Below are positions 1 to 64,000 of a stretch of 64,000 bases of DNA, in pieces. Positions within the stretch are counted from its first letter, which is position 1; every line of letters starts with the position of its first letter. The notes beneath the pieces are model-generated. The model made no database searches. It had not been told where the DNA came from and was given only the letters and a program-made list of their open reading frames with translations. This DNA is from a virus. Both the position numbers and the translations under genes were made by a program. The stretch lies in IMG/VR virus record IMGVR_UViG_3300023084_000003. One strand, 5' to 3'.

Positions 1-112
1 TAACATAGATAACATCAAGACCATAGATCTGAATCGATTCGATCACCAGATCGTCGATTAAGTTCTGTTCGTTGAAGTTATCGTAGTTTCTGAAGAAAAC
101 ATTGGTGGCCAT
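1..112 (-). CDS. gp14: Neck protein gp14 (5' part only, runs off window start; absent from ORF track)
   Basis: Manual translation from ATG at 112: MATNVFFRNYDNFNEQNLIDDLVIESIQIYGLDVIYV, the typical T4-like gp14 N-terminus; starts 3 nt after the gp13 stop. Confidence 0.9.
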   Translation of the reverse strand, partial: MATNVFFRNYDNFNEQNLIDDLVIESIQIYGLDVIYV

Positions 113-115
113 GAT

Positions 116-859
116 TTATCCAATAAAGTTGTACGTTAGTGGTTGAAGCGAGGAAATAGCATCTTCTTCCATCGCTCTTCTTTCTTCTCGTGCCTCCGCT
201 AGAATTTGCTCTCCATTAAATGAAACACCACCAACAAGTTGCATGTTATTAAATTTAGTAAGATTCAAACCCCATTGCTCTCTTACAAGAACAGCAGAAT
301 AGTTTTGTAGCCAACGATCTGACCAGACTTCTTCATAGAAATCTTCATCTATTACGTCGTAAGCTTCGATAATAATATAGTTTCCTACAGCAGTTCTACT
401 TGCATCTGCATCAATATACAATCTGTTTACATGTTTATTGTATCTAATAAGAGGTCTACCTACTAGAATTTCAGCCATAAATTCAATGTGAGACATAGTC
501 ATGTAATATGATGAAACGTCGTATCCAGTAATGTCTCTTACGTTATTAAGTACAAACTGATAATTAACATTGAACATGCCTGTGCCAGAAGAAATAGATG
601 ATCCAAGATCAAATACCTTCTGAATACCCAGCAATTTCTGAGGTAGTGTAATATATCCGTTGTCTTTGTCTTCTTGAGTAATCTGGTGCTTAAGATAAAC
701 TAATTGGCTTCCATTGTAATGGTAATCTCTCCAAAAAGAAATAGCCTCGTCGATTCTATCTTCTACCTGTTCATCAGATACGTTAATTTGAATGACCGGC
801 GCACCAATTTTTCTTAGGACATATTCTGTGAATTCTTCTCTTGATGTTGGCTGTGCCAT
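116..859 (-). CDS. gp13: Neck protein gp13
   Basis: LRKIGAPVIQINV...QVEDRIDEAI...DYHYNG and C-terminal GGVSFNGEQI motifs of T4 gp13; followed by gp14. Confidence 0.93.
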   Translation of the reverse strand: MAQPTSREEFTEYVLRKIGAPVIQINVSDEQVEDRIDEAISFWRDYHYNGSQLVYLKHQITQEDKDNGYITLPQKLLGIQKVFDLGSSISSGTGMFNVNYQFVLNNVRDITGYDVSSYYMTMSHIEFMAEILVGRPLIRYNKHVNRLYIDADASRTAVGNYIIIEAYDVIDEDFYEEVWSDRWLQNYSAVLVREQWGLNLTKFNNMQLVGGVSFNGEQILAEAREERRAMEEDAISSLQPLTYNFIG

Positions 860-870
860 ATTTAATCCCC

Positions 871-1203
871 TTACGCCAACTCGCCTTTAACAATTATCTT
901 GATATAGCTTGAGTTGGGAAATGTTTCGATCTGCCCGTTTGAATACTCAATTTCAAACTCTGCAGTATGTGAACCAACATTTGCTGTATCACCGGACTGC
1001 CATTCATACTTTACAATTCCTTTTGAAGCGTTCACGATAGAGCCGGCTCCTGATGATATCACAGCAGTGCCATTTTCTCTTTTCATATGAAATCTAACTG
1101 CAGACGCTGTTGCAAGTGATCTAGCTCTACCGTTTGAGTCGGTTAGGACAGCTTCAATCGATGGTGCCGTATCATTCTGCTTTATGTAAAAAGTAGCCGC
1201 CAT
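871..1203 (-). CDS. BppU N-terminal-like beta-sandwich protein (virion adaptor)
   Basis: IKQNDTAPSIEAVLTD...GIVKYEWQSGDT...G...AEFEIEY..G..ETFP pattern typical of BppU_N-like domains. Confidence 0.65.
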   Translation of the reverse strand: MAATFYIKQNDTAPSIEAVLTDSNGRARSLATASAVRFHMKRENGTAVISSGAGSIVNASKGIVKYEWQSGDTANVGSHTAEFEIEYSNGQIETFPNSSYIKIIVKGELA

Positions 1204-1230
1204 TGCGCTTTTCTCCGAGTATTTTACTTT

Positions 1231-1238
1231 TATTTATT
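1231..1238 (-). promoter_or_regulatory. Late promoter-like box (AATAAATA, one mismatch to TATAAATA)
   Basis: tatttatt on + strand in the 1204-1244 intergenic gap, upstream of a GGAG RBS and the ORF starting at 1203. Confidence 0.5.
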
Positions 1239-1244
1239 AAACTA

Positions 1245-2408
1245 CTAACGTAGTAGTTTTACATCAGTAGTGCCATTGGCTAACAATTTAACACCGTTAT
1301 CAGGATGATTTATGATAACACCGTTGTATCCGTTTCCAATAAATGACAAACCGTTTACGCCGTCTCTACTGTATATGTGTTCTGTAACATTAACACCCTT
1401 ACCTTTAAAGGTAAATCCAATAGTACCGGCTCCTTCACCATCACTAAACTGGGCAAGTCTACCTGAAAAATCAAATGAGTATGAAAGATTTAATCTACCA
1501 CGGTTTGATAGTAGACCTGTTGAAGCTACTGTAAATGAGATTACATTATTAGCTTCAGGGAACTGAGGATAAACATGTCTGCCCGCGAATTCATTTGTAA
1601 TATTAAATGTGCCCGCTGCTGCACCTGTAACGATTACATCACCTTCACCATCAAGAGTAAATCCAAACGAAGATACAGATGCCGTATCAGTTACTAGAAC
1701 ATCACCTTCAGTATTATTATTTGTAGTAACGTTAAATGTTACATCACCAACGCCTTTAACAACAACTTCACCTGTAGAAGATGCTGTAAATTCAGTAGTG
1801 ACAGAATTTGGAGATGGGGTCGATTGAGATATTGCGCTAACAAGAACTTCTGCAGATGCAGCAACTCCAAATGTAATGGTTCCTGCTGGGACTGCTTCGG
1901 CTTCGACAATAACATCACCTTCAGTATCATCTGAAGAGAAACTAAGAAGATTATTAGCAACACCAGCAATAATTACCTGGCCGACAGAGTTGGCCGTGTA
2001 GTCTACTGTGCCTACAAAATTACCAACACGTTTCTTAGATTCCGCATAAAGATCAAAGTCAAGGCTGCTGTTAAGCTGGCCGTCTATAATATTGATTGCT
2101 GATGATTGTAAAGTAGGTGTGATTGGATATACAACTGCGCCGAATGATTCTGCTATAATCTTTACATCGCCTTCAGCACTTAATGAGAACCCAACCTCAC
2201 CTTCAGGATAAGTAACAGTACCTGCAATATCTACTTCACCAGTGGTAGGCTGAGTTGTCTCGAACGAGAGGGTAGCATTCATCTGCCCCCAAATTTCTTT
2301 GAGACCTTCAGATTCTAATGTAAATGCCAGCGTTTTTTCTAAAGAAGCTTCGATGCCAGGTTGATCCTGAGCTGAAGGTGCTGCCGCTGGAGGAATAAAT
2401 CCTAACAT
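1245..2408 (-). CDS. Putative virion structural protein, repetitive beta-rich
   Basis: 387 aa, V/G/A/T/S-rich with recurring GDVxV..F motifs; lies among tail and neck genes. Confidence 0.5.
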   Translation of the reverse strand: MLGFIPPAAAPSAQDQPGIEASLEKTLAFTLESEGLKEIWGQMNATLSFETTQPTTGEVDIAGTVTYPEGEVGFSLSAEGDVKIIAESFGAVVYPITPTLQSSAINIIDGQLNSSLDFDLYAESKKRVGNFVGTVDYTANSVGQVIIAGVANNLLSFSSDDTEGDVIVEAEAVPAGTITFGVAASAEVLVSAISQSTPSPNSVTTEFTASSTGEVVVKGVGDVTFNVTTNNNTEGDVLVTDTASVSSFGFTLDGEGDVIVTGAAAGTFNITNEFAGRHVYPQFPEANNVISFTVASTGLLSNRGRLNLSYSFDFSGRLAQFSDGEGAGTIGFTFKGKGVNVTEHIYSRDGVNGLSFIGNGYNGVIINHPDNGVKLLANGTTDVKLLR

Positions 2409-2421
2409 CTGTTTTTACCTC

Positions 2422-3429
2422 TTAGACGCTTCCATAAACTGTTCCTGTCCATGTTCCTTGAGTAAAAGTTCCACTTATAGCAGCACCACCGGCGCCACCG
2501 GTACCGCCACCGCCGTTTCCTCCAGCTGCGCCCCAGCCTCCGCCAGATCCTGCTGCTGTAGTAGAACTACGAGAATCTGATCCGCCGGTAGTGCCTGGAT
2601 TTCCCGCAGAACCGCCCGCTGCGCCAGAAATACTATTACTTGAGCCAGATCCAGCATTGCTTAAAAAACCACCAGTACCTCCAGTGCCTGGCAAAATACG
2701 TCCGCCAGCGCCCCCGCCACCATTAAAGCTCGTGCCTTCATCCCAGAATGTTACTCCAGAACCACCACCTGCGCCACCGCCGTGACCGCCTTCCGTACCT
2801 CTAGCGCCGTTAGGACCATCTGTTCCTACATTTCCAACTGATCCACCAGCATTACCAGAAGGTCCTCCAGATCCGCCGCCTGCACCACCACCGCCGCCTG
2901 CTCTCCATCCATAGGCTGCACTAGAGCTTGCTCCGCCACCACCGCCGCCTGCGATGAAGGCACCGGCTAAATTATTAATAGTAACAGAATCAGACGTAGT
3001 TATGATAATAGCATCGCCGCCATTACCGCCATTACCGGCACCACCGCCGGCACCACCTTTACCTATAATATAGCCTTCATTATTAATAGTAACACCGTTT
3101 GGGAAGGATCCAGCAATAGTCAATCCTGCGCCATTAATATCATTAGACCAAACATAAACTCCAGAAGATATATTTAAGGTTACGGCAGAAGTTCCATCCC
3201 AGCCTTGCGCAGTAGCATAAGTTGCAAGATCCATCTCTTGAGTGTTTGTAGAAACAGTGAAGCCAGCAGATGCACCATAAAACTGGTTGAAACTAGATGC
3301 AGAACCAGAAGCTTTACCTATAAGGTCTCTAATATCTTGGTCATTAAGAGTACACAGAGTTCCACTGGTACCTCCAGCTTCTATGTGCAGGTCATTGATA
3401 GAAATTGCACCTGATGCTTGTAGAGCCAT
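2422..3429 (-). CDS. gp38-like tail fibre tip adhesin with polyglycine segments
   Basis: MALQASGAISIND N-terminus, VTINNEGYIIGKGGAGG and many GGGGG runs as in T2/S16 gp38 polyglycine-II adhesins; start overlaps the upstream fibre stop (TAATG at 3427-3431). Confidence 0.75.
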   Translation of the reverse strand: MALQASGAISINDLHIEAGGTSGTLCTLNDQDIRDLIGKASGSASSFNQFYGASAGFTVSTNTQEMDLATYATAQGWDGTSAVTLNISSGVYVWSNDINGAGLTIAGSFPNGVTINNEGYIIGKGGAGGGAGNGGNGGDAIIITTSDSVTINNLAGAFIAGGGGGGASSSAAYGWRAGGGGGAGGGSGGPSGNAGGSVGNVGTDGPNGARGTEGGHGGGAGGGSGVTFWDEGTSFNGGGGAGGRILPGTGGTGGFLSNAGSGSSNSISGAAGGSAGNPGTTGGSDSRSSTTAAGSGGGWGAAGGNGGGGTGGAGGAAISGTFTQGTWTGTVYGSV

Positions 3430-6400
3430 TAGACTGTTCCATAACCGGTCACGTTACCTGTCACTGTTAGATTACCGTTGGAATCTATTTTCATTTTATT
3501 AGAACCGCTGTGAGAGAATATAAGCTCACCAGACACAGACGTTATAGTCCAGTCACCCATGCTAACCTGCATTTCTCCAGTTGACGAGATAATTTGATAC
3601 CCGCTTACGTTCGTATTAATTTGGAGTGTATCAGTGCCGTTTGTTACTGTAACGGCGCCGGCAGATCCTGTAGTAGTTTTAAGTTCAATACCAGTAGATT
3701 TTGTAGCAAATCTTTGCGTTCCGTAATGGAAAAGCTGAGCCTCACCACTAGATCCATCAGCTTTGAAATATTCTGAGCCACCATATGAATTATCAGATCG
3801 AGATCCTAAGATTCTTACATCATGAGAAGCTCCAACTCCTGCTGCCCATAATACAAGATCTCCGTGCCAACTTCTAATATAGCCACTGCTATTTAAATGT
3901 TGAATCTCTAAATCGGGACATTGAGTGTTTGTTCCAAGAATATTAACAAGGCCGCCAGCTCCCATATTAATAGAAGATGTATCACTGAAAGTAGCATCTA
4001 CGTTACCGCCAAAATTTAAATAACCATTAACAACATCTGTTCTATCAGATTGAGTTAATAATCTCCAGCTACCCGCATGGCTAATTATAGCTTGACCCGT
4101 AGAGCTTGCTTTAATTATTTCTTGACTAGATGCATTTTGAATAAACAAATCTTGCGCTTGAATATACAATGATTCATTTAGCGATCTAATAACGTTGTTT
4201 CCGCCGTAGTTTGACTCATGCGCGATTTCCATGTCGCTACCAGCGCCAAAATAGATATAATCATAGTCTCCCATGCGGATATGCTTGTTATTTGAATCTA
4301 AATCACCACCAAGTTGTGGTGTCGTATCTTCTACAACATTAGAAATGGCGCTCAGGTTTGTTAAACCGCTACCATCACCGCTAAATGCTGTTGCGGTAGC
4401 TGTACCTGTTATTGTGACACCACTTGCGTTTGTTGCTAACTTTACTCCACCATCGGCACCACCGTTTGTGCTATAATCACCCCAATGCATTTCAGCAGCA
4501 CCAGTTGATCCGTCTGCTACAAAGTAGTTAGCAATGCCTCCAGATCCATTATCAGTTTGGATCTTAACATCGTAGTCATTAGCACTGTTACGAATTGTAA
4601 GATCCCAATTTATATTTTCTATATAAGTGTTACCAAAGTGATAGATTTTAAGATCATTTGAAGCACCAAAAGTTAACATATTAGTGGTACTTCCATTGCT
4701 GTCACCAAAATTGATTTGATTACCGTTTGTATCAAGAGCACCACCAAGCTGTGGAGTAGTATCTTGTACAAGACTTGTAAATGATTCAGACGTTAGATAT
4801 CCAGCAGCCGAATGGTCTCCCCAGCCATATGCCGTGTTCCAGTTTGCGCTATTGTCCGTAACAATAGAGTAGGAACCTGCAGTTGCGCCTCGTTTCATAA
4901 GACCTTGCGATGTAAAATCACCATCAACAACTACATCAGCGTGTGAAGTTTGGGATGTAAGATAACGACCATCTAAATCCACAGTTAAAGCTGTTAAGCC
5001 AGATCTATTAACAGTTAATATTCCGTTTGTAGTATTAAATGATAGACTTGACGCATAGTTGTTTGTATCAGTATAACTTGTAAGATAACCTTGTGTCGAA
5101 TGGTCTCCCCAGCTATATGCAGTATTCCAGTTAGCACTATTATCTGTAACAATAGAGTAGGAACCAGCCGAAGCTCCTCTTTTCATAAGTCCTTGAGAAC
5201 CAAAGTCGCCGTCAACAACTACGTCGGCATGAGATGTTTGGCTTGTTAAGTAACCAACCTGTGCATGATCGCCCCAGCCATGTGCTGTGTCTGCCTTAGT
5301 GCCTTGGGCAGCCGTTGCATAATCTGTAGATGCGGTAGTTGCAGCAGTTCCTAAACCTAAGTTAGTTCTTGCTGTCGCAGCATTAGTTAGATCTGATAGG
5401 TTTGAAGCTTTAGCAAGTTTTGTGCCAATATTAGTTGCAGTCGTGGTTGCAAAGTTTGCATCGTCACCTAAAGCAGCAGCCAACTCATTAAGAGTATTAA
5501 GCGCTGCTGGTGCTGAATCTACCACACCCGCTACTGCTGTATCTACATATGAGGTTGTTGCGTATCCTTCAACACCATGATCTCCCCAACTATAGGCTGT
5601 ATCCCAGTTTGACGAGTTTGTAACTGCAGTATTTAGAGCAGTCGTTGTAGCATATCCTTGTGAAGCATGATTACCCCAGCTGTATGCAGTATCCCAGTTG
5701 GCTGAGTTTGCGGTCTTAGTGTTTACATAGGTGATTGTAGAATAACCTTCGACACCGTGGTCGCCCCAGCTGTATGCAGTATCCCAGTTAGATGAGTTTG
5801 TAACTGCAGTATTAAGAGCTGCTTGTGTTGCGTAGGTTTGGAGGTCTGTAATCTGACTCTCAGTAATTCTAAGATCAGTTTGGTGCTGTGTAACACTCGT
5901 ATTAGATACGTAAGCATCAGGAACTATGTCCCATGTTACTACAGATGAAAGATCGTTTGTTTCTGGAGGATAGTTAATGTCACTTAACAGAGCAAACGTT
6001 CCAGAACCAGCTGGAATAGTATGAGAGTTAAGTGTACCTGTAAGAGTAATACCACCACTTACTGTAGCAATTACCTCAGATCCATCATACATAATTTTAG
6101 CAGAACCTGAAGCACCTTCAGCTTTAAAGTAAGTTGCTAATCCATTGTCTGCTGAATTTCTAGCTCTAATATTGACATCGCCATGCGTACCTGCAGAAAA
6201 ACTGCCAGTCTGGTTGAGATTCATATCTCCATTATTGGTAAGGATTCCAAAACCAGAACCAGTTGTAAACATATGAGCGTCAGGTATTGATGTATTAGCA
6301 CCAAATTGCAAACGGTTATTTTCATCTATGGTCATCCACCCAGTGGATCCATCGATTTTAACCCAGCTAGTATTTGTTGCTGTCCAAGTTTGCTCACCTG

Positions 6401-6725
6401 TCCATGCAATATCATCTTCAGGCTGCAAAATATTACCTGCTAAAATTGTAGCAAATACTTGTGCATTACCTGTAAGATTAAGAGCAGTACCACCGTCAGA
6501 GCTTTCTGTTACGGTGCGCGTAAGTGTGATGGAACCCACGTCTGAATAGACGCCGGAACCAATTTCCCAATCGTTGCCATCCTCAATTACGTAACTAATA
6601 GTGTCGCCGTTCGTAACACCTGCGGCAGCGAAACTTTGATACGAACCGGCAGCTCCGTCTAATGTAAGAGTACCTGTGCCGGTGGTAGAGGTGGTCTCCT
6701 TTGCTCGGTTGACCAACTTTACCAT
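3429..6725 (-). CDS. Tail fibre protein (1098 aa)
   Basis: Fibre-type motifs (DSAPAALNTLNELAAALGDDANFATT, VEDTTPQLGGDLD twice, NWDTAYSWGDH repeats); ends GNLTVTGNVTGYG and is coupled to the adhesin gene. Confidence 0.8.
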   Translation of the reverse strand: MVKLVNRAKETTSTTGTGTLTLDGAAGSYQSFAAAGVTNGDTISYVIEDGNDWEIGSGVYSDVGSITLTRTVTESSDGGTALNLTGNAQVFATILAGNILQPEDDIAWTGEQTWTATNTSWVKIDGSTGWMTIDENNRLQFGANTSIPDAHMFTTGSGFGILTNNGDMNLNQTGSFSAGTHGDVNIRARNSADNGLATYFKAEGASGSAKIMYDGSEVIATVSGGITLTGTLNSHTIPAGSGTFALLSDINYPPETNDLSSVVTWDIVPDAYVSNTSVTQHQTDLRITESQITDLQTYATQAALNTAVTNSSNWDTAYSWGDHGVEGYSTITYVNTKTANSANWDTAYSWGNHASQGYATTTALNTAVTNSSNWDTAYSWGDHGVEGYATTSYVDTAVAGVVDSAPAALNTLNELAAALGDDANFATTTATNIGTKLAKASNLSDLTNAATARTNLGLGTAATTASTDYATAAQGTKADTAHGWGDHAQVGYLTSQTSHADVVVDGDFGSQGLMKRGASAGSYSIVTDNSANWNTAYSWGDHSTQGYLTSYTDTNNYASSLSFNTTNGILTVNRSGLTALTVDLDGRYLTSQTSHADVVVDGDFTSQGLMKRGATAGSYSIVTDNSANWNTAYGWGDHSAAGYLTSESFTSLVQDTTPQLGGALDTNGNQINFGDSNGSTTNMLTFGASNDLKIYHFGNTYIENINWDLTIRNSANDYDVKIQTDNGSGGIANYFVADGSTGAAEMHWGDYSTNGGADGGVKLATNASGVTITGTATATAFSGDGSGLTNLSAISNVVEDTTPQLGGDLDSNNKHIRMGDYDYIYFGAGSDMEIAHESNYGGNNVIRSLNESLYIQAQDLFIQNASSQEIIKASSTGQAIISHAGSWRLLTQSDRTDVVNGYLNFGGNVDATFSDTSSINMGAGGLVNILGTNTQCPDLEIQHLNSSGYIRSWHGDLVLWAAGVGASHDVRILGSRSDNSYGGSEYFKADGSSGEAQLFHYGTQRFATKSTGIELKTTTGSAGAVTVTNGTDTLQINTNVSGYQIISSTGEMQVSMGDWTITSVSGELIFSHSGSNKMKIDSNGNLTVTGNVTGYGTV
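4800..5830 (-). repeat. Internal tandem repeats of the 1098-aa fibre
   Basis: About six NW[DN]TAY[SG]WG[DN]H-type units and two copies of TSQTSHADVVVDGDFxSQGLMKRGAxAGSYSIVTDNSA; similarity is visible at DNA level (5561-5640 vs 5741-5820). Confidence 0.85.
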
Positions 6726-6731
6726 TTTGTA

Positions 6732-7139
6732 TTATGCTCCGCCGGCTGTAATCGTAAACGCTGTAATTTGGATCTGCTGACCGATTGCAATATTTGTGTT
6801 GTCAAGCTCCATGTCACCGCCACCTGAAGTAGCTGTGATAGTTCCCTGCATATGACACGTAGTCCCTGTGCTGTCAAAAACTCTGAAGTGACCTGCAACA
6901 CCACTTGCATCTGCAGAAAGGTCCTGCCACGTGCCTGAGAGTTGCACCACGCCACCCGCTGGAGCCTGCATAAAGTCAGAAGGTAGAGTCATTGAAGCTA
7001 GAACTGTACCTGTGTTTGCTGTAGCACAGTCTGTAGGTGGGTTGTCCGTTGAGATAGTTAGAATGGGTGATGTTCCCACAGTAGTCTCAATAGCGGCCAA
7101 TGTAGCGTTTCTTACCGCAGTAGATAATTGAAAAGCCAT
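6732..7139 (-). CDS. Small virion/tail-associated protein
   Basis: 135 aa, preceded by late promoter and GGAG RBS; immediately upstream of a fibre gene. Confidence 0.55.
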   Translation of the reverse strand: MAFQLSTAVRNATLAAIETTVGTSPILTISTDNPPTDCATANTGTVLASMTLPSDFMQAPAGGVVQLSGTWQDLSADASGVAGHFRVFDSTGTTCHMQGTITATSGGGDMELDNTNIAIGQQIQITAFTITAGGA

Positions 7140-7182
7140 TCGCTTTCTCCTTGTTTTTTTGGGATTAAAGACATTTCATTCT

Positions 7183-7190
7183 TATTTATA
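7183..7190 (-). promoter_or_regulatory. T4-type late promoter TATAAATA
   Basis: Exact consensus (tatttata on +) in the intergenic gap, 44 nt upstream of the ATG at 7139. Confidence 0.8.
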
Positions 7191-7201
7191 AAGAAACGTG
7201 A

Positions 7202-7954
7202 TTATCTTCTTTCAATATCTTCTTCAGACAAAGTATCTCCCATCCAAACTTCAATCACCTTACAAGCATTTTCACCTACATTAGTAGCTTTGTGCCACGA
7301 TTTCTTGGGAATGTCGATGCTTTCGCCGGTTGAGTAAACTTTTGAAGTCTTATATCCACTCTGAAACTCAAGGTTCATTTCAAGTTTGCCATCAACAATA
7401 TGCCAATGCTCAGATCTTGCAAAATGCCTTTGATCGCTTAATGATTTACCAGGATCAATAGTAAGTTCTTTTACTTTCCAATGCCCATTAGAATCAAGGT
7501 TTCGGTATTTACCCCAAAGACGTTGCGTTTCAGGTTTGTCCCAGTTAGATAGAATCCATGATGAGCTATTCTTTTTATCTTCGCCACCTACGCCAAAAAC
7601 AAATTCTACATCATCAAATACCATCTCAGGAATATTGTCTTTAGTACGATCTCCGCCATTTGCAAACACGATTTCAGAATTACGTGGAAACATATCTTTT
7701 ACATGTTGAATTGCAGCAATAGCGCTGTTATCGTCGTCATTAAAACCGAAAGCATTACCAACACATTTGATGTTTTCTACAATTGCCTTGCGTTCTTCAA
7801 ATGGCATAAATGGCCGGCCTTTTTTACGAACCAACCATTCATCACTATTAAGACCTACACAAAGAATATCACCTAGTTCCTTAGCAGCTTTAAAGTAAGC
7901 GATATGTCCTGAATGAAGTGGATCAAATCCACCGGTAACTACAACTACTCTCAT
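7202..7954 (-). CDS. Cytidylyltransferase-family nucleotidyltransferase fused to a mannose-6-phosphate isomerase type II-like cupin
   Basis: TGGFDPLHSGH (HIGH-like), VGLNSDEWL.RKKG.PFM...ER; C-terminal VKELTIDPGKSLSDQRHFARSEHW cupin motif. Confidence 0.85.
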   Translation of the reverse strand: MRVVVVTGGFDPLHSGHIAYFKAAKELGDILCVGLNSDEWLVRKKGRPFMPFEERKAIVENIKCVGNAFGFNDDDNSAIAAIQHVKDMFPRNSEIVFANGGDRTKDNIPEMVFDDVEFVFGVGGEDKKNSSSWILSNWDKPETQRLWGKYRNLDSNGHWKVKELTIDPGKSLSDQRHFARSEHWHIVDGKLEMNLEFQSGYKTSKVYSTGESIDIPKKSWHKATNVGENACKVIEVWMGDTLSEEDIERR

Positions 7955-9192
7955 ACTCTATATTCCTTCATCATATATCTCCAAGCAAAGTTTGTATCTT
8001 CTGGAGCTTTCATTCTCTCATTCATTGGTGTAAGGAATCCTGGATGAATCCACCAATCTTCATAGTTATCTGTCTCGTTAATTGCAACATCAGGTACAAA
8101 TAGAACATAACCGATCTTGCTCAATATTTCACGAGACTTAGCTCTCATCTCGTCTCCCCACCAACATGCATTGTGCTGAACTTGAATTACTGTAAACTCA
8201 TACTTATCAAAAGGTGTATTTTGAAGAGCAGTAATAGATGCAGAGTCTGCATTATATCTAATAAAGTCAACAAAGTTTTCTACGCAATTTGATTTAAACA
8301 ACATGTTGTAATCAATTTTATCTGCTTCTGCTTGTATGATAGTAGTATTTCTCGATCTCGAAAATTGAGAACAGAATCTTTCTGAGTTGTCAACTGACAA
8401 TCCTTTCCAACCAAAATCTTTTTCAAGAAGCAGAGTATTATTGTAAAGCTCAGGATGTCCTGAACCTATTTCTATAAATGTACCATGTTTCTTACCATTT
8501 GTAAAGGCCAAAACGAACATATCTTGGAAGTGTCTTGAATAATTCTTTTCAATTGATTCTTGGCCATCAAACTTCCATCTCCATTTCTCGTATAATTCTG
8601 GAGTGTATGTCAATGTACTTGGATAGCCAATATTGTTAAGAACACCAGTTACTTCATTATCTGTAACAGAGTCAAGCTTATTCTTATATTTTAGATCGAA
8701 CAATAGATTCTTAGAATCATCTCTACCGTTTGTTTTCCATTCAGACATTGCATTTACATATTTCAATCCAAGCACACCTGGATAGTCAAGATCAGGGTCT
8801 ACAATAGGATCGTGGTCGCAATTCAATCCCATCTTAGAATATACTAAAGCTTCTCTCCAATCACTTCTATCCATCTGCCATTTAGAATACAGGTAATATG
8901 CTTCAGGTCTTTCAGGCAAAGTTTGAATAGCCATCTTATACAAGCCACCTGTTGTATGATCTCGGTTACCAGCTCTATCAAAGATTGCAGCACCACGAAG
9001 AATAGATTTATATTGAAGCCATTTAGATTCAAAAGTGTCACCTTTTGACATATCTGCTGCTCGTAGATACCAACCAAAAGCTGCAGCGCCTTGTTTAAGC
9101 TTATCATATTCAAAAGCAAGTTTGTAGATCTTCTCAGGATTATCATAATCCATTACAACATCATTTAACAAATGTAGGTTTTCAAATTTCAT
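7951..9192 (-). CDS. TPR-containing protein fused to an FkbM-like SAM methyltransferase domain
   Basis: N-half helical TPR-like (PERPEAYYLYS); C-half YSRHFQDMFV...GTFIEIGS...NNTLLLEKDFGWKGLSVD as in FkbM-like methyltransferases. Confidence 0.7.
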   Translation of the reverse strand: MKFENLHLLNDVVMDYDNPEKIYKLAFEYDKLKQGAAAFGWYLRAADMSKGDTFESKWLQYKSILRGAAIFDRAGNRDHTTGGLYKMAIQTLPERPEAYYLYSKWQMDRSDWREALVYSKMGLNCDHDPIVDPDLDYPGVLGLKYVNAMSEWKTNGRDDSKNLLFDLKYKNKLDSVTDNEVTGVLNNIGYPSTLTYTPELYEKWRWKFDGQESIEKNYSRHFQDMFVLAFTNGKKHGTFIEIGSGHPELYNNTLLLEKDFGWKGLSVDNSERFCSQFSRSRNTTIIQAEADKIDYNMLFKSNCVENFVDFIRYNADSASITALQNTPFDKYEFTVIQVQHNACWWGDEMRAKSREILSKIGYVLFVPDVAINETDNYEDWWIHPGFLTPMNERMKAPEDTNFAWRYMMKEYRV

Positions 9193-9193
9193 A

Positions 9194-10237
9194 TTAACCT
9201 CTCAAGAAATTCTCAAATGCTTTAAGCGGCATTCTCAATATATAAGTTGCATTATCCTGCCAACCAAATGAAATCAAAATATCTTGATCTAAAATAGCAG
9301 CACCGGTTACAAACTCAATATTGTAATCGGTATTCTTTACATGATCGTAATATGTTCCTAGAAAGTGGAAACTTCTCGACACATGAACAATGTTCCAATC
9401 ATTATCCCATATTACAACTCTGTGGTTATAACAACCATCTTTTCTTTGAAAAGGATCTCGTAGTAGATTTGTTTCATGAACAATCGCCATTCTTTGCTGG
9501 TCATTGATACGAATTACTTGGGAACCACCTCTAAAATCAAATTGACTGTACTCTTTATATTTGTCCGGATCATTAACAACATCTACGCATGTTCTTTCTT
9601 CAATATCGTATTTTACAAGCTGGGTGGGATTGGTCCATTTTACAAAATGGAATGGCATATCATTTACCGGCATCCAGTTCTTTTCGCAATAACTTTCATC
9701 ACCATTTGGTGCAGGAATAGGATTACGAGATACTTCTTTCCATTCACCGTCAATAAACTCGATCTCTTGCATTTCCATGCGGCCTTTGCCTTTATCATCG
9801 TAACAGTCGCGACGAACACCGCATAGGAATAGACGATCGTCCCACTCAAATAGTCGGCAATCTTCTAGTCCAATAAAGTTCCACGTAGGTTTAGTATCGA
9901 AGGCAGATGTATTCACACGCTGAGCATTGAGCAGATCTAAATCATTATTAAGCTCGCACATAACATTGTATGTTGTAAGACTCACATCATTTTCTGGATG
10001 TACATACACCAAAGGACCCCACTGGTGGGGATACTTTTTACCTTCTGAATGATAGAGAATATAGTTGACGTGACGTATGTTTAAAAGAATCTTTCCCTTA
10101 TGAAGGAAAATAGATGGATTCATTAAACCGGTTTCGCCGTGAGATCCTAAAACTTCCGTTGGCAGGATAACCGGTTTAATTGTTCCGCCTCTTTTAAGGG
10201 CATAGGTGGCTAGGCCTCCTGTGTACAGATCATGCAT
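9194..10237 (-). CDS. Five-bladed beta-propeller glycosidase/phosphorylase-like protein (GH130-like)
   Basis: NPSIF, GLEDCRLF, EKNWMP, RGGSQ motifs recurring in this family. Confidence 0.65.
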   Translation of the reverse strand: MHDLYTGGLATYALKRGGTIKPVILPTEVLGSHGETGLMNPSIFLHKGKILLNIRHVNYILYHSEGKKYPHQWGPLVYVHPENDVSLTTYNVMCELNNDLDLLNAQRVNTSAFDTKPTWNFIGLEDCRLFEWDDRLFLCGVRRDCYDDKGKGRMEMQEIEFIDGEWKEVSRNPIPAPNGDESYCEKNWMPVNDMPFHFVKWTNPTQLVKYDIEERTCVDVVNDPDKYKEYSQFDFRGGSQVIRINDQQRMAIVHETNLLRDPFQRKDGCYNHRVVIWDNDWNIVHVSRSFHFLGTYYDHVKNTDYNIEFVTGAAILDQDILISFGWQDNATYILRMPLKAFENFLRG

Positions 10238-10262
10238 CTTAACTCCATAATATAAAATTCAC

Positions 10263-10601
10263 TTAGTTCCAAGCAGGTTTAAAAGAACTCCTTGTTGCTC
10301 TATTAGTATTTATCTTATCCTGCAAAGTCTTATTCATGATTGCGACATCACCGTCTGTCATGTTAGATTCAATCCATGAAACAACATGAGATTTTTGTAC
10401 TGCAGATAGTGCAATAAAATCTTCAGCCAAAGTGCTTGAAGCTGAAACATGGGTAACACCTTTGTAACTTGCTTCTGTACCGTCATCGTCAACAGCTCTG
10501 CGTTTCCAGTCAATTCTTACAATAGAATCTGAAAGGCTGGAACCATCAGAGCTCGTTTCCTCTTGCGTGGTGAGCTTGAGTATTTCCCAAGAATAGTTCA
10601 T
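10263..10601 (-). CDS. Conserved phage hypothetical protein (DUF7936-like), paralogue of 10609..11007
   Basis: MNYSWEI..L...D.IV.I.WKR...D.DG....Y.G...FI....V....VVSWI pattern shared with neighbour. Confidence 0.55.
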   Translation of the reverse strand: MNYSWEILKLTTQEETSSDGSSLSDSIVRIDWKRRAVDDDGTEASYKGVTHVSASSTLAEDFIALSAVQKSHVVSWIESNMTDGDVAIMNKTLQDKINTNRATRSSFKPAWN

Positions 10602-10608
10602 TATTCAC

Positions 10609-11007
10609 CTATTCTGCTGGTGCGTCTGGATCTGCGTCAGATTGCGCTGGTGCTTCTTCTGCTACTACCCAAGGAGGGTTACGATCTTCTTCTAAGCCAG
10701 CGTCAATTTGTTTTTGAATTTGTTCATCAATATGAGCTTTATAAGTTGAGTCTGCATCAATTACTGCATTGATCCAACCTACTACAGTAGCTTCTTCAAG
10801 ATCTTCAAAAGCTACGAAAGAACCAGCAGGCACGTTTTCTGCTGTAAAAGGAGTTGCGCCTGAAAAGGTACCTTCGTTGCCGTCTGCATCCGTTCCTGTG
10901 CGTTTCCAATATGTTTGAACAACAGCGTTGCTTAGAGTAACGCCTTCGCTGTTTACCTGATCTCTAACCTTCAGGTTAGTAACAGTTGTGCTGTATGAGA
11001 AAGCCAT
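10609..11007 (-). CDS. Conserved phage hypothetical protein (DUF7936-like)
   Basis: VVQTYWKRTGTDADGNEGTFSG...FVAFEDLEEATVVGWI; GGAG RBS; late promoters upstream. Confidence 0.55.
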   Translation of the reverse strand: MAFSYSTTVTNLKVRDQVNSEGVTLSNAVVQTYWKRTGTDADGNEGTFSGATPFTAENVPAGSFVAFEDLEEATVVGWINAVIDADSTYKAHIDEQIQKQIDAGLEEDRNPPWVVAEEAPAQSDADPDAPAE

Positions 11008-11041
11008 TATTTCATCTCCATTTTGGTTAAGTTGACAACCT

Positions 11042-11085
11042 TATTTATTTGATTGCTTTATTTATGGTACTCTGTCTTATTTATA
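11042..11085 (-). promoter_or_regulatory. Three tandem late promoter boxes (TATAAATA 11078-85; CATAAATA 11059-66; AATAAATA 11042-49)
   Basis: Three TTATTTAT copies on + in the 82-nt intergenic gap; one is the exact T4 late consensus. Confidence 0.75.
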
Positions 11086-11089
11086 TGTT

Positions 11090-11650
11090 TTAACCTCTAT
11101 ACAAATAAAGATCTACGGGAACACATATTCGTAATGACGAATAATACGGGTTAACATGATGATATGTAAAACTTGGAAATATCATAAAATCTCCAGTTTC
11201 TGGTTGGTGGTGATGTCTTTCAAACATAGGATCAAACCACTCATCATATCCTCTATTAGCATTACTTCTTGGATCTGAGAAAACGATATCCCCACCAGAA
11301 CTCCGATCCTCTGCTAATACATAAAAGACTGCCGACAAATGAGCTCCGGAATGATTATGAATTGTCATAGAATAATCTTTGCCGTGGCCGGTTATCCATC
11401 CTTTCATCTCATACTGGCGATAGTCTGTAATCTTTTTACCTATAGTTTTCTTCAAATACTCATCAAACTTTTGATAAACCATCTCTTCAAAGTCAATAAT
11501 AACATCCGAGCCGTCATCCATAATGTTATAGCCGCCAAGATCGCTAGGCGGTGATTGCAAATCATACTCAGTAAGAATATGCTCAGCAAGACCGGGCACA
11601 TTAAACTTACCTTTTGCTACTTGAGTAGGCCATAAGTTTTCAATAATCAT
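11090..11650 (-). CDS. Putative Fe(II)/2OG oxygenase (2OG-FeII_Oxy_5 / TIGR02466-like)
   Basis: HNHSGAHLSAVFYV...GGDIVFSDPR...PETGDFMIFPSFTYHHV...R. The track start is 11683; the ATG at 11650 (MIIENLW), right after the upstream stop, is more plausible. Confidence 0.8.
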   Translation of the reverse strand: MIIENLWPTQVAKGKFNVPGLAEHILTEYDLQSPPSDLGGYNIMDDGSDVIIDFEEMVYQKFDEYLKKTIGKKITDYRQYEMKGWITGHGKDYSMTIHNHSGAHLSAVFYVLAEDRSSGGDIVFSDPRSNANRGYDEWFDPMFERHHHQPETGDFMIFPSFTYHHVNPYYSSLRICVPVDLYLYRG

Positions 11651-11651
11651 A

Positions 11652-12347
11652 TCACACCTGCGCCGGATCGTAGCCACTTTCATGGCCTTCTGTTTTCACA
11701 CCATTATAAGTCATGATTCTTTCCACATCCGGGTGAATTGACAGGTTACAAACTACAGTTACTCTTTCATTACCAAAGTATTGAGTGACATTGTGCCAGA
11801 TATAAGTTGGGACAATAACCATTCTTCGAGCTCTCGTATCCACCTCATAGATCTGAGGATTTCTCATGCCGGGATTTGTATGAAATGACGGATCCCAAAG
11901 TTGTAGTACTCCGCCTTCCTTATCATTATCAACATCATCTAAGTAGAATAAACCATATGCTAATGAACCAGGATGTGTATGCAAAGCAATATAATCGCCT
12001 TCTTTCATGACAGGCATTTGCCCATGTTGGTTTGCTATCATTTCATCGATTTGTTGTTTTGTAAGAGTATTACCTTCATACGATTCAGCGAGCTCAAGAA
12101 AACCTTTTTTAAACTCTTCTCTCACCTTATCTAAGACTGGAAACAGCTTAATGTTTTCTTCTGTAAATAAAGGAAAAGGATCTGAGTTTACATGATATCC
12201 TGGCTCTCCAATGCCGTGCTCATAATGATGAGTCCATGTAGCATGAGCACATATTCTTAGTTCATCCATTTCTTCGTCTGTAAAAGGAAGATTATCTTTA
12301 ATTAAAATGTGAGTTGGATGAATTTTTACAATACTTGGATTATCCAT
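11652..12347 (-). CDS. Putative Fe(II)/2OG oxygenase (2OG-FeII_Oxy_5-like)
   Basis: HTHPGSLAYGLFYL...GGVLQLWDP...MVIVPTYIWHNV...RVTVVCN. Confidence 0.78.
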   Translation of the reverse strand: MDNPSIVKIHPTHILIKDNLPFTDEEMDELRICAHATWTHHYEHGIGEPGYHVNSDPFPLFTEENIKLFPVLDKVREEFKKGFLELAESYEGNTLTKQQIDEMIANQHGQMPVMKEGDYIALHTHPGSLAYGLFYLDDVDNDKEGGVLQLWDPSFHTNPGMRNPQIYEVDTRARRMVIVPTYIWHNVTQYFGNERVTVVCNLSIHPDVERIMTYNGVKTEGHESGYDPAQV

Positions 12348-12351
12348 ATTT

Positions 12352-12855
12352 TCACCTTTCCATAATATTAAATTCTATATTTGCCACATCTCTATTTATA
12401 GTCTTTTTTAAGTTTATCACTCTATGCCTAAATTCGTCCGTTTGATTTAAAACCACGATATCATATTTCTTTGGATATATTGTAACACGATTGGGTGAAT
12501 TTTCTCTTTTGATTTCAATCCCGCCACCAGTTGATTCATCCATGTCTGTTAAATACATTAAGAAAGCTATATTAGATCCTTCTATATGATCTGTGTGCCA
12601 TGTATCTGTTTGTTGATCTATACCTCTCCAAGCATCTACATTACCAAAAATAGAATCTTTGTCTTTTAAAATTAAACGATTTATTTTCTTTTGAGTTTTT
12701 CTTAAAAGCCACAAACCTATTGGCCAATAATGAATTGGATATTTCGCTCCATGATTCTTTATCATTGGACATCTATAGAACCACTTTAAATAAGTAAAGA
12801 GTCGTGGATCATTAAAATGATCGTATCCTTCTATTTGTAGCTTTTCATAATTCAT
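12352..12855 (-). CDS. Fe(II)/2OG dioxygenase (prolyl-hydroxylase-like)
   Basis: WHTD...FLMYLTD....GGGIEI...VVLNQTDEFRHRV: HxD...H facial triad and downstream Arg. Confidence 0.8.
   Translation of the reverse strand: MNYEKLQIEGYDHFNDPRLFTYLKWFYRCPMIKNHGAKYPIHYWPIGLWLLRKTQKKINRLILKDKDSIFGNVDAWRGIDQQTDTWHTDHIEGSNIAFLMYLTDMDESTGGGIEIKRENSPNRVTIYPKKYDIVVLNQTDEFRHRVINLKKTINRDVANIEFNIMER
12393..12400 (-). promoter_or_regulatory. Possible embedded late promoter TATAAATA
   Basis: Exact consensus inside the 3' end of the upstream CDS, 46 nt before the ATG at 12347; could be chance. Confidence 0.4.
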
Positions 12856-13262
12856 TCATCTACAGATTCTAAAATCTCTTCTTTGTAATATTCATATATA
12901 TCCGGCACCATACCAGTCATATCAACTTCACCGATAGCATCAAGAATAGCATCATATGTATAACGATCTTCATCGTATGGAACAAAGTAAGGATCGTGCG
13001 GTAATAGTTCTGAGTCGTTTAATGTATCATAGAAATCTTCTTCAAAATCATCACCAATCCATGTCGCATAACAAATCGCTACTACATAAGATTTAGATGG
13101 GTAGATCCATTCATCTACATATTCTTCGAAGTGGCGAACTGCTTCTGTAATAATATCCTCGCCTTCTACTAAATTAATTTCTACGTCTCTCAGATCATCT
13201 TTATATTCTGCATCTCCGTTGACCATACTGAAATATTGCTGCCTGATTTTCCATTCTTTCAT
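12852..13262 (-). CDS. Hypothetical acidic protein in the radical SAM cluster
   Basis: 136 aa, overlaps both neighbours (4 nt and 1 nt); YPSKSYVVAICYA motif. Confidence 0.7.
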   Translation of the reverse strand: MKEWKIRQQYFSMVNGDAEYKDDLRDVEINLVEGEDIITEAVRHFEEYVDEWIYPSKSYVVAICYATWIGDDFEEDFYDTLNDSELLPHDPYFVPYDEDRYTYDAILDAIGEVDMTGMVPDIYEYYKEEILESVDE

Positions 13263-14008
13263 TATGCCTCGTATTCCTTTAGTAATTGTGCCTTATCACA
13301 AAAATCTAGATATGCACTGGTGACTTTATAGTGATTATAGAAAAATAACTTCTTAATTCTTTCCCATATGTTTCTTTCTACCATTGGGTAACCAAACGTA
13401 AATACGATTGATTCGTAATGAGTATATTCACGATTCATTTGAATATTCCAAAACTTGGTAAGATCCTCGTCGGTGTATGGTTTATCTCTCCTGTCTGCAA
13501 TAGGAGAGTTAGCGAACGAGAAATCATCGTAAACTATATGTAGGTGTATTGCGTCAGACCACCAAGGTACTGGTTTCTTTGGCCTTTCGACTGTATTTAT
13601 TGCGTTGTCATACCAGTAAATATCACAACCAAGTTTATTCACTTCTTCTATAAATTCTTGCTTCTGCTCTTTTGTATTAAATACGACTCCTATATACCTG
13701 TGTCTGGAATCGTCGTGGCCTTGACAACTTGTGTATGTCAAGTAGCCTTTCTTATGTAACTCAAGTACTGCCCTCTTCACACCGGGCTCTAAATTTTTAT
13801 CGATTATATCTGAGTACTGACTTACAAATGTGCTTACATATTGCCCAAGATGATCTCGGAACATGTAAGTTCTTCCGTTGACGAGATGTAGATTACCTTT
13901 TTCAAACATAGCATAACGATGACCATCTTCTACACTTCGTAAATGAGGATCGTCTTTTCTGCTATATTCTTGTTGATACTGTACTCTATACTCGTACTGC
14001 GTCTTCAT
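13262..14008 (-). CDS. Hypothetical protein in the radical SAM cluster
   Basis: 248 aa, overlaps neighbours; contains GYLTYTSCQGH. Confidence 0.7.
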   Translation of the reverse strand: MKTQYEYRVQYQQEYSRKDDPHLRSVEDGHRYAMFEKGNLHLVNGRTYMFRDHLGQYVSTFVSQYSDIIDKNLEPGVKRAVLELHKKGYLTYTSCQGHDDSRHRYIGVVFNTKEQKQEFIEEVNKLGCDIYWYDNAINTVERPKKPVPWWSDAIHLHIVYDDFSFANSPIADRRDKPYTDEDLTKFWNIQMNREYTHYESIVFTFGYPMVERNIWERIKKLFFYNHYKVTSAYLDFCDKAQLLKEYEA

Positions 14009-14921
14009 TATACCATTCTAGTAGGTTGAAATAACCGTTGCAACCGTTTTGTTTTGGTGGGAATGCTACAAATTTGTAGTGCTCGGTTAAACACTTTCCA
14101 AAATATTTGCATTGCCTACATATATCTGATACACCACTGTTCTTTTCTTTTACGGTCCATTGTTCATATTCTAGAAAGGATTCCAGTTCCGTAAAGCTTT
14201 CGTTACCAAGTAAGTCGAAATCCAATACACCAAACTTGCCGTTAGGAGTAATATACACATGATCATCGCTAAAGGCGTTATAATTGCCATCTAAACATTC
14301 CTCTATCTTATCTTGATTTATGAATTGAAAGTTCTTCTCAATAGGACTATCAATCCATTTCATAATAAACTCTTCGTATTCAAGATCAGTAACATACTGC
14401 TTACGATGAGTTGTAGAGCTGAATGGTTTAATCTCTACAGCAATCAGATTGCCTAGAGTGTTAAACATATTAATCATATAGTCTACATCTTCATTTATAA
14501 CATATTCTGATGCTAATGTCAATACCGAAAATGGTCTATTTAACTTAAGCATATTACCGAACACGATCATCTCTTTCTCGCGAGCACCAAAATCATATGA
14601 TACAGATAGATCAATATCTTCTCTAAGAAATGATTTACGTATTGCAGAAAGATTGGTAATAATCGAGATCGTACATTCGTATTTATCTTTGATTCTATCG
14701 ATCAAATCATCTAAATATGTATCAGGTAGAATACCAATCTCACCACCATAAAGATCGATGTGTGTCACAGTAGGCTTAATCTCACTTAATCGTGCCATAA
14801 TTGTGTCAATAGATGTAGTTGTTCTGTCACGTAGTTGTTCTTTACTTAGATAGCAGAAATCACAATTAAAGTTACAAAAATAGGTAGGGTTAATCGATAC
14901 TGAGAACATCAATTTCCTCAT
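13986..14921 (-). CDS. Radical SAM enzyme with C-terminal Cys cluster (degenerate SPASM-like)
   Basis: CNFNCDFC (CX3CX2C), YGGE motif; C-terminal CRQCKYFGKCLTEH...GCNG. Confidence 0.88.
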   Translation of the reverse strand: MRKLMFSVSINPTYFCNFNCDFCYLSKEQLRDRTTTSIDTIMARLSEIKPTVTHIDLYGGEIGILPDTYLDDLIDRIKDKYECTISIITNLSAIRKSFLREDIDLSVSYDFGAREKEMIVFGNMLKLNRPFSVLTLASEYVINEDVDYMINMFNTLGNLIAVEIKPFSSTTHRKQYVTDLEYEEFIMKWIDSPIEKNFQFINQDKIEECLDGNYNAFSDDHVYITPNGKFGVLDFDLLGNESFTELESFLEYEQWTVKEKNSGVSDICRQCKYFGKCLTEHYKFVAFPPKQNGCNGYFNLLEWYNEDAVRV

Positions 14922-15942
14922 TCACATATGGGGTTACACTGTTTGGATCTAATCCGTTAATTTCTAAAATACGAGGGGCAAGAGATTTCATGTGTTTGCA
15001 ATGAGATTCTGCTTGCCCTTCTCGCTTCATATCACGCACTGTTTTTTTACAGCCATTACATATTTCAAACATAGGACAACTATAACAGGCTTGCTTTAAT
15101 GTTTGAATATTAAAGTCATCTTGTAGTGGAGTGGAAAATCCTCCGTTTAACTCATGTTCAAAGGAGATAGGATAATCCCTATCATCACCAAAGGAACCAC
15201 AAGAATAGTAATCGCCTCCAGGATTGAAGGCCCGTATGTGTTCGTCGCATCGACGATTTTGTGGACAACTTGTTGCATTACCTTTTAACCTCCGCATCAT
15301 TTGCTTGGTATTATATTCCCACTTCCACAGACCTCGATCGTAAATTTCGACGTAAGTCTCATAAATCTTACTTAGTCTGTAAGTGGACCCTTGTATACCA
15401 GAGGCCATAGCATAATTGAGTTTGCATTCGACATCCATTTCCTTAGCAAGCTCAACATTACGAATAGCATCTGGTGCATCTTCATCAGTCATAACTGCAA
15501 TAAAATCTGGACGATATCCAACAAGATCTAGCATCTTATTCGATGCCAACCAGAAATCTTTCTCTGTGAAGATTGTGTAATCGCCTTTTAAACGACCTTT
15601 ACCATATTGGAAACTGGTACATATTCCTAGACGTGGGTGGCGAAACAAATCTATCCACTTCTCTGGCTTTACAACAAAAGGCCATAAATTGGTTGTGAAA
15701 CTAATATTCGCAGGATAGTCATGCTCATCTAAATGATCTATAATCTTCCAATAATAACTAGGTTCCACCATCAAAGGGTCGCCACCATTTACGATAATGG
15801 TGCGAGTGTGAGGATACCTCTTTAAAAATTTGAAAATATAATCATGATCCAAAAGCTTTGCTTTATTCGGATCAATATCTGTAGACGAACAGAAAGTACA
15901 CTTAAAGTTGCAAGCTTCTGTCGGCTTTATTATTAGTTCCAT
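14890..15942 (-). CDS. Radical SAM/SPASM-domain enzyme
   Basis: IKPTEACNFKCTFC, NGGDPL, FTTNL; C-terminal CPQNRRC...GDYYSCG...CYSCPMFEICNGC...HC. Confidence 0.92.
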   Translation of the reverse strand: MELIIKPTEACNFKCTFCSSTDIDPNKAKLLDHDYIFKFLKRYPHTRTIIVNGGDPLMVEPSYYWKIIDHLDEHDYPANISFTTNLWPFVVKPEKWIDLFRHPRLGICTSFQYGKGRLKGDYTIFTEKDFWLASNKMLDLVGYRPDFIAVMTDEDAPDAIRNVELAKEMDVECKLNYAMASGIQGSTYRLSKIYETYVEIYDRGLWKWEYNTKQMMRRLKGNATSCPQNRRCDEHIRAFNPGGDYYSCGSFGDDRDYPISFEHELNGGFSTPLQDDFNIQTLKQACYSCPMFEICNGCKKTVRDMKREGQAESHCKHMKSLAPRILEINGLDPNSVTPYVNEEIDVLSID

Positions 15943-16963
15943 TCAATAATTCCATCATCAAAGTTTTAGGTGCAGGACAAACGTCACCTTGCCATTCAAG
16001 TTGGTGGCAGTCGGAGTGGCAATAGGCAAATACCGGACACGAATAGCAACGTGGATCTCTTATGACTTGTTCGTCGATAATTACCTTTTGCCGCCCCTTG
16101 CTATTTATAACGTCTTCTACTGATTGTTTAATATTGCCATAATGATCGGTAGGAGCAGCGTTAGGGCAGCCAGCAATAGTACCATCCGCATTAATCGTAA
16201 ATAATTTTTGTTCACAATCTCTGCAAAACGTTCCTTGGTGTAAGAGTCCTTTTTCAAATTTGTTATAGACCGTTTCCATGAAGACATCTTCAAACTCCTC
16301 TCTTATATCATAACATTCCTCATATGCTCTCATAAAGAAATCTTGAAGTGCTGCATTCGTAGGATAAAGCTTTTCGCCATATAACAAAGCATTACCATTA
16401 CCGGTAATACGTTCCCAAGATATTTCCGTGATGCCAAGACCTCTCAAATAATCAATCATTTCTCGAGGAGACCTATTGACAACGTCCTTAGATAATGATA
16501 CAAATGCTTTAAGAATGAATCCTTGATCTACTAAGAATCTTACGTTGTCTTCCCAAAGCTTTTCTTGCTTTTCATTTGCAAAGCGTATTGTTGGATCCCA
16601 TGATGTTCCAATACGTTTACCTGTCATTACACGAGAAAAGAAATCTAATCTATCATCTGTTAACTTATATGTAAGATTAGTTGTAATACCGAATGAACCT
16701 CTTACGCCCCATACGCTTTGTACTCTATTATAGAATTCAAATAGATCTTCGGTTTTAGCAAGCATAGGCTCGCCACCGTGATATTCAAAGTGGCATATTT
16801 TTGTGCCATCATATAACTGATTAACCCAGTTAGCGGTAGCCACTGGGTCAAAGTATATTTTAGCTCCGTTGATTCCGCTTGTAAAGCAGTGGAAGCAATT
16901 TAAGTTACACGTCTCCGTGGTCTTGACGTATACACTCAGATTGCTCTGTATCGGACAAACCAT
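15902..16963 (-). CDS. Radical SAM/SPASM-domain enzyme
   Basis: KTTETCNLNCFHC, YHGGEPML, TTNL; CRDC...DGTIAGCP...CYSCPVFAYCHSDC (CX2CX5CX3C)...C. Confidence 0.92.
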   Translation of the reverse strand: MVCPIQSNLSVYVKTTETCNLNCFHCFTSGINGAKIYFDPVATANWVNQLYDGTKICHFEYHGGEPMLAKTEDLFEFYNRVQSVWGVRGSFGITTNLTYKLTDDRLDFFSRVMTGKRIGTSWDPTIRFANEKQEKLWEDNVRFLVDQGFILKAFVSLSKDVVNRSPREMIDYLRGLGITEISWERITGNGNALLYGEKLYPTNAALQDFFMRAYEECYDIREEFEDVFMETVYNKFEKGLLHQGTFCRDCEQKLFTINADGTIAGCPNAAPTDHYGNIKQSVEDVINSKGRQKVIIDEQVIRDPRCYSCPVFAYCHSDCHQLEWQGDVCPAPKTLMMELLNGTNNKADRSLQL

Positions 16964-17402
16964 AACTAAACATTAATCCTTCTCGTACATTCAATGCTCT
17001 GTGAGGAGTATCTGCGGGTATTTGCCAAAAGTCTCCCTCCTCAAGATTATGAATAACGTCGTTCACTTCAATTGTTTTATGACCAGCACTTACATGTAAT
17101 AATACATCAACTGGGTCGGTATGTACACCAAAACTTGGCGATTCTTTCCAGTATCTAAAAGCATGAATGGTGCCTTCTTTAAAGCCACAAACGTGTTCGA
17201 TACCTTCAACCTTTATTGTATCATTAGATTCTGCAAGCTTTACTTGTACCTTTGCTAAGTACTCATTGTAGTCATCTGATACTATTTTAACATCTTTTCC
17301 ACGATTGTCAATATATAATGTGCGATCATACATATAAGCTTCATGGCTTAGTACGTATTCTTCAAAGTCTTCGTAGGACCATTTTAAATTAGGCAGTTGC
17401 AT
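16905..17402 (-). CDS. JmjC/cupin Fe(II)/2OG oxygenase-like protein
   Basis: SFGVHTDPVDVL...G.K....LEEGDFWQIPADTPHRA: HxD...H with cupin motif, as in ROXA/NO66-type cores. Confidence 0.75.
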   Translation of the reverse strand: MQLPNLKWSYEDFEEYVLSHEAYMYDRTLYIDNRGKDVKIVSDDYNEYLAKVQVKLAESNDTIKVEGIEHVCGFKEGTIHAFRYWKESPSFGVHTDPVDVLLHVSAGHKTIEVNDVIHNLEEGDFWQIPADTPHRALNVREGLMFSYGLSDTEQSECIRQDHGDV

Positions 17403-19305
17403 ACTCTAGTTCCTTTGTTTGAGTAGGCTGAGAAAATGCCCTTACAAAGAGTTCGTTAAGAAGAATGATTTCATTATCGTCTTGTGTGAGTTCCATGATG
17501 CATTCTAATCTAGATTTGTTGCCAATAATTCTTTTCAATCCACGAGGTGGAGTGTCTGGATTCAAAATGTCTACAATATTTTCGTGCACCTCGTCAAAAC
17601 CAGGAATACAATCACGAATTACAGCGTAACACATTCTGCAAAACTCTGCTGGAGTAAGAACATCTTTAAATGTGTCATAATGCTTTTGCAAAAGAATATT
17701 ACCACAAACATTCATAAACCACATCTCATGAAATTCTTCGCGAGTAAATGAATAGCAAGATGCAATTGTTTTAAAGTAAGACTTTAGGCCACGATATAGA
17801 CCATATCTATTATCAGCCCCGCCTTCTTCAATAACATCGGTATAGCATTCCACAACTTCAATATCATACTTTTTTATATATTCAGGATCTGTAAGTTCAG
17901 AATCTGGTAGGAACATATAGTCATGTCTCCATGAACCGTATGATTTAAAGTTATAGTAAATCTCATACTCATTATAGAAGTCATCTATAGTAGATCCAGG
18001 CATTCCTAGAATTAATTCTACGGGTGGCTTTGGATAACCTTCAACGTTGCAACGCTGATTAATATGGCGCGCGAGTGCTAACTTATCTTCTAAATTTAGA
18101 TCAACTCTATTTACTACATCCATAGCTTCTTTACTAATACTTTGGATACTTACTGTTGGAACTACTGAGATATAAAGAGCTTCGCCTTCTGCTGCTTGCT
18201 TTCTTCTAATATCATCTTCCCAGTCTTCTCCATCTTGCTCACCAAAATTATCAACCATTCCACGGCTCGTATTCTGTTCATTGAATACGTGAATTGTGGT
18301 ACCCATAGCCTGATTTTCTGCCGAGCCCATAAAGAACAATGCATGAGAACCTTGCTCAGGTACAAACACTTCTGAGTGCTTCTCTTCGCCTGTTCCTAAC
18401 GTGTCAAACCATGCATCAACAAGTTTCTTTCTTCTTGCAAGGTCTCTTGATTTAAAAGTTGAGATGTCGGTAAGATTAAATCCATTCTTAAAGGTCCAAT
18501 CAAAGATCTCGATGTCTCTTTCTAAGAATGCGCCGAAGTTTGCATCGGTAAGATAAGCATCTCGGAAGCCTGCGTCTTTCAAAGCCTCAACATCTCGCTT
18601 ATAAATGTCTAGATCTTTCTTATAGATCTTAGTACCAATACCTCCGCCCCATTCACAGAATGCACACTTAAATGGACAGCCACGAGTAGATTCTAATGCC
18701 ATGAATGGCTCAAGTACCTGAGTACGAGCCCACTCGCGCATTTCTTTAAGATAATCCATATGTTCTTCATAAACAGAATAATCTTGGTCTGCGATATTTA
18801 GAACACCTTTTTTATTTGAGCGCCATTCCCAAGTTACATCTTCATGTTTTGGCCATTGATTTAAATTATTAAAATATCCATCAAGCAGAGAGTTCATGAA
18901 TATTTCGCCGGGCTTGGTTACCTGACAAATATAATCATATAGTTCATATCTTAGATTCATTAGTTTTGGCTCGTTACGACCAATATGAGGTCCGCCGATT
19001 ACTGTAATAGCTTCTGGGTTTTGCTCTCTTACGAGCTTAGCAACCTCATCGCACATCTGATAGTTCCAAATATATGAACTAAAGCAGTATACGTCAAGAG
19101 GTTCTCCCTGCTCCATATCTTCTTTAATTTCTTGGAAAGATCGATACACGTCAAATTTGTATGTTGCAGGAACAAACTCTACTTTATCGGGATACATTCC
19201 CTCATGTTTATAATGACTTTCTAACATCATCCACGTCAAATTAGACGGCGTTTGCCAATCTGCATGAGGTGGTGACATGTAACCTAAACGTAATTTTTTA
19301 CTCAT
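17389..19305 (-). CDS. Cobalamin-binding radical SAM enzyme (class B-like)
   Basis: N-terminal B12-binding-type FSSYIWN...VIGGPH; ESTRGCPFKCAFCEW (CX3CX2C), LTDANFG, ELILGMPG. Confidence 0.88.
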   Translation of the reverse strand: MSKKLRLGYMSPPHADWQTPSNLTWMMLESHYKHEGMYPDKVEFVPATYKFDVYRSFQEIKEDMEQGEPLDVYCFSSYIWNYQMCDEVAKLVREQNPEAITVIGGPHIGRNEPKLMNLRYELYDYICQVTKPGEIFMNSLLDGYFNNLNQWPKHEDVTWEWRSNKKGVLNIADQDYSVYEEHMDYLKEMREWARTQVLEPFMALESTRGCPFKCAFCEWGGGIGTKIYKKDLDIYKRDVEALKDAGFRDAYLTDANFGAFLERDIEIFDWTFKNGFNLTDISTFKSRDLARRKKLVDAWFDTLGTGEEKHSEVFVPEQGSHALFFMGSAENQAMGTTIHVFNEQNTSRGMVDNFGEQDGEDWEDDIRRKQAAEGEALYISVVPTVSIQSISKEAMDVVNRVDLNLEDKLALARHINQRCNVEGYPKPPVELILGMPGSTIDDFYNEYEIYYNFKSYGSWRHDYMFLPDSELTDPEYIKKYDIEVVECYTDVIEEGGADNRYGLYRGLKSYFKTIASCYSFTREEFHEMWFMNVCGNILLQKHYDTFKDVLTPAEFCRMCYAVIRDCIPGFDEVHENIVDILNPDTPPRGLKRIIGNKSRLECIMELTQDDNEIILLNELFVRAFSQPTQTKELEYATA

Positions 19306-20411
19306 TTATCTCTCTTCGAATCCACATATCTAAATAGTTCTTTGTTTATACACTCGTCCATGTCCTGCTTCATGTTTCCAGCTTTAATTCCTGAGAAACA
19401 CATCATAGGACATCTTTGATAAAATTCGCATGCATGACAATTATATTTATCAAGGAAACTCGTTAAAGTATTATCAAGAAAATTATCTGGTCCGTTATGT
19501 TGGCGATAAGAAGGCGAGTTAAACTTCTTCAAATAATGAGAGCCAACACATCCTTCTGGAATAATCTTATTGTCCCAATCAATAGCAGCACCATTACCAC
19601 GAGAACATATCGTATGCATCTGATGGTCTTTTGGCTGCATAAAAGGTATAATATATTCTACTTTTGGGTATTTGTCAACCAATAATTTATAAAAAGCTAA
19701 AACTTCTGATTCTAAAGGTATCTCAACGTCGTTATGTTCTGTTCCTTTAATGTATTGATCCCAAGAATAATCAAATCTGCTATATAAGTAATCATAATAT
19801 TCGTCACCTGCTAGTAAAGCTTGAATATTTTGTTTTGTAATCACTGAGTTAATATTACGAATATAAGGTGCAAAGATCTCAATATTCTCTTTAAATATCT
19901 GTAAGTTCTTTTGATTAAATCTACCTTTTAAATCAAACGATACAACGAATGTCGTATCCTCACCCTGCTCATCCATGAACCGTTTAATTTCATCTCTGGT
20001 CTCAACCATACTAAAATTAGAGATCCAAATGAATTCTAGTACTTGATCTGTGAGATTTGTTTTTTCTCTCACTCCATTTGCAAGATCTCTATAGGCTTCT
20101 AGGAGATTAGAATCTTTTAGGATAGCGTCATTAAATGGTTCACCACCAATCATTCGAACAACAAATTCTGTAGCAAAACTATTTTGATTAATATATTCAG
20201 CAATAATATCTGCTTTAGATACTATAGACTCATAGTTCATACCTTTTTTACTATTATGATCTTGTGGGCAAAATGAACACGCAAAGTTGCAGTACTCAAA
20301 GAGTATTACAACAATCTCGCACGACTTATTTCTTTTTTCGAAAATTAGATTTGCAGCGGTGTCAGAGCCCCACTTATCACCAGTCTCGGTGACATCAATC
20401 ATATTAATCAT
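19302..20411 (-). CDS. Radical SAM/SPASM-domain enzyme
   Basis: FEYCNFACSFC, IGGEPF; ICSRG...GCVG and CHACEFYQRCPMMC (CX2CX5CX3C). Confidence 0.9.
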   Translation of the reverse strand: MINMIDVTETGDKWGSDTAANLIFEKRNKSCEIVVILFEYCNFACSFCPQDHNSKKGMNYESIVSKADIIAEYINQNSFATEFVVRMIGGEPFNDAILKDSNLLEAYRDLANGVREKTNLTDQVLEFIWISNFSMVETRDEIKRFMDEQGEDTTFVVSFDLKGRFNQKNLQIFKENIEIFAPYIRNINSVITKQNIQALLAGDEYYDYLYSRFDYSWDQYIKGTEHNDVEIPLESEVLAFYKLLVDKYPKVEYIIPFMQPKDHQMHTICSRGNGAAIDWDNKIIPEGCVGSHYLKKFNSPSYRQHNGPDNFLDNTLTSFLDKYNCHACEFYQRCPMMCFSGIKAGNMKQDMDECINKELFRYVDSKRDK

Positions 20412-20423
20412 TACAAACCTTTA

Positions 20424-21596
20424 TTACGTATGGCTGAATTTATTTAACTGAGTTGTATTTTCTGCAATTTTTAATTGATAAAGATACTCAATCCAAAATG
20501 TATTTATTTTTTCCTGCATATATTCATAGTGCCAAACTTTAGTAGTTCCCTGATAAGTAATATCATCTGCAATAATATCTTCCCAAGCTGTATCTCTTAT
20601 TTCTGTGTTAGATAAGTTTGTTCCATCTATTCTATTAAGCATTCCTTCAGCACCTTTAATAACATCCTGAAGCTCGACGTCGTTAGCATCGTCTGCGTTT
20701 GTATTATCTACAACCCATTGAAGCCATCCCAAGCCTACATCCCAATGCGCAACACGGTATTCCCAGTTTTCTACAAGGGCGTCGTAGGATCTGTCAAAAA
20801 GAAAATCCATATCAGAATTCGCAGCTCTAAGTGAAGTCATCCAGTTTGGATCGGTCCAGTTCAATGTTACGCCAGTCATAGAGCGAACTTTTTCTGTCAT
20901 AATATTATCTCTAATATATTCTCTTAGATCACTAACAATTCCAAAGCCAATTTTTGAATGTATTCTTTGACCTTTTATTGCAATGGGAGTTATTGTAATG
21001 TCACCACACAAATATGCTGCGAGCTGAATCTCAATACACAAACTGTCTCTTAAAGCGTCTCGAACAGACGTATAATAAGAAGCCTCAACAGTATCTGCCG
21101 TATTAAATGCATTATATGCGGTTGCGAATTCTGATTGAGTATACACTGCTTCTGCCATTGCGTCAGCAACTCTAATAGCAGAAAAAGATCTGCTTGACAT
21201 ATTATCAACTTCTACAAGTTTTTCTCTTTGTCTTGTTATATTATAGAGTATAAAAGCAGCGTCAACATCTATATTTGGCATTGCTACTTTAAGCCAAGCA
21301 AAGAACAATTTATGATATGATTCAGCGTCTGCATATATTCTTCCAGACCAATCATTATCATATAAAGATTTAATAAAGTGAGCATATGATTCGTGCTGGC
21401 CCTCATCGCTTCCAATAATATCATCTATTGAAGCTGTCCAATGAAGTATTTCAGTTCCATAGCCAGGACTTGCAAGAGTACTCATATTAGTATATTGATG
21501 CTGATTTCTTTCAACAGAAAATACAGCTCTATCCTGAGAGTTATCATAAGCCCAGTCTGGAGAAACATATACTTTATCAAATAGGTTAAACGACAT
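20424..21596 (-). CDS. Hypothetical protein in the radical SAM cluster
   Basis: 390 aa ORF overlapping the upstream gene by 11 nt; no motif recognised. Confidence 0.7.
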   Translation of the reverse strand: MSFNLFDKVYVSPDWAYDNSQDRAVFSVERNQHQYTNMSTLASPGYGTEILHWTASIDDIIGSDEGQHESYAHFIKSLYDNDWSGRIYADAESYHKLFFAWLKVAMPNIDVDAAFILYNITRQREKLVEVDNMSSRSFSAIRVADAMAEAVYTQSEFATAYNAFNTADTVEASYYTSVRDALRDSLCIEIQLAAYLCGDITITPIAIKGQRIHSKIGFGIVSDLREYIRDNIMTEKVRSMTGVTLNWTDPNWMTSLRAANSDMDFLFDRSYDALVENWEYRVAHWDVGLGWLQWVVDNTNADDANDVELQDVIKGAEGMLNRIDGTNLSNTEIRDTAWEDIIADDITYQGTTKVWHYEYMQEKINTFWIEYLYQLKIAENTTQLNKFSHT

Positions 21597-22683
21597 TCTT
21601 TTTTAATTCCTCTGGTATACATTCGTCCCATTTGCCAGCCGCAATTACTTTTGTTTGTACACAAAGAGTGTTTGCTTCTGTATCAAAGTACGAAAACATG
21701 TTTCTTCCTTTAAATCTATATTCATTAAATTGATTCGTGAAAATCTTTCCTTTTCTATCTCCAATAGATCCTATATAATATCCAATCCAAGGCAGAGCAT
21801 ACGTATTAACAAAGTTAATTCCTACATAGTCTGGATCATCTACCTCTTCAAATGTTTTTTCAACAAAATCGTTAAACTCAGGAATATTTAAACATTGAAA
21901 ATTAAAGATTGGAGATGAGTCTAACATCTCACACCATCTTTTTACAATATCTAAATTCTCTTCAATAAAATCTTCTGCATTATTTAGTCTTTCAAAGTAC
22001 ATGTAAGGTGCTAGTGGATCATCACAAAATTCATCAATTTCTTCTTGATCAACAGTAGGAATATTAGTTCCAAACTCATACATTGGTTTCAGCACTTTCA
22101 TATATTGACAACAAACCGCCAATGCTTCTCTTGCTAACTGCTCAATATCAACCAAAGCTGTTGTTGTGCTCATGTAAGCAGCAACTAATTCTTTTAAAGC
22201 ATCTCTATCATTATAAGTTTCTTCATCAAAATCTGCATCTAGATTCAAGTTACTTAGATAGATCATCAAAGCATTTGCGTCTAGTTTACCAGCTCTATAG
22301 TTAATCTTAAAAGCAGTATTCTCTTTATCCTGAAAGTACTCTTTTAAAACCTCCATAGGTAAAGGACAGCTTGTTTCAATAATCTTTTTTGGTTTTAAAG
22401 CCTGTTTTTTCTTAAGATCTTCTACACTTTCTTGTACATCGTCATTATAAGAGTTGTCTCGGATAACCGCTTGAATCTCTTTACTTACTTGCTCTTTAGA
22501 AGATTTTTTAGGTTTAATATCATCAGCGTTTTCTTCTACGAATTTAAGCACTTCTTCCTTTGTAATGCCTACATTTTTTAAAGCATTCCAAGAAGTAATA
22601 GAAAGATCTTGGTTTCTTTCCCATTCAGATTTTAGAGTTTCAAGTTTTAATCCGGCTTTTTCAATTTTTTCTACAAGATTCAT
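21586..22683 (-). CDS. Hypothetical protein directly downstream of the Cys/His-repeat gene
   Basis: 365 aa; charged helical N-terminus, then ETSCPLPMEVLKEYF...INY...L....MIYLSNLNL; GGA RBS. Confidence 0.7.
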   Translation of the reverse strand: MNLVEKIEKAGLKLETLKSEWERNQDLSITSWNALKNVGITKEEVLKFVEENADDIKPKKSSKEQVSKEIQAVIRDNSYNDDVQESVEDLKKKQALKPKKIIETSCPLPMEVLKEYFQDKENTAFKINYRAGKLDANALMIYLSNLNLDADFDEETYNDRDALKELVAAYMSTTTALVDIEQLAREALAVCCQYMKVLKPMYEFGTNIPTVDQEEIDEFCDDPLAPYMYFERLNNAEDFIEENLDIVKRWCEMLDSSPIFNFQCLNIPEFNDFVEKTFEEVDDPDYVGINFVNTYALPWIGYYIGSIGDRKGKIFTNQFNEYRFKGRNMFSYFDTEANTLCVQTKVIAAGKWDECIPEELKKNVV

Positions 22684-22695
22684 TATATAAATTCC

Positions 22696-23271
22696 TTATC
22701 TTCTTCCTCTAGAACTGTGACAACTTGTATGACAGCTATTGTGACAATACGTAATATCAAAGTCTGCTCTATTATCTTTTAATGTATCCCATGCATTAAA
22801 TAAATTAGTGCAAAGGTTATTAAAATCAGCAGCGTGCGCAACTTCATCTTCTGTAACACCACCACTGTTAACTAATGTCATAGTTTGTCTTTGCCCAGTA
22901 TCACGGACAGTAATACCGTCAGCAGATCCTCTCTCTGTCACTGTGCCACCATCATTCTGGCGAAGCCATCTCACCTTACACTGGCGTATGTTAGTGAGGT
23001 TTCCAGTTGCCGCAGTAAGATGTAAATAAACCTTCACCGCTTCAATAGTCGTACCATCATCACCAATTCCAGTGACTGTTACATCAGAGCTTGGATTATC
23101 TGCAGCATAATTAGCGTCTGGAGCTACCTGCCCATCATCTACGCCTGTAGTCGGTGTGTGTTTTGCTGTAGAATGATACACGATTGTATTGTGGGCTGGA
23201 GTTTCCACCGCATCAATAAATGCCTGTCTCGCTGCTGAATTTTCTATTAAATCGCCTGCTGTTACCGCCAT
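22696..23271 (-). CDS. Putative fibre-tip protein and radical SAM substrate with C-terminal CHxS repeat
   Basis: 191 aa ending YCHNSCHTSCHSSRGRR (22699-22749); start overlaps the stop of the 3369-aa fibre (TAATG). Confidence 0.7.
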   Translation of the reverse strand: MAVTAGDLIENSAARQAFIDAVETPAHNTIVYHSTAKHTPTTGVDDGQVAPDANYAADNPSSDVTVTGIGDDGTTIEAVKVYLHLTAATGNLTNIRQCKVRWLRQNDGGTVTERGSADGITVRDTGQRQTMTLVNSGGVTEDEVAHAADFNNLCTNLFNAWDTLKDNRADFDITYCHNSCHTSCHSSRGRR

Positions 23272-26200
23272 TAGACTTTCACCTCCACTATTCCATTTTC
23301 ACTATTGCTCAATGCGATACCAATGATTTCATGACTATTTATACCGGGCGTGCCGTATGGAACTCCCTTACACTTACCAACAGCTTCTGGATCTGGAATC
23401 AACCACATACCTTTTTTAACATCACCAGATACGAATGCTGGAATACGACCTTTTAGAGCAATAAATGGATTCATTTTAGCTTTTTTAGATTTGTCATTTT
23501 CAATGCCCATATCGTTCATTCTAACGCCAGGTTCTGTAGATATAACACCAACCATTGGTAAACCTTCGCGCCATACTGTAATTTCAGCATCACCATCTAG
23601 ATCAATACCCATTAGAGTGCCTGGCTCATAGATATCATCTGCAGAATATCTTTCCGCAAGGTCAGCCCAGCGAGCGCTTGTTGCAGTACCATTATAAACA
23701 CCATCATTATCAACGTGAGCTTTATCACTTCCATCTCTACGGAACTGACAAATACGGTTTGAGTTACCACCGCCAACAATATAGAAACGATCTGAGTGAT
23801 ATTCAATCTTACCTCTATCGTTACCTGGATCTCCTGTCCATTGAACGTCAGGTTCGTTGAAACGCATGCCTGGAGAATATCCATCTCTGTGAGTCATGCG
23901 GAACATCCATTCTCCGCCTGAGTTTAAGAAACCTTGCCACAACGAATCACTAGAACTATCACCTTCACCATGAATCCAGAAACGACTTCTACCGTCAAAT
24001 GTAGCCAAACCACGAAGGTTCATTGCGCTGTCATTATTGTTACCAGTCATTCTCCATTCTTGGGAATTCGTAGCATAGAAGTCTGTACCATTAGCGTCAT
24101 TGCGCAAGCCGCGGCCGTCACTATCGTTCCGATACCAACCGTCGTTATCAATATTACCTCTAATATCAAGGCTGTTCATGCGTGATGTGCCGGCTGGGTT
24201 CGTATAATAGAAAGTGTTGTTTCTATCATAGAAAATCGGTGCACGCATCGAAGTGTAGGATTGGCTGTTCCCGCTGTTATCTACATAGAAACGTGTAGAT
24301 TGGGCGTCTTCGTCCCAAACCACAAACACGTTTTCATCTGCAGCACCACCAACCATAACGCCGTCATCGGTAATTTTAATAAAACCAACATCAGAACTAT
24401 ATCCAGTTTGAAGAATAAGACCATATCCATCTAGGCCGTAGTTGTAAACTGTTGAGTTTGTGTTTGGAGTTCCTCGTGTAGTTCTGTCACCGTAGAAAAT
24501 ATAACCTTCGTAAGTGTAACTCCCGCCAGTATCAACAAACGATATTTTTCCATTTAATGATAATTCATTTAGCTTTGTAGTACTTGCTGGATCTGCATAG
24601 TAGCCTGAATCATTTCTATCATAGTAAATGTCGCCGTAGACAGAGCCACGAAGATATGAAGTACCATTGATATCGAGAGTATAAGCAGGACCAGATGTCG
24701 TAGATCCACCAAAGCCAGAGCTTATTCTTCTTGCTACTGTAAGATCACCGTTTGTTGTAAGTGACATAGCACCTTGAGCTGTAGTATGACCCGTGTCACC
24801 CCACCAGAAACCACGATCATCCTCATCATTGAACTGGAATGTCATAGCCCAGTCATTCAGAGCACCAAACGTAACATCTGATTGCATACCAATGGCATAA
24901 GATGAGCTACTATAAACACGAATTTTATCACGAGTAGAGTTTGCAGGACCAACAAGCCTGTCGAAATCCATTGTGGAAATATTTGAATTTCCGTTCGGAT
25001 TTATATAGTAATTAGTGTCGTTACTATCATAGAAGATAGGTGCACGGTAGTCACTAGAAGCTTGTCCAGTACCTCTAATATAAGAACCGATTTGTTCCCA
25101 ACCATTAACAGAACCAGCTTCACAAGTACGCATCCATGCTGAGCCAACTGATCCCGTGTAGTTAGATCTTGGATATGCTACTTCTAACCAGTAATCAGAG
25201 CTACCATAGTTCAATCCGTATTCTTGTCCAAGAGATGTTCTTACACGATACCACTGACTTGAACCTGTGTTAGGCGCGTTTGTATTACCTTGTACATAAC
25301 TCCAACCCCAGTGATTAACTGCAGCATTAAAGTCAGTATATGTGTTGTGATTGTACCATTGACCAAACTGACCAACTGCAGAAACACCTTGTGTAGCAGA
25401 TCCTCCAGACCCAGTAACACTATTAAAGCGAAGAACATTTAATCTTGTAGTACCAGCAAAGTCGCCGTAATAGTTCGTATCATTTTTATCATAGTAGATA
25501 GGAATATATGCAGCCCCTGTTGCATAAACTCTACCATTAGAACCATCTAGACCAACTCTTGCATCACCATCTGCTGCAACGTATAGACCCCATCCACCAA
25601 GAACACTATTGATACCATCGTAATTGGCATTCGGGTGTGAATAACCAATACCGTACATATTTTCCAAGTTACCATCGGTTGGGTTGTAGTTCGAACCGAT
25701 TGTGTAAATTGGGTTTGTTTTGGTTGAGTTGGCGCCGATATTATTATATGAACCAACTAGGTGGCCTCGAGAGTGGCCTGGTCTATAGCGATAATCAACG
25801 TTAGTACCGTTCATTCTAGACGTAGAGTTACCATCAAAGAAGTAACTGGTATTACTCTGATCGTAGAATACAGTACCTCGTACATCGCCTTGAGCAGTAA
25901 TATTACCGAAGTAAGATCTCATGTTGTATGGACTACCGCCAGCAACTGAACCTAGCGTTCCACGGAAACCTTGACCTGAAAGAATTGTATTTGTAGAATC
26001 TGCTGGACTACCTGGCTCAACTTTTGTGCTGCCGTCATTAGTAGTAATACCATCCTGGCGAATCCATCTCCACCATAACTGCGAATCCCAAGTACAGCCA
26101 TTCATTCTCAACCATAGATATCTATTGTTGTCAATTCTAACTTCTGGAGTAATACTATCGTTTGGATAATTTGTCTGATGGCCGACTGACATTGTCGAGT

Positions 26201-29200
26201 TGTTCCAAGAAGAAACAACCACAGTACCTTTTACAAAGCCTGAATAGTTTACATCATCCTTTGCGTAATATTCAAGAATACCTTTCGCCCCGCCGGTGTT
26301 TGTACGGCCAACGCGGATCCAATAATAACGAGTTCCATTGGTTGAGTCATAAACATATGTACTTGTGTTATACCACCTACCGGTCCAAGGTTGGTTTTGC
26401 GAATAACCACCAACTGTTAAACCGTTAAGGTTAGATGTGCCTGCCGGATCAACATAATATGAGGTATTATCATTATCATACATGCTGTCAGCAAACAAGA
26501 TGTTCTCAACGCGTACGTTATCGTCGCCTTTACCTACTGAGAAGATCTCAGATCCACCGCCGGCGTCTCTTCTTGAGTCATTGTAGAATCGTGTACCACC
26601 GTATGATTTGTTAGCTCCGATTTGAATACCAGTATGCCAGTTCAAGCGAAGCTTAGAGTAATCACCACCGTAATTCTCCTTATCAACATAGATCATGTAG
26701 TAAGGTTGGCTATCGGATCTCTGACCCCATGAAATGCCTGTTACACCCCCGTCAGCTTGAGACGGATCTGATGTAGAATCCCAAAGATTGAGGTGACGAC
26801 CTGGACCAGTAGAGCTACCGTCTCTAAGTAGGAACCCACCGCCGAGCTCTTCGTATCTGTCAGAACGGAAAGCATCTGCCGCCTGGACTGTGTTTAGATT
26901 AGATGTACTTGCCGGATCAAGATAGTAATTTGTATCATTTGTGTCGTAGAATATTGGAGCTCTAACAGATGCGTTATGATAGAACTGAGCAGAATCCATC
27001 TCGCCCATAAGAGTTCTACCATAGTGCATAAATCTTAGTTTACCGCCACTTGCTCCTGATGTAGTTTTATTACCAGAAATACCGGCGTATTCACGGTATG
27101 TGCCACCATTATCTTTTAATCTAAAGTAAAAACCTGCACCAACAGAAGAACTACTATTATCATGGTTTGCACGAGCCAAACGAAGAACGCCATAATCTAC
27201 TGAGTTGCTATTTGTTCCAGTATCTTGAATCATATCAAATGTTACCGGCCCTCCAGTAGTTTGAGAGCGGAAATTGGCCGTACTGGTGCCGGTATTGAAA
27301 TACAAGGAGTTGCTGCTGTACAACCTAATGTTAGACATTCTCGATTCGCTAGCAAAGTTGCCATAATATGAAGTATTATTTGAATCGTAATAGATCGGAG
27401 ATCTCATATTGGATGATGCATAAGCCTCACCGCCAACATGGAAAGTATATGAGGGGCTTGTGGCATTAATACCAACTCTACCATTGTACATCCATGTCAT
27501 AAGCTCGGTGCCGCTAGAAGTAAAGTCAGCACCAAACAAACTGCCACTATTAAATCTCAGGAACATGTTACCAGTAAATTTGTCATCCATACCAAACATG
27601 AATGATGAGTCGCCAGTACTGCTTCCTCCAGTTAGATCGCTGAATTCAATGCCAACGTCACCGTTGTAATTCATAAATCTCATGCGGCCTTCGTTGTTGG
27701 CATCACCCAACATATCCATCCAAACTTCTGTGCCGTTGTTATCAAGCCTAACTCTACCAGCAAGGCGCATTGCCTCACCGGTGCTGTTTGGATTTATATA
27801 ATAAGATGTGTTATTAATATCATAGAAGATAGGAGCGCGCATATCGCCTCTGGCTTGCAGAGAACCACCATTTGTTGCTCTAAATTGATACTGCTGAGCT
27901 CCACCAGTAGTTGCAGTAAACTGTAGATTACCGCCTGAGTTTGTAGTTAGATCATCTGGCGATTCATAAATTCTCCAGTCAGTACCACCTTTCCAACGAA
28001 TACCTTCGTTAGGACCCGGATCATTAAACGCTATATCGTTCAGGTTATCAATGGTACCATTATTCCAGTTCCATGAACCTTCAACACTACCGCCAGTAGC
28101 TGGGTTCATGTATCTTGCAGTATTATCACGATCACGGAAGTTGCTTGCATCAACAGTATTCATCTTAGATGTTGAAGCAGGATTTACATAAAAGTTATTG
28201 TCATTGCTGTCATAGAAGATAGGCGCATAAAGGTTACCTGAGAATCTTGCTTCTTGGGCATCGATGTTTGAAAGATAGTTTGTACGTCTTACAATCGGAG
28301 GACCAAATTCGCGAACAGCACCAGAACCTGCATAGTTCATCAATACGATAACACGAATATATTTACATCCACCGCCGTCAGAACCGTTAAATGGTGAATG
28401 CGACGTTGGAATTGTATGATGGGCTTTATATGTAGTCCAACCCGTGCTTGTTACATTTGCAGCAGAAGCTACAAAATATGTGATACCATCGTTACCTGCA
28501 ATAGGGTTCTTATCTTTATCGTATCTACGTACACCCATATAAAGATAACGAGTACCACCAGAGTCAGAACCACTTACAAGTCTAGCCGAGATCTCACCGT
28601 AGATCTCCATGCCAGGCTCAACTGCGATATAGTCAGAGTCGAATGTTCTGTAACCACTTGTTCTTAGAGCATATGAAGCCTCAAAAGGACCGTCATTATT
28701 TTTGACGAAATCAGCAGTTGAAGTTGTAGCAGAGTCTTCTGCTCCTTGCATAACCTGAATAACACGTTTTTCCCAATATTCAGTACCGTCGAATATAACA
28801 GTATCGGCTTTACCGGAACCATATGCTTTAATAAGGCTAAGATCTTCATTACCGCCGTTAAGAGCAATGTTAGCAAAACGGCCAGTACCGTATGCTTGGA
28901 AATCACCATTTTCTTCAAACCAGAATCTATCACCGATAGAATTAAAGTGAACAATAAAGTTCGAACGATTGTTTCTGTCGTCATGGACCAACCAAGGATA
29001 GTTAGCATCAGCTGCACTATTTTTAAACGCAGCCAAATAACGGTTAGCGTGATGGATCTTAAATGGATACGTGCTGTCAGTAGAAATTCTAGCTTGGTCA
29101 CCAACCGAGATAGACTTCATTCTAGAGTCTGATGCAAAGTCTCCCCAGTATGCAGTGTCTGCGCTATCATAGTAGATAGGAGCACGCATTTGGTTATTAG

Positions 29201-32200
29201 CAAGTAGATAACCATTTCCGGTTTCAGCTTGCTTTGTACCGTTGTACATAATTTCTGTTTGAGCATTATCATACCAACGAGTCATCCACTCATTGCGAGT
29301 ATCGTTGTAGATACCAGCATTCACGTTTCCATCTGACATGAATACCCAATCATCTTGGATAGCATAACCTGCCCATCCACCTTTAGCGCCACCAACTCTA
29401 ATAGAGCCGTAGTCACCAGAAGGTGAATCTATAATGTATGTAGAGCCATCAATTTGATACTGATTAGCTCTTTGTACGTTGTGAAGAGATGTGCCGGCTT
29501 GATCAGTATAATATGCAGTATTGTTTCTATCGTAGTATCTTGTAGCATATGCTTCGTTTTGTACATATAATCTACCACGGTTATCAGTACCTCTGAGGTT
29601 ACCAACATACCAAGCACCCGTAGAACTAACACCACCATTATATTGAAGAGCTCCAGTAGAAGCAGTTGTATAGAAACCAATACCGGAATCTTCGTTTGTT
29701 TTACCAGTACCAGTACGGAAGTCTTCTGCTGTAATCATTGCTACAGTATCAGCATCTGTACCACTAATACCTGACGCACTTACCCCTGAAGCACCAGTTA
29801 CTTTAAACTGAAGTTGACCATACATGTCGCCCGGTGAAGTAGCGTTACTTGGAGCAGAATTAATTTCCAACTTAGTTGGAGTATTTGCGCCGGCAGCATT
29901 AGCTGTTCCGCCTGTAACTTGGAATGTTTGATGAGAGTATGTTCTACCTGAAGCAATTTGAATTCTGTTACCGGCGCTTCCAGCTCTACGAAGATTTAAG
30001 TCTTCATTATAACTATGAACTTCACCAGTGTCAACAGTAATTCCTTTATTAAAATAGAATTTATCACGGTCTGTTTGAATATGAGCCCACGACGTGTTCA
30101 TCGGACCGAAGTCAATGTAACCGGAAGGAGTACTCAGCCTCCAACCATTTGCTACACCCTGAGGTTCAAACGTGTAAGAAGTGTTTGCTCTGTCAACAAG
30201 CTTATGAGTACGAAGTTCATTGATAACATCAACATAAGTTGTATAGATGTTCATCTCTTCGTTGCCACCTGCAGAGAAACCAATTGTATCTGCTGCTTTG
30301 CGATACATACCTGTGTTTGTATCAGATACAAATGAGTATGTTGGTGAACCTAGTTGACCGTTTCCGCCAAGAACTTCACCTGCAATTTTAAGAGCAACAT
30401 CTGTATTAGCAGGATCTAGATAGTAAGTCGTGTCGTCCTTATCTACGAATCTTGTTGCTTCGATGTCATTATTAGCTTGGAACTTAACGCTGTTACTTAC
30501 TTTAAGGTAAGAAGCATTGTCCATATACAAACCGCTTCCAGAACCGAACGCAAGTTCATCTTGTGTCAATATAGTTGAATTAGAAGTTCCAACCACAAAG
30601 CCATCGGCCGCACCATTAACTATAACCGAGCCATCTACGTGTAATTTGTTACCATTGACTGCACCAGTTACGAGTGTAGCATTATCATGAGAAGCATTTG
30701 TAGCGCTATCGTTATTGACAATTACGTCACCGCTGTTTAGAATTGCAAACTTACCACTTGCTCCACTATCATAGAAATACCAATCTTTATCTTGATCACT
30801 GATAAAGTAAGCATGTTGTTGAGAACTACCACGAATACTGAAATCTACTTGTGCAGCTTCTCCAAAGTTAATTAATCTGTTAGCATCTGCAAATGGATTG
30901 CTACCCATTTGGCCTGTTGTTCTTACAGATAGTCTTGCTGCTGGAGCATTATCACCAATACCAACGTTACCTCTGGTTGCGCTAGCAAGAGATATATTTA
31001 AGTTGCTTGTTGCCTTCGTGGAAAGAGAACCTAAAGACAACATATCGTCGTCAGCTAACATGTAGCCAGTAGCGAACGATCCGCCTTGATCTAGAATAAT
31101 ACCAATGCGCTGATCGGTAGATGTAAGTCTAATATAATCACTAGTTCCGGTGTTTACTTCAAACTGATATATGTGAGAATTAGTGCCGATACCAACGTGA
31201 CCGTCATCGTTAATGTTAACAGCCTCAATGCCATTAGAGTAAATGCTGAAATTATCAGGTGCACTCCATCCCAAATAACTATTAGTATCTCCATTGTGGA
31301 AAAGATAATCATCTAATCCTAATGAATGAAATACTGAGTCGTCAGCAGGATTTGCATAATAAGTAGTGTTGTCTCTGTCATAGAAGTAAGATGCTCTAAT
31401 ACCACCGGATGGTGTAACATCTACATAAGTATTTCTTACATCTAATCTTAGTGCTCCGTTTGTTGAAATGCCAACTCTGTCTGCGCCTGGAGTGTACAAG
31501 CCGGTATTTGTATCAGATCCAAATGAATACGTTGGAAGAGCTGCAGTTCCGCTAGCACCTCTTGCTTGCCCAGCAAAAGATAATGAAACTCCAGTATCAC
31601 CGAAGTTTGCATAATAAGAATTATTATCAGAGTCATAATAAGCAGGAGCATAAACATTTTGAGTAAAGTCCGCAGAATCGCTATCAATATTTACTCGCTC
31701 GCCGCCACCTGTATAGATTTTAAATACGTTATCCGCTGAGAAACCAAAGTATGATGTTGTATTACCACGATGACGAATAAAATCATCTAAGTCGATACGT
31801 TGCATCTCAGATATACCGGCAGGATTTGTAAAGTATGCAGTATCATTTGCATCTACAAATCTTGGAGCAACTAGATCTGTGCCAACAGTAACTGCAGAAG
31901 CAGTCGTCGTGAATACAGTGTTACCACCTGCCGTTAGAGTAATTTGGTTATCGGTAAATTCTAGATAGGTGTCTGTATCACCATTGTGAAGCAATCTATC
32001 ATCGATGCCTACTCTGTTCATTACAGACGTTGCAGCGAAATCACCATAATAAGCTTGGTTGTCGTTATCGTAATATGTCGGTGAATACATCGCATTGACT
32101 GCTGTCACACCGTTATTGTTAACAACAAGTCTTTGGGAGTTACCAGTTCTAACTTCTAAAGAGTCAGCAGCATTAAAATTAATGAAGGTGTCTGCGTCGC

Positions 32201-33371
32201 CGTCTGCAATGATTTGACCGTACAACTCGATATCATTTATATGAGATGTGGCCGCGGGTTCTACGTAATAAGAAGCATTGTCTGCATCTACAAATTGCTC
32301 AGCGACAACATTTCTTCCTACAATCCAGTCATCATTAGTATCTGATCTTGCAGCATAGTTAAGTGAAGAGTTTAAGAAACCAATTTCACCAAGACTTGAA
32401 TACAGAGATCTGTTAACGTTTTGGCCGTCCATAATAAGCTGAGCGCCGGCCGCAGTATTATTACCAAGAGTTAGAGTTCCTTGGAAGATATAGTTGCCTG
32501 TTCCAGTATCATTTGCATCTGAACGCAAGAATTGAGCAGCTTCTAATCCGTCGACAGTGTCTGCATCAAAACCATTACCGGAGCCTTCATCAGCAGTTGT
32601 AATAATTCTACCAAGTGGGGTACCGTTTGTTTCAATCTGCCAATAATCAGATGTTTCATTCCACACAAGAGCTGGGTTTGTAAGAGTACCGCGTTCTACT
32701 TCAATACCAGCATTTTCTGTTGGAGTACTTCCTGTATAGTTTGCATTTAGAGTGATAATGTTATCAGAAAGTAGAATCTCTTCTGTATTGATATATGTAG
32801 TTACACCTTGTACTGTGAGGTTGCCCGTAATAGTAAGGCTACCGTCCATAGTATCATCTTCATCTGCACGAAGGAATTGTAGTGAATCAAGTCCATCGAG
32901 TAAGTCGGCGTCCAAACCAGAACCTGCGCCATCGTTACCAGCATTCCAGAATACGTTACCTAGATACTGCGGCTCGCGTTTAAAGTCAATACCAGTTGAG
33001 CTAAATTCAAGATCGGTTGCACCATTATAAACAATTTCAACACCGTCGGTATCGTCATAGAATCTAATACCATTGTTTTGACCTGAGTTAGTAAGCTCAT
33101 AATCACCTGAACCAAAATTTACAAGTTGAAGACTATCTGAATCACCTCTAAATTCTGCGATAATTGAATTTGCCGCATGACCTCCAGTATTGAAGATCTG
33201 CATTGTTGCTAAACTTGCATTTGATTGAGTAAACGATGCCGATCCAGTAAATAGTGAACTACCGGTTACTTGTAACTCGTCTGTGCTGTTAAATGAAGTT
33301 GAGCCTACTACAATCGCACCAGTTGGTGACAATAGGCCATTTTTGACTATAAACTTTTTATCGTTTGCCAT
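23271..33371 (-). CDS. Long tail fibre protein (~3366 aa) with C-terminal intramolecular chaperone (Peptidase G2-like)
   Basis: About 20 repeats like RAPIFYDxNxTxYYxxPxxTS; GSGLDADLLDG motifs; C-terminal TATSARWADLAERY...VGVIST.PG..MN...IALKGRIP. The ATG at 33371 fits the GGGGAG RBS better than the track's GTG at 33380. Confidence 0.85.
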   Translation of the reverse strand: MANDKKFIVKNGLLSPTGAIVVGSTSFNSTDELQVTGSSLFTGSASFTQSNASLATMQIFNTGGHAANSIIAEFRGDSDSLQLVNFGSGDYELTNSGQNNGIRFYDDTDGVEIVYNGATDLEFSSTGIDFKREPQYLGNVFWNAGNDGAGSGLDADLLDGLDSLQFLRADEDDTMDGSLTITGNLTVQGVTTYINTEEILLSDNIITLNANYTGSTPTENAGIEVERGTLTNPALVWNETSDYWQIETNGTPLGRIITTADEGSGNGFDADTVDGLEAAQFLRSDANDTGTGNYIFQGTLTLGNNTAAGAQLIMDGQNVNRSLYSSLGEIGFLNSSLNYAARSDTNDDWIVGRNVVAEQFVDADNASYYVEPAATSHINDIELYGQIIADGDADTFINFNAADSLEVRTGNSQRLVVNNNGVTAVNAMYSPTYYDNDNQAYYGDFAATSVMNRVGIDDRLLHNGDTDTYLEFTDNQITLTAGGNTVFTTTASAVTVGTDLVAPRFVDANDTAYFTNPAGISEMQRIDLDDFIRHRGNTTSYFGFSADNVFKIYTGGGERVNIDSDSADFTQNVYAPAYYDSDNNSYYANFGDTGVSLSFAGQARGASGTAALPTYSFGSDTNTGLYTPGADRVGISTNGALRLDVRNTYVDVTPSGGIRASYFYDRDNTTYYANPADDSVFHSLGLDDYLFHNGDTNSYLGWSAPDNFSIYSNGIEAVNINDDGHVGIGTNSHIYQFEVNTGTSDYIRLTSTDQRIGIILDQGGSFATGYMLADDDMLSLGSLSTKATSNLNISLASATRGNVGIGDNAPAARLSVRTTGQMGSNPFADANRLINFGEAAQVDFSIRGSSQQHAYFISDQDKDWYFYDSGASGKFAILNSGDVIVNNDSATNASHDNATLVTGAVNGNKLHVDGSVIVNGAADGFVVGTSNSTILTQDELAFGSGSGLYMDNASYLKVSNSVKFQANNDIEATRFVDKDDTTYYLDPANTDVALKIAGEVLGGNGQLGSPTYSFVSDTNTGMYRKAADTIGFSAGGNEEMNIYTTYVDVINELRTHKLVDRANTSYTFEPQGVANGWRLSTPSGYIDFGPMNTSWAHIQTDRDKFYFNKGITVDTGEVHSYNEDLNLRRAGSAGNRIQIASGRTYSHQTFQVTGGTANAAGANTPTKLEINSAPSNATSPGDMYGQLQFKVTGASGVSASGISGTDADTVAMITAEDFRTGTGKTNEDSGIGFYTTASTGALQYNGGVSSTGAWYVGNLRGTDNRGRLYVQNEAYATRYYDRNNTAYYTDQAGTSLHNVQRANQYQIDGSTYIIDSPSGDYGSIRVGGAKGGWAGYAIQDDWVFMSDGNVNAGIYNDTRNEWMTRWYDNAQTEIMYNGTKQAETGNGYLLANNQMRAPIYYDSADTAYWGDFASDSRMKSISVGDQARISTDSTYPFKIHHANRYLAAFKNSAADANYPWLVHDDRNNRSNFIVHFNSIGDRFWFEENGDFQAYGTGRFANIALNGGNEDLSLIKAYGSGKADTVIFDGTEYWEKRVIQVMQGAEDSATTSTADFVKNNDGPFEASYALRTSGYRTFDSDYIAVEPGMEIYGEISARLVSGSDSGGTRYLYMGVRRYDKDKNPIAGNDGITYFVASAANVTSTGWTTYKAHHTIPTSHSPFNGSDGGGCKYIRVIVLMNYAGSGAVREFGPPIVRRTNYLSNIDAQEARFSGNLYAPIFYDSNDNNFYVNPASTSKMNTVDASNFRDRDNTARYMNPATGGSVEGSWNWNNGTIDNLNDIAFNDPGPNEGIRWKGGTDWRIYESPDDLTTNSGGNLQFTATTGGAQQYQFRATNGGSLQARGDMRAPIFYDINNTSYYINPNSTGEAMRLAGRVRLDNNGTEVWMDMLGDANNEGRMRFMNYNGDVGIEFSDLTGGSSTGDSSFMFGMDDKFTGNMFLRFNSGSLFGADFTSSGTELMTWMYNGRVGINATSPSYTFHVGGEAYASSNMRSPIYYDSNNTSYYGNFASESRMSNIRLYSSNSLYFNTGTSTANFRSQTTGGPVTFDMIQDTGTNSNSVDYGVLRLARANHDNSSSSVGAGFYFRLKDNGGTYREYAGISGNKTTSGASGGKLRFMHYGRTLMGEMDSAQFYHNASVRAPIFYDTNDTNYYLDPASTSNLNTVQAADAFRSDRYEELGGGFLLRDGSSTGPGRHLNLWDSTSDPSQADGGVTGISWGQRSDSQPYYMIYVDKENYGGDYSKLRLNWHTGIQIGANKSYGGTRFYNDSRRDAGGGSEIFSVGKGDDNVRVENILFADSMYDNDNTSYYVDPAGTSNLNGLTVGGYSQNQPWTGRWYNTSTYVYDSTNGTRYYWIRVGRTNTGGAKGILEYYAKDDVNYSGFVKGTVVVSSWNNSTMSVGHQTNYPNDSITPEVRIDNNRYLWLRMNGCTWDSQLWWRWIRQDGITTNDGSTKVEPGSPADSTNTILSGQGFRGTLGSVAGGSPYNMRSYFGNITAQGDVRGTVFYDQSNTSYFFDGNSTSRMNGTNVDYRYRPGHSRGHLVGSYNNIGANSTKTNPIYTIGSNYNPTDGNLENMYGIGYSHPNANYDGINSVLGGWGLYVAADGDARVGLDGSNGRVYATGAAYIPIYYDKNDTNYYGDFAGTTRLNVLRFNSVTGSGGSATQGVSAVGQFGQWYNHNTYTDFNAAVNHWGWSYVQGNTNAPNTGSSQWYRVRTSLGQEYGLNYGSSDYWLEVAYPRSNYTGSVGSAWMRTCEAGSVNGWEQIGSYIRGTGQASSDYRAPIFYDSNDTNYYINPNGNSNISTMDFDRLVGPANSTRDKIRVYSSSSYAIGMQSDVTFGALNDWAMTFQFNDEDDRGFWWGDTGHTTAQGAMSLTTNGDLTVARRISSGFGGSTTSGPAYTLDINGTSYLRGSVYGDIYYDRNDSGYYADPASTTKLNELSLNGKISFVDTGGSYTYEGYIFYGDRTTRGTPNTNSTVYNYGLDGYGLILQTGYSSDVGFIKITDDGVMVGGAADENVFVVWDEDAQSTRFYVDNSGNSQSYTSMRAPIFYDRNNTFYYTNPAGTSRMNSLDIRGNIDNDGWYRNDSDGRGLRNDANGTDFYATNSQEWRMTGNNNDSAMNLRGLATFDGRSRFWIHGEGDSSSDSLWQGFLNSGGEWMFRMTHRDGYSPGMRFNEPDVQWTGDPGNDRGKIEYHSDRFYIVGGGNSNRICQFRRDGSDKAHVDNDGVYNGTATSARWADLAERYSADDIYEPGTLMGIDLDGDAEITVWREGLPMVGVISTEPGVRMNDMGIENDKSKKAKMNPFIALKGRIPAFVSGDVKKGMWLIPDPEAVGKCKGVPYGTPGINSHEIIGIALSNSENGIVEVKV
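23336..23343 (-). promoter_or_regulatory. Embedded late promoter TATAAATA upstream of the Cys/His-repeat gene
   Basis: Exact consensus within the last codons of the fibre gene, 65 nt upstream of the ATG at 23271. Confidence 0.5.
24190..32310 (-). repeat. Dispersed ~20-aa joint motif repeated about 20 times in the long fibre
   Basis: Manual count of [RY]APx[FY]YDx[ND][DN]TxYYx[DN][PF]xxxS variants in the translation. Confidence 0.85.
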
Positions 33372-33413
33372 TCGGTTCACTCTCCCCAGTTTGGCGTATA
33401 TTCTGCTTTGATA

Positions 33414-33421
33414 TATTTATA
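33414..33421 (-). promoter_or_regulatory. T4-type late promoter TATAAATA
   Basis: Exact consensus in the intergenic gap upstream of the long fibre gene. Confidence 0.8.
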
Positions 33422-33426
33422 AGATG

Positions 33427-35946
33427 TTACGTGATCGTAGTACCTACAACTTTAAATACTGTACTTGAGCTTGAAGCAGGTGTTGCTAATAGTTGTACAA
33501 AAGGCCCACTGATCGATACGTCAAAGGTTGCTAGAGAACTACCTGTATACACTGTACCATATTCTGTTGCAATTGCCGTAGATCCATCATGAGTAATTAA
33601 CAATTTAGAAATATGTCTAGCACTACCTTGAGTTGCAGTAATTGTTAACTCAGCTCCGCTATATGTTGTAGGGAATACTTGCACTGTTGTCTGTGCTGTA
33701 GATGTTGTTGTAGTACTTGATGAAACAAGAGTAGAGTGACTTAGATTTAAATTACCCTGTACAGTCAAATTGCCGGTCATTGTATCGCCGGTAACGTTTA
33801 CATATCTAGCATCGGCAGTTGCTTGATCTAAGTAAGTTCTTACACCTTTTGTTACAGAAATTACGTGACCGAAATCGTCAAAGTCTAAAGCTTCAACAAA
33901 TTCTTGAGATGCGCCTGTATTTGCAAAAGCAACATTAGCTTGTGAAGAAGTATCAGTATGACTTATTGTTACGTTAGCACTTAGTGCACCACCACCCGTT
34001 AAACCGGTACCAGCAAGAACATGCGTTGTTTGCGGTACGAAGTTTGAGTCAACTTCAGTTTCAGTATAGTAGCGGTTGTCAAGCTGACCTGCATCCAACT
34101 CAGTTTCTGTGTAGTAACGATCATCTAAATTCAGAGTACCAAGACTTGTTACATGACCAAAACCATCAACCCCAACGCTTTGTATTACACTACCTTGTAC
34201 GTTGGTCACAGATGCTTGAGTGCTCGTGTCTTCGTGCTGAATATGAATTGAAGCATTGTTAGCTTGGTTAAGAGTAAACGTTGTTGAAGCTGCTACCAAA
34301 CCATTGTTTGCAACAATATCAATCTGGCCGTCTCCAACCAGACTAGATGCGGTGTTTGCAGATTGATCAAAGATTTCTTGAGCAGAATATCCATCAAGAG
34401 TATCTGCGTCCAAACCAGAGCCGGTACCCATGAAACCTTCATGGAATATTTTCTTTTCAACGGTGCCAGTACCAGTGACATCATAACTATATCTTAAGCC
34501 ATCTCTTTGAGGATCTGTTGCCGCTTGAGTTGGTGTTGTAAATTCTAAGAAACTAGTTGTTGAATTGTCATAAACACGAACACCATTACCATTTATGAAA
34601 GATAGCGAGCCTTTTACTGTTCCACCTTGGCGAAGATATATCGTAGGACTTCCAGTTCCAGATGTAGTATTTACATTGAATTCACTTTCAAAAGTGTCCA
34701 TCAATGTTTGGTATGTTGTACCATCACCTGTTGCAATTGTCAAGGTGCTATTCGATGAATTCCAAACTACGTCATCTACACCTGCAACTGCAGTATTAGA
34801 CATTGCGGTAATACGTCCGTCAGCTGCTACAGTTACAACAGGAATTTGAGATGCGCTGCCATATGTTCCGGCAGTAACACCTGTATTCGCTATATCTGCC
34901 GTAATACTTAGATTACCATCTGTTGCAGTGGCTGTACCTGTTACATCTCCAGTTAGTGTAACTTCTGTTTCTGTAGAAACATGGAAAACTGATCCATCAC
35001 CAGTTTCTAAAGTTATTGTATTATTAGCAGCAGAATACGTAAAGTTATCCACACCAGCAACAGGAGTAGTATTTGCTGCAGTGATTCGACCTTCGCTATT
35101 AATTGTAAGAACTGGGATTGCAGTAGCAGATCCATAAGTGTTTGCTGTAACGCCAGTACTTGATAAAGTACCACTAATTACTCCACCTACAGTAAGATTA
35201 CCGGCAAAGATACCATTGTTAGCAGAAAGATCACCTGAACTAGTGTTATGGTCGCTCTCACCCAAAACCGACAAGTTACCGCGAACGACAACATTACTAT
35301 CGAAAGAAGCAGAGTTTGCTATAATTCTTTCTGCATTAACGTCACCAGCAAAGTGACCGTTATTTGCACTAACGTCACCTTCAACGTCAAGGGCATCAAA
35401 GCCAAGCGTTGAGATGTTAATTGAATTTGCAGTAAGATCTTCAACTGTTAGATCTTTAAATTCATTTAAGTAGATATTATATATTGTACCATCACCAGTT
35501 GTTAATGTCAACTGATTATTTGCAGAATCCCAAGTAAAATCATCAACACCTGCAACAGGAGTAGTATTAGCAGAAGTAATTCTACCATCAGCATCTACTG
35601 TAATAATTGGAATGGCTGTAGAAGATCCATAGGTGTTTGCTGTAACACCCGTGGCTGTATTAGTGAAGTTAGCCCAATCTAAGTAATATGATCCCTCTTG
35701 ACCATCTAGAAGATCTGCATCTAATCCTGAGTTAGCGCCATCAACTCCCGACAGAAGTGAGAGGATAGCGGCCGCATCAAGGTCTGCCGAAACATCTACA
35801 ATAGATTCGGTATTGGCAACTGGATCGAATTTCTTGAAGTAAAGTTTACCATCAGCTGTGTTAATTGCTACCTCACCCAGCTCCAACTGGGCAGTAGTAG
35901 GCACACGTCCAGCGACGGCACTACGCTTTAATTTAATTGTTGACAT
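33427..35946 (-). CDS. Tail fibre/appendage protein with Mtd_N/hyaluronidase-like N-terminal domain
   Basis: IKLKRSAVAGRVPTTAQLELGEVAINTADGKLYFK; three GVTANTYGS...IPVxTVxxDGRIT...VAGVD repeats; GLDADLLDG. Confidence 0.75.
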   Translation of the reverse strand: MSTIKLKRSAVAGRVPTTAQLELGEVAINTADGKLYFKKFDPVANTESIVDVSADLDAAAILSLLSGVDGANSGLDADLLDGQEGSYYLDWANFTNTATGVTANTYGSSTAIPIITVDADGRITSANTTPVAGVDDFTWDSANNQLTLTTGDGTIYNIYLNEFKDLTVEDLTANSINISTLGFDALDVEGDVSANNGHFAGDVNAERIIANSASFDSNVVVRGNLSVLGESDHNTSSGDLSANNGIFAGNLTVGGVISGTLSSTGVTANTYGSATAIPVLTINSEGRITAANTTPVAGVDNFTYSAANNTITLETGDGSVFHVSTETEVTLTGDVTGTATATDGNLSITADIANTGVTAGTYGSASQIPVVTVAADGRITAMSNTAVAGVDDVVWNSSNSTLTIATGDGTTYQTLMDTFESEFNVNTTSGTGSPTIYLRQGGTVKGSLSFINGNGVRVYDNSTTSFLEFTTPTQAATDPQRDGLRYSYDVTGTGTVEKKIFHEGFMGTGSGLDADTLDGYSAQEIFDQSANTASSLVGDGQIDIVANNGLVAASTTFTLNQANNASIHIQHEDTSTQASVTNVQGSVIQSVGVDGFGHVTSLGTLNLDDRYYTETELDAGQLDNRYYTETEVDSNFVPQTTHVLAGTGLTGGGALSANVTISHTDTSSQANVAFANTGASQEFVEALDFDDFGHVISVTKGVRTYLDQATADARYVNVTGDTMTGNLTVQGNLNLSHSTLVSSSTTTTSTAQTTVQVFPTTYSGAELTITATQGSARHISKLLITHDGSTAIATEYGTVYTGSSLATFDVSISGPFVQLLATPASSSSTVFKVVGTTIT

Positions 35947-36003
35947 ATGTATGTCCCTTTGTTATAATACCTATATAGGTTACAAAATAATAATAGTTGT
36001 TTC

Positions 36004-39000
36004 TTAGAATGTTCCTCCATCAATCTCATTAATAGCAATAGCAACTTGGCCGGCCGTGACGGTTGTATCTACACCATCTGTACCGATAAATGTTAAGCTT
36101 GTGCCGAGAGTGATTTCAGTATTCGCACCGTTTTCATCAACAATCGTAAATGGTTTTGCTTCTAGTGTATCATTATTTATTTCAAGCGTAGAATTATCTA
36201 CATTAACAGAGAACGTCGTACCTGTCAAGGTTAAACCGTCTCCACCAGAATATGTTCCCTCACCTGAGAACTGATACCAACTTACATCATCTGTTCCAAG
36301 ACTAAATGTTTCAGCATCGTTAACAGTTGCAACATATCCAGTACCTCCATTTGTGGTACCGTCAGTTACAAATTGGAAAGATCCAGGAATTTCTGATGAT
36401 TCGTTAAAGTATTCTCCTCTAGTAAGTACCCAAGGAGTTCCACCACTACCAACCTCAGTGACTTCATATGAGCCATTTTCTTCTGCGTTAGTTTGATCTT
36501 TAACAAGTACTCTATCTCCAACATTCCATGAAATGACGCCATCTACAGAGAAAGCGACATTAGTGTTGGCCGTAAGAGTTCCTGCACCGTTATTATATAC
36601 TGCACCTAGATCTACTGTTGTTGCAGCAAGAGCTGAAGGAATAACTCGTAGACCTTGTACTGTATTATCTACATAAGATTTATTGGCAGCATCACTACCA
36701 GCTGTAGGTGCAGCAACATTTGTAATTCTAGAGCTGTTGACATTTAATTCAAGAGCTGTTCCAGTACTGATTGAAACACCGTTAGCTTGAAGTTGCAGAT
36801 CTTGCCCGTTGTCTACATATATTCTTCTATCTGCACCTGATCCACCGATCTTAACATCAGAAGCTTGTACTACTGTTTCAACTTGAATATGTTTAAGGAA
36901 TGAGTTTGTACCACCTGGATGCAAGAAATATGTTTGAGCATCAGCATCTACAAATCTTTCAGCTTTAACATCACCATTTTGTACAACCCAATCACCAGAC
37001 TGTTTATCAGCATAAGCTGCAAAGTTGAATGTTTGATCAAGGAAACCTATCTGCCCGCTTGTAGCATAGATATATGCAGAAGAAGACGCGCCATCTTTCA
37101 TCTCAATTTGAGAATATGCTTGTCCTTCTCCAACTTTCAAACCTTTAATAATAGAGGTTCCGTTTGGATCCATGTAATAGGCGTTGTCGTCTGAATCGTA
37201 ATATCTTGGAGCAAAAACGTTACCAGTAAATACAGCACCGGTAGTGGTAGAATATCTTGTATCTAGATATGCATAGTCCAGAATAAGATCCGGCGTAGAT
37301 CCTGCAGACTGAGTATGAGTAACATTGATACCACTGTTATTAGCAGAAGATGTAACGTCGTTAACGTAGTTTGCAGTAATCGTAACTGGGATTGTAACAT
37401 CACCGGCTTGTACTACTGTATTTGAACCACTTACATCTCCACCTAGATTAATATCAAAGTTTGTAACTTCTGCATAAATTTGGTCGTTAGCATCAATGTT
37501 AAAGAAGTTGATACCTTTATTAAGACCCCCGGCCTGAGCGTCCGTAAACATGAGACCAACGAGGTCATGCACAGTTTCTGTAAAGTCAGGAATCGCGTTT
37601 GCTTGAAGCTCAACCGGAATCTCTGTAGCAAAATCGATACGGCCGTCTGCAGTAATTCTAATACGAGGAGTAAATCCATCATTACCGTAGATACCTGTAG
37701 ATCCTACCATTGGCTCAGTAAGGCCAATCTCGAAAGAGTTGTTTGCTTGATCTGGAACACCTTTTACTTCCAACTGATCTTCAGTGAAAGTAATCGTTGG
37801 GCTTTGAATCAGGTTAATATAGTTGTAAGTATTTGCACCGTTATCACCTGAAATAATATTCAAGTTGGATGTAAATGTATCGACATAAGCTTTATTTGCA
37901 GCATCGGTGGCAGCAGTAGGAGTTGCAACATCAGTGATTCTATTATTGTTTACACTGATATTTCCAGTGGCATCAAGATTTAGATCACCAGCAGATGTAA
38001 TAGTAGAATTAGCAACTATGTTTGTTCCAATGGTAAGTTTCTTAACACCGGCTGTAAAGAATTCTAATTCATCATTGTCTGCATTTGGAGATGATTCGGC
38101 AGTAATCTTTGTATCTTGGTCGATGTCAATTACTGAACCAGCAAGACCCGCCCATGCTACTCCGTCGTAACCCTCGAAGCGAGAATCATCTGTGTTATAG
38201 CGTAACATACCAGTTACTGCTGACGGTCTTTCTGCTACATTACCAACTGGAATCTTAACGGCACCTGTTGTGTCAATAGTAATAACTTCATCACTACTGT
38301 CAAGTGTATCTACAAATAGTTTGTTCCAATTTTTAGTGGTAGAACCCAAGTTGTAAGTTCTATCTGCATCTGGAATTAAGTTACTTTCAAAATCAGCAAC
38401 CACTTGAATGGCATCTGTGTTTGCATCACCAATAGTAATGTTACCGCCGATATTAACGTTTCCAGTTACATCAACATTTCCATAAAAATAAGCAGTATTT
38501 GAAGAATCTATTTTTGCAGCAAGTGTTCCGCCAGTAATAAATCTTAATTCGTCATTATCAGAGCCAGGTGAAGTTTCAGCTGTAATTTTTGTATCTTGGT
38601 CAACATCAATAACGCCTCCCAAACCGGACCAAGCTGTTCCGTCATATCCTTCAAACTGGCCGTCTTGATTATTAAAACGAATCATACCTTGAACGGCTGT
38701 TGGACGTTCTGCAGTATTTCCTCTTGGAATCGTAATGGCGCCTGTTGTATCAATTACAACATTAACATTGGCAAGCATTTGAGTGGAATCTAAAAGAAGT
38801 GTTTGTGTTCCACCAGTGAAAAATTTAAGTTGGTCGTTGTCAGAACCCGCACTATTTTCCGCTTGAATTTTTGTATCTTGGTCAACATCAATAACACCAC
38901 CGAGTCCTGACCAAGCAATACCATCATAACCTTCAAACTGTCCATCAAGAGAATTAAAGCGAATCATACCTTGAGCAGGTGTTGGTCTGTCGCTGCTATT

Positions 39001-40188
39001 TCCTGACGGTAAAGTTACTGCACCGGTTCCACCAATTTGTAGAATACCAGTGTTAGGTGTAATAGAATTAATTACTTGGCTGGCATCTACGTGGAATTCT
39101 GTGCCTTCTAATGAAAGACCGTTACCAGCAGTAAATGTACCAACACCTTGGAATTGAGTCCAAGTAATATCGTGAACATCGAGTTGGAATGTTTCAGCAT
39201 CTGATACTGTTGCTACCCAACCAGTTTGTCCGTAAGTATTACCATCTGTTACAAACTCATATGAGCCAGGAACATCTGTTGCAGTCAGGTTAAAGAATGC
39301 TCTTCTAAGTACCCAATCAATGAGAGTAGAACCGACAACGTCGATGTTATATGAACCGTTTTCTTCTGGATTATTCTGATCTTTAACGAGGATGTTATCT
39401 CCTCTAGACCAGTTTGTAACACCGTCAATATCTAGAACTGCCGTTGCAGGAATCGTAATTGTCGCACCGATAGTTGTATTACCGGAAGCAAAAGTACCGC
39501 CAAGATCTGCTGTTGTTGCGGCAAGAGCTGACGGTCTTACAACAAGACCTTGAGCAGTATTGTCAACATATCTTTTGTTTGCGGCGTCTCGTGGATCTAC
39601 TGGATCCTCAACAACACGAACAGTTAATTCAAGAGCAACTAATTCGTCAGATAGATATTCTCGTGTTACAACGTCTGTATTTGCTTGTGGCGGTGCAACA
39701 TTGATAAGTCTATTATTACTAAATGAAACGTCATTGTTTGGACCTGCTATAGATCCAACATTAGTAAATGACAAACCATCTAGTGTTGATGTATTATCAC
39801 CTAGATTAAGTGTTGTATTTGCAAAGCTAATTGATTGAGAAGAAATAACGCCGTTAGCAACCGAGAAGTTTGATGTACTTAACTCAGCATTAGTAACAGC
39901 TGTAAGATGCCCAAACTGATCTACTGTAACATTGTTAAGTAGACCGAGAGCTGTGTTATTCGTGTTTGCTTGCGATGATGTGTCAGCGTGAGAAACTTCT
40001 ACGTTTGCTGTTTCTATCTGATTTGGAGTTACAACAATACCGTCTCCGGCTGTTATATTAGCAATATAATTGCCGGTTGTATCTGCACCAAGCGCAACTG
40101 AATCTGGTGTTATAAGAGGCTTTTTTTCTCCGGCTGCTACAAGTCTTACTGAGTTTGTTTGGGAGTTAACCTTTAATTTGATAGCCAA
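36004..40188 (-). CDS. Virion fibre/structural protein (1394 aa)
   Basis: Three GxxxxRP....GMIRFN.....FEGYDG.AW.GL.G.VIDxDQDTKI repeats, two SALAATT.DL...VKDQ...EENGSY domains, DAANKxYVD motifs. Confidence 0.75.
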   Translation of the reverse strand: MAIKLKVNSQTNSVRLVAAGEKKPLITPDSVALGADTTGNYIANITAGDGIVVTPNQIETANVEVSHADTSSQANTNNTALGLLNNVTVDQFGHLTAVTNAELSTSNFSVANGVISSQSISFANTTLNLGDNTSTLDGLSFTNVGSIAGPNNDVSFSNNRLINVAPPQANTDVVTREYLSDELVALELTVRVVEDPVDPRDAANKRYVDNTAQGLVVRPSALAATTADLGGTFASGNTTIGATITIPATAVLDIDGVTNWSRGDNILVKDQNNPEENGSYNIDVVGSTLIDWVLRRAFFNLTATDVPGSYEFVTDGNTYGQTGWVATVSDAETFQLDVHDITWTQFQGVGTFTAGNGLSLEGTEFHVDASQVINSITPNTGILQIGGTGAVTLPSGNSSDRPTPAQGMIRFNSLDGQFEGYDGIAWSGLGGVIDVDQDTKIQAENSAGSDNDQLKFFTGGTQTLLLDSTQMLANVNVVIDTTGAITIPRGNTAERPTAVQGMIRFNNQDGQFEGYDGTAWSGLGGVIDVDQDTKITAETSPGSDNDELRFITGGTLAAKIDSSNTAYFYGNVDVTGNVNIGGNITIGDANTDAIQVVADFESNLIPDADRTYNLGSTTKNWNKLFVDTLDSSDEVITIDTTGAVKIPVGNVAERPSAVTGMLRYNTDDSRFEGYDGVAWAGLAGSVIDIDQDTKITAESSPNADNDELEFFTAGVKKLTIGTNIVANSTITSAGDLNLDATGNISVNNNRITDVATPTAATDAANKAYVDTFTSNLNIISGDNGANTYNYINLIQSPTITFTEDQLEVKGVPDQANNSFEIGLTEPMVGSTGIYGNDGFTPRIRITADGRIDFATEIPVELQANAIPDFTETVHDLVGLMFTDAQAGGLNKGINFFNIDANDQIYAEVTNFDINLGGDVSGSNTVVQAGDVTIPVTITANYVNDVTSSANNSGINVTHTQSAGSTPDLILDYAYLDTRYSTTTGAVFTGNVFAPRYYDSDDNAYYMDPNGTSIIKGLKVGEGQAYSQIEMKDGASSSAYIYATSGQIGFLDQTFNFAAYADKQSGDWVVQNGDVKAERFVDADAQTYFLHPGGTNSFLKHIQVETVVQASDVKIGGSGADRRIYVDNGQDLQLQANGVSISTGTALELNVNSSRITNVAAPTAGSDAANKSYVDNTVQGLRVIPSALAATTVDLGAVYNNGAGTLTANTNVAFSVDGVISWNVGDRVLVKDQTNAEENGSYEVTEVGSGGTPWVLTRGEYFNESSEIPGSFQFVTDGTTNGGTGYVATVNDAETFSLGTDDVSWYQFSGEGTYSGGDGLTLTGTTFSVNVDNSTLEINNDTLEAKPFTIVDENGANTEITLGTSLTFIGTDGVDTTVTAGQVAIAINEIDGGTF
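38090..39030 (-). repeat. Three ~85-aa tandem repeats in the 1394-aa protein
   Basis: DNA-level near identity, e.g. gtatcttggtcaacatcaataac near 38590 and 38874. Confidence 0.85.
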
Positions 40189-40191
40189 GGG

Positions 40192-40518
40192 TTATACCTC
40201 CGTTATAGTAGGAACTACTGTCGCAAGTCCTTCTAGGAGCTTAGACGTTTCTCCGGTGGCCTTTTTCATTAACACATCATATTGGTATTTTCCGGGATTT
40301 AAAGTAGCCGTAGTATCTGCTGAAAGTACTAGGGTTACGTCGTTATTAGCAGTTTCAATATCAAAATCTACTGCTTTTTTGGACGAGTACAACTTACGCA
40401 TATCTGCATGAAACGTGATCGTGCTGAGAACCATCTCGTCATTGTCTTCGTCGAATAGCTCTAAGGATAGACGGAAATCTGTACCTTGATCTATATAGAT
40501 ATTTGCTTTGGATCCCAT
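40192..40518 (-). CDS. Small beta-sandwich virion adaptor-like protein
   Basis: ANIYIDQGTDF...L.LSA..TA.L.PG.Y.YDVLM......KLLEG...V.P pattern of BppU/LtfC-like sandwiches. Confidence 0.55.
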   Translation of the reverse strand: MGSKANIYIDQGTDFRLSLELFDEDNDEMVLSTITFHADMRKLYSSKKAVDFDIETANNDVTLVLSADTTATLNPGKYQYDVLMKKATGETSKLLEGLATVVPTITEV

Positions 40519-40543
40519 TTTAAATCTCTTTTGCTTTTTTCTT

Positions 40544-40551
40544 TATTTATA
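40544..40551 (-). promoter_or_regulatory. T4-type late promoter TATAAATA
   Basis: Exact consensus 26 nt upstream of the ATG at 40518, just downstream of a terminator. Confidence 0.8.
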
Positions 40552-40567
40552 ATAAAATGATGGTTTG

Positions 40568-40594
40568 AAAAAGGGGGTATTAGCAACCCCCCTT
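40568..40594 (-). terminator. Rho-independent terminator after the collagen-like fibre gene
   Basis: Minus strand reads GGGGGT-TGCTAAT-ACCCCC followed by TTTTT. Confidence 0.8.
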
Positions 40595-40617
40595 CAAAGT
40601 CGAGATTTAATCTGCAA

Positions 40618-43600
40618 TTACCCCTTGAATTTGTCTAAATCTTTTTTAAGTTCTTTAACTGCTTCGATGAGAAGACCAACCAAGTTTCCGTAAGATACAG
40701 ACTTAATTTTATCTTCGCTATCATCTTCAATAACAGCTTCTGGAATGATTTGTTCAACTTCTTGGGCAATGAGACCGATTCTTCTAACATCAGGATCATG
40801 TTTCTTATGGAAGTAAACACCTCTCATAGCTTCTACTTTATCTAGAGCGTTAGAAATTGTTTCGATGTTTTCTTTCAATCTAATATCAGAGTTTGTTGTA
40901 ACGTCACCAGTTGCAGTAAAGTTACCGCCTCCAGATCCCAGACCAAATGTAAACCATGCTGTTCCATTCGCTTGGTTTTCAATTGAGAATTGTTGGACTG
41001 AAGTCGTTGCATCAAACAAGAAGTTACCTGTCGCAGACTCGTAACCGAGTTTCATTACAGCGCTAGTACCGAATGTAGCATAAACATCATTCGGGAAGTT
41101 CATGTCCGATGTAATACCTGTTACAGCTCCTGATGTTGTTGTGCCATTAACTGTAAGGTTGCCACCAAGCTCTAGGTTTTCAATATAAAGTGTATCTACA
41201 TCTGATTGATAGTAGAAGTTAGATTCACCGCCTGGGTTTGGACCAGTAGTACCAAGTAGAGGTCTTTGCTCAGCGCCACCTTCAAACATTGCGATAAAGA
41301 GTGCAGTATCTTGAAGAGCAGTTGTGTGAACGTTTTGTAGGTTACCTACACCACCTTCGTTACCAAAACCTTGAGTACCCTGAATACCTTGGAAGCCAAG
41401 CTCACCTTGGATACCTTGTGTGCCCTGAATACCTTGTGCACCAGCACCAGTGAAGCCTTGGAAACCAAAATTACCTTGAAGACCTTGTGTACCCTGAAGT
41501 CCTTGAATACCTTGTATACCACCACCGCCGTCTGGGCCTTGGAAACCATACCAACCTTGAGTACCTTGAGCACCTTGGCTACCGCCTTCACCAGGACCAC
41601 CAGTGAAACCTTGAACACCATCAGCACCTTGGAAACCATAGTAACCTTGAACACCACCGACACCTTCATCGCCGGCAGTACCCTGCATACCCTGTGGACC
41701 TTGCGTACCTTGGTTACCAATTGCACCAGCTCCAATAAAGCCTTGGATACCTTGAATACCTTGATTGCCTTCGCCTCCAGGACCTTGGAAACCTTGATAT
41801 CCATCGAAACCTTGGAAACCTTGAGTTCCTACACCAGGACCACCTTGCATACCTTGAGCGCCTTGGAAGCCAGGATCACCAGTTTGGCCTTGGAAACCTT
41901 GAGCACCTTGGTTACCGTCACCCGGCGTACCTTGGAAACCTTGCGGGCCAGATTCACCGTCAGTACCTTGAAGACCCTGTGGACCTTGAGTACCTTGGAA
42001 ACCAGTACCTGAATCACCTTGGATACCTTGAACACCTTGTGAGGCTTGAGCACCCTGAACACCTTGTGTACCTTGATTACCTTGAATACCTGTACCGCCG
42101 ATACCGTCTTGTCCAGCAAAACCTTGCGTACCTTGTGTACCTTGCCCAGTTATACCCTGTGTACCTTGGATACCTTGGAAACCTTGAATACCGTCTCCAC
42201 CTAGAACACCATCAGCGCCCTGAACACCTTGTACACCTTGAGTACCTTGTGGACCTTGTGGACCAAGAGCACCTAGAGTACCTGAAGGACCTTGGAAACC
42301 TTGTACACCTTGATCACCTTGAATACCTTGCGTACCGGCACCTGTGAAACCCTGAACACCTTGAGTTCCTTGAGGACCTTGGATACCAGCAGGACCAGGT
42401 GAGCCTGGATCACCGACGTCACCAGTTCTAGCAAATGTAATGGTAATATCTTCGTCATTAGCAAATGAACCACCTACAGAACCAGATACGTAAGAAACAT
42501 CGATGGCAAAATAACCTGAAGCTTCCGTTACTCCACTGATAGTATATAGTTGGAAGTTAGCAGGTGTTTGCTTTTCAGTGATCTTAACGTGACCTTTAAT
42601 GGCACTTGTGGAATCATCGATAGTTCTTAGATATGGCTGAATGTCTGTGAAGTTATCATCACGATCATCCATCAAAAGAAGTGTAGCAGAAGATCCATTT
42701 GAGTTATTAATCTTAGCATAACCAACACCAGGATCTGATGTTGCTGTGTTTGTTGACCAAGTATAATCGAATGTTACGCCACCGAAGCTACCTGTTGAAC
42801 CCTGCGCACCATCAGCACCTTGGAAACCAAATGTACCTTGAGCACCTTGTGGACCAACTTGGCCTGGGAAGCCTTGCACACCTTGGAAACCATAATCACC
42901 TTGAATACCTTGAGCAGCTTGGAAACCTTGCATACCCTGTGTACCTTGGAAACCGTACCAGCCTTGTACACCTTGAGTTCCTTGAATACCCTGAATACCC
43001 TGCGGCCCGACCTCGGAAGTAGTAATGTTTCCACCCATTGCGCCGTGTACTGTACACTGATAGTACAATGTATCTGGAGCATTAAATGGAACTCTGAATA
43101 CTAGCTTACCATTATCTGTGCCGTTGTTTGTTACGCCTGTATTGTATGCAGCACCACCATTAGATACTCTAATCTGGAATGGATGACCTACTGCATTAAT
43201 ATCAAATACGTATGTAAATCCTCTTAGAAGATGCAGATCAGGATCAAGTACACCATCGATTGTGTAATCGTTAGGAGCATTTGGCGCAGTAACAGTAAAC
43301 TCACGGGCTCCTTCAAAGCCTTGCATACCTTGGAAGCCTTGAGTACCCTGCACACCTTGATATGCTTGTGGACCTTGTACACCCTGTACGCCTTGAGTAC
43401 CTTGTGTGCCCTGTGTTCCTTGAGTGCCCTGTGTTCCTTGAGTACCCTGTGGACCAATAGGACCGCCTGGAATAAAGTTAATGATAGCAAATTCGTCATG
43501 TGTATCAACGACTTGTGTTTGCCAGTTTGTAACTGTACTTTCGATATTTGTTACGTCAAAGTAACCCCAGTTTTTAGAAACTGAATCCCAAGTAAAGTTA

Positions 43601-45363
43601 GAGAATGAGTAAGCAGCAAAATGATGACCGCCAGGACCGTCACCGTCTCCACCTGCGTGTGAAACAATGATATGACCTTTTGGAGTACCTGGAAGTCCAG
43701 CCAAATAATCTAGAATCTCGTCAATCTGATTTGAATACTGATCAGAAGGAATATCATCTAGAATAATTCTTGTTGCTTGGGTAGGATCCGAGTTGTTGAA
43801 TCTAAAGTTATTCGTGCCAGGATCTGATGTAGCGGTACCGCTGTCAAATGCCCACTCAAATGTTAGACCACCATGCTCGCCGTGAGTACCTTGAACTCCT
43901 TGAACACCTTGGTAGCCTTGAGCACCTTGAGTACCGAATCCACCTTGAACACCTTGTGTGCCTTGGCGACCTTGTACACCTTGCCAGCCTTGTACACCTT
44001 GGTTTCCTCTAAATCCTTGTACGCCTTGAGTACCCTGTATACCTTGAGTAGACTGTGGGCCTTGCGTACCTTGACGGCCTTGTAATCCTTGAGTACCTTG
44101 TGTACCCTGCCAACCTTGGAAACCTTGTGTACCTTGAGCTGATTGAGGACCTTGAGTACCTTGTGTACCCTGCCATCCTTGTACGCCTTGAGTACCTTGT
44201 GGTCCTTGAATACCTTGGAAACCACGATCACCCGAAATGTCAAATGCGACAACGAGTGGATAAGAAGTATATGTGCTAGGTGGCGAAGTTAGTTCTGTAA
44301 AATCTTGTTTAAGAGCATCACCAGCTATGTATGTAACGTCGAGTTCCCAGTAACCAGTTTGATCTGTTAATTCTTGAACTGAAAAGATTACATAATCTGA
44401 TGGATTGTCTCTTTTTGTAAATTTCAAATAACCTTTATTAGTTGACGATGCACTATCCATCGCCTGATAAAGACCTTCAACATTAACATTATGATTATCT
44501 GTATCATCAATCCAAATTTGTGTAACTGCTGAAAAGTTATCAGTATTTGCTAAAGCAGCATTAAAGATAACCCCGCCAGTACTAGGATCTGCTTCTGTAA
44601 TATCATTTAAAAGATTATATGTAAGTACTAGACCAGAGTCTTGTCCTTGCCAACCTTGGATACCGTACCAACCTTGAGTACCTTGTACACCTTGATACGC
44701 TTGAGGTCCCTGAATACCTTGAAGTCCTTGAACTCCTTGGACACCCTGAATACCTTGTACACCTTGATAAGCTTGTGGACCTTGGGTACCTTGAATACCC
44801 TGCATACCTTGGACACCTTGTTGTCCTTTAAAGCCTTGGATACCTTGAACACCCTGTTGTCCACGGAAACCGCGACGACCTTGAATACCTTCTTCACCAA
44901 TAGTACCTTGAGCACCTTGGGTTCCCTGATTACCCGTAAAACCTTGTACACCACGGAAAGAACCAATGTTTACCCAAGTGCTTGAGCCAACATAGATCCA
45001 AAGTTCATCATCAGCTTCGTCAATAACACCGTCGCCGATGTTAGGACTTGGAAAAGCAGTGTTCAATGTGGCCTGGGGGTCGCCACCGGCATCTACATCA
45101 GCGACAGATCCAATGATTGTAAATCCTGGACCGTAGTCACCTTGTAAGCCCTGAACACCTTGGACACCTTGGGTGCCTTGAGAAGTTGCCGCAGCTGCAT
45201 CAAAAAGTACCCAGTTGGTACCATCTGAGTAGCGCATCTGCCCAGCAGTCGTGTAGACAATAGATCCTTCGTGTGCCGCAGGATCGAGCGTCGTATAATC
45301 TTGGGGTAAGCCCTGTCCTATAAGAGTTGTGCGACCTCTAAGGCTTCTAAATCTACTCGACAT
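40618..45363 (-). CDS. Collagen-like fibre protein with C-terminal Peptidase S74 chaperone
   Basis: Long G-X-Q triplet blocks interrupted by globular domains; C-terminal [28 protein letters not shown]...IGLIAQEVE...[17 protein letters not shown]. Confidence 0.88.
41350..45190 (-). repeat. Gly-X-Y collagen repeats (mostly G-X-Q), 9-nt periodic acc-ttg-nnn DNA
   Basis: Blocks at about 41350-42410, 42790-43000, 43315-43460, 43880-44225, 44640-44950 and 45130-45190. Confidence 0.92.
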
Positions 45364-45778
45364 CGTCTTCCTCGCTCTGACCTAATGTGAACGACAATGT
45401 AGCGTCACACGCTAAGTTTGCGGACGCTTTAATTTCCAATAAATCACCCGATGCAAAGAATTGTCCATTTAGAGGCAAAGCGAAGGTGTCATATGCCGGA
45501 ATCGGCATGTTTCTTATTACGTAAAATTCCTGGTTTAATGCGTATCTATGCGTGCGTACATCGACGTTTACAGTGTTTGCTGAGTAATTACATATAATCA
45601 AAGGACTGATGACTTCGCCTACACCCGGCTCAACCACGTTTGAACCGCCAAAAACAAGCTCAGGAACTTCGTAGTTGGGCACTTCAATAAGAATGTCCCA
45701 GTTCGTCGTTAATGTTAAGTTTTTGGCGACCGGTTTTGCGTCGGGCGCCTGGGATGTTGATATAGTTGTAATTGCCAT
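45353..45778 (-). CDS. Hypothetical virion-associated protein
   Basis: 141 aa beta-rich ORF overlapping both neighbours. Confidence 0.6.
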
Positions 45779-48700
45779 TATAGTACTGCCCTACTGTTAG
45801 AAGCTCTTCTAGCTAGTTTTCTGACCGATGACGTAAACGGTCTACCCTCAATACGTCCTGTTCTACCATTGATTCTCAGTCCTCTTGCGAAGTACTGGTT
45901 GTTCAATTCGTCAGAACCAGACCATCTAATTCTACCACCATCTTCTGAAAGAACAGAAGCGGTAGCACCAATTGCAGCACCAACGTTTCTAAAGTTTAAC
46001 GGCAACGCATTTCTGTTAACACCTGCTGATGCGCCGTTAAACTGGTGGGCAATGGATTCAACAAGCGAACCAAATGCCAAGAAGTTTGGTCTCAACACTG
46101 TACTAATCAATACGTCGTCAATCAATTCAGTAATCATAGCTCTATGTGCTGCGTTAGGTGCGATATTGGTATTTATATAATCTCTCATACGCTCCCAAGC
46201 TTTATAGAAAGATACTAGCAAATCTACATTGTTTTGATGTCCACTTGCAATCCATCCAGTGCCATTCCAGTAATGAATTTCACCAACATAATCGTTATTA
46301 TCTGGGTTAGATCCGCCTGTTGCTGATACAACGAATGCATCCCATCTCTTTGGATTAGTTAATGCATCACGTTCTGTTACTGTACCCGCACCTTTAAATC
46401 TTAGATCTCTCCAGTTAGCAAACGCGCTTGGTGGGTTAAACACTGGGAATACTGATTTTGAATCAATATCGTATAGTGCTGCTGCAAAAGATCTCATTGC
46501 TTTATCAGAACCTTCGATTGGTGGGTTCTGTGAAGGATCTGTGAAGCGAAGATCGTTTTGTATAATATCAATTAAGTTACCAGCATCACGATATGTTTTA
46601 GGTAGATCGATAAACTTATATGTTGAAGTAATAAATCTCTGTACTTCTTTCTGAAGCGCAACTTTATTATTCAACAAGATATCTCTTGAGAATCTAAACG
46701 CTTTATTCTTCTTGTCTTCCCACATGAAGTCTGGTTGAATTGTTCTACCAAGAGCTCTTGGTGTGTTATAGAATAGTGCGTTGTAGAAAATCATACCCAA
46801 GTCTTTTGCTTGCGCTTGCTGAGCTTCAGATCCCATTTCTGGGCGAAGCTTCTGACCTGGATACTTACCTACTGTAACATCACTTACAATCTTACCAAGT
46901 TGACGATAAGATTGAGCTGTTGCAACTCTTGTATCTTCCGGAATACGAAGTTCGTTATTCCAGTAATAGAAGTCTGCGTTCCAGCGAGATGCTAGGTTAC
47001 CACCGTAGTTCAAATCCCAGCTCATAGCATCAATGATGTAACCTGAGTCACGGCGACACTTAGCTTTGCTGTAATCTACGATAGTAAAGTTGTCTGAGAT
47101 AAACTTAGTTACATCATCTGCAAGATCACCGAGTTTTCCATCGATCATCTTACCTGCTGATACCTTGCTATCATCAACCCATGCTGTGTTAGGTTCGATA
47201 AGCTCAGGAACTGCATCCAATCCATCTCTTCTAATTGCTTCTTCAACAATACGAACCATGTCTGCAGCCCACTCGCCTTCAACTGCTGTCGCTGCTGATG
47301 GACCACCTGCTTCGCCAGCAACATCACCAGTAATAATCTTACTAATGTAGTTTGCCATTTCTTCATAGAAATCAGCAGTTTGTTGACGCTGATCAAATGG
47401 AAGAACGCTTGTTGCATTGTCGAAATACATATTAGCAGCAAGTCTTGTAGCATAGTTTGTTTCGTATTGTACGTCGTGTGAGATAGCGTCGAGCATAATG
47501 CCCACATCTCTACGACATTTTTCTTTAGGATAACTGATACCTTTATAAGTTGTTGAGATATGGTTAACCATGCTCGTTGTAAGTGCTTCAAGAGCATTGT
47601 CAACTTTATCTTTCTCGGTCTTAAAGATTGAAGGTACCCAATCCATATTAGGCTCGATACGTGCAGGTAGGTTATCAGGATTGTTATCATCTGCAATATC
47701 AGCAATCATAAGTGCAAGATGTTTTGCTTCCATAGCAATCTCTCTTCTTGCAGCCAATGATGACTTGTCTTGCTTGAATGATTGTCCTCTAATAACTTTT
47801 ACTGCATTGTCTGTCGCACTTACAAATGTATGTGCTCCAGCATAACCTTTAGCATATCCAGCTTGAACTGTAATTGTTGTTGCTGTTTTAGCATCAATTC
47901 TTAGCGGCTTAGCGAAAGAACCATCTGTTTCTCTTGGATGCGAGATTTGTACAGCAGGTGAACCACATTCGAAAGTAATGCTTTCTTTTTCAAACATGAT
48001 GTAATCACCAACCGCTAGGTTATGAGCACCAAGAGTAACTTCCATCACACCTGTTAAAGGATTGTATGTAGCATTTGTAGGTGTAAAGCGCTTACCGATT
48101 CTTAGATCTACATCTTCATTACGGATTACTTTGCGCATTACTTCAGCCATATGTGTAAAGGCTTTCTTAGTAGGCTCTCTCTGCTCAAGCGGCAGTAGGT
48201 TTGTCATGTTAACAAAGTAGATCTGCGCTGCATTCCACATCGCAGAGTTACCACCGTACTGAATATCATGAGAGATCGCATCAACCATGTAACCAGTGTC
48301 ACGGCGACATTTTTCTGAATCGTACTCAAGATAATCAAATTTGGATTGCAGATAAGAATTAACACCGTTTTGTAGTGTTGTCTTACGTGCTGTAATCTTC
48401 GCAACGTCTGATGCATCGGCATATCCTGTTGCGCCTACAGCTCCAGTATCTGGGAACACGGCTGCAGGTAAACCAAAGAGAGAATCTTCAGTAATCATAT
48501 TAGATACGATATTAAATAGATCTTCTACATCTTGAGCAACCTGAGTAAGAACATTACCGAATGCAGTACTTACTGTTTCAGTATTACCAGTTGTAGGTGT
48601 TACAGGAAGTTTCAACAAAATTCTTTCAGCAACTGTTGCTACATGCTCAAAGATTGCTGCAGTTTCTGTTTTCTGATCTGCAGGTAGAACTGATGTTCCT

Positions 48701-51700
48701 TGATCAAAGTATAGGCTTGCAACATCTCTCATAGCAACGTTTGAGCCATGACGGATATCCCAGCTTACCGCATCAACCATGTAACCGATATCGCGCTCAC
48801 ACTTATCTCTTTGCTCAGCTGAAAGAGCTGCCCAAAGTACTGGATAAGTTTGCTCAAAGTATGCTCTACCTTCTTTTTGCAAGAATGTTCTGTTAGCAAC
48901 CAAGCCATCAGTTGAGTTACCTTCGCTAACACCAATTCTAGATGTTCCGAAGTTGTATGTTAGACCTGATACACCATCTTTCATAATGTTGATGATGTTA
49001 TCAAATGCACCACGAGCTGTTGTAAGAGCTGTACCTGAAAGCTGTGCTTCGATGTCTTTTCTTACATACTTAATTGCTTCAATAGTTTCTGCAAGTTGGT
49101 CATTAATTACTGTGTCTGTTGAAGGATTACCAGCTCTGTAAGCACGACCTGCATACTTACTTGAGTAATCACTATTTGTTTCAACGTCTCTTCTTACAGC
49201 GTCGATAATGTATCCAACGTCTCTTGCACACTTATCTTCATCGTATGTAAAGTAAGTATCATTAATGTATCCAACAACCTCATCTTGGATGAAGCCTTTG
49301 TTCATCTGAAGTGCTTTACGAGCATATGTTCTTGATGGCTCGATAAGAGGTGCGATGTCTGTATTTGCAGATGGAAGATTTTTAAGTCTTGCTTCTGGTT
49401 TCTGAGTAATATCAAGAGATCCAGTATATTCTGGAATTACAAGACGATCATCTGTAATGTTTGAGATGATGTTAGCCAATCTCTTAGCTTCTACACCAGT
49501 TGCCGCGTCAGCAGGAAGACCCGAAGTATCTTGAGTTAGCGCATTACCTGTTGTAGGTGTAATTGCTGTCTCTGTAACAACATCTTCCATAAGATCAGCT
49601 ATATGCTCAAATGCCAGTCTTGTAGGCTCTCTTTGATATAGAGGCAGAACATTAATAGCGCCTTCAAAGTAGTATCTTGCTGCATTGATTGTTGCAGAAT
49701 CTCCACCGTATTCTAAATCTTCGGAAACCGCATCGACGATATAGCCAACATCACGTGGGCACTTATCTTCTTGATAAGCTAGACCATTATATGTTTCTCT
49801 AATATAGTCGATAATTTCAGTTTGATATTTAGCAGTTGCGCCAGCAATTTCTTCAAACATTACGTTTGTTGCTGCGTCATATCCTGTACCAGATAAAGTT
49901 GGTTCTTTAATAGTTGGTGTTGTTAGACCGGTATTGATTCCATCAGTACCATATCCTTCGCCGCCACTTACATAACCGTCTGTATCTTCGTAACCTTCAA
50001 TACCGAATGTTGTTTTGTAATCATCTTCTTCGATGATATCAGAAATTGTTCTGAATAGTTTCTCAACTTCTGTACCAACCGCAGGTGCGACAGATGGTCT
50101 GACACAGTCTGTTGCTGCACTAACAAATGTATGCGCTTCTGCATAACCTTGAGCAGTTCCAACATACATTGTAAGAATATCGCCATCAACCTTAGTAATT
50201 TCAATTGGTGTATTGAAATATGGGTCTGTTGCTCTTGGATGAGAAATCTGAGTTGCAGGAGAACCGCACTCGAATGTAATACCATTTTCTGCAATCACGA
50301 TGTAATCACCAACTGATTGACCGTGGCTTGGAATTGTCAGAGTCATAATTCCAGTTACAGGATTATATGCAGCAAATGTAGGTGTTAGAGTATTAGCAAA
50401 TGTTTGAGTTGTAGCATTTTGTTGTGTTGCCACAACTTCTTGTCTTACCAACCCACCAGCAATATCTGCAATGTAAGCATATGCTTCAGCAGTTACTGGT
50501 TTTTCTTGTTCTGCTAGTACACTTACAGCATTATCGAAGTAAACTCTTGCGTTATTTACTGTTGCAGCATTTGAGCCGTGTTGTACGTCCCATGATACCG
50601 CATCGATAAAGTATCCTAGATCTCTTTCACAATCTGCTACGTTGTAAGAAAGATCTGGATGCGTGTTTGCAATCCATGCTGTTACTTCATCTTGCAAGAA
50701 TGCTTTGTTAGATTGTAGAAGTCCTCTTGCATCTAAAGTATCTTGTGATACGTAAGATGTACCGAATGTTCTTGAGTTCGCATTACCTGCACCGTTATTC
50801 ATGATGTCGATAATTTCATCGAATGCAGCGTCAGCAGCTAGGCCAGCAGCACCTGAAGTAATTGTTGTATTGATTTTACCTTTTAGCCAAGTAATCGCAC
50901 CAACTGTTTCTGTAAGTTGATTGTTAACAACATTTTCTGCGCTTGCGTTACCAGTTCTATATGCCAAACCAGCAAATACTGCGTTAACATTAGAGCCTGT
51001 AGCCATGTCACGACGTACAGCATCAAGAATATATCCGGTATCACGAGCACATCTCTTGTCGTCGTATACGAAGTAGTTGTCTTTCAACCATGCATCGACT
51101 TCAGCTTGCAAGAATGCTTTATTAGCTTGAAGCTGCTTACGAGCAAGTGCACCATTTCTTGTAACTCTTTCAGGCAGCTTAACTACGGCGTCATAATCTG
51201 CTCTTACAAATGTATGAGTACCTGTATATCCACCTGCTGAGCCAGGATTAACTGTGATTGTATTTGCAGCAACTGCTGTAACTTCAAGTGGGAACTCGTA
51301 ATTTGGCTCGCCAATTCTTGGATGAGCAATCTCGATTGTTTCAGAAGTCGCAGTATTAACGCATGAAAGTACAACACTTGCCGGTTTAAATTCGATATGA
51401 TCGTTAGTTGTGAAATCATGAGATCCACCAAAGTCGATAATCATATCACCTGTTGTTGGGTTATAATCAACATCTATTGGTGTATGATAGCTTGCAACCT
51501 TAGCAGGGTCTGTCCAGTAGATGGCATTTGTATCTACTGAATCAACCTTAGCACTTACGAATGTATGTGCACCAGTATATCCGCCAGCATTACCCACGTT
51601 CATTGTAATTGCAGTATCAGTAACTGCTGAAATACGAACTGGTTTTCTAAATGCAGGTTCGCCATCTCTTGGGTGTGAAATTTCACCAATGTCACTTGTG

Positions 51701-54700
51701 GTTGTATTCGCACAAGAGAATCTGATGCTTTCATCTGCAAGCATTACATATTTACCAACCGGTAGGCTGTGCTGACCAATTTCTAGAGTCATATCACCAG
51801 TTAGAGGATCGTATGTACCTGTGCTTGGAGTAAACTTACCAGTATAAACTGATGAAGATGTAATTGCAAACGGTTCTGCTCTTACGAATGTATGAGCACC
51901 AGTATATCCACCGGCATCTCCAACATTAACTGTAATAGAGTCTGCAGTTACCGCGGAAATAGTTAGATCAGTATTAAATGCAGGATCTGAAGCTCTTGGA
52001 TGTGAGATTTCAACTGCTGGTGAACCACATGAGAATGTCATCGCACCTTCGTTGATCTTAATTTTTTCGCCAATTCTTAGATCATGCTCACCAATAGTAA
52101 CAGTCATAATACCTGTGTTTACATTATATGTAGCAGCAGTTGGAGTATATCCGTTGCCTCTTGCATATTCCATATGCTTAATAGCGTCTGCATCTGCGCT
52201 TACAAATGTATGCGCACCTAGATATCCGTCTGAGATTGCACCAGCATCAATAGCAATTGTATTTGCATCTGGTACATCAGTAATCTCAACCATATTGTTG
52301 AAAATTGGATCTGTAACTCTTGGGTGTGAGATTTGTACATTAGTATGAGTGTTGTTAGAACACTGATATGTGATTGCAGTTTCATCAATTACGATGTAAT
52401 CACCTTTACTTAGATTGTGTCCTACCATCTCAAATGTTGTTCTACCAGACGCTGGATCGTAAGTACTTCCTGTTGGAGTGTAGTTACGTTTTACTTCAGC
52501 ATAAGTTTTAACAGCATTTGCTTTCGCTCTTACAAATGTATGCGCACCGGTATAACCGTTTGCATCGCCAGCATTAACTGTAATAACATCGCCGGCAACA
52601 TTTGTAATTTGCATTGGTTTTCTAAATAGAGGATCAGTTGCTCTTGGATGAGAGATTTCAACCGCCGGAGTACCACATGAGAATGTGATAGACTCTTTTT
52701 CTACAATAATCATATCGCCAATTTCATAACTATGATTTGGCAATGTAAGAGTCATTACACCAGTTACCGGATCGTATGTCGCAGTTTCTGGTGTGAACTT
52801 TCTAGCACCGGTATTCATGATACCGATGATTTCGTTAAACGAATCTTTTGATTTTGCGATAGCGATAGAATCTGACATTGTATCAGAAACTTCATCTCTT
52901 AAGTGTGAGAACGCTCCAACTGTTTCAGTAAGCTGATCTGTAAGTAGAGTCTTACTTGTTCCACCACGATATGCAATACCAGCTTGGATAGCATTGAAGT
53001 TTGTACCTAACTGCATGTCTCTCATTGCTGCAGGAACAATATATTCTTTTGTATCTCTCTGACATTTTTCTGAATCGTAGAAGAACCACTCTTCATCAGC
53101 CCAGTTCATCATATAGTTTTGGATCCAAGTACGGTTATGTTGTAGCTTAGCTCTTGCATTACGTTTATCTGCAGAGATTGCAGTGTCGTCACTAAATGTG
53201 ATTGCTGAACCAAGAACTGCTACTGCGCTATCTTTTACAGATACAAGAGTATGTACACCGTTATATCCTGTAGATCCAACATTTACAGTAATTGTAGTTG
53301 CTGTTGTTGATGTAATCGGAAGTGCTGATTTAAACGCAGGGTCCGATTTTCTTGGGTGCTTGAGTTGTACTACATTACCATCTGTCGCACAAGTAAATGT
53401 GAATCCTTCTGGTTCTAGAAGAATATATCTTCCAACGTCAAGGCTGTGAGTACCTATAGTGATCTCAAAGTCACCTGTTGAAGGTGTATAAGTTACTGCA
53501 GTTGGCGTAAACTTGTCACCATCATTCTTGAGAATACCAATAATCTCATTAAATTTCTCATAAGCTTCTGCAGCAAATACCGCAGAATTAGCTTGAGTCA
53601 ACTCGTCTGTTGAAAAACGTAGTCTTTCATATGCAGCAATTGTTTCTTCTCTTTGTGCACCGATTACGTTCTTAGCAGCTTTAAAGTAATATGCATTACC
53701 TGCTGTCACAGAGTTATAGTTTGTGTCAAGCATTGTGTCATACTTAACTGCTGGCAAGATAAACTCACGAACGTCTCTCTTACACTTAGCAGAATCATAT
53801 GCATAGAATTCTTCGTTATTATCCAACCAATCGATAAATTCTTCGATGATGAATTCACGGTTATCTTGTACAACTTCACGAGCTGCAGTTGCAGGAGCAT
53901 TACCTGTATCGGTAAAGATAATGTTGTTTGCAAACTCTTCACCATTCTTAAGAATGTTAAGTGTTTCATCAATTGATGTTGAGACTCTATCATTTACTTC
54001 TGTGTTTGCATTTCTAAAGATGTGCTCGATAGAATCTTTTAGATGCTCAATAGAACCAACTGTTTCATCAAGTTGTTCATTTACAACAACATATGAAATT
54101 GGTGAGCGATAAGTAATACCGTTTAAACGACCCCAGTAGTTACCCTTGGTTGCAATGTCTAGTCCAGTGTTCTCTACGATGATTCCAGTATCACGGAAAC
54201 ACTTGTCTGCATTATACCCTTGGTAGCCAAGACCTACATCAGAATTCAATGCAGAGGCCGGATGTGTAGTGTTTGCAGTCAAGAAGTTAACCATGTCGTC
54301 AACGATTGCTTGTTTGTTCTCTGCAAGAGCGTCTGCAAAATCTGTATTAGAAAGTAACGCAATACCTTGACCTGCTGAATCTTTAGGTGCTTCTGCAGGT
54401 TTAACAATTGTTGTTTTACCGCTGGCTCTCATTGAGATGTCACCGAACTGAGAACCTGAGTTGTTCAATGTAACCTGACCACCATCAAGAGCGAAGAACG
54501 CCTGACGAGTAAAGATTGACAATGAACCAATACCGTTGATACCAGCACCGTTCTTAGCAACGTATCCTGTACCGTTTTGAGTACGAGGTGTAAAACCAAA
54601 ACAAAGTAGGTATGTGTAAAGTGAGTCAGGATCTAGAACTGCTCTGTCCATAAGCGCACAACCGCCACCACGACCAATTAGTCTGTTCGGGAAGTCGTCA

Positions 54701-56691
54701 ATACCAAGTCTTACGACTTCAGCTGTACCGCCTCTTTGTGCAGTCAGGATGTCGCCTGGTTCTACATTACCTTTAAGGTTGCGAACGTGAACTGTATTAG
54801 GTAGATCATCAATATATGAAATAAAGCCTGTGGCACCACTTGAGAATACAACCTCATCATCAATCTCAAAGTTTGCTTGACCCACAACATTAGTGATATA
54901 GAATTCTTGTCCAAGGTCGTAGATTGTACCTTTTGAGTTGAATGGATTAAGTGGAGGTTCAACATCCAAGCGGTTGAAGTTTGAAAGCTGAGAGGAGTCT
55001 CTGATATATGGAGATCTTCTCATTAGAGCACCAGGACGATAAACGATAGCGAAACCACCCTCAGGATGATCGAAGTTATCGACCTCGAAGTTCATATATG
55101 AGAAACCTTGAACGTAACAACCTGATCCAACCTGAATACCGTTTGTTCTTTCCCAACCTGGCTTCTTCTGAATAACTGTTGCATACTGACCAGCAGTTGA
55201 TGTCATTGAGCAATCATCAGGAAGAGAGATTGGTTCATCGACATAATAAGTGCCTGGTCCGACCGAGATGTGTACAGCGTTGTTAATATCGTTTCTATTA
55301 TACGAACCACCGGCTTTCTCTAATGCAAGTTCTTCAGCTCTTTTCAATGTTTGTACTGGTCTTAGAAGTGTACCATCATTGTCGTCGTCGCCGTCTGCTG
55401 AGACGTAAACCTTAAGAGCTTTTTCTGTTTTTCTTGAGAATTCGTCATAAAGTTGACGATAAGTCATTTGCTCTACATCGCCGGTCTTAACATTTTTAAG
55501 AGCGAAATAACTATCTTCGTCGATAGGAGCTTCAAACTTTTTGGTTAGATCCATGTCAAAATCGACAAGCTTAGAATCGTCGATTGTTGAGTTAGAGATC
55601 AATGAATCTTCAACATTACCGTCTGTAAATGTAGATTTATTTTGTTGTAACTCAGTTGCAGCAGAATTGTTTATAGTAATATTTTCTGCAACAGTATTTG
55701 TCATAGTACCTTGGAAAGCAGTGTTTGCAATCACTGAATTCTGTAATGTACTTTGGTCCATAGTTGTATTCGTAAATACGTTATTGTTACCAGTACCGTC
55801 TGAGAAATCTGAATTTACTATACTTGTGTTATTAGCAGTAGAATCATTTAGTTCTGAATTTGTAATAACAATATTGTTTGCAGTTGTATCAAAGATATTT
55901 GAATTACTAATTGCAGTATCGTAGATAGTACCGTTAGCAAAAATAGATCTAGTGATTACAACATTATCGAGATCGGTGTCACGAATATCTGAGTTAGAGA
56001 TAGCGACATCCCAGATCTGAGTATTACCATAGATCTCTGCATCAAAAATGTCACCGTTTGAGAAGTTCGTGGTGACGATAGTTGAGTTAGACATAAACGC
56101 GTCTTCAAGAATAATCTCGTCGATGGTAATGTTTGTAAGAATAAGACCGTTAGCTGTACCTTGATCGATAGTAACGTTATTATACTCTGAATCGTCAATA
56201 GTAGAATTTGTAAGAGTAACGTTGTTTCCTGTACCGTCATTAAACTGAGAACCAGTAATGACAGACTGAGACATTGTTATGTTGTTAGCAGACGAGTTTG
56301 TAATTCTACCAAGATCGATAGTGGTATAGGTAAACACGTTGTTATTACCAGTACCATCTGAGAAATCAGAGTTTGCTATTTCAAGATTGACACCAATAGA
56401 GCCTTCAAGACTTCCGCCAATAAATCGGGTTGTTTCGATTCGTCCATTTGTGAATGTTGAAGTGTTGATAGTAACACTTGTCAAAGTAGAATCTGACATA
56501 GATACGTTTCTAATAGTACCACCGGTGATGGTGATTCTATTAAAAATCTCGTACTGAATAGCTTGAACTAGTTCTTTACGGGTGATGTTCTTTGTGCCGT
56601 CATCACCTTGAATCAAGTTAACAATGACAAAGAGGTCTTCCGGTCTTGTATTGGCGCCGGTTATTGGACCTAATTCTGAAATCTTTGACAT
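45778..56691 (-). CDS. Giant virion structural protein (3637 aa): pentapeptide-like N-region, beta-helix entry motif, beta-barrel repeats and helical CxRD repeats
   Basis: VYVSADGDDDNDGTLLRPVQTLKRA beta-helix entry motif; 8 TPT..TY.P.TG...H.L repeats; 11-12 KCxRDxGY repeats; late promoter upstream. Confidence 0.8.
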   Translation of the reverse strand: MSKISELGPITGANTRPEDLFVIVNLIQGDDGTKNITRKELVQAIQYEIFNRITITGGTIRNVSMSDSTLTSVTINTSTFTNGRIETTRFIGGSLEGSIGVNLEIANSDFSDGTGNNNVFTYTTIDLGRITNSSANNITMSQSVITGSQFNDGTGNNVTLTNSTIDDSEYNNVTIDQGTANGLILTNITIDEIILEDAFMSNSTIVTTNFSNGDIFDAEIYGNTQIWDVAISNSDIRDTDLDNVVITRSIFANGTIYDTAISNSNIFDTTANNIVITNSELNDSTANNTSIVNSDFSDGTGNNNVFTNTTMDQSTLQNSVIANTAFQGTMTNTVAENITINNSAATELQQNKSTFTDGNVEDSLISNSTIDDSKLVDFDMDLTKKFEAPIDEDSYFALKNVKTGDVEQMTYRQLYDEFSRKTEKALKVYVSADGDDDNDGTLLRPVQTLKRAEELALEKAGGSYNRNDINNAVHISVGPGTYYVDEPISLPDDCSMTSTAGQYATVIQKKPGWERTNGIQVGSGCYVQGFSYMNFEVDNFDHPEGGFAIVYRPGALMRRSPYIRDSSQLSNFNRLDVEPPLNPFNSKGTIYDLGQEFYITNVVGQANFEIDDEVVFSSGATGFISYIDDLPNTVHVRNLKGNVEPGDILTAQRGGTAEVVRLGIDDFPNRLIGRGGGCALMDRAVLDPDSLYTYLLCFGFTPRTQNGTGYVAKNGAGINGIGSLSIFTRQAFFALDGGQVTLNNSGSQFGDISMRASGKTTIVKPAEAPKDSAGQGIALLSNTDFADALAENKQAIVDDMVNFLTANTTHPASALNSDVGLGYQGYNADKCFRDTGIIVENTGLDIATKGNYWGRLNGITYRSPISYVVVNEQLDETVGSIEHLKDSIEHIFRNANTEVNDRVSTSIDETLNILKNGEEFANNIIFTDTGNAPATAAREVVQDNREFIIEEFIDWLDNNEEFYAYDSAKCKRDVREFILPAVKYDTMLDTNYNSVTAGNAYYFKAAKNVIGAQREETIAAYERLRFSTDELTQANSAVFAAEAYEKFNEIIGILKNDGDKFTPTAVTYTPSTGDFEITIGTHSLDVGRYILLEPEGFTFTCATDGNVVQLKHPRKSDPAFKSALPITSTTATTITVNVGSTGYNGVHTLVSVKDSAVAVLGSAITFSDDTAISADKRNARAKLQHNRTWIQNYMMNWADEEWFFYDSEKCQRDTKEYIVPAAMRDMQLGTNFNAIQAGIAYRGGTSKTLLTDQLTETVGAFSHLRDEVSDTMSDSIAIAKSKDSFNEIIGIMNTGARKFTPETATYDPVTGVMTLTLPNHSYEIGDMIIVEKESITFSCGTPAVEISHPRATDPLFRKPMQITNVAGDVITVNAGDANGYTGAHTFVRAKANAVKTYAEVKRNYTPTGSTYDPASGRTTFEMVGHNLSKGDYIVIDETAITYQCSNNTHTNVQISHPRVTDPIFNNMVEITDVPDANTIAIDAGAISDGYLGAHTFVSADADAIKHMEYARGNGYTPTAATYNVNTGIMTVTIGEHDLRIGEKIKINEGAMTFSCGSPAVEISHPRASDPAFNTDLTISAVTADSITVNVGDAGGYTGAHTFVRAEPFAITSSSVYTGKFTPSTGTYDPLTGDMTLEIGQHSLPVGKYVMLADESIRFSCANTTTSDIGEISHPRDGEPAFRKPVRISAVTDTAITMNVGNAGGYTGAHTFVSAKVDSVDTNAIYWTDPAKVASYHTPIDVDYNPTTGDMIIDFGGSHDFTTNDHIEFKPASVVLSCVNTATSETIEIAHPRIGEPNYEFPLEVTAVAANTITVNPGSAGGYTGTHTFVRADYDAVVKLPERVTRNGALARKQLQANKAFLQAEVDAWLKDNYFVYDDKRCARDTGYILDAVRRDMATGSNVNAVFAGLAYRTGNASAENVVNNQLTETVGAITWLKGKINTTITSGAAGLAADAAFDEIIDIMNNGAGNANSRTFGTSYVSQDTLDARGLLQSNKAFLQDEVTAWIANTHPDLSYNVADCERDLGYFIDAVSWDVQHGSNAATVNNARVYFDNAVSVLAEQEKPVTAEAYAYIADIAGGLVRQEVVATQQNATTQTFANTLTPTFAAYNPVTGIMTLTIPSHGQSVGDYIVIAENGITFECGSPATQISHPRATDPYFNTPIEITKVDGDILTMYVGTAQGYAEAHTFVSAATDCVRPSVAPAVGTEVEKLFRTISDIIEEDDYKTTFGIEGYEDTDGYVSGGEGYGTDGINTGLTTPTIKEPTLSGTGYDAATNVMFEEIAGATAKYQTEIIDYIRETYNGLAYQEDKCPRDVGYIVDAVSEDLEYGGDSATINAARYYFEGAINVLPLYQREPTRLAFEHIADLMEDVVTETAITPTTGNALTQDTSGLPADAATGVEAKRLANIISNITDDRLVIPEYTGSLDITQKPEARLKNLPSANTDIAPLIEPSRTYARKALQMNKGFIQDEVVGYINDTYFTYDEDKCARDVGYIIDAVRRDVETNSDYSSKYAGRAYRAGNPSTDTVINDQLAETIEAIKYVRKDIEAQLSGTALTTARGAFDNIINIMKDGVSGLTYNFGTSRIGVSEGNSTDGLVANRTFLQKEGRAYFEQTYPVLWAALSAEQRDKCERDIGYMVDAVSWDIRHGSNVAMRDVASLYFDQGTSVLPADQKTETAAIFEHVATVAERILLKLPVTPTTGNTETVSTAFGNVLTQVAQDVEDLFNIVSNMITEDSLFGLPAAVFPDTGAVGATGYADASDVAKITARKTTLQNGVNSYLQSKFDYLEYDSEKCRRDTGYMVDAISHDIQYGGNSAMWNAAQIYFVNMTNLLPLEQREPTKKAFTHMAEVMRKVIRNEDVDLRIGKRFTPTNATYNPLTGVMEVTLGAHNLAVGDYIMFEKESITFECGSPAVQISHPRETDGSFAKPLRIDAKTATTITVQAGYAKGYAGAHTFVSATDNAVKVIRGQSFKQDKSSLAARREIAMEAKHLALMIADIADDNNPDNLPARIEPNMDWVPSIFKTEKDKVDNALEALTTSMVNHISTTYKGISYPKEKCRRDVGIMLDAISHDVQYETNYATRLAANMYFDNATSVLPFDQRQQTADFYEEMANYISKIITGDVAGEAGGPSAATAVEGEWAADMVRIVEEAIRRDGLDAVPELIEPNTAWVDDSKVSAGKMIDGKLGDLADDVTKFISDNFTIVDYSKAKCRRDSGYIIDAMSWDLNYGGNLASRWNADFYYWNNELRIPEDTRVATAQSYRQLGKIVSDVTVGKYPGQKLRPEMGSEAQQAQAKDLGMIFYNALFYNTPRALGRTIQPDFMWEDKKNKAFRFSRDILLNNKVALQKEVQRFITSTYKFIDLPKTYRDAGNLIDIIQNDLRFTDPSQNPPIEGSDKAMRSFAAALYDIDSKSVFPVFNPPSAFANWRDLRFKGAGTVTERDALTNPKRWDAFVVSATGGSNPDNNDYVGEIHYWNGTGWIASGHQNNVDLLVSFYKAWERMRDYINTNIAPNAAHRAMITELIDDVLISTVLRPNFLAFGSLVESIAHQFNGASAGVNRNALPLNFRNVGAAIGATASVLSEDGGRIRWSGSDELNNQYFARGLRINGRTGRIEGRPFTSSVRKLARRASNSRAVL

Positions 56692-56727
56692 TCGGTTATA
56701 CCCTTATAAGTCTGCTGTTTTTCTTTT

Positions 56728-56735
56728 TATTTATA
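56728..56735 (-). promoter_or_regulatory. T4-type late promoter TATAAATA
   Basis: Exact consensus overlapping the upstream stop codon, 37 nt before the ATG at 56691. Confidence 0.8.
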
Positions 56736-57378
56736 AAACAATACCGTATCGTTCACCCGGAATCGATACAATAAAATAGCCTTGATCTTTTTCTGTTTTG
56801 TGACAAAATTGATGAGATATATCAGTTCTATCTTTCACAACATTATAAAGAGCTTCAGGTCCTCCCCAAACTGTCCAATCATCAGTAATATGTTCATAGT
56901 CCGTTCCAGAAGATTTTAAATTATTTTCTGAATCAAAATAATCTATCTTCATGATTCTTTGTTTTAAATTCATATGATAATGTTTTTTACCTAATACATT
57001 ACCTTGCTTATCTAAATAATATCCAGTTCCCCAGTGCCATTCTTTACCTAAATTGTCTGTAGGTTTATTATGAGTTGTAGTCACGTAAAGTCTCAGATTA
57101 TCAGTAGTCAACGTACCTAAATCTATAGCAATCAAACCAGTTCGTGTTCCTTCAGGACCTGGCTCGTACAATCTTCTTGGTACTGAAAATCCATACTTTT
57201 CTAAAAAAGTATCAATGTCTTGTCTAATTTCTTCTGAGTTATTACGAATGTAAATTACAACCGAATGCACATCTTTGCGTCTAACAAATTCTAATGTAGT
57301 TAGGATGCTTATTGGAAATATATCTAATGCTTCATCTAGGATATCATAATAGCCTCTAAAAATATTTGAATCTACCAT
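56731..57378 (-). CDS. Hypothetical protein coupled to the adhesin gene
   Basis: 215 aa, TAATG overlap with the upstream gene, visibly AT-rich; no motif recognised. Confidence 0.6.
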   Translation of the reverse strand: MVDSNIFRGYYDILDEALDIFPISILTTLEFVRRKDVHSVVIYIRNNSEEIRQDIDTFLEKYGFSVPRRLYEPGPEGTRTGLIAIDLGTLTTDNLRLYVTTTHNKPTDNLGKEWHWGTGYYLDKQGNVLGKKHYHMNLKQRIMKIDYFDSENNLKSSGTDYEHITDDWTVWGGPEALYNVVKDRTDISHQFCHKTEKDQGYFIVSIPGERYGIVL

Positions 57379-58889
57379 TAGTTGCCCCCTGCCCCATTAG
57401 CCAAAACTAGTGTAATAGTTTGAGTTACATCTGTTGTAGGATAACCTATTCTTCTTATTTCAACAGAAATATCTGCAGATACATCTACTCCGTAATATGC
57501 AATACCTGCCGAGCCTGCGTTAGAAGGATCTGGATTTCCCCATGTTACTGCGACGTTAGTATCTAATGGAATCCATGTGTTCCAAAGAGGATTACTTATA
57601 ATGATCGAGCCCTGTGGCCCCGTAGAAAGAGTTGGAGTTTGCGGAGAGTTTACAGCAAGCGGAAGGTTCTGCACAACATTACTGTAATTTAATCTTACCT
57701 CATAGCGGTCGCCATTTCCTGTACCAATGTCGTCTTGTAACCAGTCTATTACATCACCTAACGCAGGAACATTACTTCCACCTACATTTGACAAATTTTC
57801 AATAATTTTATCAGTTGTGCCGTCTGATCTAAGTTGGAAACCAAAACGACAGAAAGGACCTGTAGTAGTCGTATTTGTTGCATTAAATCGCCACGTAGTA
57901 TTAATACTATTTGCTGGAACAGGCTGATCTGTTGGCACACTAAATTTTGTTACTGAACCATTCTTTTCTATACGGAAACCAAAATAATATGATTGATTTC
58001 TTTCAGTATTACCACCAGTTGCAGGTGGGGTAAAGATTTGAGTAGCAGCACCCGTATCAAGGTCAAATTTTAAGTAGCCTGGATTTCCGTAACCGCCGTC
58101 GTGGTTACCTACAGCGAATGCTGGAGTTCCGCCTTTACCGAGTTGTACGACATAATCAACCTCTACATCAACATCAACAGTACCGTTCCATCTTCCGCCA
58201 TAAAAACCACCTTCACCGGCTTTACCCCACTCATCTGAGCCACCTCTATTGATAAGACCGAAGAACTCGTAGTTATCTCCATTACCTTGGTCGCCGCCGC
58301 CACCGCCGCCACCTGCACCCCAGTGTCCCCAAGGTGCAGAGCCACCTGCAGTATTTCTAGCAGCTGCAGCCCCGCCTGCGCCGAATGGTGACGCTTCACC
58401 CGCTGTAGCATTCGCACTTGTAAACGCGTTGTTATTTCCTCCAAGACCAGATTGTGCTCCGGCTTTAGTATCAGTCTGGGCTACATCATCTCGTGTTACG
58501 TTAAACGCAGTGAGAAAATTCGCACGATCTATTTGTGATGGTACTACCCCGCCGTTTGCCGCTACTGCAGCATCAAAGGTTGACATAAGCATGATACCAC
58601 TAGGCCCACCAGATCCAGCTCGACTTACAATATCAGAATTGTTTTCAAAACCAGAACCACCTGCACCGCCTCCGCCGTATGCTTCAAACGCTAGATTAAT
58701 TATTCTTGTAGCGCCATAAAATTGGCTCATAGCAATAGGTTCGCCCTGCTGACCGATAGCAGAGTTTTGGTTTTTATTAGGTACTAAACCTCCTCCTCTA
58801 GCATATTCTGATAGAGAGTGCGGCTTAGTGCCGGTAAACTCGTTGGCGATGTCTTGAGTGTTAAGAGGGCCGGAAGTCTTGATAGCCAT
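57378..58889 (-). CDS. Gly-rich fibre-tip adhesin-like protein with C-terminal extension
   Basis: MAIKTSGPLNTQDIANEFTGTKPHSLSEYARG N-terminus resembling that of 2422..3429, polyglycine runs (GAGGGGGGGDQG), then an unrelated ~190-aa tail. Confidence 0.65.
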   Translation of the reverse strand: MAIKTSGPLNTQDIANEFTGTKPHSLSEYARGGGLVPNKNQNSAIGQQGEPIAMSQFYGATRIINLAFEAYGGGGAGGSGFENNSDIVSRAGSGGPSGIMLMSTFDAAVAANGGVVPSQIDRANFLTAFNVTRDDVAQTDTKAGAQSGLGGNNNAFTSANATAGEASPFGAGGAAAARNTAGGSAPWGHWGAGGGGGGGDQGNGDNYEFFGLINRGGSDEWGKAGEGGFYGGRWNGTVDVDVEVDYVVQLGKGGTPAFAVGNHDGGYGNPGYLKFDLDTGAATQIFTPPATGGNTERNQSYYFGFRIEKNGSVTKFSVPTDQPVPANSINTTWRFNATNTTTTGPFCRFGFQLRSDGTTDKIIENLSNVGGSNVPALGDVIDWLQDDIGTGNGDRYEVRLNYSNVVQNLPLAVNSPQTPTLSTGPQGSIIISNPLWNTWIPLDTNVAVTWGNPDPSNAGSAGIAYYGVDVSADISVEIRRIGYPTTDVTQTITLVLANGAGGN

Positions 58890-60134
58890 TTACTTCCCCA
58901 CTTTTGCTGAGAGTTCCTTAATGGCTTCGATAAGTAGACCTACTAGATTACCATGTCGAACTGCATAAGTTTCTTCATTAGTATCAGGATTCACTGTTTT
59001 ATATACAATGCCAGGTACGACTTTCTCAATTTCTTGAGCCATAACACCAGTCATCTCTTCACCCGGTCTACTCTTATAGTTAAACGTGTATCCGCCAAGT
59101 TGCAAAACTTTATCTAAAGCATTTTCAATTGGATTAATATTTTCTTTCATCGCGATATCTGAGATGTTTGCAAAAGCTGTAATATCTCCGCTGGCCTGTA
59201 TTGTGCCCAGATTTGCGTCAGTGGCGTTGTTAACAACCAACGAACTAAATGTTACATTTGATCCTGTTCCTACTGCCTGACCAATATTAATTGGAACAAC
59301 ATCATTTACTGCAGCTCCAAATGTAACACCTGTTCCTGCTGAGAAAGAACCTTGTGCCCTTGCATTTGTAAAGTAAAGATTATCGGTACCTTCGTCTAAC
59401 GCGTCAGTGTCGTGGTTAATAAGTGAGCTTACTGTACCTTGAACGTTGCCGAAGAAAGTCGCTGGAATATTTGCAGCAGGTCCACCATTTTCAAGTACTT
59501 TACCTGACCCGTTTCCGCCTGTTGGAGATGGATGATATACGTCTCCAGTAAGATCACCAGTTACGTTACCAATTACGCTACCAGTAAAGGAACCAGAACC
59601 GCCTTGAGTTACGATATTATTTGCACTAAATGTTCCACGAACAGTAAGCGCATCTTCAATTACCACATCATCTCTTACGTATAGATCTACAACTTGAAGA
59701 GTGCCATTTGGTAGCAGTCTAAGTTTAGGATCTCCAGAACCTGTGTCTAATATAATAGCAGTGTTTACAGAATCTTCCATACCGAAAGTCCATGTGTCGG
59801 TATTATCTGTAAGTTCGATTCTAGGGCCACCTGCTGTATATTTCAGAACAAGTTGATTCTGATTTGTTGTAGCATTCATTGTAATAGGATTGTGGAATGT
59901 AACGTTATTAGCAGAGTTATAAGCTCTTACGTGATCTGAAAAAAGTTCATCATTTGCTTTTAAATCTGTTGCTTCAAAAGTTCCCACAAGAGTAGCGTTA
60001 CCCGTGGTGTCGTCACCGAGAGCAGATGCGGTTACTACTTCAGCTCTAAACAAATCTACCATTTCATTGGTTTTATCAAACCAGTTTTGAAATGTTTGTG
60101 TAGTTGTAATGTTTGTAATACTTGATTTTGCCAT
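58890..60134 (-). CDS. Short tail fibre with Peptidase S74 intramolecular chaperone
   Basis: TFQNWFDKTN N-terminal motif; C-terminal ISDIAMKENINPIENALDKV...GVMAQEIEKV...[12 protein letters not shown]. Confidence 0.85.
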   Translation of the reverse strand: MAKSSITNITTTQTFQNWFDKTNEMVDLFRAEVVTASALGDDTTGNATLVGTFEATDLKANDELFSDHVRAYNSANNVTFHNPITMNATTNQNQLVLKYTAGGPRIELTDNTDTWTFGMEDSVNTAIILDTGSGDPKLRLLPNGTLQVVDLYVRDDVVIEDALTVRGTFSANNIVTQGGSGSFTGSVIGNVTGDLTGDVYHPSPTGGNGSGKVLENGGPAANIPATFFGNVQGTVSSLINHDTDALDEGTDNLYFTNARAQGSFSAGTGVTFGAAVNDVVPINIGQAVGTGSNVTFSSLVVNNATDANLGTIQASGDITAFANISDIAMKENINPIENALDKVLQLGGYTFNYKSRPGEEMTGVMAQEIEKVVPGIVYKTVNPDTNEETYAVRHGNLVGLLIEAIKELSAKVGK

Positions 60135-60320
60135 TTATCTGTTCTCTAATTGATCTAAGCGCTCATTTACTCTAACGAGAGTTTCACGAACAACAACAAG
60201 TTCTTTTGTTAAGAGCTCAACTTTTCTATATAAAGCTCTTTCTTGTTTATATTTATTTAGCGCAGCTTTGTCTGTGTTTAAAACTGCGCCTGTTGATTGC
60301 TCTCGTTTTAGATGTATCAT
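60135..60320 (-). CDS. Small coiled-coil hypothetical protein
   Basis: 61 aa, overlaps the upstream gene (ATGA) and abuts the downstream gene; GAVLNTD motif then heptad-like tail. Confidence 0.65.
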   Translation of the reverse strand: MIHLKREQSTGAVLNTDKAALNKYKQERALYRKVELLTKELVVVRETLVRVNERLDQLENR

Positions 60321-63300
60321 GTTAACGCGATGCCTCTATAATCTTTTACCATAGGTACTTGATGGAGATCATCTGCAATAAGATCAATTCTAATTGCAAA
60401 CTTTCTATATCCGCTAAAGTCTCCTTCAGTGCTTGTATATTCAAGAACTCCATTAGCATCTTTGTTCGCGTCGGCTACTTTATACTTGTACTCTCGATAA
60501 TCTTTTTGATTAATCGCTGAACAATATACACCCACACCTTCTACCAATTCTAATTCAATCCAAGGTAGAGTATCAAAGTCTGCAGCGTCATATGTATTCT
60601 GCGGTCTGATATAAACTTTGATATCGGTGTTTGGTGGTCTGTAACCTGTAACAAAGATTTCCATATCTTCAGCATCAAGATCTTCTGCCAACTCAATTCG
60701 TTTTGAGATATATTTAGAAGTATCTGCTGCAGTAGAAGCTGTCATATACTGATAAGCAATGGCAGCTGATAAGTCCATATCAACCATAGGTGTTGATGTA
60801 GAGTTTGAGCTATTCGACATTTCTACTGTAATATCAAATGGTTTCGATCTTGATGGATCATTTGATTTACTAAAGAGTGTTACACCTTGAGTAAATGTGT
60901 TATTATCACCGAATCTCATTGGAAGCTGATAAGTCGTGCTTGTATTAGCAGGAGGAACAAAAGTACCTTTAAGCTGTGTTCTTGTAATGCTGTCATTTGC
61001 TTTCATAACAATTGGTTGTATATAACTCAAGTTAATATCATCAATTGTAGCAATCGTTGCTGTAACACCAGATGCTAGTCCTATAATACTTCCTGCTGCA
61101 AACCCACGACTTGTTCTTGCTGAGCTTCCTTTAAGATGAAGTTCTGCTCTGTCAAGTTTATCGTAGTAAGAAACTCTACCTACAACGATAGGCTCACCCG
61201 AAGCAACTGTAAAGTGAGCTGGTTTGTCTACAGTCATTTCAGTATTGCTGTTAACGCTTACGACTCTGAATATGTCTTTAGCCACGTTTCCAGAATCTTC
61301 CATTAGAACATAGTCATCGGCGGCATATGTATCACCGAGAACACCGGAATCCGCAGTTACAGTAGTACCACTAATAGTCATTCCACTTACTGTAGCGCCT
61401 TGCTTAGGCTTGATCTGATAGACATACTCGTCTTGTACAAACTTACCATCCCAATCTGACAATGTAAAGAATTCATGATCGTCATTTGTCATAGTAACAG
61501 AACCGACTGAAGCATTAAAGTCATGTCTGTGCAACTTAAACTTGATATCTTCGTCTTGGTAAGCACTCCAAGCTCTGTTGTTTGTAGATGTAAATAGAAC
61601 ACCATCACCCCAGTCTTGTACAACAGCCTGTCCATTTGTAGAACCAGATGTAAGATCAGCGCCACCAACTTTAGATGTAAAGTGCAGATAGTTTGGATCG
61701 TTGGCATCAGGCATTAGAACAACACAGTATTCTTTCTCGATGTCCATTCTTACTGGAGCTGGGAAAGTTACTGTTGTAACCAGATCTGAAGTATCAGAAA
61801 CATTTACTTCTGAGGCTAACAAATGTACTTTACCGAAAGGCAAGATTGTATTTGTTGGATAACCATTTTCCACTTCACGAAGCATAACAGTAATACCATT
61901 CGTTTCTGACTTTCTCTTAAAGTAAAGATCAATCTTTGAAACGAATACACTGTTAGATCCTTCACCCATACCTTTCTTGATAAAGAATGTCTGAGCAAGT
62001 GGATCCCCGTTGCCATTTCCTGGAGGATCAGCGGGTGGATCCGGGCGAGGTCTTCTTCTACGTGGCAGGTTGCGAGTTGTCGTTGTTTCATTATGGAAGA
62101 ACTCTGCAGTTCTTGTAGAGGCAGTCATAGACTGAGCATCTATAGAAATATTATATGAGTTATATGAGATAGTAGCTCTAGATGTTGAACCTGAAGCAAT
62201 ACTTGAGTACTGATCAACGTCAACAATGTAGAGTACTCTTTCACCTACAAAGAATGTTTCTTCAGGAATACTAAATACGGCTCTCAATACGCCGTTTTCG
62301 TCTGTAAGTACATCAGCACCTTTATTACCAAATGCTTGAATATCTCTTGTAGCATTTACTGCAGTACCTGGCGCAACGTCTTGATTAACGTCAATACCAT
62401 CAAAGAAGAAATAATGTTTAGTGTTTGGTCTCAAACCAGATACAAAAATATTTACATCTCTTGCTCTAATAAACGGCATGAATTGTACGTTAGAAACAAA
62501 GTCACCAACTCTTTGGTCGATAGTAGCGTTCTCTCGAGCTGCAATAGTAGAAACTGTACCTTCTTGAATTGGTGTTGGGAACCAGTCATTCGGGTTACCG
62601 ATCTGAGTACTTCCAATAACGTCACCCCACTGAGTATCAGTAAGAGGAATATATCTTTGTAATCCTTCAACAAAGCTTGTAAACGGTGTTGCTAGATCGA
62701 TATTCAAACGTGTTGGGTTTGTTACAGTATCATGAACCATATCATGTGATGGGAACAATTCTGCTGTACCGTTAAACGACCAGAAGTTACTTACGCAGTT
62801 TCTAAAGTTTGTTGCATAAGGCTGGTTAAGTAGCTCAACGTGCGCATTTCTTTCAAGCGTAGCAACATCAGCATCTGCTGTATTCGGGAAGATAGTGGCA
62901 TTCGTACTGGTTTTGTACTTTAGATCCATTGGCAAAGTTTTTACTGCAGGAGTAAGAATCTTTCTATTAAAATGAATCGCTGCTTTGTAGTCAGTATCTT
63001 CTAGGTTAGCAAGAGAACTGTCGTTCATTGGATCTACAAGATAACCATTCTTAAATCTTGTCAATCCATTTTCATCTAGAATTGTCATGTTCTCGACAGA
63101 AGATTCAAGCTGGCTCAAGCTGATATAGTACTCAAGTCCTTCAAGTCTTTTCTCAATCTTTTCGATATCTCTCATTCTATAACGAGGAGTACCTTTTGAT
63201 TTAGCACTTACAGCATACTCAAATTTTCTTTGGTTCGCGGCTTCATTAGGACTTAGAGCTGGATATCCAGGAATTGTAACCTGCGAAATTACCATCTCAT

Positions 63301-64000
63301 CAGCACCTACCTGAGGAGGAACTGGAGTAGCAGATTCTACGCCTTTTACAATCTTAATGCTACCAAATGAATCTACAATAATACTGTCAACACGAGCAAG
63401 ATATGTTTCAATGTCACCTGTTGCAACAGCATTCAAGCAAGGTTGTAGGTAATCCGTTCTTGAGAACTGAGGTGCTTGCTGACCAACAGTCTGAGTAATT
63501 GTTCCGGCAGATGCAGGAGTTGTATGACTATATTGAACAGCAGCATTTTTGTCTGCATGAGGTCTAAAGTCAATGCATTCGCGCATGTTGTAAATCTTTT
63601 TATTGCCAGATGAGTATGTTGGAATTTGCCATGAACGACATTTATCATTTGGCAAAACAGCAGTCTCGTCGTCGATAGGATAACTATCGATCGTAAAGAA
63701 GTATTTACCGCTGCCCGGATTCGGTTCGAAACATTTCATACGTACTGTAATCGTACCAGCATTTGGCTTTGGTCTGCCTGGAATATATTCCATATATGAG
63801 ATATCATAGAAAGTATCTTTCTGGTTGATTCTCAATCTAAAGCTTTCACTGTAATCTGTTCCAGTGTTGTCAGTTACTTCTAGAATCTCATATACATCTG
63901 GGAAGCCAAGGCTGTACGTATTTACTACAGCCGAATAAGTGTTCTTTACATAAACATTGCGCACAAGTTTACCGAACGGTCTTGGATTCGCAGTATATCT
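60317..64000 (-). CDS. DUF4815-like large virion structural protein (5'-truncated by window edge)
   Basis: YRMRDIEKIEKRLEGLEYY.SLS.LE...RFKNGYLVDP, DPLAQTF, SKIDLYF motifs; the frame stays open from 63964 to 64000 (RYTANPRPFGKL), so the true start lies outside the window. Confidence 0.8.
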   Translation of the reverse strand, partial: RYTANPRPFGKLVRNVYVKNTYSAVVNTYSLGFPDVYEILEVTDNTGTDYSESFRLRINQKDTFYDISYMEYIPGRPKPNAGTITVRMKCFEPNPGSGKYFFTIDSYPIDDETAVLPNDKCRSWQIPTYSSGNKKIYNMRECIDFRPHADKNAAVQYSHTTPASAGTITQTVGQQAPQFSRTDYLQPCLNAVATGDIETYLARVDSIIVDSFGSIKIVKGVESATPVPPQVGADEMVISQVTIPGYPALSPNEAANQRKFEYAVSAKSKGTPRYRMRDIEKIEKRLEGLEYYISLSQLESSVENMTILDENGLTRFKNGYLVDPMNDSSLANLEDTDYKAAIHFNRKILTPAVKTLPMDLKYKTSTNATIFPNTADADVATLERNAHVELLNQPYATNFRNCVSNFWSFNGTAELFPSHDMVHDTVTNPTRLNIDLATPFTSFVEGLQRYIPLTDTQWGDVIGSTQIGNPNDWFPTPIQEGTVSTIAARENATIDQRVGDFVSNVQFMPFIRARDVNIFVSGLRPNTKHYFFFDGIDVNQDVAPGTAVNATRDIQAFGNKGADVLTDENGVLRAVFSIPEETFFVGERVLYIVDVDQYSSIASGSTSRATISYNSYNISIDAQSMTASTRTAEFFHNETTTTRNLPRRRRPRPDPPADPPGNGNGDPLAQTFFIKKGMGEGSNSVFVSKIDLYFKRKSETNGITVMLREVENGYPTNTILPFGKVHLLASEVNVSDTSDLVTTVTFPAPVRMDIEKEYCVVLMPDANDPNYLHFTSKVGGADLTSGSTNGQAVVQDWGDGVLFTSTNNRAWSAYQDEDIKFKLHRHDFNASVGSVTMTNDDHEFFTLSDWDGKFVQDEYVYQIKPKQGATVSGMTISGTTVTADSGVLGDTYAADDYVLMEDSGNVAKDIFRVVSVNSNTEMTVDKPAHFTVASGEPIVVGRVSYYDKLDRAELHLKGSSARTSRGFAAGSIIGLASGVTATIATIDDINLSYIQPIVMKANDSITRTQLKGTFVPPANTSTTYQLPMRFGDNNTFTQGVTLFSKSNDPSRSKPFDITVEMSNSSNSTSTPMVDMDLSAAIAYQYMTASTAADTSKYISKRIELAEDLDAEDMEIFVTGYRPPNTDIKVYIRPQNTYDAADFDTLPWIELELVEGVGVYCSAINQKDYREYKYKVADANKDANGVLEYTSTEGDFSGYRKFAIRIDLIADDLHQVPMVKDYRGIALT

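Follow-up and report, generated by a model that had tools for sequence, protein, structure and literature searches.

Related maturation systems

The HXS antiphage system is a precedent for a His-repeat protein, as opposed to a free peptide, matured by radical SAM (rSAM) enzymes; SHRSS gains 8 Da, the reaction depends on a small helper protein, and HxsA is processed and exported (PMC13128918). The cassette analyzed here, a run of 14 genes in a 64,000-nucleotide stretch of viral DNA (the window), likewise sets rSAM enzymes beside a His-repeat protein, and the plasmid versions found here resemble HXS also in their signal-like N-termini. It is unlike HXS in that the phage repeat has an invariant Cys every fourth residue and stands at the extreme C-terminus before R-x-x-R, in having at least four rSAM families where HXS has two, and in that its protein is phage-encoded, unexported and virion-associated. 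The best scores of the HxsB (TIGR03978) and HxsC (TIGR03977) models were 30.7 bits against a cut-off of 370 and 24.8 against 267.9; the HxsA model had no match in 98 homologs of the candidate substrate, whose phage members have neither a hydrophobic N-terminus nor a Pfam domain (the peptidoglycan-binding domain being absent), and the HxsD model (TIGR03976) had none among the 365-, 390-, 248- and 136-aa proteins.

Ranthipeptide and sactipeptide systems (PapB acting on CX3D; the CXXX-repeat models TIGR04114-04116) share with the cassette a Cys at every fourth residue and SPASM-type enzymes, but the substrate here is a folded protein rather than a short precursor and has an invariant His beside each Cys. 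The PapB model gave 40.2 bits against a cut-off of 340 and TIGR04115 gave 23.8 against 350. As judged from sequence, the cassette is a member of neither the HXS nor the ranthipeptide families. DarE and DynA are the top NCBIfam matches of the R353 and R350 enzymes described below, at 46-48 bits with cut-offs of 450-650; unlike the darobactin, dynobactin and triceptide enzymes, those of the cassette have no matching precursor motif beside them and form a multi-enzyme kit. In the cyclophane chemistry of darobactin, dynobactin and triceptides, His can be a cross-link partner. Both ranthipeptide systems and RiPPs in general (short precursor, leader removal, export) differ from the cassette in that domain and profile searches recognized no RRE, protease or transporter among the 14 genes, in agreement with the preliminary description, which had seen no protease or exporter.

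On plasmids, an "arylsulfatase/radical SAM" cluster of pQBR57, pQBR103 and IncP-2 is on record with no substrate described and its function called undetermined (PMC4989453, PMC7070040, 10.64898/2026.03.27.714766). In the literature searched, including a jumbo-phage review (PMC7824862, by term search) and with subscription papers outside its scope, neither the cassette nor any virion protein that owes its maturation to radical-SAM chemistry was found described.

Organization of the cassette

The 14 ORFs, all on the minus strand and in the order first described (ORF list, Pfam), lie behind the gene of a 3369-aa tail fiber (23271..33380, minus strand) with a C-terminal self-cleaving-type chaperone domain; a conserved motif suggests the chaperone role of this C-terminus, and a cut is predicted after about residue 3239. 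The gene order and enzyme content of the preliminary description were borne out, but the block ends at 23271 and not at 23343, which is inside the fiber gene. The fiber said to be the longest does precede the block, although a 3637-aa ORF of the window, matching virion-structural and fiber families of another type, is longer; and the run said to be gap-free and mostly overlapping consists of 11 overlaps, the TAATG coupling of fiber and substrate genes among them, and three gaps no longer than 12 bp, with a gap of 82 bp beyond, overlap lengths being taken from longest-ORF starts so that some may be shorter. A nucleotidyltransferase/sugar-isomerase gene lies directly downstream, and the source is a large T4-like phage.

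The following coordinates are all on the minus strand, and the counts refer to 79 informative phage loci that bear the tail gene. The candidate substrate (191 aa; 22696..23271) is followed by a 365-aa core helper candidate (21586..22683; 76/79 loci, nearly always close behind the substrate gene), for which a structure search of the PDB gave no match (best Z 4.8; a missing match is not the same as a new fold), and by a 390-aa protein with no family match (20424..21596), detected in 41/79 loci. The four non-B12 rSAM proteins, which retain CxxxCxxC and invariant C-terminal Cys clusters and form a separate clade each in a tree, are R369 (369 aa; 19302..20411; C-terminal Cys cluster; 78/79 loci), the rSAM/SPASM enzymes R353 (353 aa; 15902..16963; Pfam and NCBIfam profiles) and R350 (350 aa; 14890..15942; the most conserved, 51-60% to cultured jumbo phages), and R311 (311 aa; 13986..14921; 69/79 loci). 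Among NCBIfam models, those closest to them mostly describe maturases of peptides or proteins (DarE, DynA, PapB, anSME), and no cassette enzyme reaches any family cut-off. The cassette pairs four orphan rSAM families with one named 16-residue candidate substrate. A core cupin/JmjC-like oxygenase (165 aa; 16905..17402) has three invariant His and was counted in 50/79 loci, the gene often being upstream, beyond the reach of the loci; a core acidic protein (136 aa; 12852..13262) is found in 69/79 loci. Accessory genes encode a putative B12-binding rSAM protein (638 aa; 17389..19305) with an invariant CxxxCxxC, 26.4 bits to PF02310 (cut-off 32.1) and the KedN5 C-methyltransferase as its nearest model (102.5 bits, below the cut-off of 700), a 248-aa protein with a conserved S-C-x-G-H motif (13262..14008; 17/79 loci), and three Fe/2OG oxygenases (Pfam) of 167 aa (12352..12855), 231 aa (11652..12347) and 197 aa (11090..11683), the last often at the cassette edge.

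The Cys-His tail

The 191-aa protein ends in CHNSCHTSCHSSRGRR, the Cys-His repeat reported for it previously, so that a disordered (C-H-x-S)x3-RGRR tail follows a folded body. Structure prediction gives a three-helix plus beta-hairpin body and a tail with pLDDT of about 55 (predicted disordered) versus a mean of 88.8. The window has a single CH..CH..CH motif, and 100 codon shuffles produced none. The Cys and His of the tail are kept in 139 of 141 homologs, the three Cys stand at i, i+4 and i+8 in 139/141 tails, and the folded body is variable, the mean frequency of the top residue being 0.84 in the tail versus 0.34 in the body. The phage homologs are folded proteins of 125-450 aa, and none of 98 phage versions has a signal-like N-terminus (above 2.0).

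Neither the 191-aa protein nor its 98 homologs could be assigned to a Pfam or NCBIfam family, and tblastn of the protein against cultured phages gave no match, the homologs having been reached via the enzyme genes. Five alignments searched against PDB sequences returned nothing, no usable match came from the ESM Atlas, and a PDB structure search with the 191-aa protein gave none (best Z 3.4), which does not by itself amount to a new fold. A scan of genome contigs returned one 3.5-kb MAG contig. A heme c (CxxCH) reading of the tail was rejected by reasoning, the spacing being CX3CH and overlapping and the phage form being without an export signal.

Co-occurrence in phages

The preliminary description had tied the tail gene to the enzyme set, and the synteny holds in both directions: all 79 informative tail-bearing loci carry related core rSAM genes, the tail gene is present in all 17 loci that were anchored on the enzymes and extend to its slot, and tail and enzymes occur together in four of four cultured loci checked (RSL2, Atu_ph07, Phosso, DT01). 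These four phages span unrelated jumbo lineages. So far as the loci compared can tell, the kit is not defined by the B12 enzyme, present in 26/79, or by the 2OG enzymes, present in 48/79, which are accessory. The core set, as delimited by sequence comparison, is the substrate, four rSAM families, the cupin and two helper candidates (365 aa, 136 aa); a minimal version in gut phages has two core rSAM families and the helper only. The cassette is widespread, with 101 substrate clusters at 50% identity and 877 clusters of one core gene, that of the 136-aa protein, at 90% identity, and the cultured phages that carry it (Atu_ph07, RSL2/RSF1, FLC6, S13, DT01) make it testable now. An rSAM cluster of Campylobacter phage CP220 was taken as unrelated because the core enzymes gave no match and no tail gene was found.

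Megaplasmid versions of the tail

Megaplasmids of Pseudomonas, Rhizobium and Vibrio have related rSAM clusters in their type IV pilus operons. These plasmids were found by enzyme similarity only and then inspected for the tail, as an out-of-sample test, and the same tail was found to end unrelated, signal-peptide-like proteins (129 records in Pseudomonas) of 117-135 aa with hydrophobic N-termini. The tail gene is inside the rSAM cluster in Pseudomonas and Rhizobium; in Vibrio it is in trans on the same replicon, in two copies (reversed-pattern control, 0), one of them near a trypsin-like protease gene. Because unrelated plasmid proteins share it, the tail has the look of a tag for modification that can move between proteins, and because exported plasmid proteins carry it, the tag is not tied to phage fibers. 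A tree of plasmid and phage enzymes with support of 93 and 85, which has no outgroup, only suggests shared ancestry; a generic anSME model outscores the R350 profile, and profiles did not detect the phage helper proteins in the plasmid clusters.

The pQBR57/pQBR103/IncP-2 cluster is like the phage cassette in placing many rSAM/SPASM genes and one 2OG oxygenase around a small Cys-His-tailed protein, and its position within a surface-appendage (type IV pilus) operon parallels the fiber setting of the cassette; it is unlike the cassette in the unrelated, signal-bearing body of that protein and in a tail with Ala/Asn for Ser and a Trp in the R-x-W-R end. The tail protein is a candidate substrate for this conserved cluster of pQBR and IncP-2 Pseudomonas megaplasmids, and P. 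fluorescens SBW25 with pQBR57 or pQBR103 offers a tractable model of it.

Presence in virions and relation to the fiber

Atu_ph07 gp170 is the counterpart of the 191-aa protein, with the same fold and a size of 31.89 kDa that matches the computed mass. It was detected in particles by eight peptides (35% coverage), whereas its enzymes were not, gp164-169 and gp171-172 being absent from the virion list and the table being silent on whether the tail peptide was among those detected (PMC6102473 Table S5). In gels, gp170 (32 kDa) was at and above full-length size, in bands 1-9, with its peak in the top band; the preparation was PEG-purified, and some non-structural proteins are listed too (PMC6102473). 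The earlier idea of a structural protein that would be modified is supported in part, by the co-travel of tail and enzymes and by a homolog in virions.

The 191-aa gene resembles T-even gp38, behind gp37, in being coupled by TAATG to the chaperone-bearing fiber gene before it. It lacks the Gly-rich loops of gp38, an adhesin for which no modifying enzymes are required. Elsewhere in the window, gp38-like genes fill the same post-fiber slot twice. A profile of the 191-aa protein had no match to the gp38-like gene of the window, nor was gp38, with its helical adaptor and polyglycine sandwich, listed in its fold searches (best Z 3.4). The receptor-binding tip proposed previously is a candidate role only, and the direct coupling to a fiber gene seen in the window is not general: a chaperone-bearing fiber is directly adjacent in 22/72 loci, within seven genes in 49/72 and absent nearby in 23/72. 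PA5oct and CP220 have the same fiber family, but a search for the tail gene in them found none; gp360 of PA5oct, which occupies that slot behind the fiber, was rejected as a weak match (probability 13%, 31 columns). The chance that the 191-aa protein caps the fiber is nearly even, and a place in another surface appendage is a substantial but somewhat lesser prospect.

Predicted function and alternatives

The Cys/His tail probably undergoes RiPP-type chemistry while the protein that bears it remains part of the particle. We infer that the cassette would be a protein-maturation kit acting late in infection, in which the 365- and 136-aa helpers probably present the flexible 16-residue C-terminal tail to four distinct rSAM enzymes; the 365-aa protein is a candidate substrate-presenting partner and may have a divergent RRE-like role. 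Abstraction of hydrogen atoms would most likely lead, position by position, to cross-links through the invariant Cys (thioether) and the His side chains, and hydroxyl or methyl groups that differ between lineages may come from the cupin, 2OG and optional B12 enzymes. Still attached to its folded body, the tail would enter the particle with the protein, most likely as a component of the chaperone-folded fiber module, and there, once rebuilt, it could serve as a rigid element for binding or tie neighboring subunits together covalently. More tentatively, the cassette might represent a new class of post-translational system, in which a portable (Cys-His-x-x)n-R-x-x-R tag would be converted by a dedicated rSAM line of four to nine enzymes to a cross-linked element on surface appendages of mobile elements (phage fibers or whiskers, plasmid type IV pilus systems), which may covalently join subunits, as the top-band peak of gp170 might suggest, or bind a conserved target on the host surface.

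If a host or distant protease instead released the tail after its modification, the body would be a long leader or carrier and the peptide an effector (toxin, anti-defense or exclusion factor), possibly delivered by the particle. This cleaved-peptide reading is unlikely; in its favor, the plasmid proteins, with their signal-like N-termini and length of 117-135 aa, look like exported RiPP precursors, and the trypsin-like protease gene near one Vibrio copy and the processing and export of HxsA (PMC13128918) also favor it. The phage versions, however, have no signal-like N-terminus (0/98) and conserve a well-folded body, their cassette has no recognized protease or exporter, and gp170 is in particles at and above full-length size (PMC6102473).

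Retention of a modified tail is also preferred over two readings in which the enzymes make or modify something else. Three Cys-His pairs might be a site for Zn, Fe, Cu or Fe-S, or an acceptor of a small molecule, with the enzymes making that molecule or cofactor. Cys/His pairs with a period of four are suited to metal binding, and marine variants add up to five more unrelated rSAM enzymes and plasmids a PEP-utilizing enzyme, chemistry that exceeds the apparent need of three repeats; such a site is nevertheless improbable, the core enzymes mostly resembling peptide maturases and not small-molecule synthases, and the minimal gut-phage version having so few of them. Base modification by rSAM and 2OG enzymes of phages is known, and the gene just downstream would suit enzymes directed at DNA, nucleotides or host surface sugars with the tail gene as a hitch-hiker in the late region, but this is very improbable given the strict two-way co-occurrence across unrelated phages and with plasmid proteins that are not homologous and have just the tail in common.

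Anatomy of the gene block

The run of 14 genes that the preliminary description had reported behind the longest fibre is borne out by open reading frames on the minus strand (11090-23271) that meet at 11 overlaps and three gaps, none of which exceeds 12 bp. Pfam, NCBIfam and PHROGs confirm the enzymes that had been listed for this cassette, with five radical-SAM (rSAM) proteins, one of which has a weak B12-binding match, one cupin/JmjC protein and three Fe/2OG oxygenases; the same databases gave no named family for four cassette proteins and the substrate candidate, a 191-aa protein that ends in a tail of three C-H-x-S repeats followed by R-G-R-R. The tail motif is non-random, because it has one match in the window and none in 100 shuffles. 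A neck protein, several fibres and gp38-like genes mark the window as the tail region of a T4-like phage, and near-identical copies occur on contigs of approximately 220 kb. Two more pairs of a fibre and a gp38-like adhesin (2422-6725, 57378-60134) bring the fibre-plus-partner modules of this phage to at least three. Beside the cassette (7202-11007) are two DUF7936 paralogues, 347-aa and 413-aa proteins of no evident function and a nucleotidyltransferase/mannose-6-phosphate-isomerase fusion, a block that adjoins the cassette in many marine loci, at times on the opposite strand. The 248-aa accessory protein U248 (13262-14008) carries the motif G-Y-L-T-x-x-S-C-x-G-H, which we take to be reminiscent of TYW3-like methyltransferases.

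Co-occurrence of the tail and the enzymes

The supposed linkage of the tail gene to this enzyme set across phages holds in both directions. Among viral and metagenome loci, 79 non-redundant tail genes are followed by 8 kb or more of sequence, and every one of them has core rSAM genes nearby: R369 in 78, R311 in 69, R350 in 65 and R353 in 56 (families named by length in the window). The helper U365 is present in 76 of these loci, U136 in 69, the cupin in 50, 2OG homologues in 48, U390 in 41, the B12 enzyme in 26 and U248 in 17; the counts for R353 and the cupin are lower bounds, because both genes are often upstream, beyond the reach of the loci. Conversely, a tail gene is present in 17/17 loci picked by R350 that reach the substrate slot (not de-replicated). 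R350 and R311 are found together in fifteen cultured-phage records, and the tail gene is present in each of the four loci among these that were opened (Phosso, RSL2, Atu_ph07, DT01). Each of the four rSAM families forms a separate clade in which the auxiliary Cys residues are invariant.

Homologues of the substrate candidate form 19 close clusters and 101 clusters at 50% identity, with bodies that diverge to approximately 25% identity and a nearly constant last 16 residues: among 141 non-redundant tails, C and H are kept in 139, the fourth position of the repeat is Ser or Asn, and the terminus is R-G-R-R. One substrate (9359-10063 of locus L058) has an enlarged tail of approximately 13 Cys-His repeats, some broken by a short spacer, that still terminates in R-G-R-R. 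For the 191-aa protein, AlphaFold2 predicts with confidence a body in which three helices are joined by a long beta-hairpin (mean pLDDT 88.8), and a tail of low confidence (pLDDT ~55). Matches to this fold are confined to uncharacterised proteins of phages, including a 296-aa protein of Atu_ph07 (E 2.7e-5, TM 0.66), and a search of the PDB gave no match.

The fibre module and the virion

The upstream 3369-aa fibre has a C-terminal chaperone-type domain, and the tip motif just before this domain is conserved even across unrelated fibre bodies. A chaperone-bearing fibre gene is directly upstream in 22 of 72 loci and at most seven genes away in 49; none was detected in 23. The gene slot argues for a fibre-module protein, plausibly the receptor-binding tip. 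In locus L132 (12858-21278), a chaperone-bearing 2806-aa fibre is downstream of the cassette on the opposite strand, with linkage retained. The same fibre family is found in PA5oct (L151:10993-13649) and Campylobacter phages, including CP220 (L150:19182-20384), in which no tail gene was found. The PA5oct slot holds a different virion protein, TAATG-coupled to the fibre, with G-x-x-I-x-A-type helix repeats, and CP220 has its own rSAM cluster, apparently unrelated to the cassette (PMC2853527).

A homologue of the substrate candidate, gp170 of Atu_ph07, was detected in PEG-purified particles, with 8 peptides and 35% coverage (PMC6102473, Table S5, in which the reported data do not include the tail peptide and the adjoining enzyme genes are absent); the 31.89 kDa listed there is the mass computed from sequence. 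It spans gel bands 1-9 with its maximum at the top of the gel (band 1), and among proteins below 40 kDa only gp321 and gp616 behave likewise (PMC6102473). This peak fits a covalent or SDS-resistant assembly, and disulfides would account for it equally well, since the stated loading buffer names no reductant.

Related clusters on plasmids

A search of 72,556 plasmids with R350 (E up to 1e-10) gave matches limited to Pseudomonas megaplasmids, in which a type IV pilus operon encloses a cluster of nine rSAM genes with one gene each for a PEP-utilising enzyme and a 2OG oxygenase; this cluster is in print, with its role called unclear or undetermined (PMC4989453, PMC7070040, 10.64898/2026.03.27.714766). 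Amid it is a 124-aa protein with four terminal Cys-His repeats and R-G-W-R, present in 129 Pseudomonas/Stutzerimonas plasmid records, including pQBR103 (L155:12676-13050), pBT2436 (L238:16001-16375) and pQBR57 (L239:15932-16306); many of these records are multidrug-resistance megaplasmids. As a test of prediction, the two best R353 matches outside Pseudomonas were opened. On the Rhizobium plasmid, a tail protein is encoded inside the pilus-linked rSAM cluster (L241:16095-16502). The 882-kb plasmid of Vibrio parahaemolyticus has none within 15 kb and two in trans to its pilus-linked rSAM cluster, elsewhere on the replicon (L248:10339-10692, minus strand; L249:9870-10250), with no matches to the reversed control pattern; one copy adjoins thioredoxin-fold and trypsin-like genes.

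The plasmid tail proteins have hydrophobic, signal-like N-termini, and their bodies are apparently unrelated to that of the phage protein. The tail is thus portable, being the sole part common to phage and plasmid substrates, as a modification target would predict. The plasmid enzymes cluster with R350 (support 93) and R369 (support 85) in a quick tree that lacks outgroups, and a generic anSME model outscores the R350 profile on them; a single origin of the cassettes is no more than likely.

Proposed function of the cassette

SPASM-type rSAM enzymes form thioethers at Cys, as PapB does, or cross-links at His or aromatic residues, as with DynA and the triceptides. Methylation is the known chemistry of B12-rSAM enzymes, and hydroxylation that of 2OG and cupin enzymes. 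HxsB/C add 8 Da to a His-repeat protein (PMC13128918). The four core enzymes would act on the tail one position at a time, modifying Cys and His (tail Ser is exchangeable for Asn or Ala, and Cys and His are not), the accessory enzymes would decorate it further, and the protein would retain it within the particle; as a whole, this reading is probable. That the tail is an acceptor for a metal or small molecule is improbable. Release of the tail as a peptide, to be set against the presence of gp170 in particles, is a shade less improbable than such an acceptor, and assignment of the enzymes to an unrelated pathway, to be set against their presence beside every tail gene in the co-occurrence set, is very improbable.

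The cassette would work in a manner like HXS or RiPP maturation, and it scored below every model cut-off tested for HXS, ranthipeptide and darobactin/dynobactin membership. Literature searches found no paper describing it; that it is a new class of system is less likely than not.

Variants of the cassette

In a marine phage variant the substrate is a pair of 127-aa twins, and as many as five rSAM genes are added. In marine T4-like loci (L026-L060), the twins have a shorter, two-helix body, the genes form two convergent operons, and the extra rSAM genes are a separate clade. A reduced variant, probably derived from gut phages, has, besides the helper, R350 and R353, a third rSAM that by motif is presumably HemN-like (L142:5041-10703, L145:7559-13187); the tail in this variant is a longer, acidic Cys-His/Cys-Tyr one that lacks the RGRR end.

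Follow-up and report, generated by a model that had tools for sequence, protein, structure and literature searches.

Radical-SAM maturation is known from short peptides (RiPPs) and from a small number of enzymes (sulfatases, MCR), to which one bacterial antiphage effector was added in 2026. The nearest functional analogue of the locus described here is the HXS antiphage system, in which HxsA is matured by the radical-SAM enzymes HxsB and HxsC with HxsD (Li et al. 2026, PMC13128918). HxsA is a folded HxS-repeat protein, in which a +8 Da modification is found on the SHRSS unit (PMC13128918). The HXS system is bacterial and defensive, needs two or more radical-SAM enzymes, and exports its substrate to the periplasm with N-terminal processing. 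In the SCIFF/CteB, PapA/PapB and CXXX-repeat systems, regularly spaced cysteines are found beside SPASM-type radical-SAM enzymes. The substrates of the ranthipeptide, sactipeptide and CXXX systems are short leader-plus-core peptides that are served by one maturase, and the SCIFF precursor has about 45 residues and six cysteines. Triceptides (ChlB, XyeB, GrrM/OscB, YhhB) are built on an aromatic-x-x unit. anSME (PDB 4K36-4K39), also a SPASM enzyme, has a folded protein of full length as its substrate. In phages, the host-recognition clusters of marine myophages are mosaic and have been described as containing radical-SAM cassettes as variable add-ons (PMC7029224). Phage radical-SAM genes are also mentioned, without an assigned function, in papers on CP220/CPt10, FLC6 and pelagimyophages.

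The DNA analysed here is a stretch of 64 kb (the window) of a large T4-like myovirus from salt marsh. It encodes P0001, a protein ending in CHNS-CHTS-CHSS-RGRR (the tag), and five radical-SAM enzymes, four of which are SPASM-type paralogues. P0001 resembles HxsA in being a predicted folded protein of about 200 residues, which contains tandem His-x-Ser units (H-N-S, H-T-S and H-S-S) that are rich in basic residues, and in being encoded with two or more radical-SAM enzymes. Unlike the HXS system, it is encoded by phages and predators, its repeat has a period of four with an invariant Cys and forms a C-terminal tag ending in RGRR, and its cluster contains four SPASM-type paralogues together with oxygenases. 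P0001 shares regularly spaced cysteines with the SCIFF, PapA and CXXX-repeat substrates, but it is a folded protein of 191 residues with three cysteines in its tag, an obligatory His for each Cys and four enzymes. The aromatic-x-x unit (His/Tyr, x, Ser/Asn) occurs three times in the tag, as in triceptides, whereas the invariant Cys of the tag is without counterpart in the triceptide motifs. As for anSME, the proposed target of the SPASM enzymes is a full-length folded protein. The system would be an uncharacterised kit for radical-SAM maturation of a ribosomally made protein, which stays below the cut-offs of the SCIFF, CXXX-repeat, HXS, triceptide and anSME models.

Tagged gene and its C-terminal tail

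The features of the locus are summarized in Table 1. Translation of the P0001 gene gives a C-terminus of DFDITY-CHNS-CHTS-CHSS-RGRR-stop, in which the codon of Tyr175 is located at 22747-22749 and the stop codon at 22696-22698. The first-pass annotation, which reported Y-CHNS-CHTS-CHSS-RGRR-stop at 22696-22749, is therefore exact in both sequence and coordinates. The cysteines C176, C180 and C184 recur at every fourth residue, which is the CXXX-repeat spacing. The (CHxS)x3-RGRR motif is no chance occurrence. The degenerate DNA pattern of CHxxCHxxCH matches once in the window, as compared to 0.00 matches expected from 100 shuffles. The tag occurs in 62 distinct DNA versions, in which TGT and TGC, CAT and CAC, and both Ser and both Arg codon families are freely used. 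Because the codons vary synonymously, selection acts on the peptide and not on the DNA.

P0001 is found on 47 contigs, the longest of which is 221.7 kb. It matches phrog_35144, a family of unknown function, with an E-value of 1.2e-8, and gives no match in Pfam and nothing at E<=0.01 in NCBIfam. Literature searches for the tag sequences, and for the system itself, gave no paper that describes them.

Table 1. Positions of the tagged gene, its tail and the neighbouring features in the window
Feature	Position	Strand	Description	Basis
Fibre-like gene	23271..33380	-	giant fibre-like protein, 3369 aa; translationally coupled to the tagged gene	
TATAAATA octamer	23336..23343	-	T4 late-promoter consensus; candidate promoter	read from sequence
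P0001	22696..23271	-	tagged protein gene, 191 aa; alpha/beta carrier domain and tag	ORF translation
Tag	22699..22746	-	CHNS-CHTS-CHSS-RGRR, residues 176-191; proposed modification site	translation, homologue conservation
unk365	21586..22683	-	365 aa; phrog_20767; follows the tagged gene in most loci	
unk390	20424..21596	-	390 aa; accessory, 14 loci	
rSAM369	19302..20411	-	radical-SAM enzyme, 369 aa; orthologue in 57 of 67 tagged loci	
B12 enzyme	17389..19305	-	B12-binding radical-SAM enzyme, 638 aa; accessory, 9 loci	
Cupin	16905..17402	-	cupin/JmjC-like protein, 165 aa; orthologue in 28 loci	Pfam
rSAM353	15902..16963	-	radical-SAM/SPASM enzyme, 353 aa	PF13186
rSAM350	14890..15942	-	radical-SAM/SPASM-like enzyme, 350 aa	
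rSAM311	13986..14921	-	radical-SAM enzyme, 311 aa; orthologue in 46 loci	
unk248	13262..14008	-	unknown protein, 248 aa; accessory, 6 loci	
unk136	12852..13262	-	136 aa, mostly helical; phrog_20737; core partner, orthologue in 46 loci	
2OG oxygenases	11090..12855	-	three 2OG-Fe(II) oxygenase genes (167, 231 and 197 aa), close cluster	

Conservation and variation of the tag

In 19 homologues of P0001 (185-192 aa, close to distant, with identity down to 23%), C176, H177, S179, C180, H181, C184, H185, S187, R188, R190 and R191 are invariant, and Ser at the fourth repeat position is kept in two of the three repeats. The exact ending CH..CH..CH..R.RR is found in 134 of the 169 proteins of the P0001 family examined. 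The motif, whose significance had been made to depend on conservation among homologues of the 191-residue protein, is thus well conserved. When the P0001 profile was searched against 1.84 billion representatives, 582 clusters at 50% identity were found with an E-value of at most 1e-3, of which 214 reach 1e-10 or below, giving a family of at least 582 clusters. Nearly all of these clusters have 175-215 residues, and the end of the profile coincides with the last residue of the protein. Identity in the carrier domain falls to about 20% across the family while the tag persists. The tag is described by the logo [VYI]-C-H-[SATN]-[SN]-C-H-[STN]-[SN]-C-H-[SGN]-[SN]-R-[GS]-R-R-COOH, in which the x positions are occupied only by small polar residues (S/T/A/N/G), and Ser or Asn occupies the third place of the His-x-Ser units in at least 95% of the tags. 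Variants include Tyr for His in some relatives, one residue inserted before RR, a doubled tag at one locus (L060), and arrays of up to six CHxx units with further domains behind them. Among relatives whose tags are degenerate or expanded (P0152, P0136 and P0125), no clean loss of particular enzymes is seen.

The tag is also present in a second carrier family of 126-140 residues, often encoded by tandem gene pairs, both members of which end in the tag. In many T4-like viral contigs, these pairs are located directly behind a giant fibre-like gene. When the second carrier is compared with P0001 by BLASTP, 15 of the 16 tag residues align and nothing else does; with the tags removed, no similarity is detected by BLASTP (E 4.5). 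The tag is therefore the only part common to at least two carrier families, and it is a conserved, portable element.

Searches of named phages by tblastn give no match either for the whole P0001 or for its last 26 residues. A regular-expression search of the loci, however, detects the tag in RSL2, Atu_ph07, Phosso and pPa_SNUABM_DT01, indicating that the blanks in tblastn reflect sensitivity or filtering and not absence of the tag.

Predicted structure of the carrier domain

The AlphaFold2 model of P0001, built with 116 sequences, is a confident alpha/beta domain (pLDDT 89.9, pTM 0.85). The last strand of the model runs to residue 176; for the tag behind it, the pLDDT is about 56. According to this model, the tag is a flexible C-terminal tail on a folded domain of about 175 residues. 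As a low-confidence segment past the last strand, it would be accessible to enzymes. Such an exposed tail would suit an enzyme substrate, but could also become ordered around a metal in an oligomer. The term 'core peptide', by which the first-pass annotation described the motif, is inexact, because it is a 16-residue tail on a folded domain with neither leader nor protease. For the same reason, the system is one of protein maturation rather than a classical RiPP.

The fold of the tagged domain is without clear relatives: Foldseek finds nothing in PDB at E<=0.001, the VIA wide search gives a best Z of 3.4 and no clear fold match, and BFVD returns uncharacterised family members only. A complex predicted for rSAM353 and the tagged protein, with SAM and three 4Fe-4S clusters included, gives a score of 0.07, which weighs neither for nor against an interaction.

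Radical-SAM enzymes and their relation to known maturases

The CX3CX2C cluster motif is present in all five radical-SAM enzymes of the window. rSAM353 matches SPASM PF13186 with 27.7 bits, above the cut-off of 21.5, and its CX3CX2C motif and eight auxiliary cysteines are invariant in 24 orthologues. rSAM369 contains CX3CX2C at residues 41-48 and a C-terminal CX2CX5CX3C motif, rSAM350 contains a close SPASM variant, CX2CX5CX2C, and rSAM311 contains a reduced auxiliary motif, CX2CX5CX3H. Orthologues of rSAM350 with 51-60% identity are present in 15 records of named jumbo phages.

The four SPASM-type enzymes score 15-48 bits on maturase models with cut-offs of 268-650 bits. On the HXS models, 30.7 bits are reached for HxsB (TIGR03978, cut-off 370) and at most 24.8 bits for HxsC (TIGR03977, cut-off 268), no HxsA match is found for P0001, and neither unk136 nor unk248 matches HxsD in NCBIfam, although either may be a structural analogue of it. 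Ranthipeptide-, sactipeptide- and CXXX-type models give 21-40 bits against cut-offs of 340-350, with a best score of 40.2 bits for rSAM353 on PapB (NF047865, cut-off 340) and 23.8 bits for rSAM369 on the CXXX-repeat model (TIGR04115, cut-off 350). Triceptide models give 15-33 bits against cut-offs of 450 for XyeB, 310 for GrrM, 445 for YhhB and 425 for AmcB. On the anSME model (TIGR03942, cut-off 349), rSAM350 reaches 46.3 bits (3e-12) and rSAM353 38.2 bits (9e-10). When the rSAM353 profile is compared with PDB, ChlB, CteB and anSME all match at about 1e-8. ChlB (9gm3) is the top match with 1.8e-8, but only over residues 8-107, the radical-SAM core, and this E-value is no better than those of the thioether or sulfatase maturases. 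The nearest models and structures are all peptide or protein maturases, and the enzymes belong to the peptide- and protein-modifying branch of the SPASM family. The PDB and NCBIfam matches do not discriminate between the candidate chemistries.

The expectations of the first-pass annotation are thus partly supported. The regularity of Cys at every fourth residue and of His-x-Ser triplets is real, but membership in the SCIFF, CXXX-repeat or HxsA families is not supported by any model match. Likewise, the aromatic-x-x motif is present, and the Tyr-for-His exchange fits an aromatic cross-link, but the enzymes stay below the cut-offs of the triceptide maturase models. The idea that the tag is the target of several SPASM enzymes agrees with the genomic linkage described below; the named families are all matched below their cut-offs.

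The last repeat, C-H-S-S-R, can also be compared with the target motif of sulfatases, which is C-x-P/A-x-R. Cys and Arg are located at the same spacing, whereas position 3 is Ser, Gly, Asn or Thr instead of Pro or Ala, and a sulfatase domain is absent.

The other proteins of the cluster are less easily assigned. The B12-binding radical-SAM enzyme scores 102 bits on a KedN5-type model, below its cut-off, and the cupin/JmjC-like protein matches Cupin_2 with 29.7 bits and JmjC_2 with 23.6 bits. unk365, which has an orthologue in 33 loci, matches nothing in Pfam and gives no usable match in the ESM Atlas. unk136 likewise gives no usable ESM Atlas match; its fold matches nothing by Foldseek, and VIA gives a best Z of 3.2 with some weak winged-helix rows, which are not enough to assign it as an RRE. 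Neither a peptidase family nor an RRE/PqqD-like element is recognised in the cluster. The cluster contains no more terminator-like sites than shuffled sequence.

Linkage of the tag to the radical-SAM enzymes

The proteins of the window cluster served as phmmer queries on all ORFs from another 67 tagged loci, which comprise IMG/VR contigs, metagenome contigs, the four named phages and Bdellovibrio MAG contigs. At least one of the radical-SAM orthogroups of the window is present in 62 of the 67 loci, at least two are present in 54, and all four in 28. The first-pass annotation had proposed inspection of the neighbours of proteins with this C-terminal pattern, and in these 62 loci the neighbours do include orthologues of the radical-SAM enzymes of the window. 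In all five loci without a radical-SAM orthogroup, the sequence stops within 8.2 kb downstream of the tag, and roughly at this distance the enzymes begin in sister contigs. The orthogroups are sharply separate, as exemplified by one ORF that matches rSAM350 at 1e-147 and the next paralogue at 1e-8. This separation indicates that the four enzymes are old and distinct and are not recent copies. The core set consists of rSAM353, rSAM369, rSAM350, rSAM311, unk136, unk365 and the cupin, and the B12 enzyme, unk390 and unk248 are accessory.

The gene order varies among the carriers. In many T4-like loci, the tagged genes are coupled to the fibre gene, and the enzymes are encoded about 8 kb away on the other strand. 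In most non-T4 loci, the rSAM353 orthologue is located directly upstream of the tagged gene. The cupin orthologue, in the 28 loci that have it, is usually found just upstream of that of rSAM353. The order cupin, rSAM353 orthologue and tagged gene is found in RSL2 (Ralstonia), Atu_ph07 (Agrobacterium), Phosso (Sinorhizobium) and pPa_SNUABM_DT01 (Pseudomonas), and the tagged genes of these four jumbo phages are annotated only as hypothetical. The whole cassette is also present on contigs binned to Bdellovibrio (MAG). One of these cassettes is flanked by FabH and an acyl-CoA-synthetase-type gene, suggesting a chromosomal location, and on a second contig the cassette adjoins two Peptidase_S74 fibre-like genes. 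At a distant freshwater locus, NifU- and IscA-like genes lie beside the cassette. The tag is genomically locked to several radical-SAM/SPASM enzymes, as would be expected of their target.

Fibre and surface context

The 3369-residue fibre-like protein encoded upstream of P0001 weakly matches a tail-fibre PHROG at residues 3229-3338 and gives no match in Pfam. Its orthologues precede the tagged gene or genes in 37 other loci. The window also encodes a giant structural protein of 3637 residues and several fibres, one of which contains collagen repeats and a Peptidase_S74 chaperone. A GP38-family adhesin gene at 2425-3429 is located behind the gene of a 1098-residue fibre, a position equivalent to that of the tagged gene. 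The gene of the T-even gp38 adhesins is likewise small and shows translational coupling with the 3' end of a long fibre gene; unlike gp38, P0001 has no sequence match to Pfam GP38. In one relative, a Gly-rich domain (PF21722), which matches a tail-fibre-assembly PHROG, is fused to the tagged domain, and in others six CHxx units are followed by an Ig-like or BspA-type LRR domain, so that the repeat is internal. The position behind fibre genes and these domain fusions point to a surface or adhesin role within the host-recognition apparatus, and from its gene position P0001 may act as an adhesin.

In the RefSeq record of RSL2, it is the neighbouring ORF065 that is annotated as a virion structural protein, whereas the tagged ORF068 is annotated as hypothetical only. 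Judging from the fibre context, the tagged protein may end up in the virion. The virion proteome of Ralstonia phage RP31 was considered as evidence, but was rejected, because the radical-SAM cluster of RP31 is a different one.

Proposed maturation of the tail and alternative explanations

The tail is probably a substrate of the radical-SAM cassette, and we estimate the probability of this reading to be roughly 0.6. It is favoured because conservation and portability are confined to the tag, which is linked to enzymes of the SPASM modifying branch, because the non-ligand positions are small and polar and His can be exchanged for Tyr, and because a precedent exists in HxsA, a folded protein with HxS repeats that radical-SAM enzymes mature (PMC13128918). 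The 16-residue tail would then represent a portable recognition-and-modification module, which extends flexibly from the C-terminus of a folded protein encoded, and probably expressed, with fibre genes. The four paralogous radical-SAM/SPASM-type enzymes would covalently modify the side chains of Cys, His (sometimes Tyr) and Ser/Asn in the tail. The set would further include, in this phage, the B12-radical-SAM enzyme, the cupin/JmjC protein, the three 2OG oxygenases, unk365 and unk136. The candidate chemistries, by analogy with the systems compared above, are a Cys thioether of the ranthipeptide or sactipeptide type, a His/Tyr-to-C-beta cyclophane on H-x-S/N, formylglycine, and an HXS-like +8 Da modification. 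The most likely product would be a small knot, resistant to oxidation and proteases, in which Cys thioether and/or aromatic-to-C-beta links provide the cross-links and Cys may be converted to formylglycine at the terminal C-x-x-S-R. This knot would be displayed on a surface protein of the fibre-tip or adhesin type. The motif, its conservation, its occurrence on different carriers, the gene linkage and the flexible tail of the model are observations; from gene linkage and sequence logic we infer the action of the enzymes on the tail, the chemistry and the virion destination.

A more specific proposal is tentative: in phages of very different lineages as well as in Bdellovibrio-like predators, a fibre-tip or adhesin-type protein would be completed by a Cys-His knot that radical-SAM enzymes install and that is cross-linked several times. 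If it is correct, this process represents a new class of post-translational maturation of the host-recognition apparatus, in which the knot could provide a metal site that is redox-proof, or a reactive warhead with which the surface of the prey is attached to.

The conservation of Cys and His is explained equally well if the tail stays unmodified and serves as a Cys/His metal or Fe-S site, either in a fibre-tip oligomer or as a cluster scaffold or electron carrier for the radical-SAM enzymes. If it is a scaffold, the true substrate of the enzymes would be elsewhere, for example the giant fibre or a small molecule. HxH iron sites are present in T4 gp37, and the fixed spacing of the three Cys and three His makes them good ligands. 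The tail, which is flexible in the monomer model, could become ordered upon metal binding or oligomerisation, and the NifU- and IscA-like genes at the freshwater locus agree with such a function. We nevertheless regard a metal site as unlikely, because pure metal ligation leaves four features unexplained: the invariant Ser/Asn at position 4, the restriction of position 3 to small residues, the exchanges of His for Tyr and the invariant C-terminal R-x-R-R. A role of the tagged protein as an accessory of the enzymes would also be odd, as in many T4-like loci the tagged genes stay at the fibre gene while the enzymes are encoded about 8 kb off on the other strand, and tandem tagged paralogues and adhesion-type fusions look like substrates or cargo rather than cofactor carriers.

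PQQ and mycofactocin are cofactors that arise from a cross-linked and excised peptide. It is conceivable, but quite improbable, that the tail is a precursor of this kind, cross-linked and then excised as a small molecule or cofactor, with the folded domain as a scaffold. Peptide-derived cofactors do combine an invariant core with a carrier that varies, several radical-SAM/SPASM enzymes and oxygenases are available, and the nearest models include cofactor- and RiPP-type maturases. However, the conserved core set contains no recognisable peptidase, the carrier is large and encoded in the fibre module, and internal repeats before Ig-like or LRR domains are incompatible with release of a C-terminal product. 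That the tag and the enzymes are merely unrelated passengers of the same hypervariable host-recognition region is scarcely credible. Such regions in marine myophages are indeed mosaic, with radical-SAM cassettes as variable add-ons (PMC7029224), but the co-occurrence persists across T4-like, phiKZ-like and other jumbo phages and Bdellovibrio contigs, and survives different gene orders.

If the tail is indeed a substrate of the cassette, a multi-enzyme kit directed at a protein of the fibre module would add a layer to the building of host-recognition machines in carriers that span marine T4-like viruses to jumbo phages of 490 kb, and enzymology would gain four uncharacterised SPASM orthogroups whose 16-residue substrate is defined. 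RSL2, Atu_ph07, Phosso, pPa_SNUABM_DT01 and the FLC phages are culturable carriers in which this can be put to a direct test, and the tag itself is a simple handle for genome mining of the system.

Putative expression signals of the tagged gene

Contigs of four salt-marsh RNA libraries cover the tagged gene, and two of them span the whole gene and both of its junctions. These contigs are consistent with transcription of the gene, but could derive from carried-over DNA. The long ORFs of the window all lie on one strand, and the stretch is nearly complete in many salt-marsh metagenomes. The TATAAATA octamer is located about 65 nt upstream of the tagged gene and is followed by a GGAGGTG Shine-Dalgarno sequence and then by TAATG, in which the stop codon of the fibre-like gene overlaps the start codon of the tagged gene.

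Distribution and variants of the cassette

The cassette, in which radical-SAM/SPASM genes and their partners accompany the gene for the tagged protein, is also located on two contigs of Bdellovibrio metagenome-assembled genomes. It is adjoined by two Peptidase_S74 fibre-like genes on one contig (L064, 4421-6572) and by genes for FabH and an AMP-binding enzyme on the other (L065, 505-3069). These neighbourhoods point to use of the kit by a predatory bacterium as well, possibly for adhesive fibres that belong to the bacterium itself.

The C-terminal tag with its CHxx repeat units varies among the loci. It is doubled at L060 (9359-10063), with two CHxx triplets in series. At L047 (9548-10904), the tagged genes form a tandem pair with the ends CHSSCHSNVTCYNSRGRR, in which Tyr replaces His and two residues are inserted. 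The fold of the carrier domain, the region ahead of the tag, is detected in three paralogues of 504-660 aa from the uncultured myovirus ctijX18 (BFVD matches A0A8S5USJ8, A0A8S5USJ7 and A0A8S5USV2), indicating that the carrier-domain family has larger architectures.

A distant freshwater version of the cassette on a 24-kb contig of JGI metagenome 3300010885 contains NifU_N and IscA-type (Fe-S_biosyn) genes, which may represent Fe-S assembly helpers supplied for the radical-SAM enzymes by the phage itself. A dihydrofolate reductase gene (ORF073, L005:10822-11358) is located inside the radical-SAM cassette of Ralstonia phage RSL2, and likewise in the RSL2 relatives.

Other genes of the window

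The GP38-family gene directly follows the 1098-aa fibre-like gene, and therefore the layout of a fibre plus a small tip gene is used elsewhere in the same phage as well. The phage-encoded cytidylyltransferase-like/cupin fusion may have a role in sugar-nucleotide metabolism.

Fibre, structural and neighbouring genes of the window
Feature	Position	Strand	Remarks
GP38-family adhesin gene	2425-3429	-	Pfam PF05268, 4.6e-6
1098-aa fibre-like gene	3432-6725	-	
Cytidylyltransferase-like domain fused to cupin	7202-7954	-	cupin of mannose-6-phosphate-isomerase type
Two small DUF7936 proteins	10263-11007	-	side by side, just past the 2OG-Fe(II) oxygenase genes
108-aa protein	40192-40518	-	next after the collagen fibre; matches to tail-fibre-assembly PHROGs
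1581-aa fibre	40618-45363	-	collagen triple-helix repeats (8 stretches); C-terminal Peptidase_S74 chaperone
3637-aa giant virion structural or tail-fibre protein	45778-56691	-	strong repeated PHROG matches (phrog_701, 1e-135; phrog_5342, 2e-116)

Follow-up and report, generated by a model that had tools for sequence, protein, structure and literature searches.

Phycobiliproteins, bilin-binding globins and the cyanophage domain

Phycobiliproteins and the BBAG globins share CXRD as a chromophore-binding motif, at which the bilin is covalently attached (Rockwell et al. 2023, PMC10151467). In that account by Rockwell, Martin and Lagarias, BBAGs (bilin biosynthesis-associated globins) are non-antenna globins of the phycobiliprotein clade whose genes neighbour those for haem oxygenase and FDBR (PMC10151467). 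BBAG-1 and BBAG-3, which bear CXRD, are described there as attaching the bilin themselves without a lyase, BBAG-2 and the photoglobins are given as lacking the motif, and the RsbR and photocobilin globins are placed there as outgroup and sister to the bilin-binding globins (PMC10151467). Photocobilins, photoglobins and sensor globins (RsbR, globin-coupled sensors) have the same globin core as the phage domain studied here and supply its next-best structural matches (Z 10.1-9.3); as described, they lack CXRD or hold haem via a His, whereas CXRD is present in the phage domain, which conserves no His. Phycobiliproteins are ring-forming subunits of 160-180 aa in the thylakoid antenna, in contrast to the phage domain, which forms 12 tandem units of a 3637-aa protein assigned to a virus particle.

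In some distant phages the domain occurs in genomes with haem oxygenase and FDBR, recalling the setting described for the BBAGs (PMC10151467); neither gene appeared among the 30 window ORFs scanned. BBAGs are presented there as stand-alone bacterial proteins, and no stand-alone form of the phage domain turned up in a search among proteins of 88-322 aa, which gave four matches, three of them on contigs shorter than 2 kb. The same domain is present in T4-GC734 of S-PM2, Syn1 and S-RSM4, giant proteins of T4-like cyanophages encoded in the same structural module, and in ORFs of 6000-7300 aa in Syn9, S-SM1, P-SSM4 and others, with 1-13 profile matches per T4-like cyanophage genome. These giant proteins are labelled as virion structural, short tail fiber or gp7-like, with PHROG labels for virion structural or tail fibre proteins, and none carries a biliprotein-like annotation in the records examined. 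A megablast search returned no near-identical phage record, and the best isolate match reached 37% identity over one unit.

The giant protein and its repeat array

The window, meaning the whole 64,000-nucleotide stretch of viral DNA analysed, contains on its minus strand an ORF (45778..56691) with a translation of 3637 aa. Its PHROGs matches comprise phrog_701 (virion structural protein, 1.4e-135), phrog_5342 (tail fiber, 1.8e-116) and phrog_4527 (short tail fiber, 1.4e-67), and the flanking ORFs match tail-fibre PHROGs, a Gp38 adhesin and an S74 chaperone, so that homology to virion structural and tail fibre proteins is accompanied by location in a tail-fibre module. Judged by this homology and gene position, the protein is predicted to belong to the fibres or the baseplate of a T4-like cyanophage virion.

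A regular-expression scan located C-x-R-D at 11 sites of the protein, with a twelfth, degenerate copy (T-Y-R-D) at residue 3366. The first motif Cys is encoded at 54199-54201 and the last at 47056-47058, with the degenerate copy near 46596; the count of 11 Cys-containing copies and one degenerate copy within 46560-54215, proposed by a sequence-only reading of this DNA, was therefore confirmed, and its two example sites proved correct to within about 3 bases (Cys2311 at 49759-49761, Cys2488 at 49228-49230). The protein composition predicts 0.084 occurrences of the motif, and 2000 shuffles gave a mean of 0.08 and a maximum of 3, against the 11 observed. The protein contains 24 Cys in total, 11 of which lie inside C-x-R-D.

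Each motif is embedded in a helical unit of approximately 130-180 aa, all encoded on the minus strand. Unit 1 spans aa 785-918 (53938..54339; Cys831, C-F-R-D). The A-type units are unit 2 (aa 929-1058, 53518..53907; Cys970, C-K-R-D-V-R-E, without G-Y), unit 3 (aa 1171-1296, 52804..53181; Cys1210, C-Q-R-D-T-K-E, likewise without G-Y), unit 4 (aa 1843-1968, 50788..51165; Cys1881) and unit 7 (aa 2450-2574, 48970..49344; Cys2488, K-C-A-R-D-V-G-Y). The B-type comprises unit 5 (aa 1980-2106, 50374..50754; Cys2021), the last helix of which appears, from the sequence, to lie beyond an inserted beta-rich repeat, unit 6 (aa 2271-2399, 49495..49881; Cys2311, K-C-P-R-D-V-G-Y), unit 8 (aa 2589-2720, 48532..48927; Cys2631), unit 9 (aa 2756-2883, 48043..48426; Cys2795), which is followed by an inserted beta-rich repeat, unit 10 (aa 3017-3134, 47290..47643; Cys3059) and unit 11 (aa 3171-3295, 46807..47181; Cys3212). 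Unit 12 (aa 3327-3446, 46354..46713) is the degenerate copy, in which Thr replaces Cys while Arg and Asp are kept. The copies are true repeats: a profile built from the 12 units re-finds all 12 in the ORF, by construction, and has no match at E<=10 in the other window ORFs of at least 80 aa.

Motif conservation and register against phycocyanin

The motif was examined in 230 distinct copies from 45 related viral loci, in which Cys is kept in 210 (91%), Arg in 224 (97%) and Asp in all 230. A second Asp at +14 from the motif is present in 229 of the 230, and Tyr +30 and Thr +46 are also near-invariant. Pairwise identity between units is 20-35%, and C-x-R-D-[VIM]-G-[YL] persists in loci that are just 25-28% identical overall. 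Thr occupies the position of the motif Cys in 28 of 394 copies from related loci. His is absent from the invariant and near-invariant columns (alignments A2 and A5, 230 distinct copies), and the proximal His on helix F that marks haem globins was not found in the phage domain.

The sequence-only reading had placed the repeat in exact register with alpha-phycocyanin (K-C-x-R-D-[VI]-G-Y, V13, L17, G20-G21), and this register holds for the Cys2311 copy against CpcA. In a single pre-specified hhalign comparison with 11 CpcA sequences taken from cyanobacterial genomes, the repeat aligned over 36 columns with a probability of 84.7% (P 6.7e-6), placing its Cys50 on Cys84, so that C-x-R-D falls on Cys84, Arg86 and Asp87 of helix E; the HMMER alignments agree with this position. 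Against CpcB, Cys50 falls on Cys82 with a negligible probability of 0.9%. Similarity to the phycocyanin alpha sequence is limited to the C-x-R-D helix, and the near-invariant Asp +14, Tyr +30 and Thr +46 are not phycobiliprotein residues, Asp +14 being absent from CpcA. The phage units remain below the PF00502 cut-off (13.3 bits vs 22.2, E 0.082), with a partial alignment of aa 2533-2570 to profile positions 118-155, and the homologous stretch of the nearest record scores 13.4 bits. In profile searches of PDB sequences, biliproteins appeared at E 0.1-1.3 together with unrelated proteins at similar E, and the repeat profile gave nothing at E<=1 in five cyanobacterial genomes.

Predicted fold

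A B-type unit (unit 6, folded as aa 2262-2445) was modelled with AlphaFold from a 28-sequence alignment (pLDDT 78.4, pTM 0.70). When compared by VIA with 48,161 PDB representatives, the eight best matches of the model all belong to the phycobiliprotein family, at Z 13.7-10.8, on a scale where values below about 13 are common for helical models. The top match is allophycocyanin (8or7_A, Z 13.7, rmsd 3.6, 123 residues aligned), with phycoerythrin (5aqd_M, 13.4) and the ApcE bilin domain (4xxi_A, 12.0) among the others, and 115-145 residues are aligned in the biliprotein matches. A photocobilin (8j2w_B, 10.1) and sensor globins (9.8-9.7) follow. In a Foldseek search of 350,542 PDB chains, the best 11 rows are phycoerythrins or cryptophyte biliproteins (prob 1.00, TMq 0.43-0.58), the first non-biliprotein being a flavohaemoglobin at rank 17.

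Unit 3, which lacks G-Y after the motif, served as a control and was folded from its own alignment with lower confidence (pLDDT 64.3). It recovered the same families with weaker scores: in VIA, 7 of its 12 top matches are phycobiliprotein-family (Z 9.8-8.4), the RsbR globin takes first place (10.0) and a de novo helical bundle ranks 4th; in Foldseek, each of its first 11 matches is a biliprotein alpha chain or smURFP (E ~1). The structure scores do not settle the fold: neither model had a Foldseek match in the PDB at E<=0.001. Independently predicted BFVD structures of relatives in other phage fibre proteins superpose on the model, with 11 matches at E<=0.001 (TMq 0.56-0.73). A feature search of the ESM Atlas returned no biliprotein cluster (best score 0.86).

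The models contain a predicted globin-type helical core (helices A, B, E, F, G and H), shared with CpcA, allophycocyanin and the ApcE bilin domain. Nothing in the models corresponds to the X and Y helices of phycobiliproteins, whose chains align from residues 22-49 onwards, and only about 40 residues precede the motif in the unit. The globin/phycobiliprotein fold that had been suggested from the sequence is supported at the level of predicted structure, for two subtypes in two independent searches. Half of one outcome that the sequence-only reading had named as speaking against it was obtained: at the sequence level, the similarity extends over a single helix. The models could owe part of their shape to AlphaFold having memorised the motif.

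Gene context of the domain

Among 22 cyanomyovirus isolates with complete genomes, five of which were added for having the domain, cpeT and the domain occur together in 19 and are both absent from three, with no discordant case; the three double negatives fall into a single clade (99/100), which reduces the co-occurrence to one contrast. In S-PM2, Syn1 and S-RSM4, cpeT lies 0.7-1.5 kb upstream of the giant domain-bearing gene on the same strand, and in S-WAM2 and Sf-CH11 it lies 3.4 kb and 1.8 kb, respectively, upstream of the first domain match. Sullivan et al. 2010 (PMC3037559) describe the role of phage cpeT as unresolved, and a review assigns T-type lyases to Cys153 of beta subunits rather than to Cys84 (PMC10452541). 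No cpeT was found in the 36 IMG/VR contigs with relatives of the 3637-aa protein, including a 98%-complete contig of 353 kb, and neither cpeT nor haem oxygenase nor FDBR appeared in the 30 ORFs scanned out of the 43 window ORFs of at least 120 aa.

Two distant phage lineages that lack psbA (G034 and G029) possess the domain together with an adjacent haem oxygenase/FDBR pair; in G029 this cassette lies downstream of the fibre genes, about 8 kb away at most and on their strand, and in G034 it lies in the same genome approximately 195 kb from the domain. Among contigs chosen solely by FDBR, 7 of the 8 that are at least 35% complete contain the domain, the 40 contigs so selected being close relatives of a phage already known to have it. 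P-SSM2 and S-SSM7 have haem oxygenase and FDBR and lack the domain. Phylogenetically, this context evidence is thin.

Interpretation

We tentatively propose, at somewhat less than an even chance, that the rod consists of twelve tandem globin-type domains of the bilin-binding clade that includes phycobiliproteins and BBAGs, with a thioether-linked bilin in the virion. In the most likely mechanism, the twelve domains, interleaved with a beta-rich repeat, would build the fibre rod, each with C-x-R-D opening the equivalent of phycobiliprotein helix E. A linear tetrapyrrole, supplied by the host or by a phage haem oxygenase and bilin reductase, would be thioether-linked to the motif Cys inside the infected cell, and, as in phycobiliproteins, its pyrrole nitrogens and a propionate would be held by the Asp and Arg. 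The domain could attach the bilin by itself, in the manner of BBAG-1 and BBAG-3, or with the aid of a phage CpeT lyase homologue, and the released virion would carry an array of bilins. The repeat, the conserved motif, the predicted fold, the setting in a virion module and the gene co-occurrences are what the analysis shows; homology proper, the binding of a ligand and any role of a pigment are inferred. The virus particle may bear a candidate bilin pigment of its own, which might act as a light sensor for adsorption or as a structural cofactor. We know of no report of pigmented cyanophage particles.

A reading without pigment is possible, though on the doubtful side: the same fold, derived from or converged on the globin/phycobiliprotein fold, would provide rigid helical spacers of a long fibre, and C, R and D would be kept for folding, for inter-domain or inter-subunit contacts, or for metal binding. 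It agrees with the lack of phycobiliprotein-typical conservation outside helix E, where Asp +14, Tyr +30 and Thr +46 are the near-invariant residues, with the retention of the last unit despite Thr for Cys, with the absence of cpeT from all 36 related contigs, and with fibre proteins that place the domains beside collagen-like, chitin-binding and lectin-like modules. It accounts less readily for a single Cys kept at one helix position, always with R and D, in 91% of 230 copies from loci 25% identical, or for the identity of this triad with the bilin site described for phycobiliproteins and BBAGs (PMC10151467). One lone Cys per domain makes an intradomain disulfide impossible, and in three lineages the domain is tied to bilin genes by its gene context.

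It is unlikely that the units are unrelated to phycobiliproteins, that is, a generic helical repeat with a look-alike motif for which AlphaFold was drawn to a memorised biliprotein fold. The marginal sequence-database statistics, Foldseek E-values above 0.001, the ESM Atlas result and the control (pLDDT 64.3, RsbR as its best VIA match, a de novo bundle in 4th place) would suit such an origin. Against it, two structure searches on different principles (48,161 representatives and 350,542 chains) rank biliproteins first, a control without G-Y still yields them, the separately predicted BFVD structures of relatives are consistent with the model, and the one pre-specified hhalign comparison puts Cys on Cys84. 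The RsbR and photocobilin matches fit the same superfamily because published work places these globins as outgroup and sister to the bilin-binding ones. Still less likely, in our estimate, is a globin-type domain with another ligand, namely haem, a cobalamin-related or other non-covalent tetrapyrrole, or a host surface molecule, the last making the array a device for receptor recognition instead of a pigment carrier. Haem-binding sensor globins and photocobilin domains score just under the biliproteins (Z 9.7-10.1), and the protein belongs to a receptor-recognition module; however, a proximal-His haem site is unlikely because the invariant and near-invariant positions include no His, and what the domain conserves is the published bilin triad rather than a haem motif (PMC10151467).

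Other repeats in the giant protein

A second repeat family of approximately 100 aa, present in 8 copies (47794..53514, minus strand), is interleaved with the globin-type units. Its HPR motif occurs at aa 1112, 1348, 1456, 1564, 1673, 1790, 2151 and 2918, and P, Y, G, H, C, H-P-R, G, G-Y, H-T and V are invariant in it. It matched no Pfam family, and a weak match was obtained to a WD40 blade of PLRG1 (E 0.002). The N-terminal part of the protein holds a pentapeptide-like repeat region at about aa 59-327 (55711..56517, minus strand), recognised by Pfam Pentapeptide_4 (E 7.3e-10, 39.2 bits vs a cut-off of 38; best stretch aa 259-326) and by phrog_15350, which covers aa 58-271.

The C-x-R-D repeat of the giant virion protein

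The analyzed DNA comes from a T4-like cyanophage and contains its tail-fibre region, in which every large ORF lies on the minus strand and the G+C content ranges from 35 to 44%. The products of the large ORFs match tail-fibre, baseplate and virion-structural PHROGs, a Gp38 adhesin and an S74 intramolecular chaperone. The domain-bearing giant ORF (3637 aa, window 45778-56691, minus strand) has PHROG matches labelled as virion structural protein (phrog_701, 1.4e-135), tail fiber protein (phrog_5342, 1.8e-116) and short tail fiber protein (phrog_4527, 1.4e-67). A megablast search of 50,697 phage records returned no near-identical DNA for the region, and identity to IMG/VR contigs is as high as 99%.

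Eleven C-x-R-D motifs are present in this protein, at aa 831, 970, 1210, 1881, 2021, 2311, 2488, 2631, 2795, 3059 and 3212, together with a T-Y-R-D copy at aa 3366. The expectation from composition is 0.084 motifs, and 2000 shuffles gave a mean of 0.08 and a maximum of 3, so the eleven Cys-containing copies and one degenerate copy described in the sequence-only reading are well founded. These motifs account for 11 of the 24 cysteines in the protein, and a further 8 belong to a second repeat family, which conserves one Cys per copy. The unit around each motif is helical and spans roughly 130-180 aa, and identity among units is 19-36%. Two homologous subtypes (hhalign 99.3%) were distinguished: A-type units with the motif Cys at 970, 1210, 1881 and 2488, and B-type units with Cys at 2021, 2311, 2631, 2795, 3059 and 3212. 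The repeat profile gave no match at E ≤ 10 in the other window ORFs of at least 80 aa.

Conservation of the motif was analyzed in 45 viral loci, taken from a search with a 905-aa piece of the giant protein as query, in which a local profile search located 394 units. The first motif position is occupied by Cys in 334 of these, by Thr in 28 and by another residue in 9, and in the remaining 23 no motif was found by regular expression. After removal of identical rows, 230 rows with residues in the motif columns were retained, in which Cys is kept in 210, Arg in 224 and Asp in all 230; a second Asp, 14 residues past the Cys, is kept in 229 of 230 distinct copies, Tyr at +30 in 209 of 229 and Thr at +46 in 192 of 215. 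The extended form C-x-R-D-[VIM]-G-[YL] persists even in loci whose proteins are 25-28% identical to the giant protein. The repeat and its motif are real and strongly constrained.

The second repeat family (about 100 aa, 8 copies, window 47794-53514, minus strand) lies inside the giant ORF, interleaved with the globin-type units, and is defined by the invariant residues P, Y, G, H, C, H-P-R, G, G-Y, H-T and V. It had no match in Pfam, and PDB sequences offered no more than weak similarity to a WD40 blade (E 0.002). Twice, a copy of this family seems to be inserted ahead of the last helix of a globin-type unit.

Predicted fold of the unit

We generated an AlphaFold2 model of a B-type unit (aa 2262-2445) from a 28-row alignment, resulting in six helices with the motif at the start of the third (pLDDT 78.4, pTM 0.70). 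VIA-align compared the model with the full set of 48,161 PDB representatives, with no Foldseek prefilter applied, and the first eight matches were all phycobiliprotein-family chains: 8or7_A (Z 13.7, rmsd 3.6, 123 aligned residues), 5aqd_M (13.4), 4xxi_A (12.0), 8imk_G (11.5), 7eyd_19 (11.4), 7sc7_BD (11.2), 1b8d_A (11.1) and 9wg7_N2 (10.8). Because a helical model will often match some structure at a Z of about 14, what counts here is which family leads the ranking and not the score. Next in order were photocobilin (10.1), globin-coupled sensors (9.8 and 9.7) and RsbR-type globins. The same order is found in Rockwell, Martin and Lagarias (2023, PMC10151467), where photoglobins are placed as the sister group and RsbR globins as the outgroup.

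The sequence-only reading had proposed tandem globin/phycobiliprotein-fold domains, to be checked by AlphaFold and Foldseek on single repeats, and this check came out in its favour: when the B-type model was searched with Foldseek against 350,542 chains, phycoerythrin or cryptophyte biliprotein chains took all of the first 11 places (E 0.04-0.08, probability 1.00, TMq 0.43-0.58), with a flavohaemoglobin appearing first at rank 17 and no row at E ≤ 0.001. BFVD structures of relatives, which were predicted by others, superpose on the B-type model, with 11 matches at E ≤ 0.001 (TMq 0.56-0.73). Each of these is a fibre, tail or structural protein from a Synechococcus phage or an uncultured tailed phage. 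The ESM Atlas returned no biliprotein cluster (best feature score 0.86).

As a control for memory of the motif, an A-type unit with K-E or R-E after the motif instead of G-Y was modeled from an alignment of 27 units, all lacking Gly two residues after the Asp. The control model has lower confidence (pLDDT 64.3, pTM 0.52) and the same six-helix pattern. VIA placed an RsbR globin first (Z 10.0), followed by allophycocyanin (9.8), ApcE (9.5), a de novo bundle (9.3) and more phycobilisome chains, with phycobiliprotein-family chains making up 7 of the top 12 and coverage confined to residues 43-137. The top 11 Foldseek rows were all biliprotein alpha chains or smURFP (E about 1, TMq 0.43-0.53). Taken as predictions, these models make it probable that the unit has the fold of bilin-binding globins, with phycobiliproteins closest among solved structures. 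Unlike phycobiliproteins, the phage domain lacks the X and Y helices, as the structural alignments begin at chain residues 22-49, and it has no sequence match at the level of the phycobiliprotein family PF00502.

Sequence comparison with phycobiliproteins

For profile-profile comparison, C-phycocyanin alpha and beta sequences (CpcA and CpcB) were collected from cyanobacterial genome contigs, and 11 of each were aligned. The B-type profile matched CpcA at 84.7% (P 6.7e-6) over only 36 columns, corresponding to CpcA residues 73-108, with the unit Cys on Cys84; the probability against CpcB was 0.9%, and an A-type control profile gave 22.7% over 21 columns. Searches of PDB sequences gave biliprotein matches that are marginal: with the 12-unit profile, phycocyanin alpha represented six of the ten matches listed at E ≤ 10 (E 0.31-0.97) and a pollen allergen ranked first (E 0.25), and with a 28-sequence profile, CpcB (0.11) and four phycocyanin alpha chains (0.92-1.3) appeared alongside dehydratases at similar E-values.

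PF00502 reached 13.3 bits in the giant protein, where its cut-off is 22.2, and by this measure the domain is not a member of the family. Profile A2, one of the unit alignments, matched nothing at E ≤ 1 in five whole cyanobacterial genomes and hence fails to retrieve phycobiliproteins or bilin biosynthesis-associated globins (BBAGs) by sequence at genome scale. Because the similarity is marginal and confined to one helix, it does not by itself establish homology beyond that helix. Of the earlier fold proposal, the part that stands is the structural one, in which the AlphaFold models, Foldseek and VIA favour biliproteins, whereas the resemblance in sequence extends over one helix only.

Distribution of the domain

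A tblastn search with one unit against the 50,697 phage records matched 169, labelled Synechococcus (123), Cyanophage (35), Prochlorococcus (10) and Marine (1). Among 17 complete cyanomyovirus isolates the domain occurs in 14, being absent from P-SSM2, S-SM2 and S-SSM7. In a search confined to proteins of 88-322 aa, four matched the repeat profile, three from contigs shorter than 2 kb, so no stand-alone family was seen. The fourth (P0005; 151 aa, E 4e-8, 63% identity over 31% of the query), from a contig of 29 kb, may represent a shortened or split version of the domain.

Association with cpeT and bilin-synthesis genes

The 14 of 17 isolates with CpeT (PF06206) are precisely those with the domain, and CpeT also occurs in all five added isolates, which were picked for carrying the domain. 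In a g23 tree, the three isolates without the domain and cpeT form a single clade (99/100), which reduces the 22/22 concordance to one evolutionary contrast; the Syn9 and Syn19 rows of this tree are wrong ORFs on a long branch and leave that clade unaffected. The co-occurrence was accordingly rejected as a statistical argument.

Gene order is more telling than co-occurrence. In S-PM2, Syn1 and S-RSM4, which occupy one side of a single branch of the g23 tree, a long-form cpeT precedes the giant domain-bearing gene on the same strand at a distance of 0.7-1.5 kb, the two being separated by a 2OG-Fe(II) oxygenase, tRNAs or an HNH gene, and the giant gene is labelled 'short tail fiber protein'. In S-WAM2 and Sf-CH11, the distance from cpeT to the first domain match downstream of it is 3.4 and 1.8 kb, respectively. 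Two results speak against the link: among 36 IMG/VR contigs with relatives of the giant protein, mostly fragments and one of them 98% complete, none carried cpeT, and none of the 30 window ORFs scanned matched CpeT, haem oxygenase or ferredoxin-dependent bilin reductase (FDBR). In the RefSeq record of S-PM2 (NC_006820, 165928-177267), 16 tRNA features fall within the CDS of the giant 'short tail fiber protein', whose own locus tag follows the tRNA style, apparently through an annotation error.

Two distant domain-bearing phage contigs, G034 (353 kb, 98% complete) and G029 (96 kb), each carry adjacent haem oxygenase and FDBR genes. On one strand of G029, the gene for the domain protein (1701 aa) precedes three genes for RCC1-like fibre proteins, after which come those for haem oxygenase, FDBR, uroporphyrinogen decarboxylase and, last, porphobilinogen deaminase. 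No psbA/psbD match (PF00124) was found in five distant domain-bearing contigs, one near-complete, that include these two. Within G029:35000-54000, the domain-bearing protein also has CBM_5_12 modules. In G034:33000-42000, the haem-oxygenase/FDBR pair is flanked by Hsp70, Hsp20 and ClpS and by the curli genes CsgF and CsgG, the latter a hint of a non-cyanobacterial host.

With the FDBRs of these two contigs as queries, 495 viral contigs were matched, and the domain was sought in the 40 contigs of at least 30 kb among the best 80 of these. It was found in 8 of the 40, namely 7 of 8 contigs at completeness ≥35% and 1 of 32 at ≤23%; the FDBR-selected contigs are close kin of G034 and hence represent one lineage, not an independent sample. 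A search for pmoC (PF04896) as a link to published methanotroph phages gave no match in five large FDBR contigs, but none in the control genomes either, so that it carries no weight. Among the isolates, P-SSM2 and S-SSM7 carry haem oxygenase and FDBR without the domain, and no simple rule ties the domain to these genes.

Possible bilin binding and light-dependent adsorption

In phycobiliproteins, the Cys of the CXRD motif binds the bilin covalently and the other two residues hydrogen-bond it, and BBAG-1 and BBAG-3 of heterotrophic bacteria, which also have CXRD, bind bilins without lyases (PMC10151467). A 2024 Nature Communications paper on phage Shemin-pathway genes (PMC11480375) does not settle what phage hemO-pcyA/X cassettes are for, and suggests a BBAG-type globin among the possible acceptors. 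In large freshwater phages, ho1 beside pcyX-like genes is described in a 2020 preprint, and Sullivan et al. (2010, PMC3037559) call the role of phage cpeT unresolved. Full-text searches, with subscription journals mostly outside their coverage, listed no publication about virion domains that resemble biliproteins.

A bilin on the motif Cys in the virus particle is a serious possibility, to which we give somewhat less than even chances. If so, the domains might be chromophorylated inside the infected cell, through self-attachment or by phage CpeT, with the bilin supplied either by the host or by phage haem oxygenase and FDBR. A further step, which we consider unlikely, would make the fibre a virion-borne bilin photoreceptor array, in which light absorbed by the pigment gates adsorption. 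According to Liu et al. (2019, PMC6628666), adsorption of P-HM1 and P-HM2 fails in darkness, and P-SSM2 still adsorbs then, less than in light. The domain is present in P-HM1 and P-HM2 (4 profile matches each) and in S-PM2, which also shows light-dependent adsorption (9 profile matches), and P-SSM2 has no domain match. These phenotypes fit a light-sensing fibre, in three independent lineages only.

Such a photoreceptor array, if real, would explain the role of phage cpeT, the bilin-synthesis cassettes in phages without psbA, and a light-dependent adsorption of cyanomyoviruses that is independent of host photosynthesis. Bilin binding as such would mean a virus particle with its own light-absorbing pigment array, and would provide a concrete acceptor protein for cyanophage cpeT and the haem-oxygenase/FDBR cassettes. 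Should the domains bind nothing, they would still represent a clear reuse of an antenna-protein fold as a building block of phage fibres.

Other features of the region

A second giant ORF (3369 aa, GTG start, window 23271-33380, minus strand) has PHROG matches limited to weak tail-fibre ones at its C-terminal end, and the repeat profile found no globin-type unit in it. A cluster of putative peptide- or cofactor-modifying enzymes occupies window 11090-20411 (minus strand), composed of three 2OG-Fe(II) oxygenases (11090-12855), four radical-SAM proteins (13986-15942 and 17389-20411), one of them with a B12-binding domain, a protein with a SPASM domain (15902-16963) and one of cupin/JmjC type (16905-17402). 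The gene that immediately precedes the giant domain-bearing gene in S-PM2 and Syn1 encodes a 2OG-Fe(II) oxygenase. A 250-aa ORF at window 7202-7954 (minus strand) combines cytidylyltransferase-like and mannose-6-phosphate isomerase/cupin domains.
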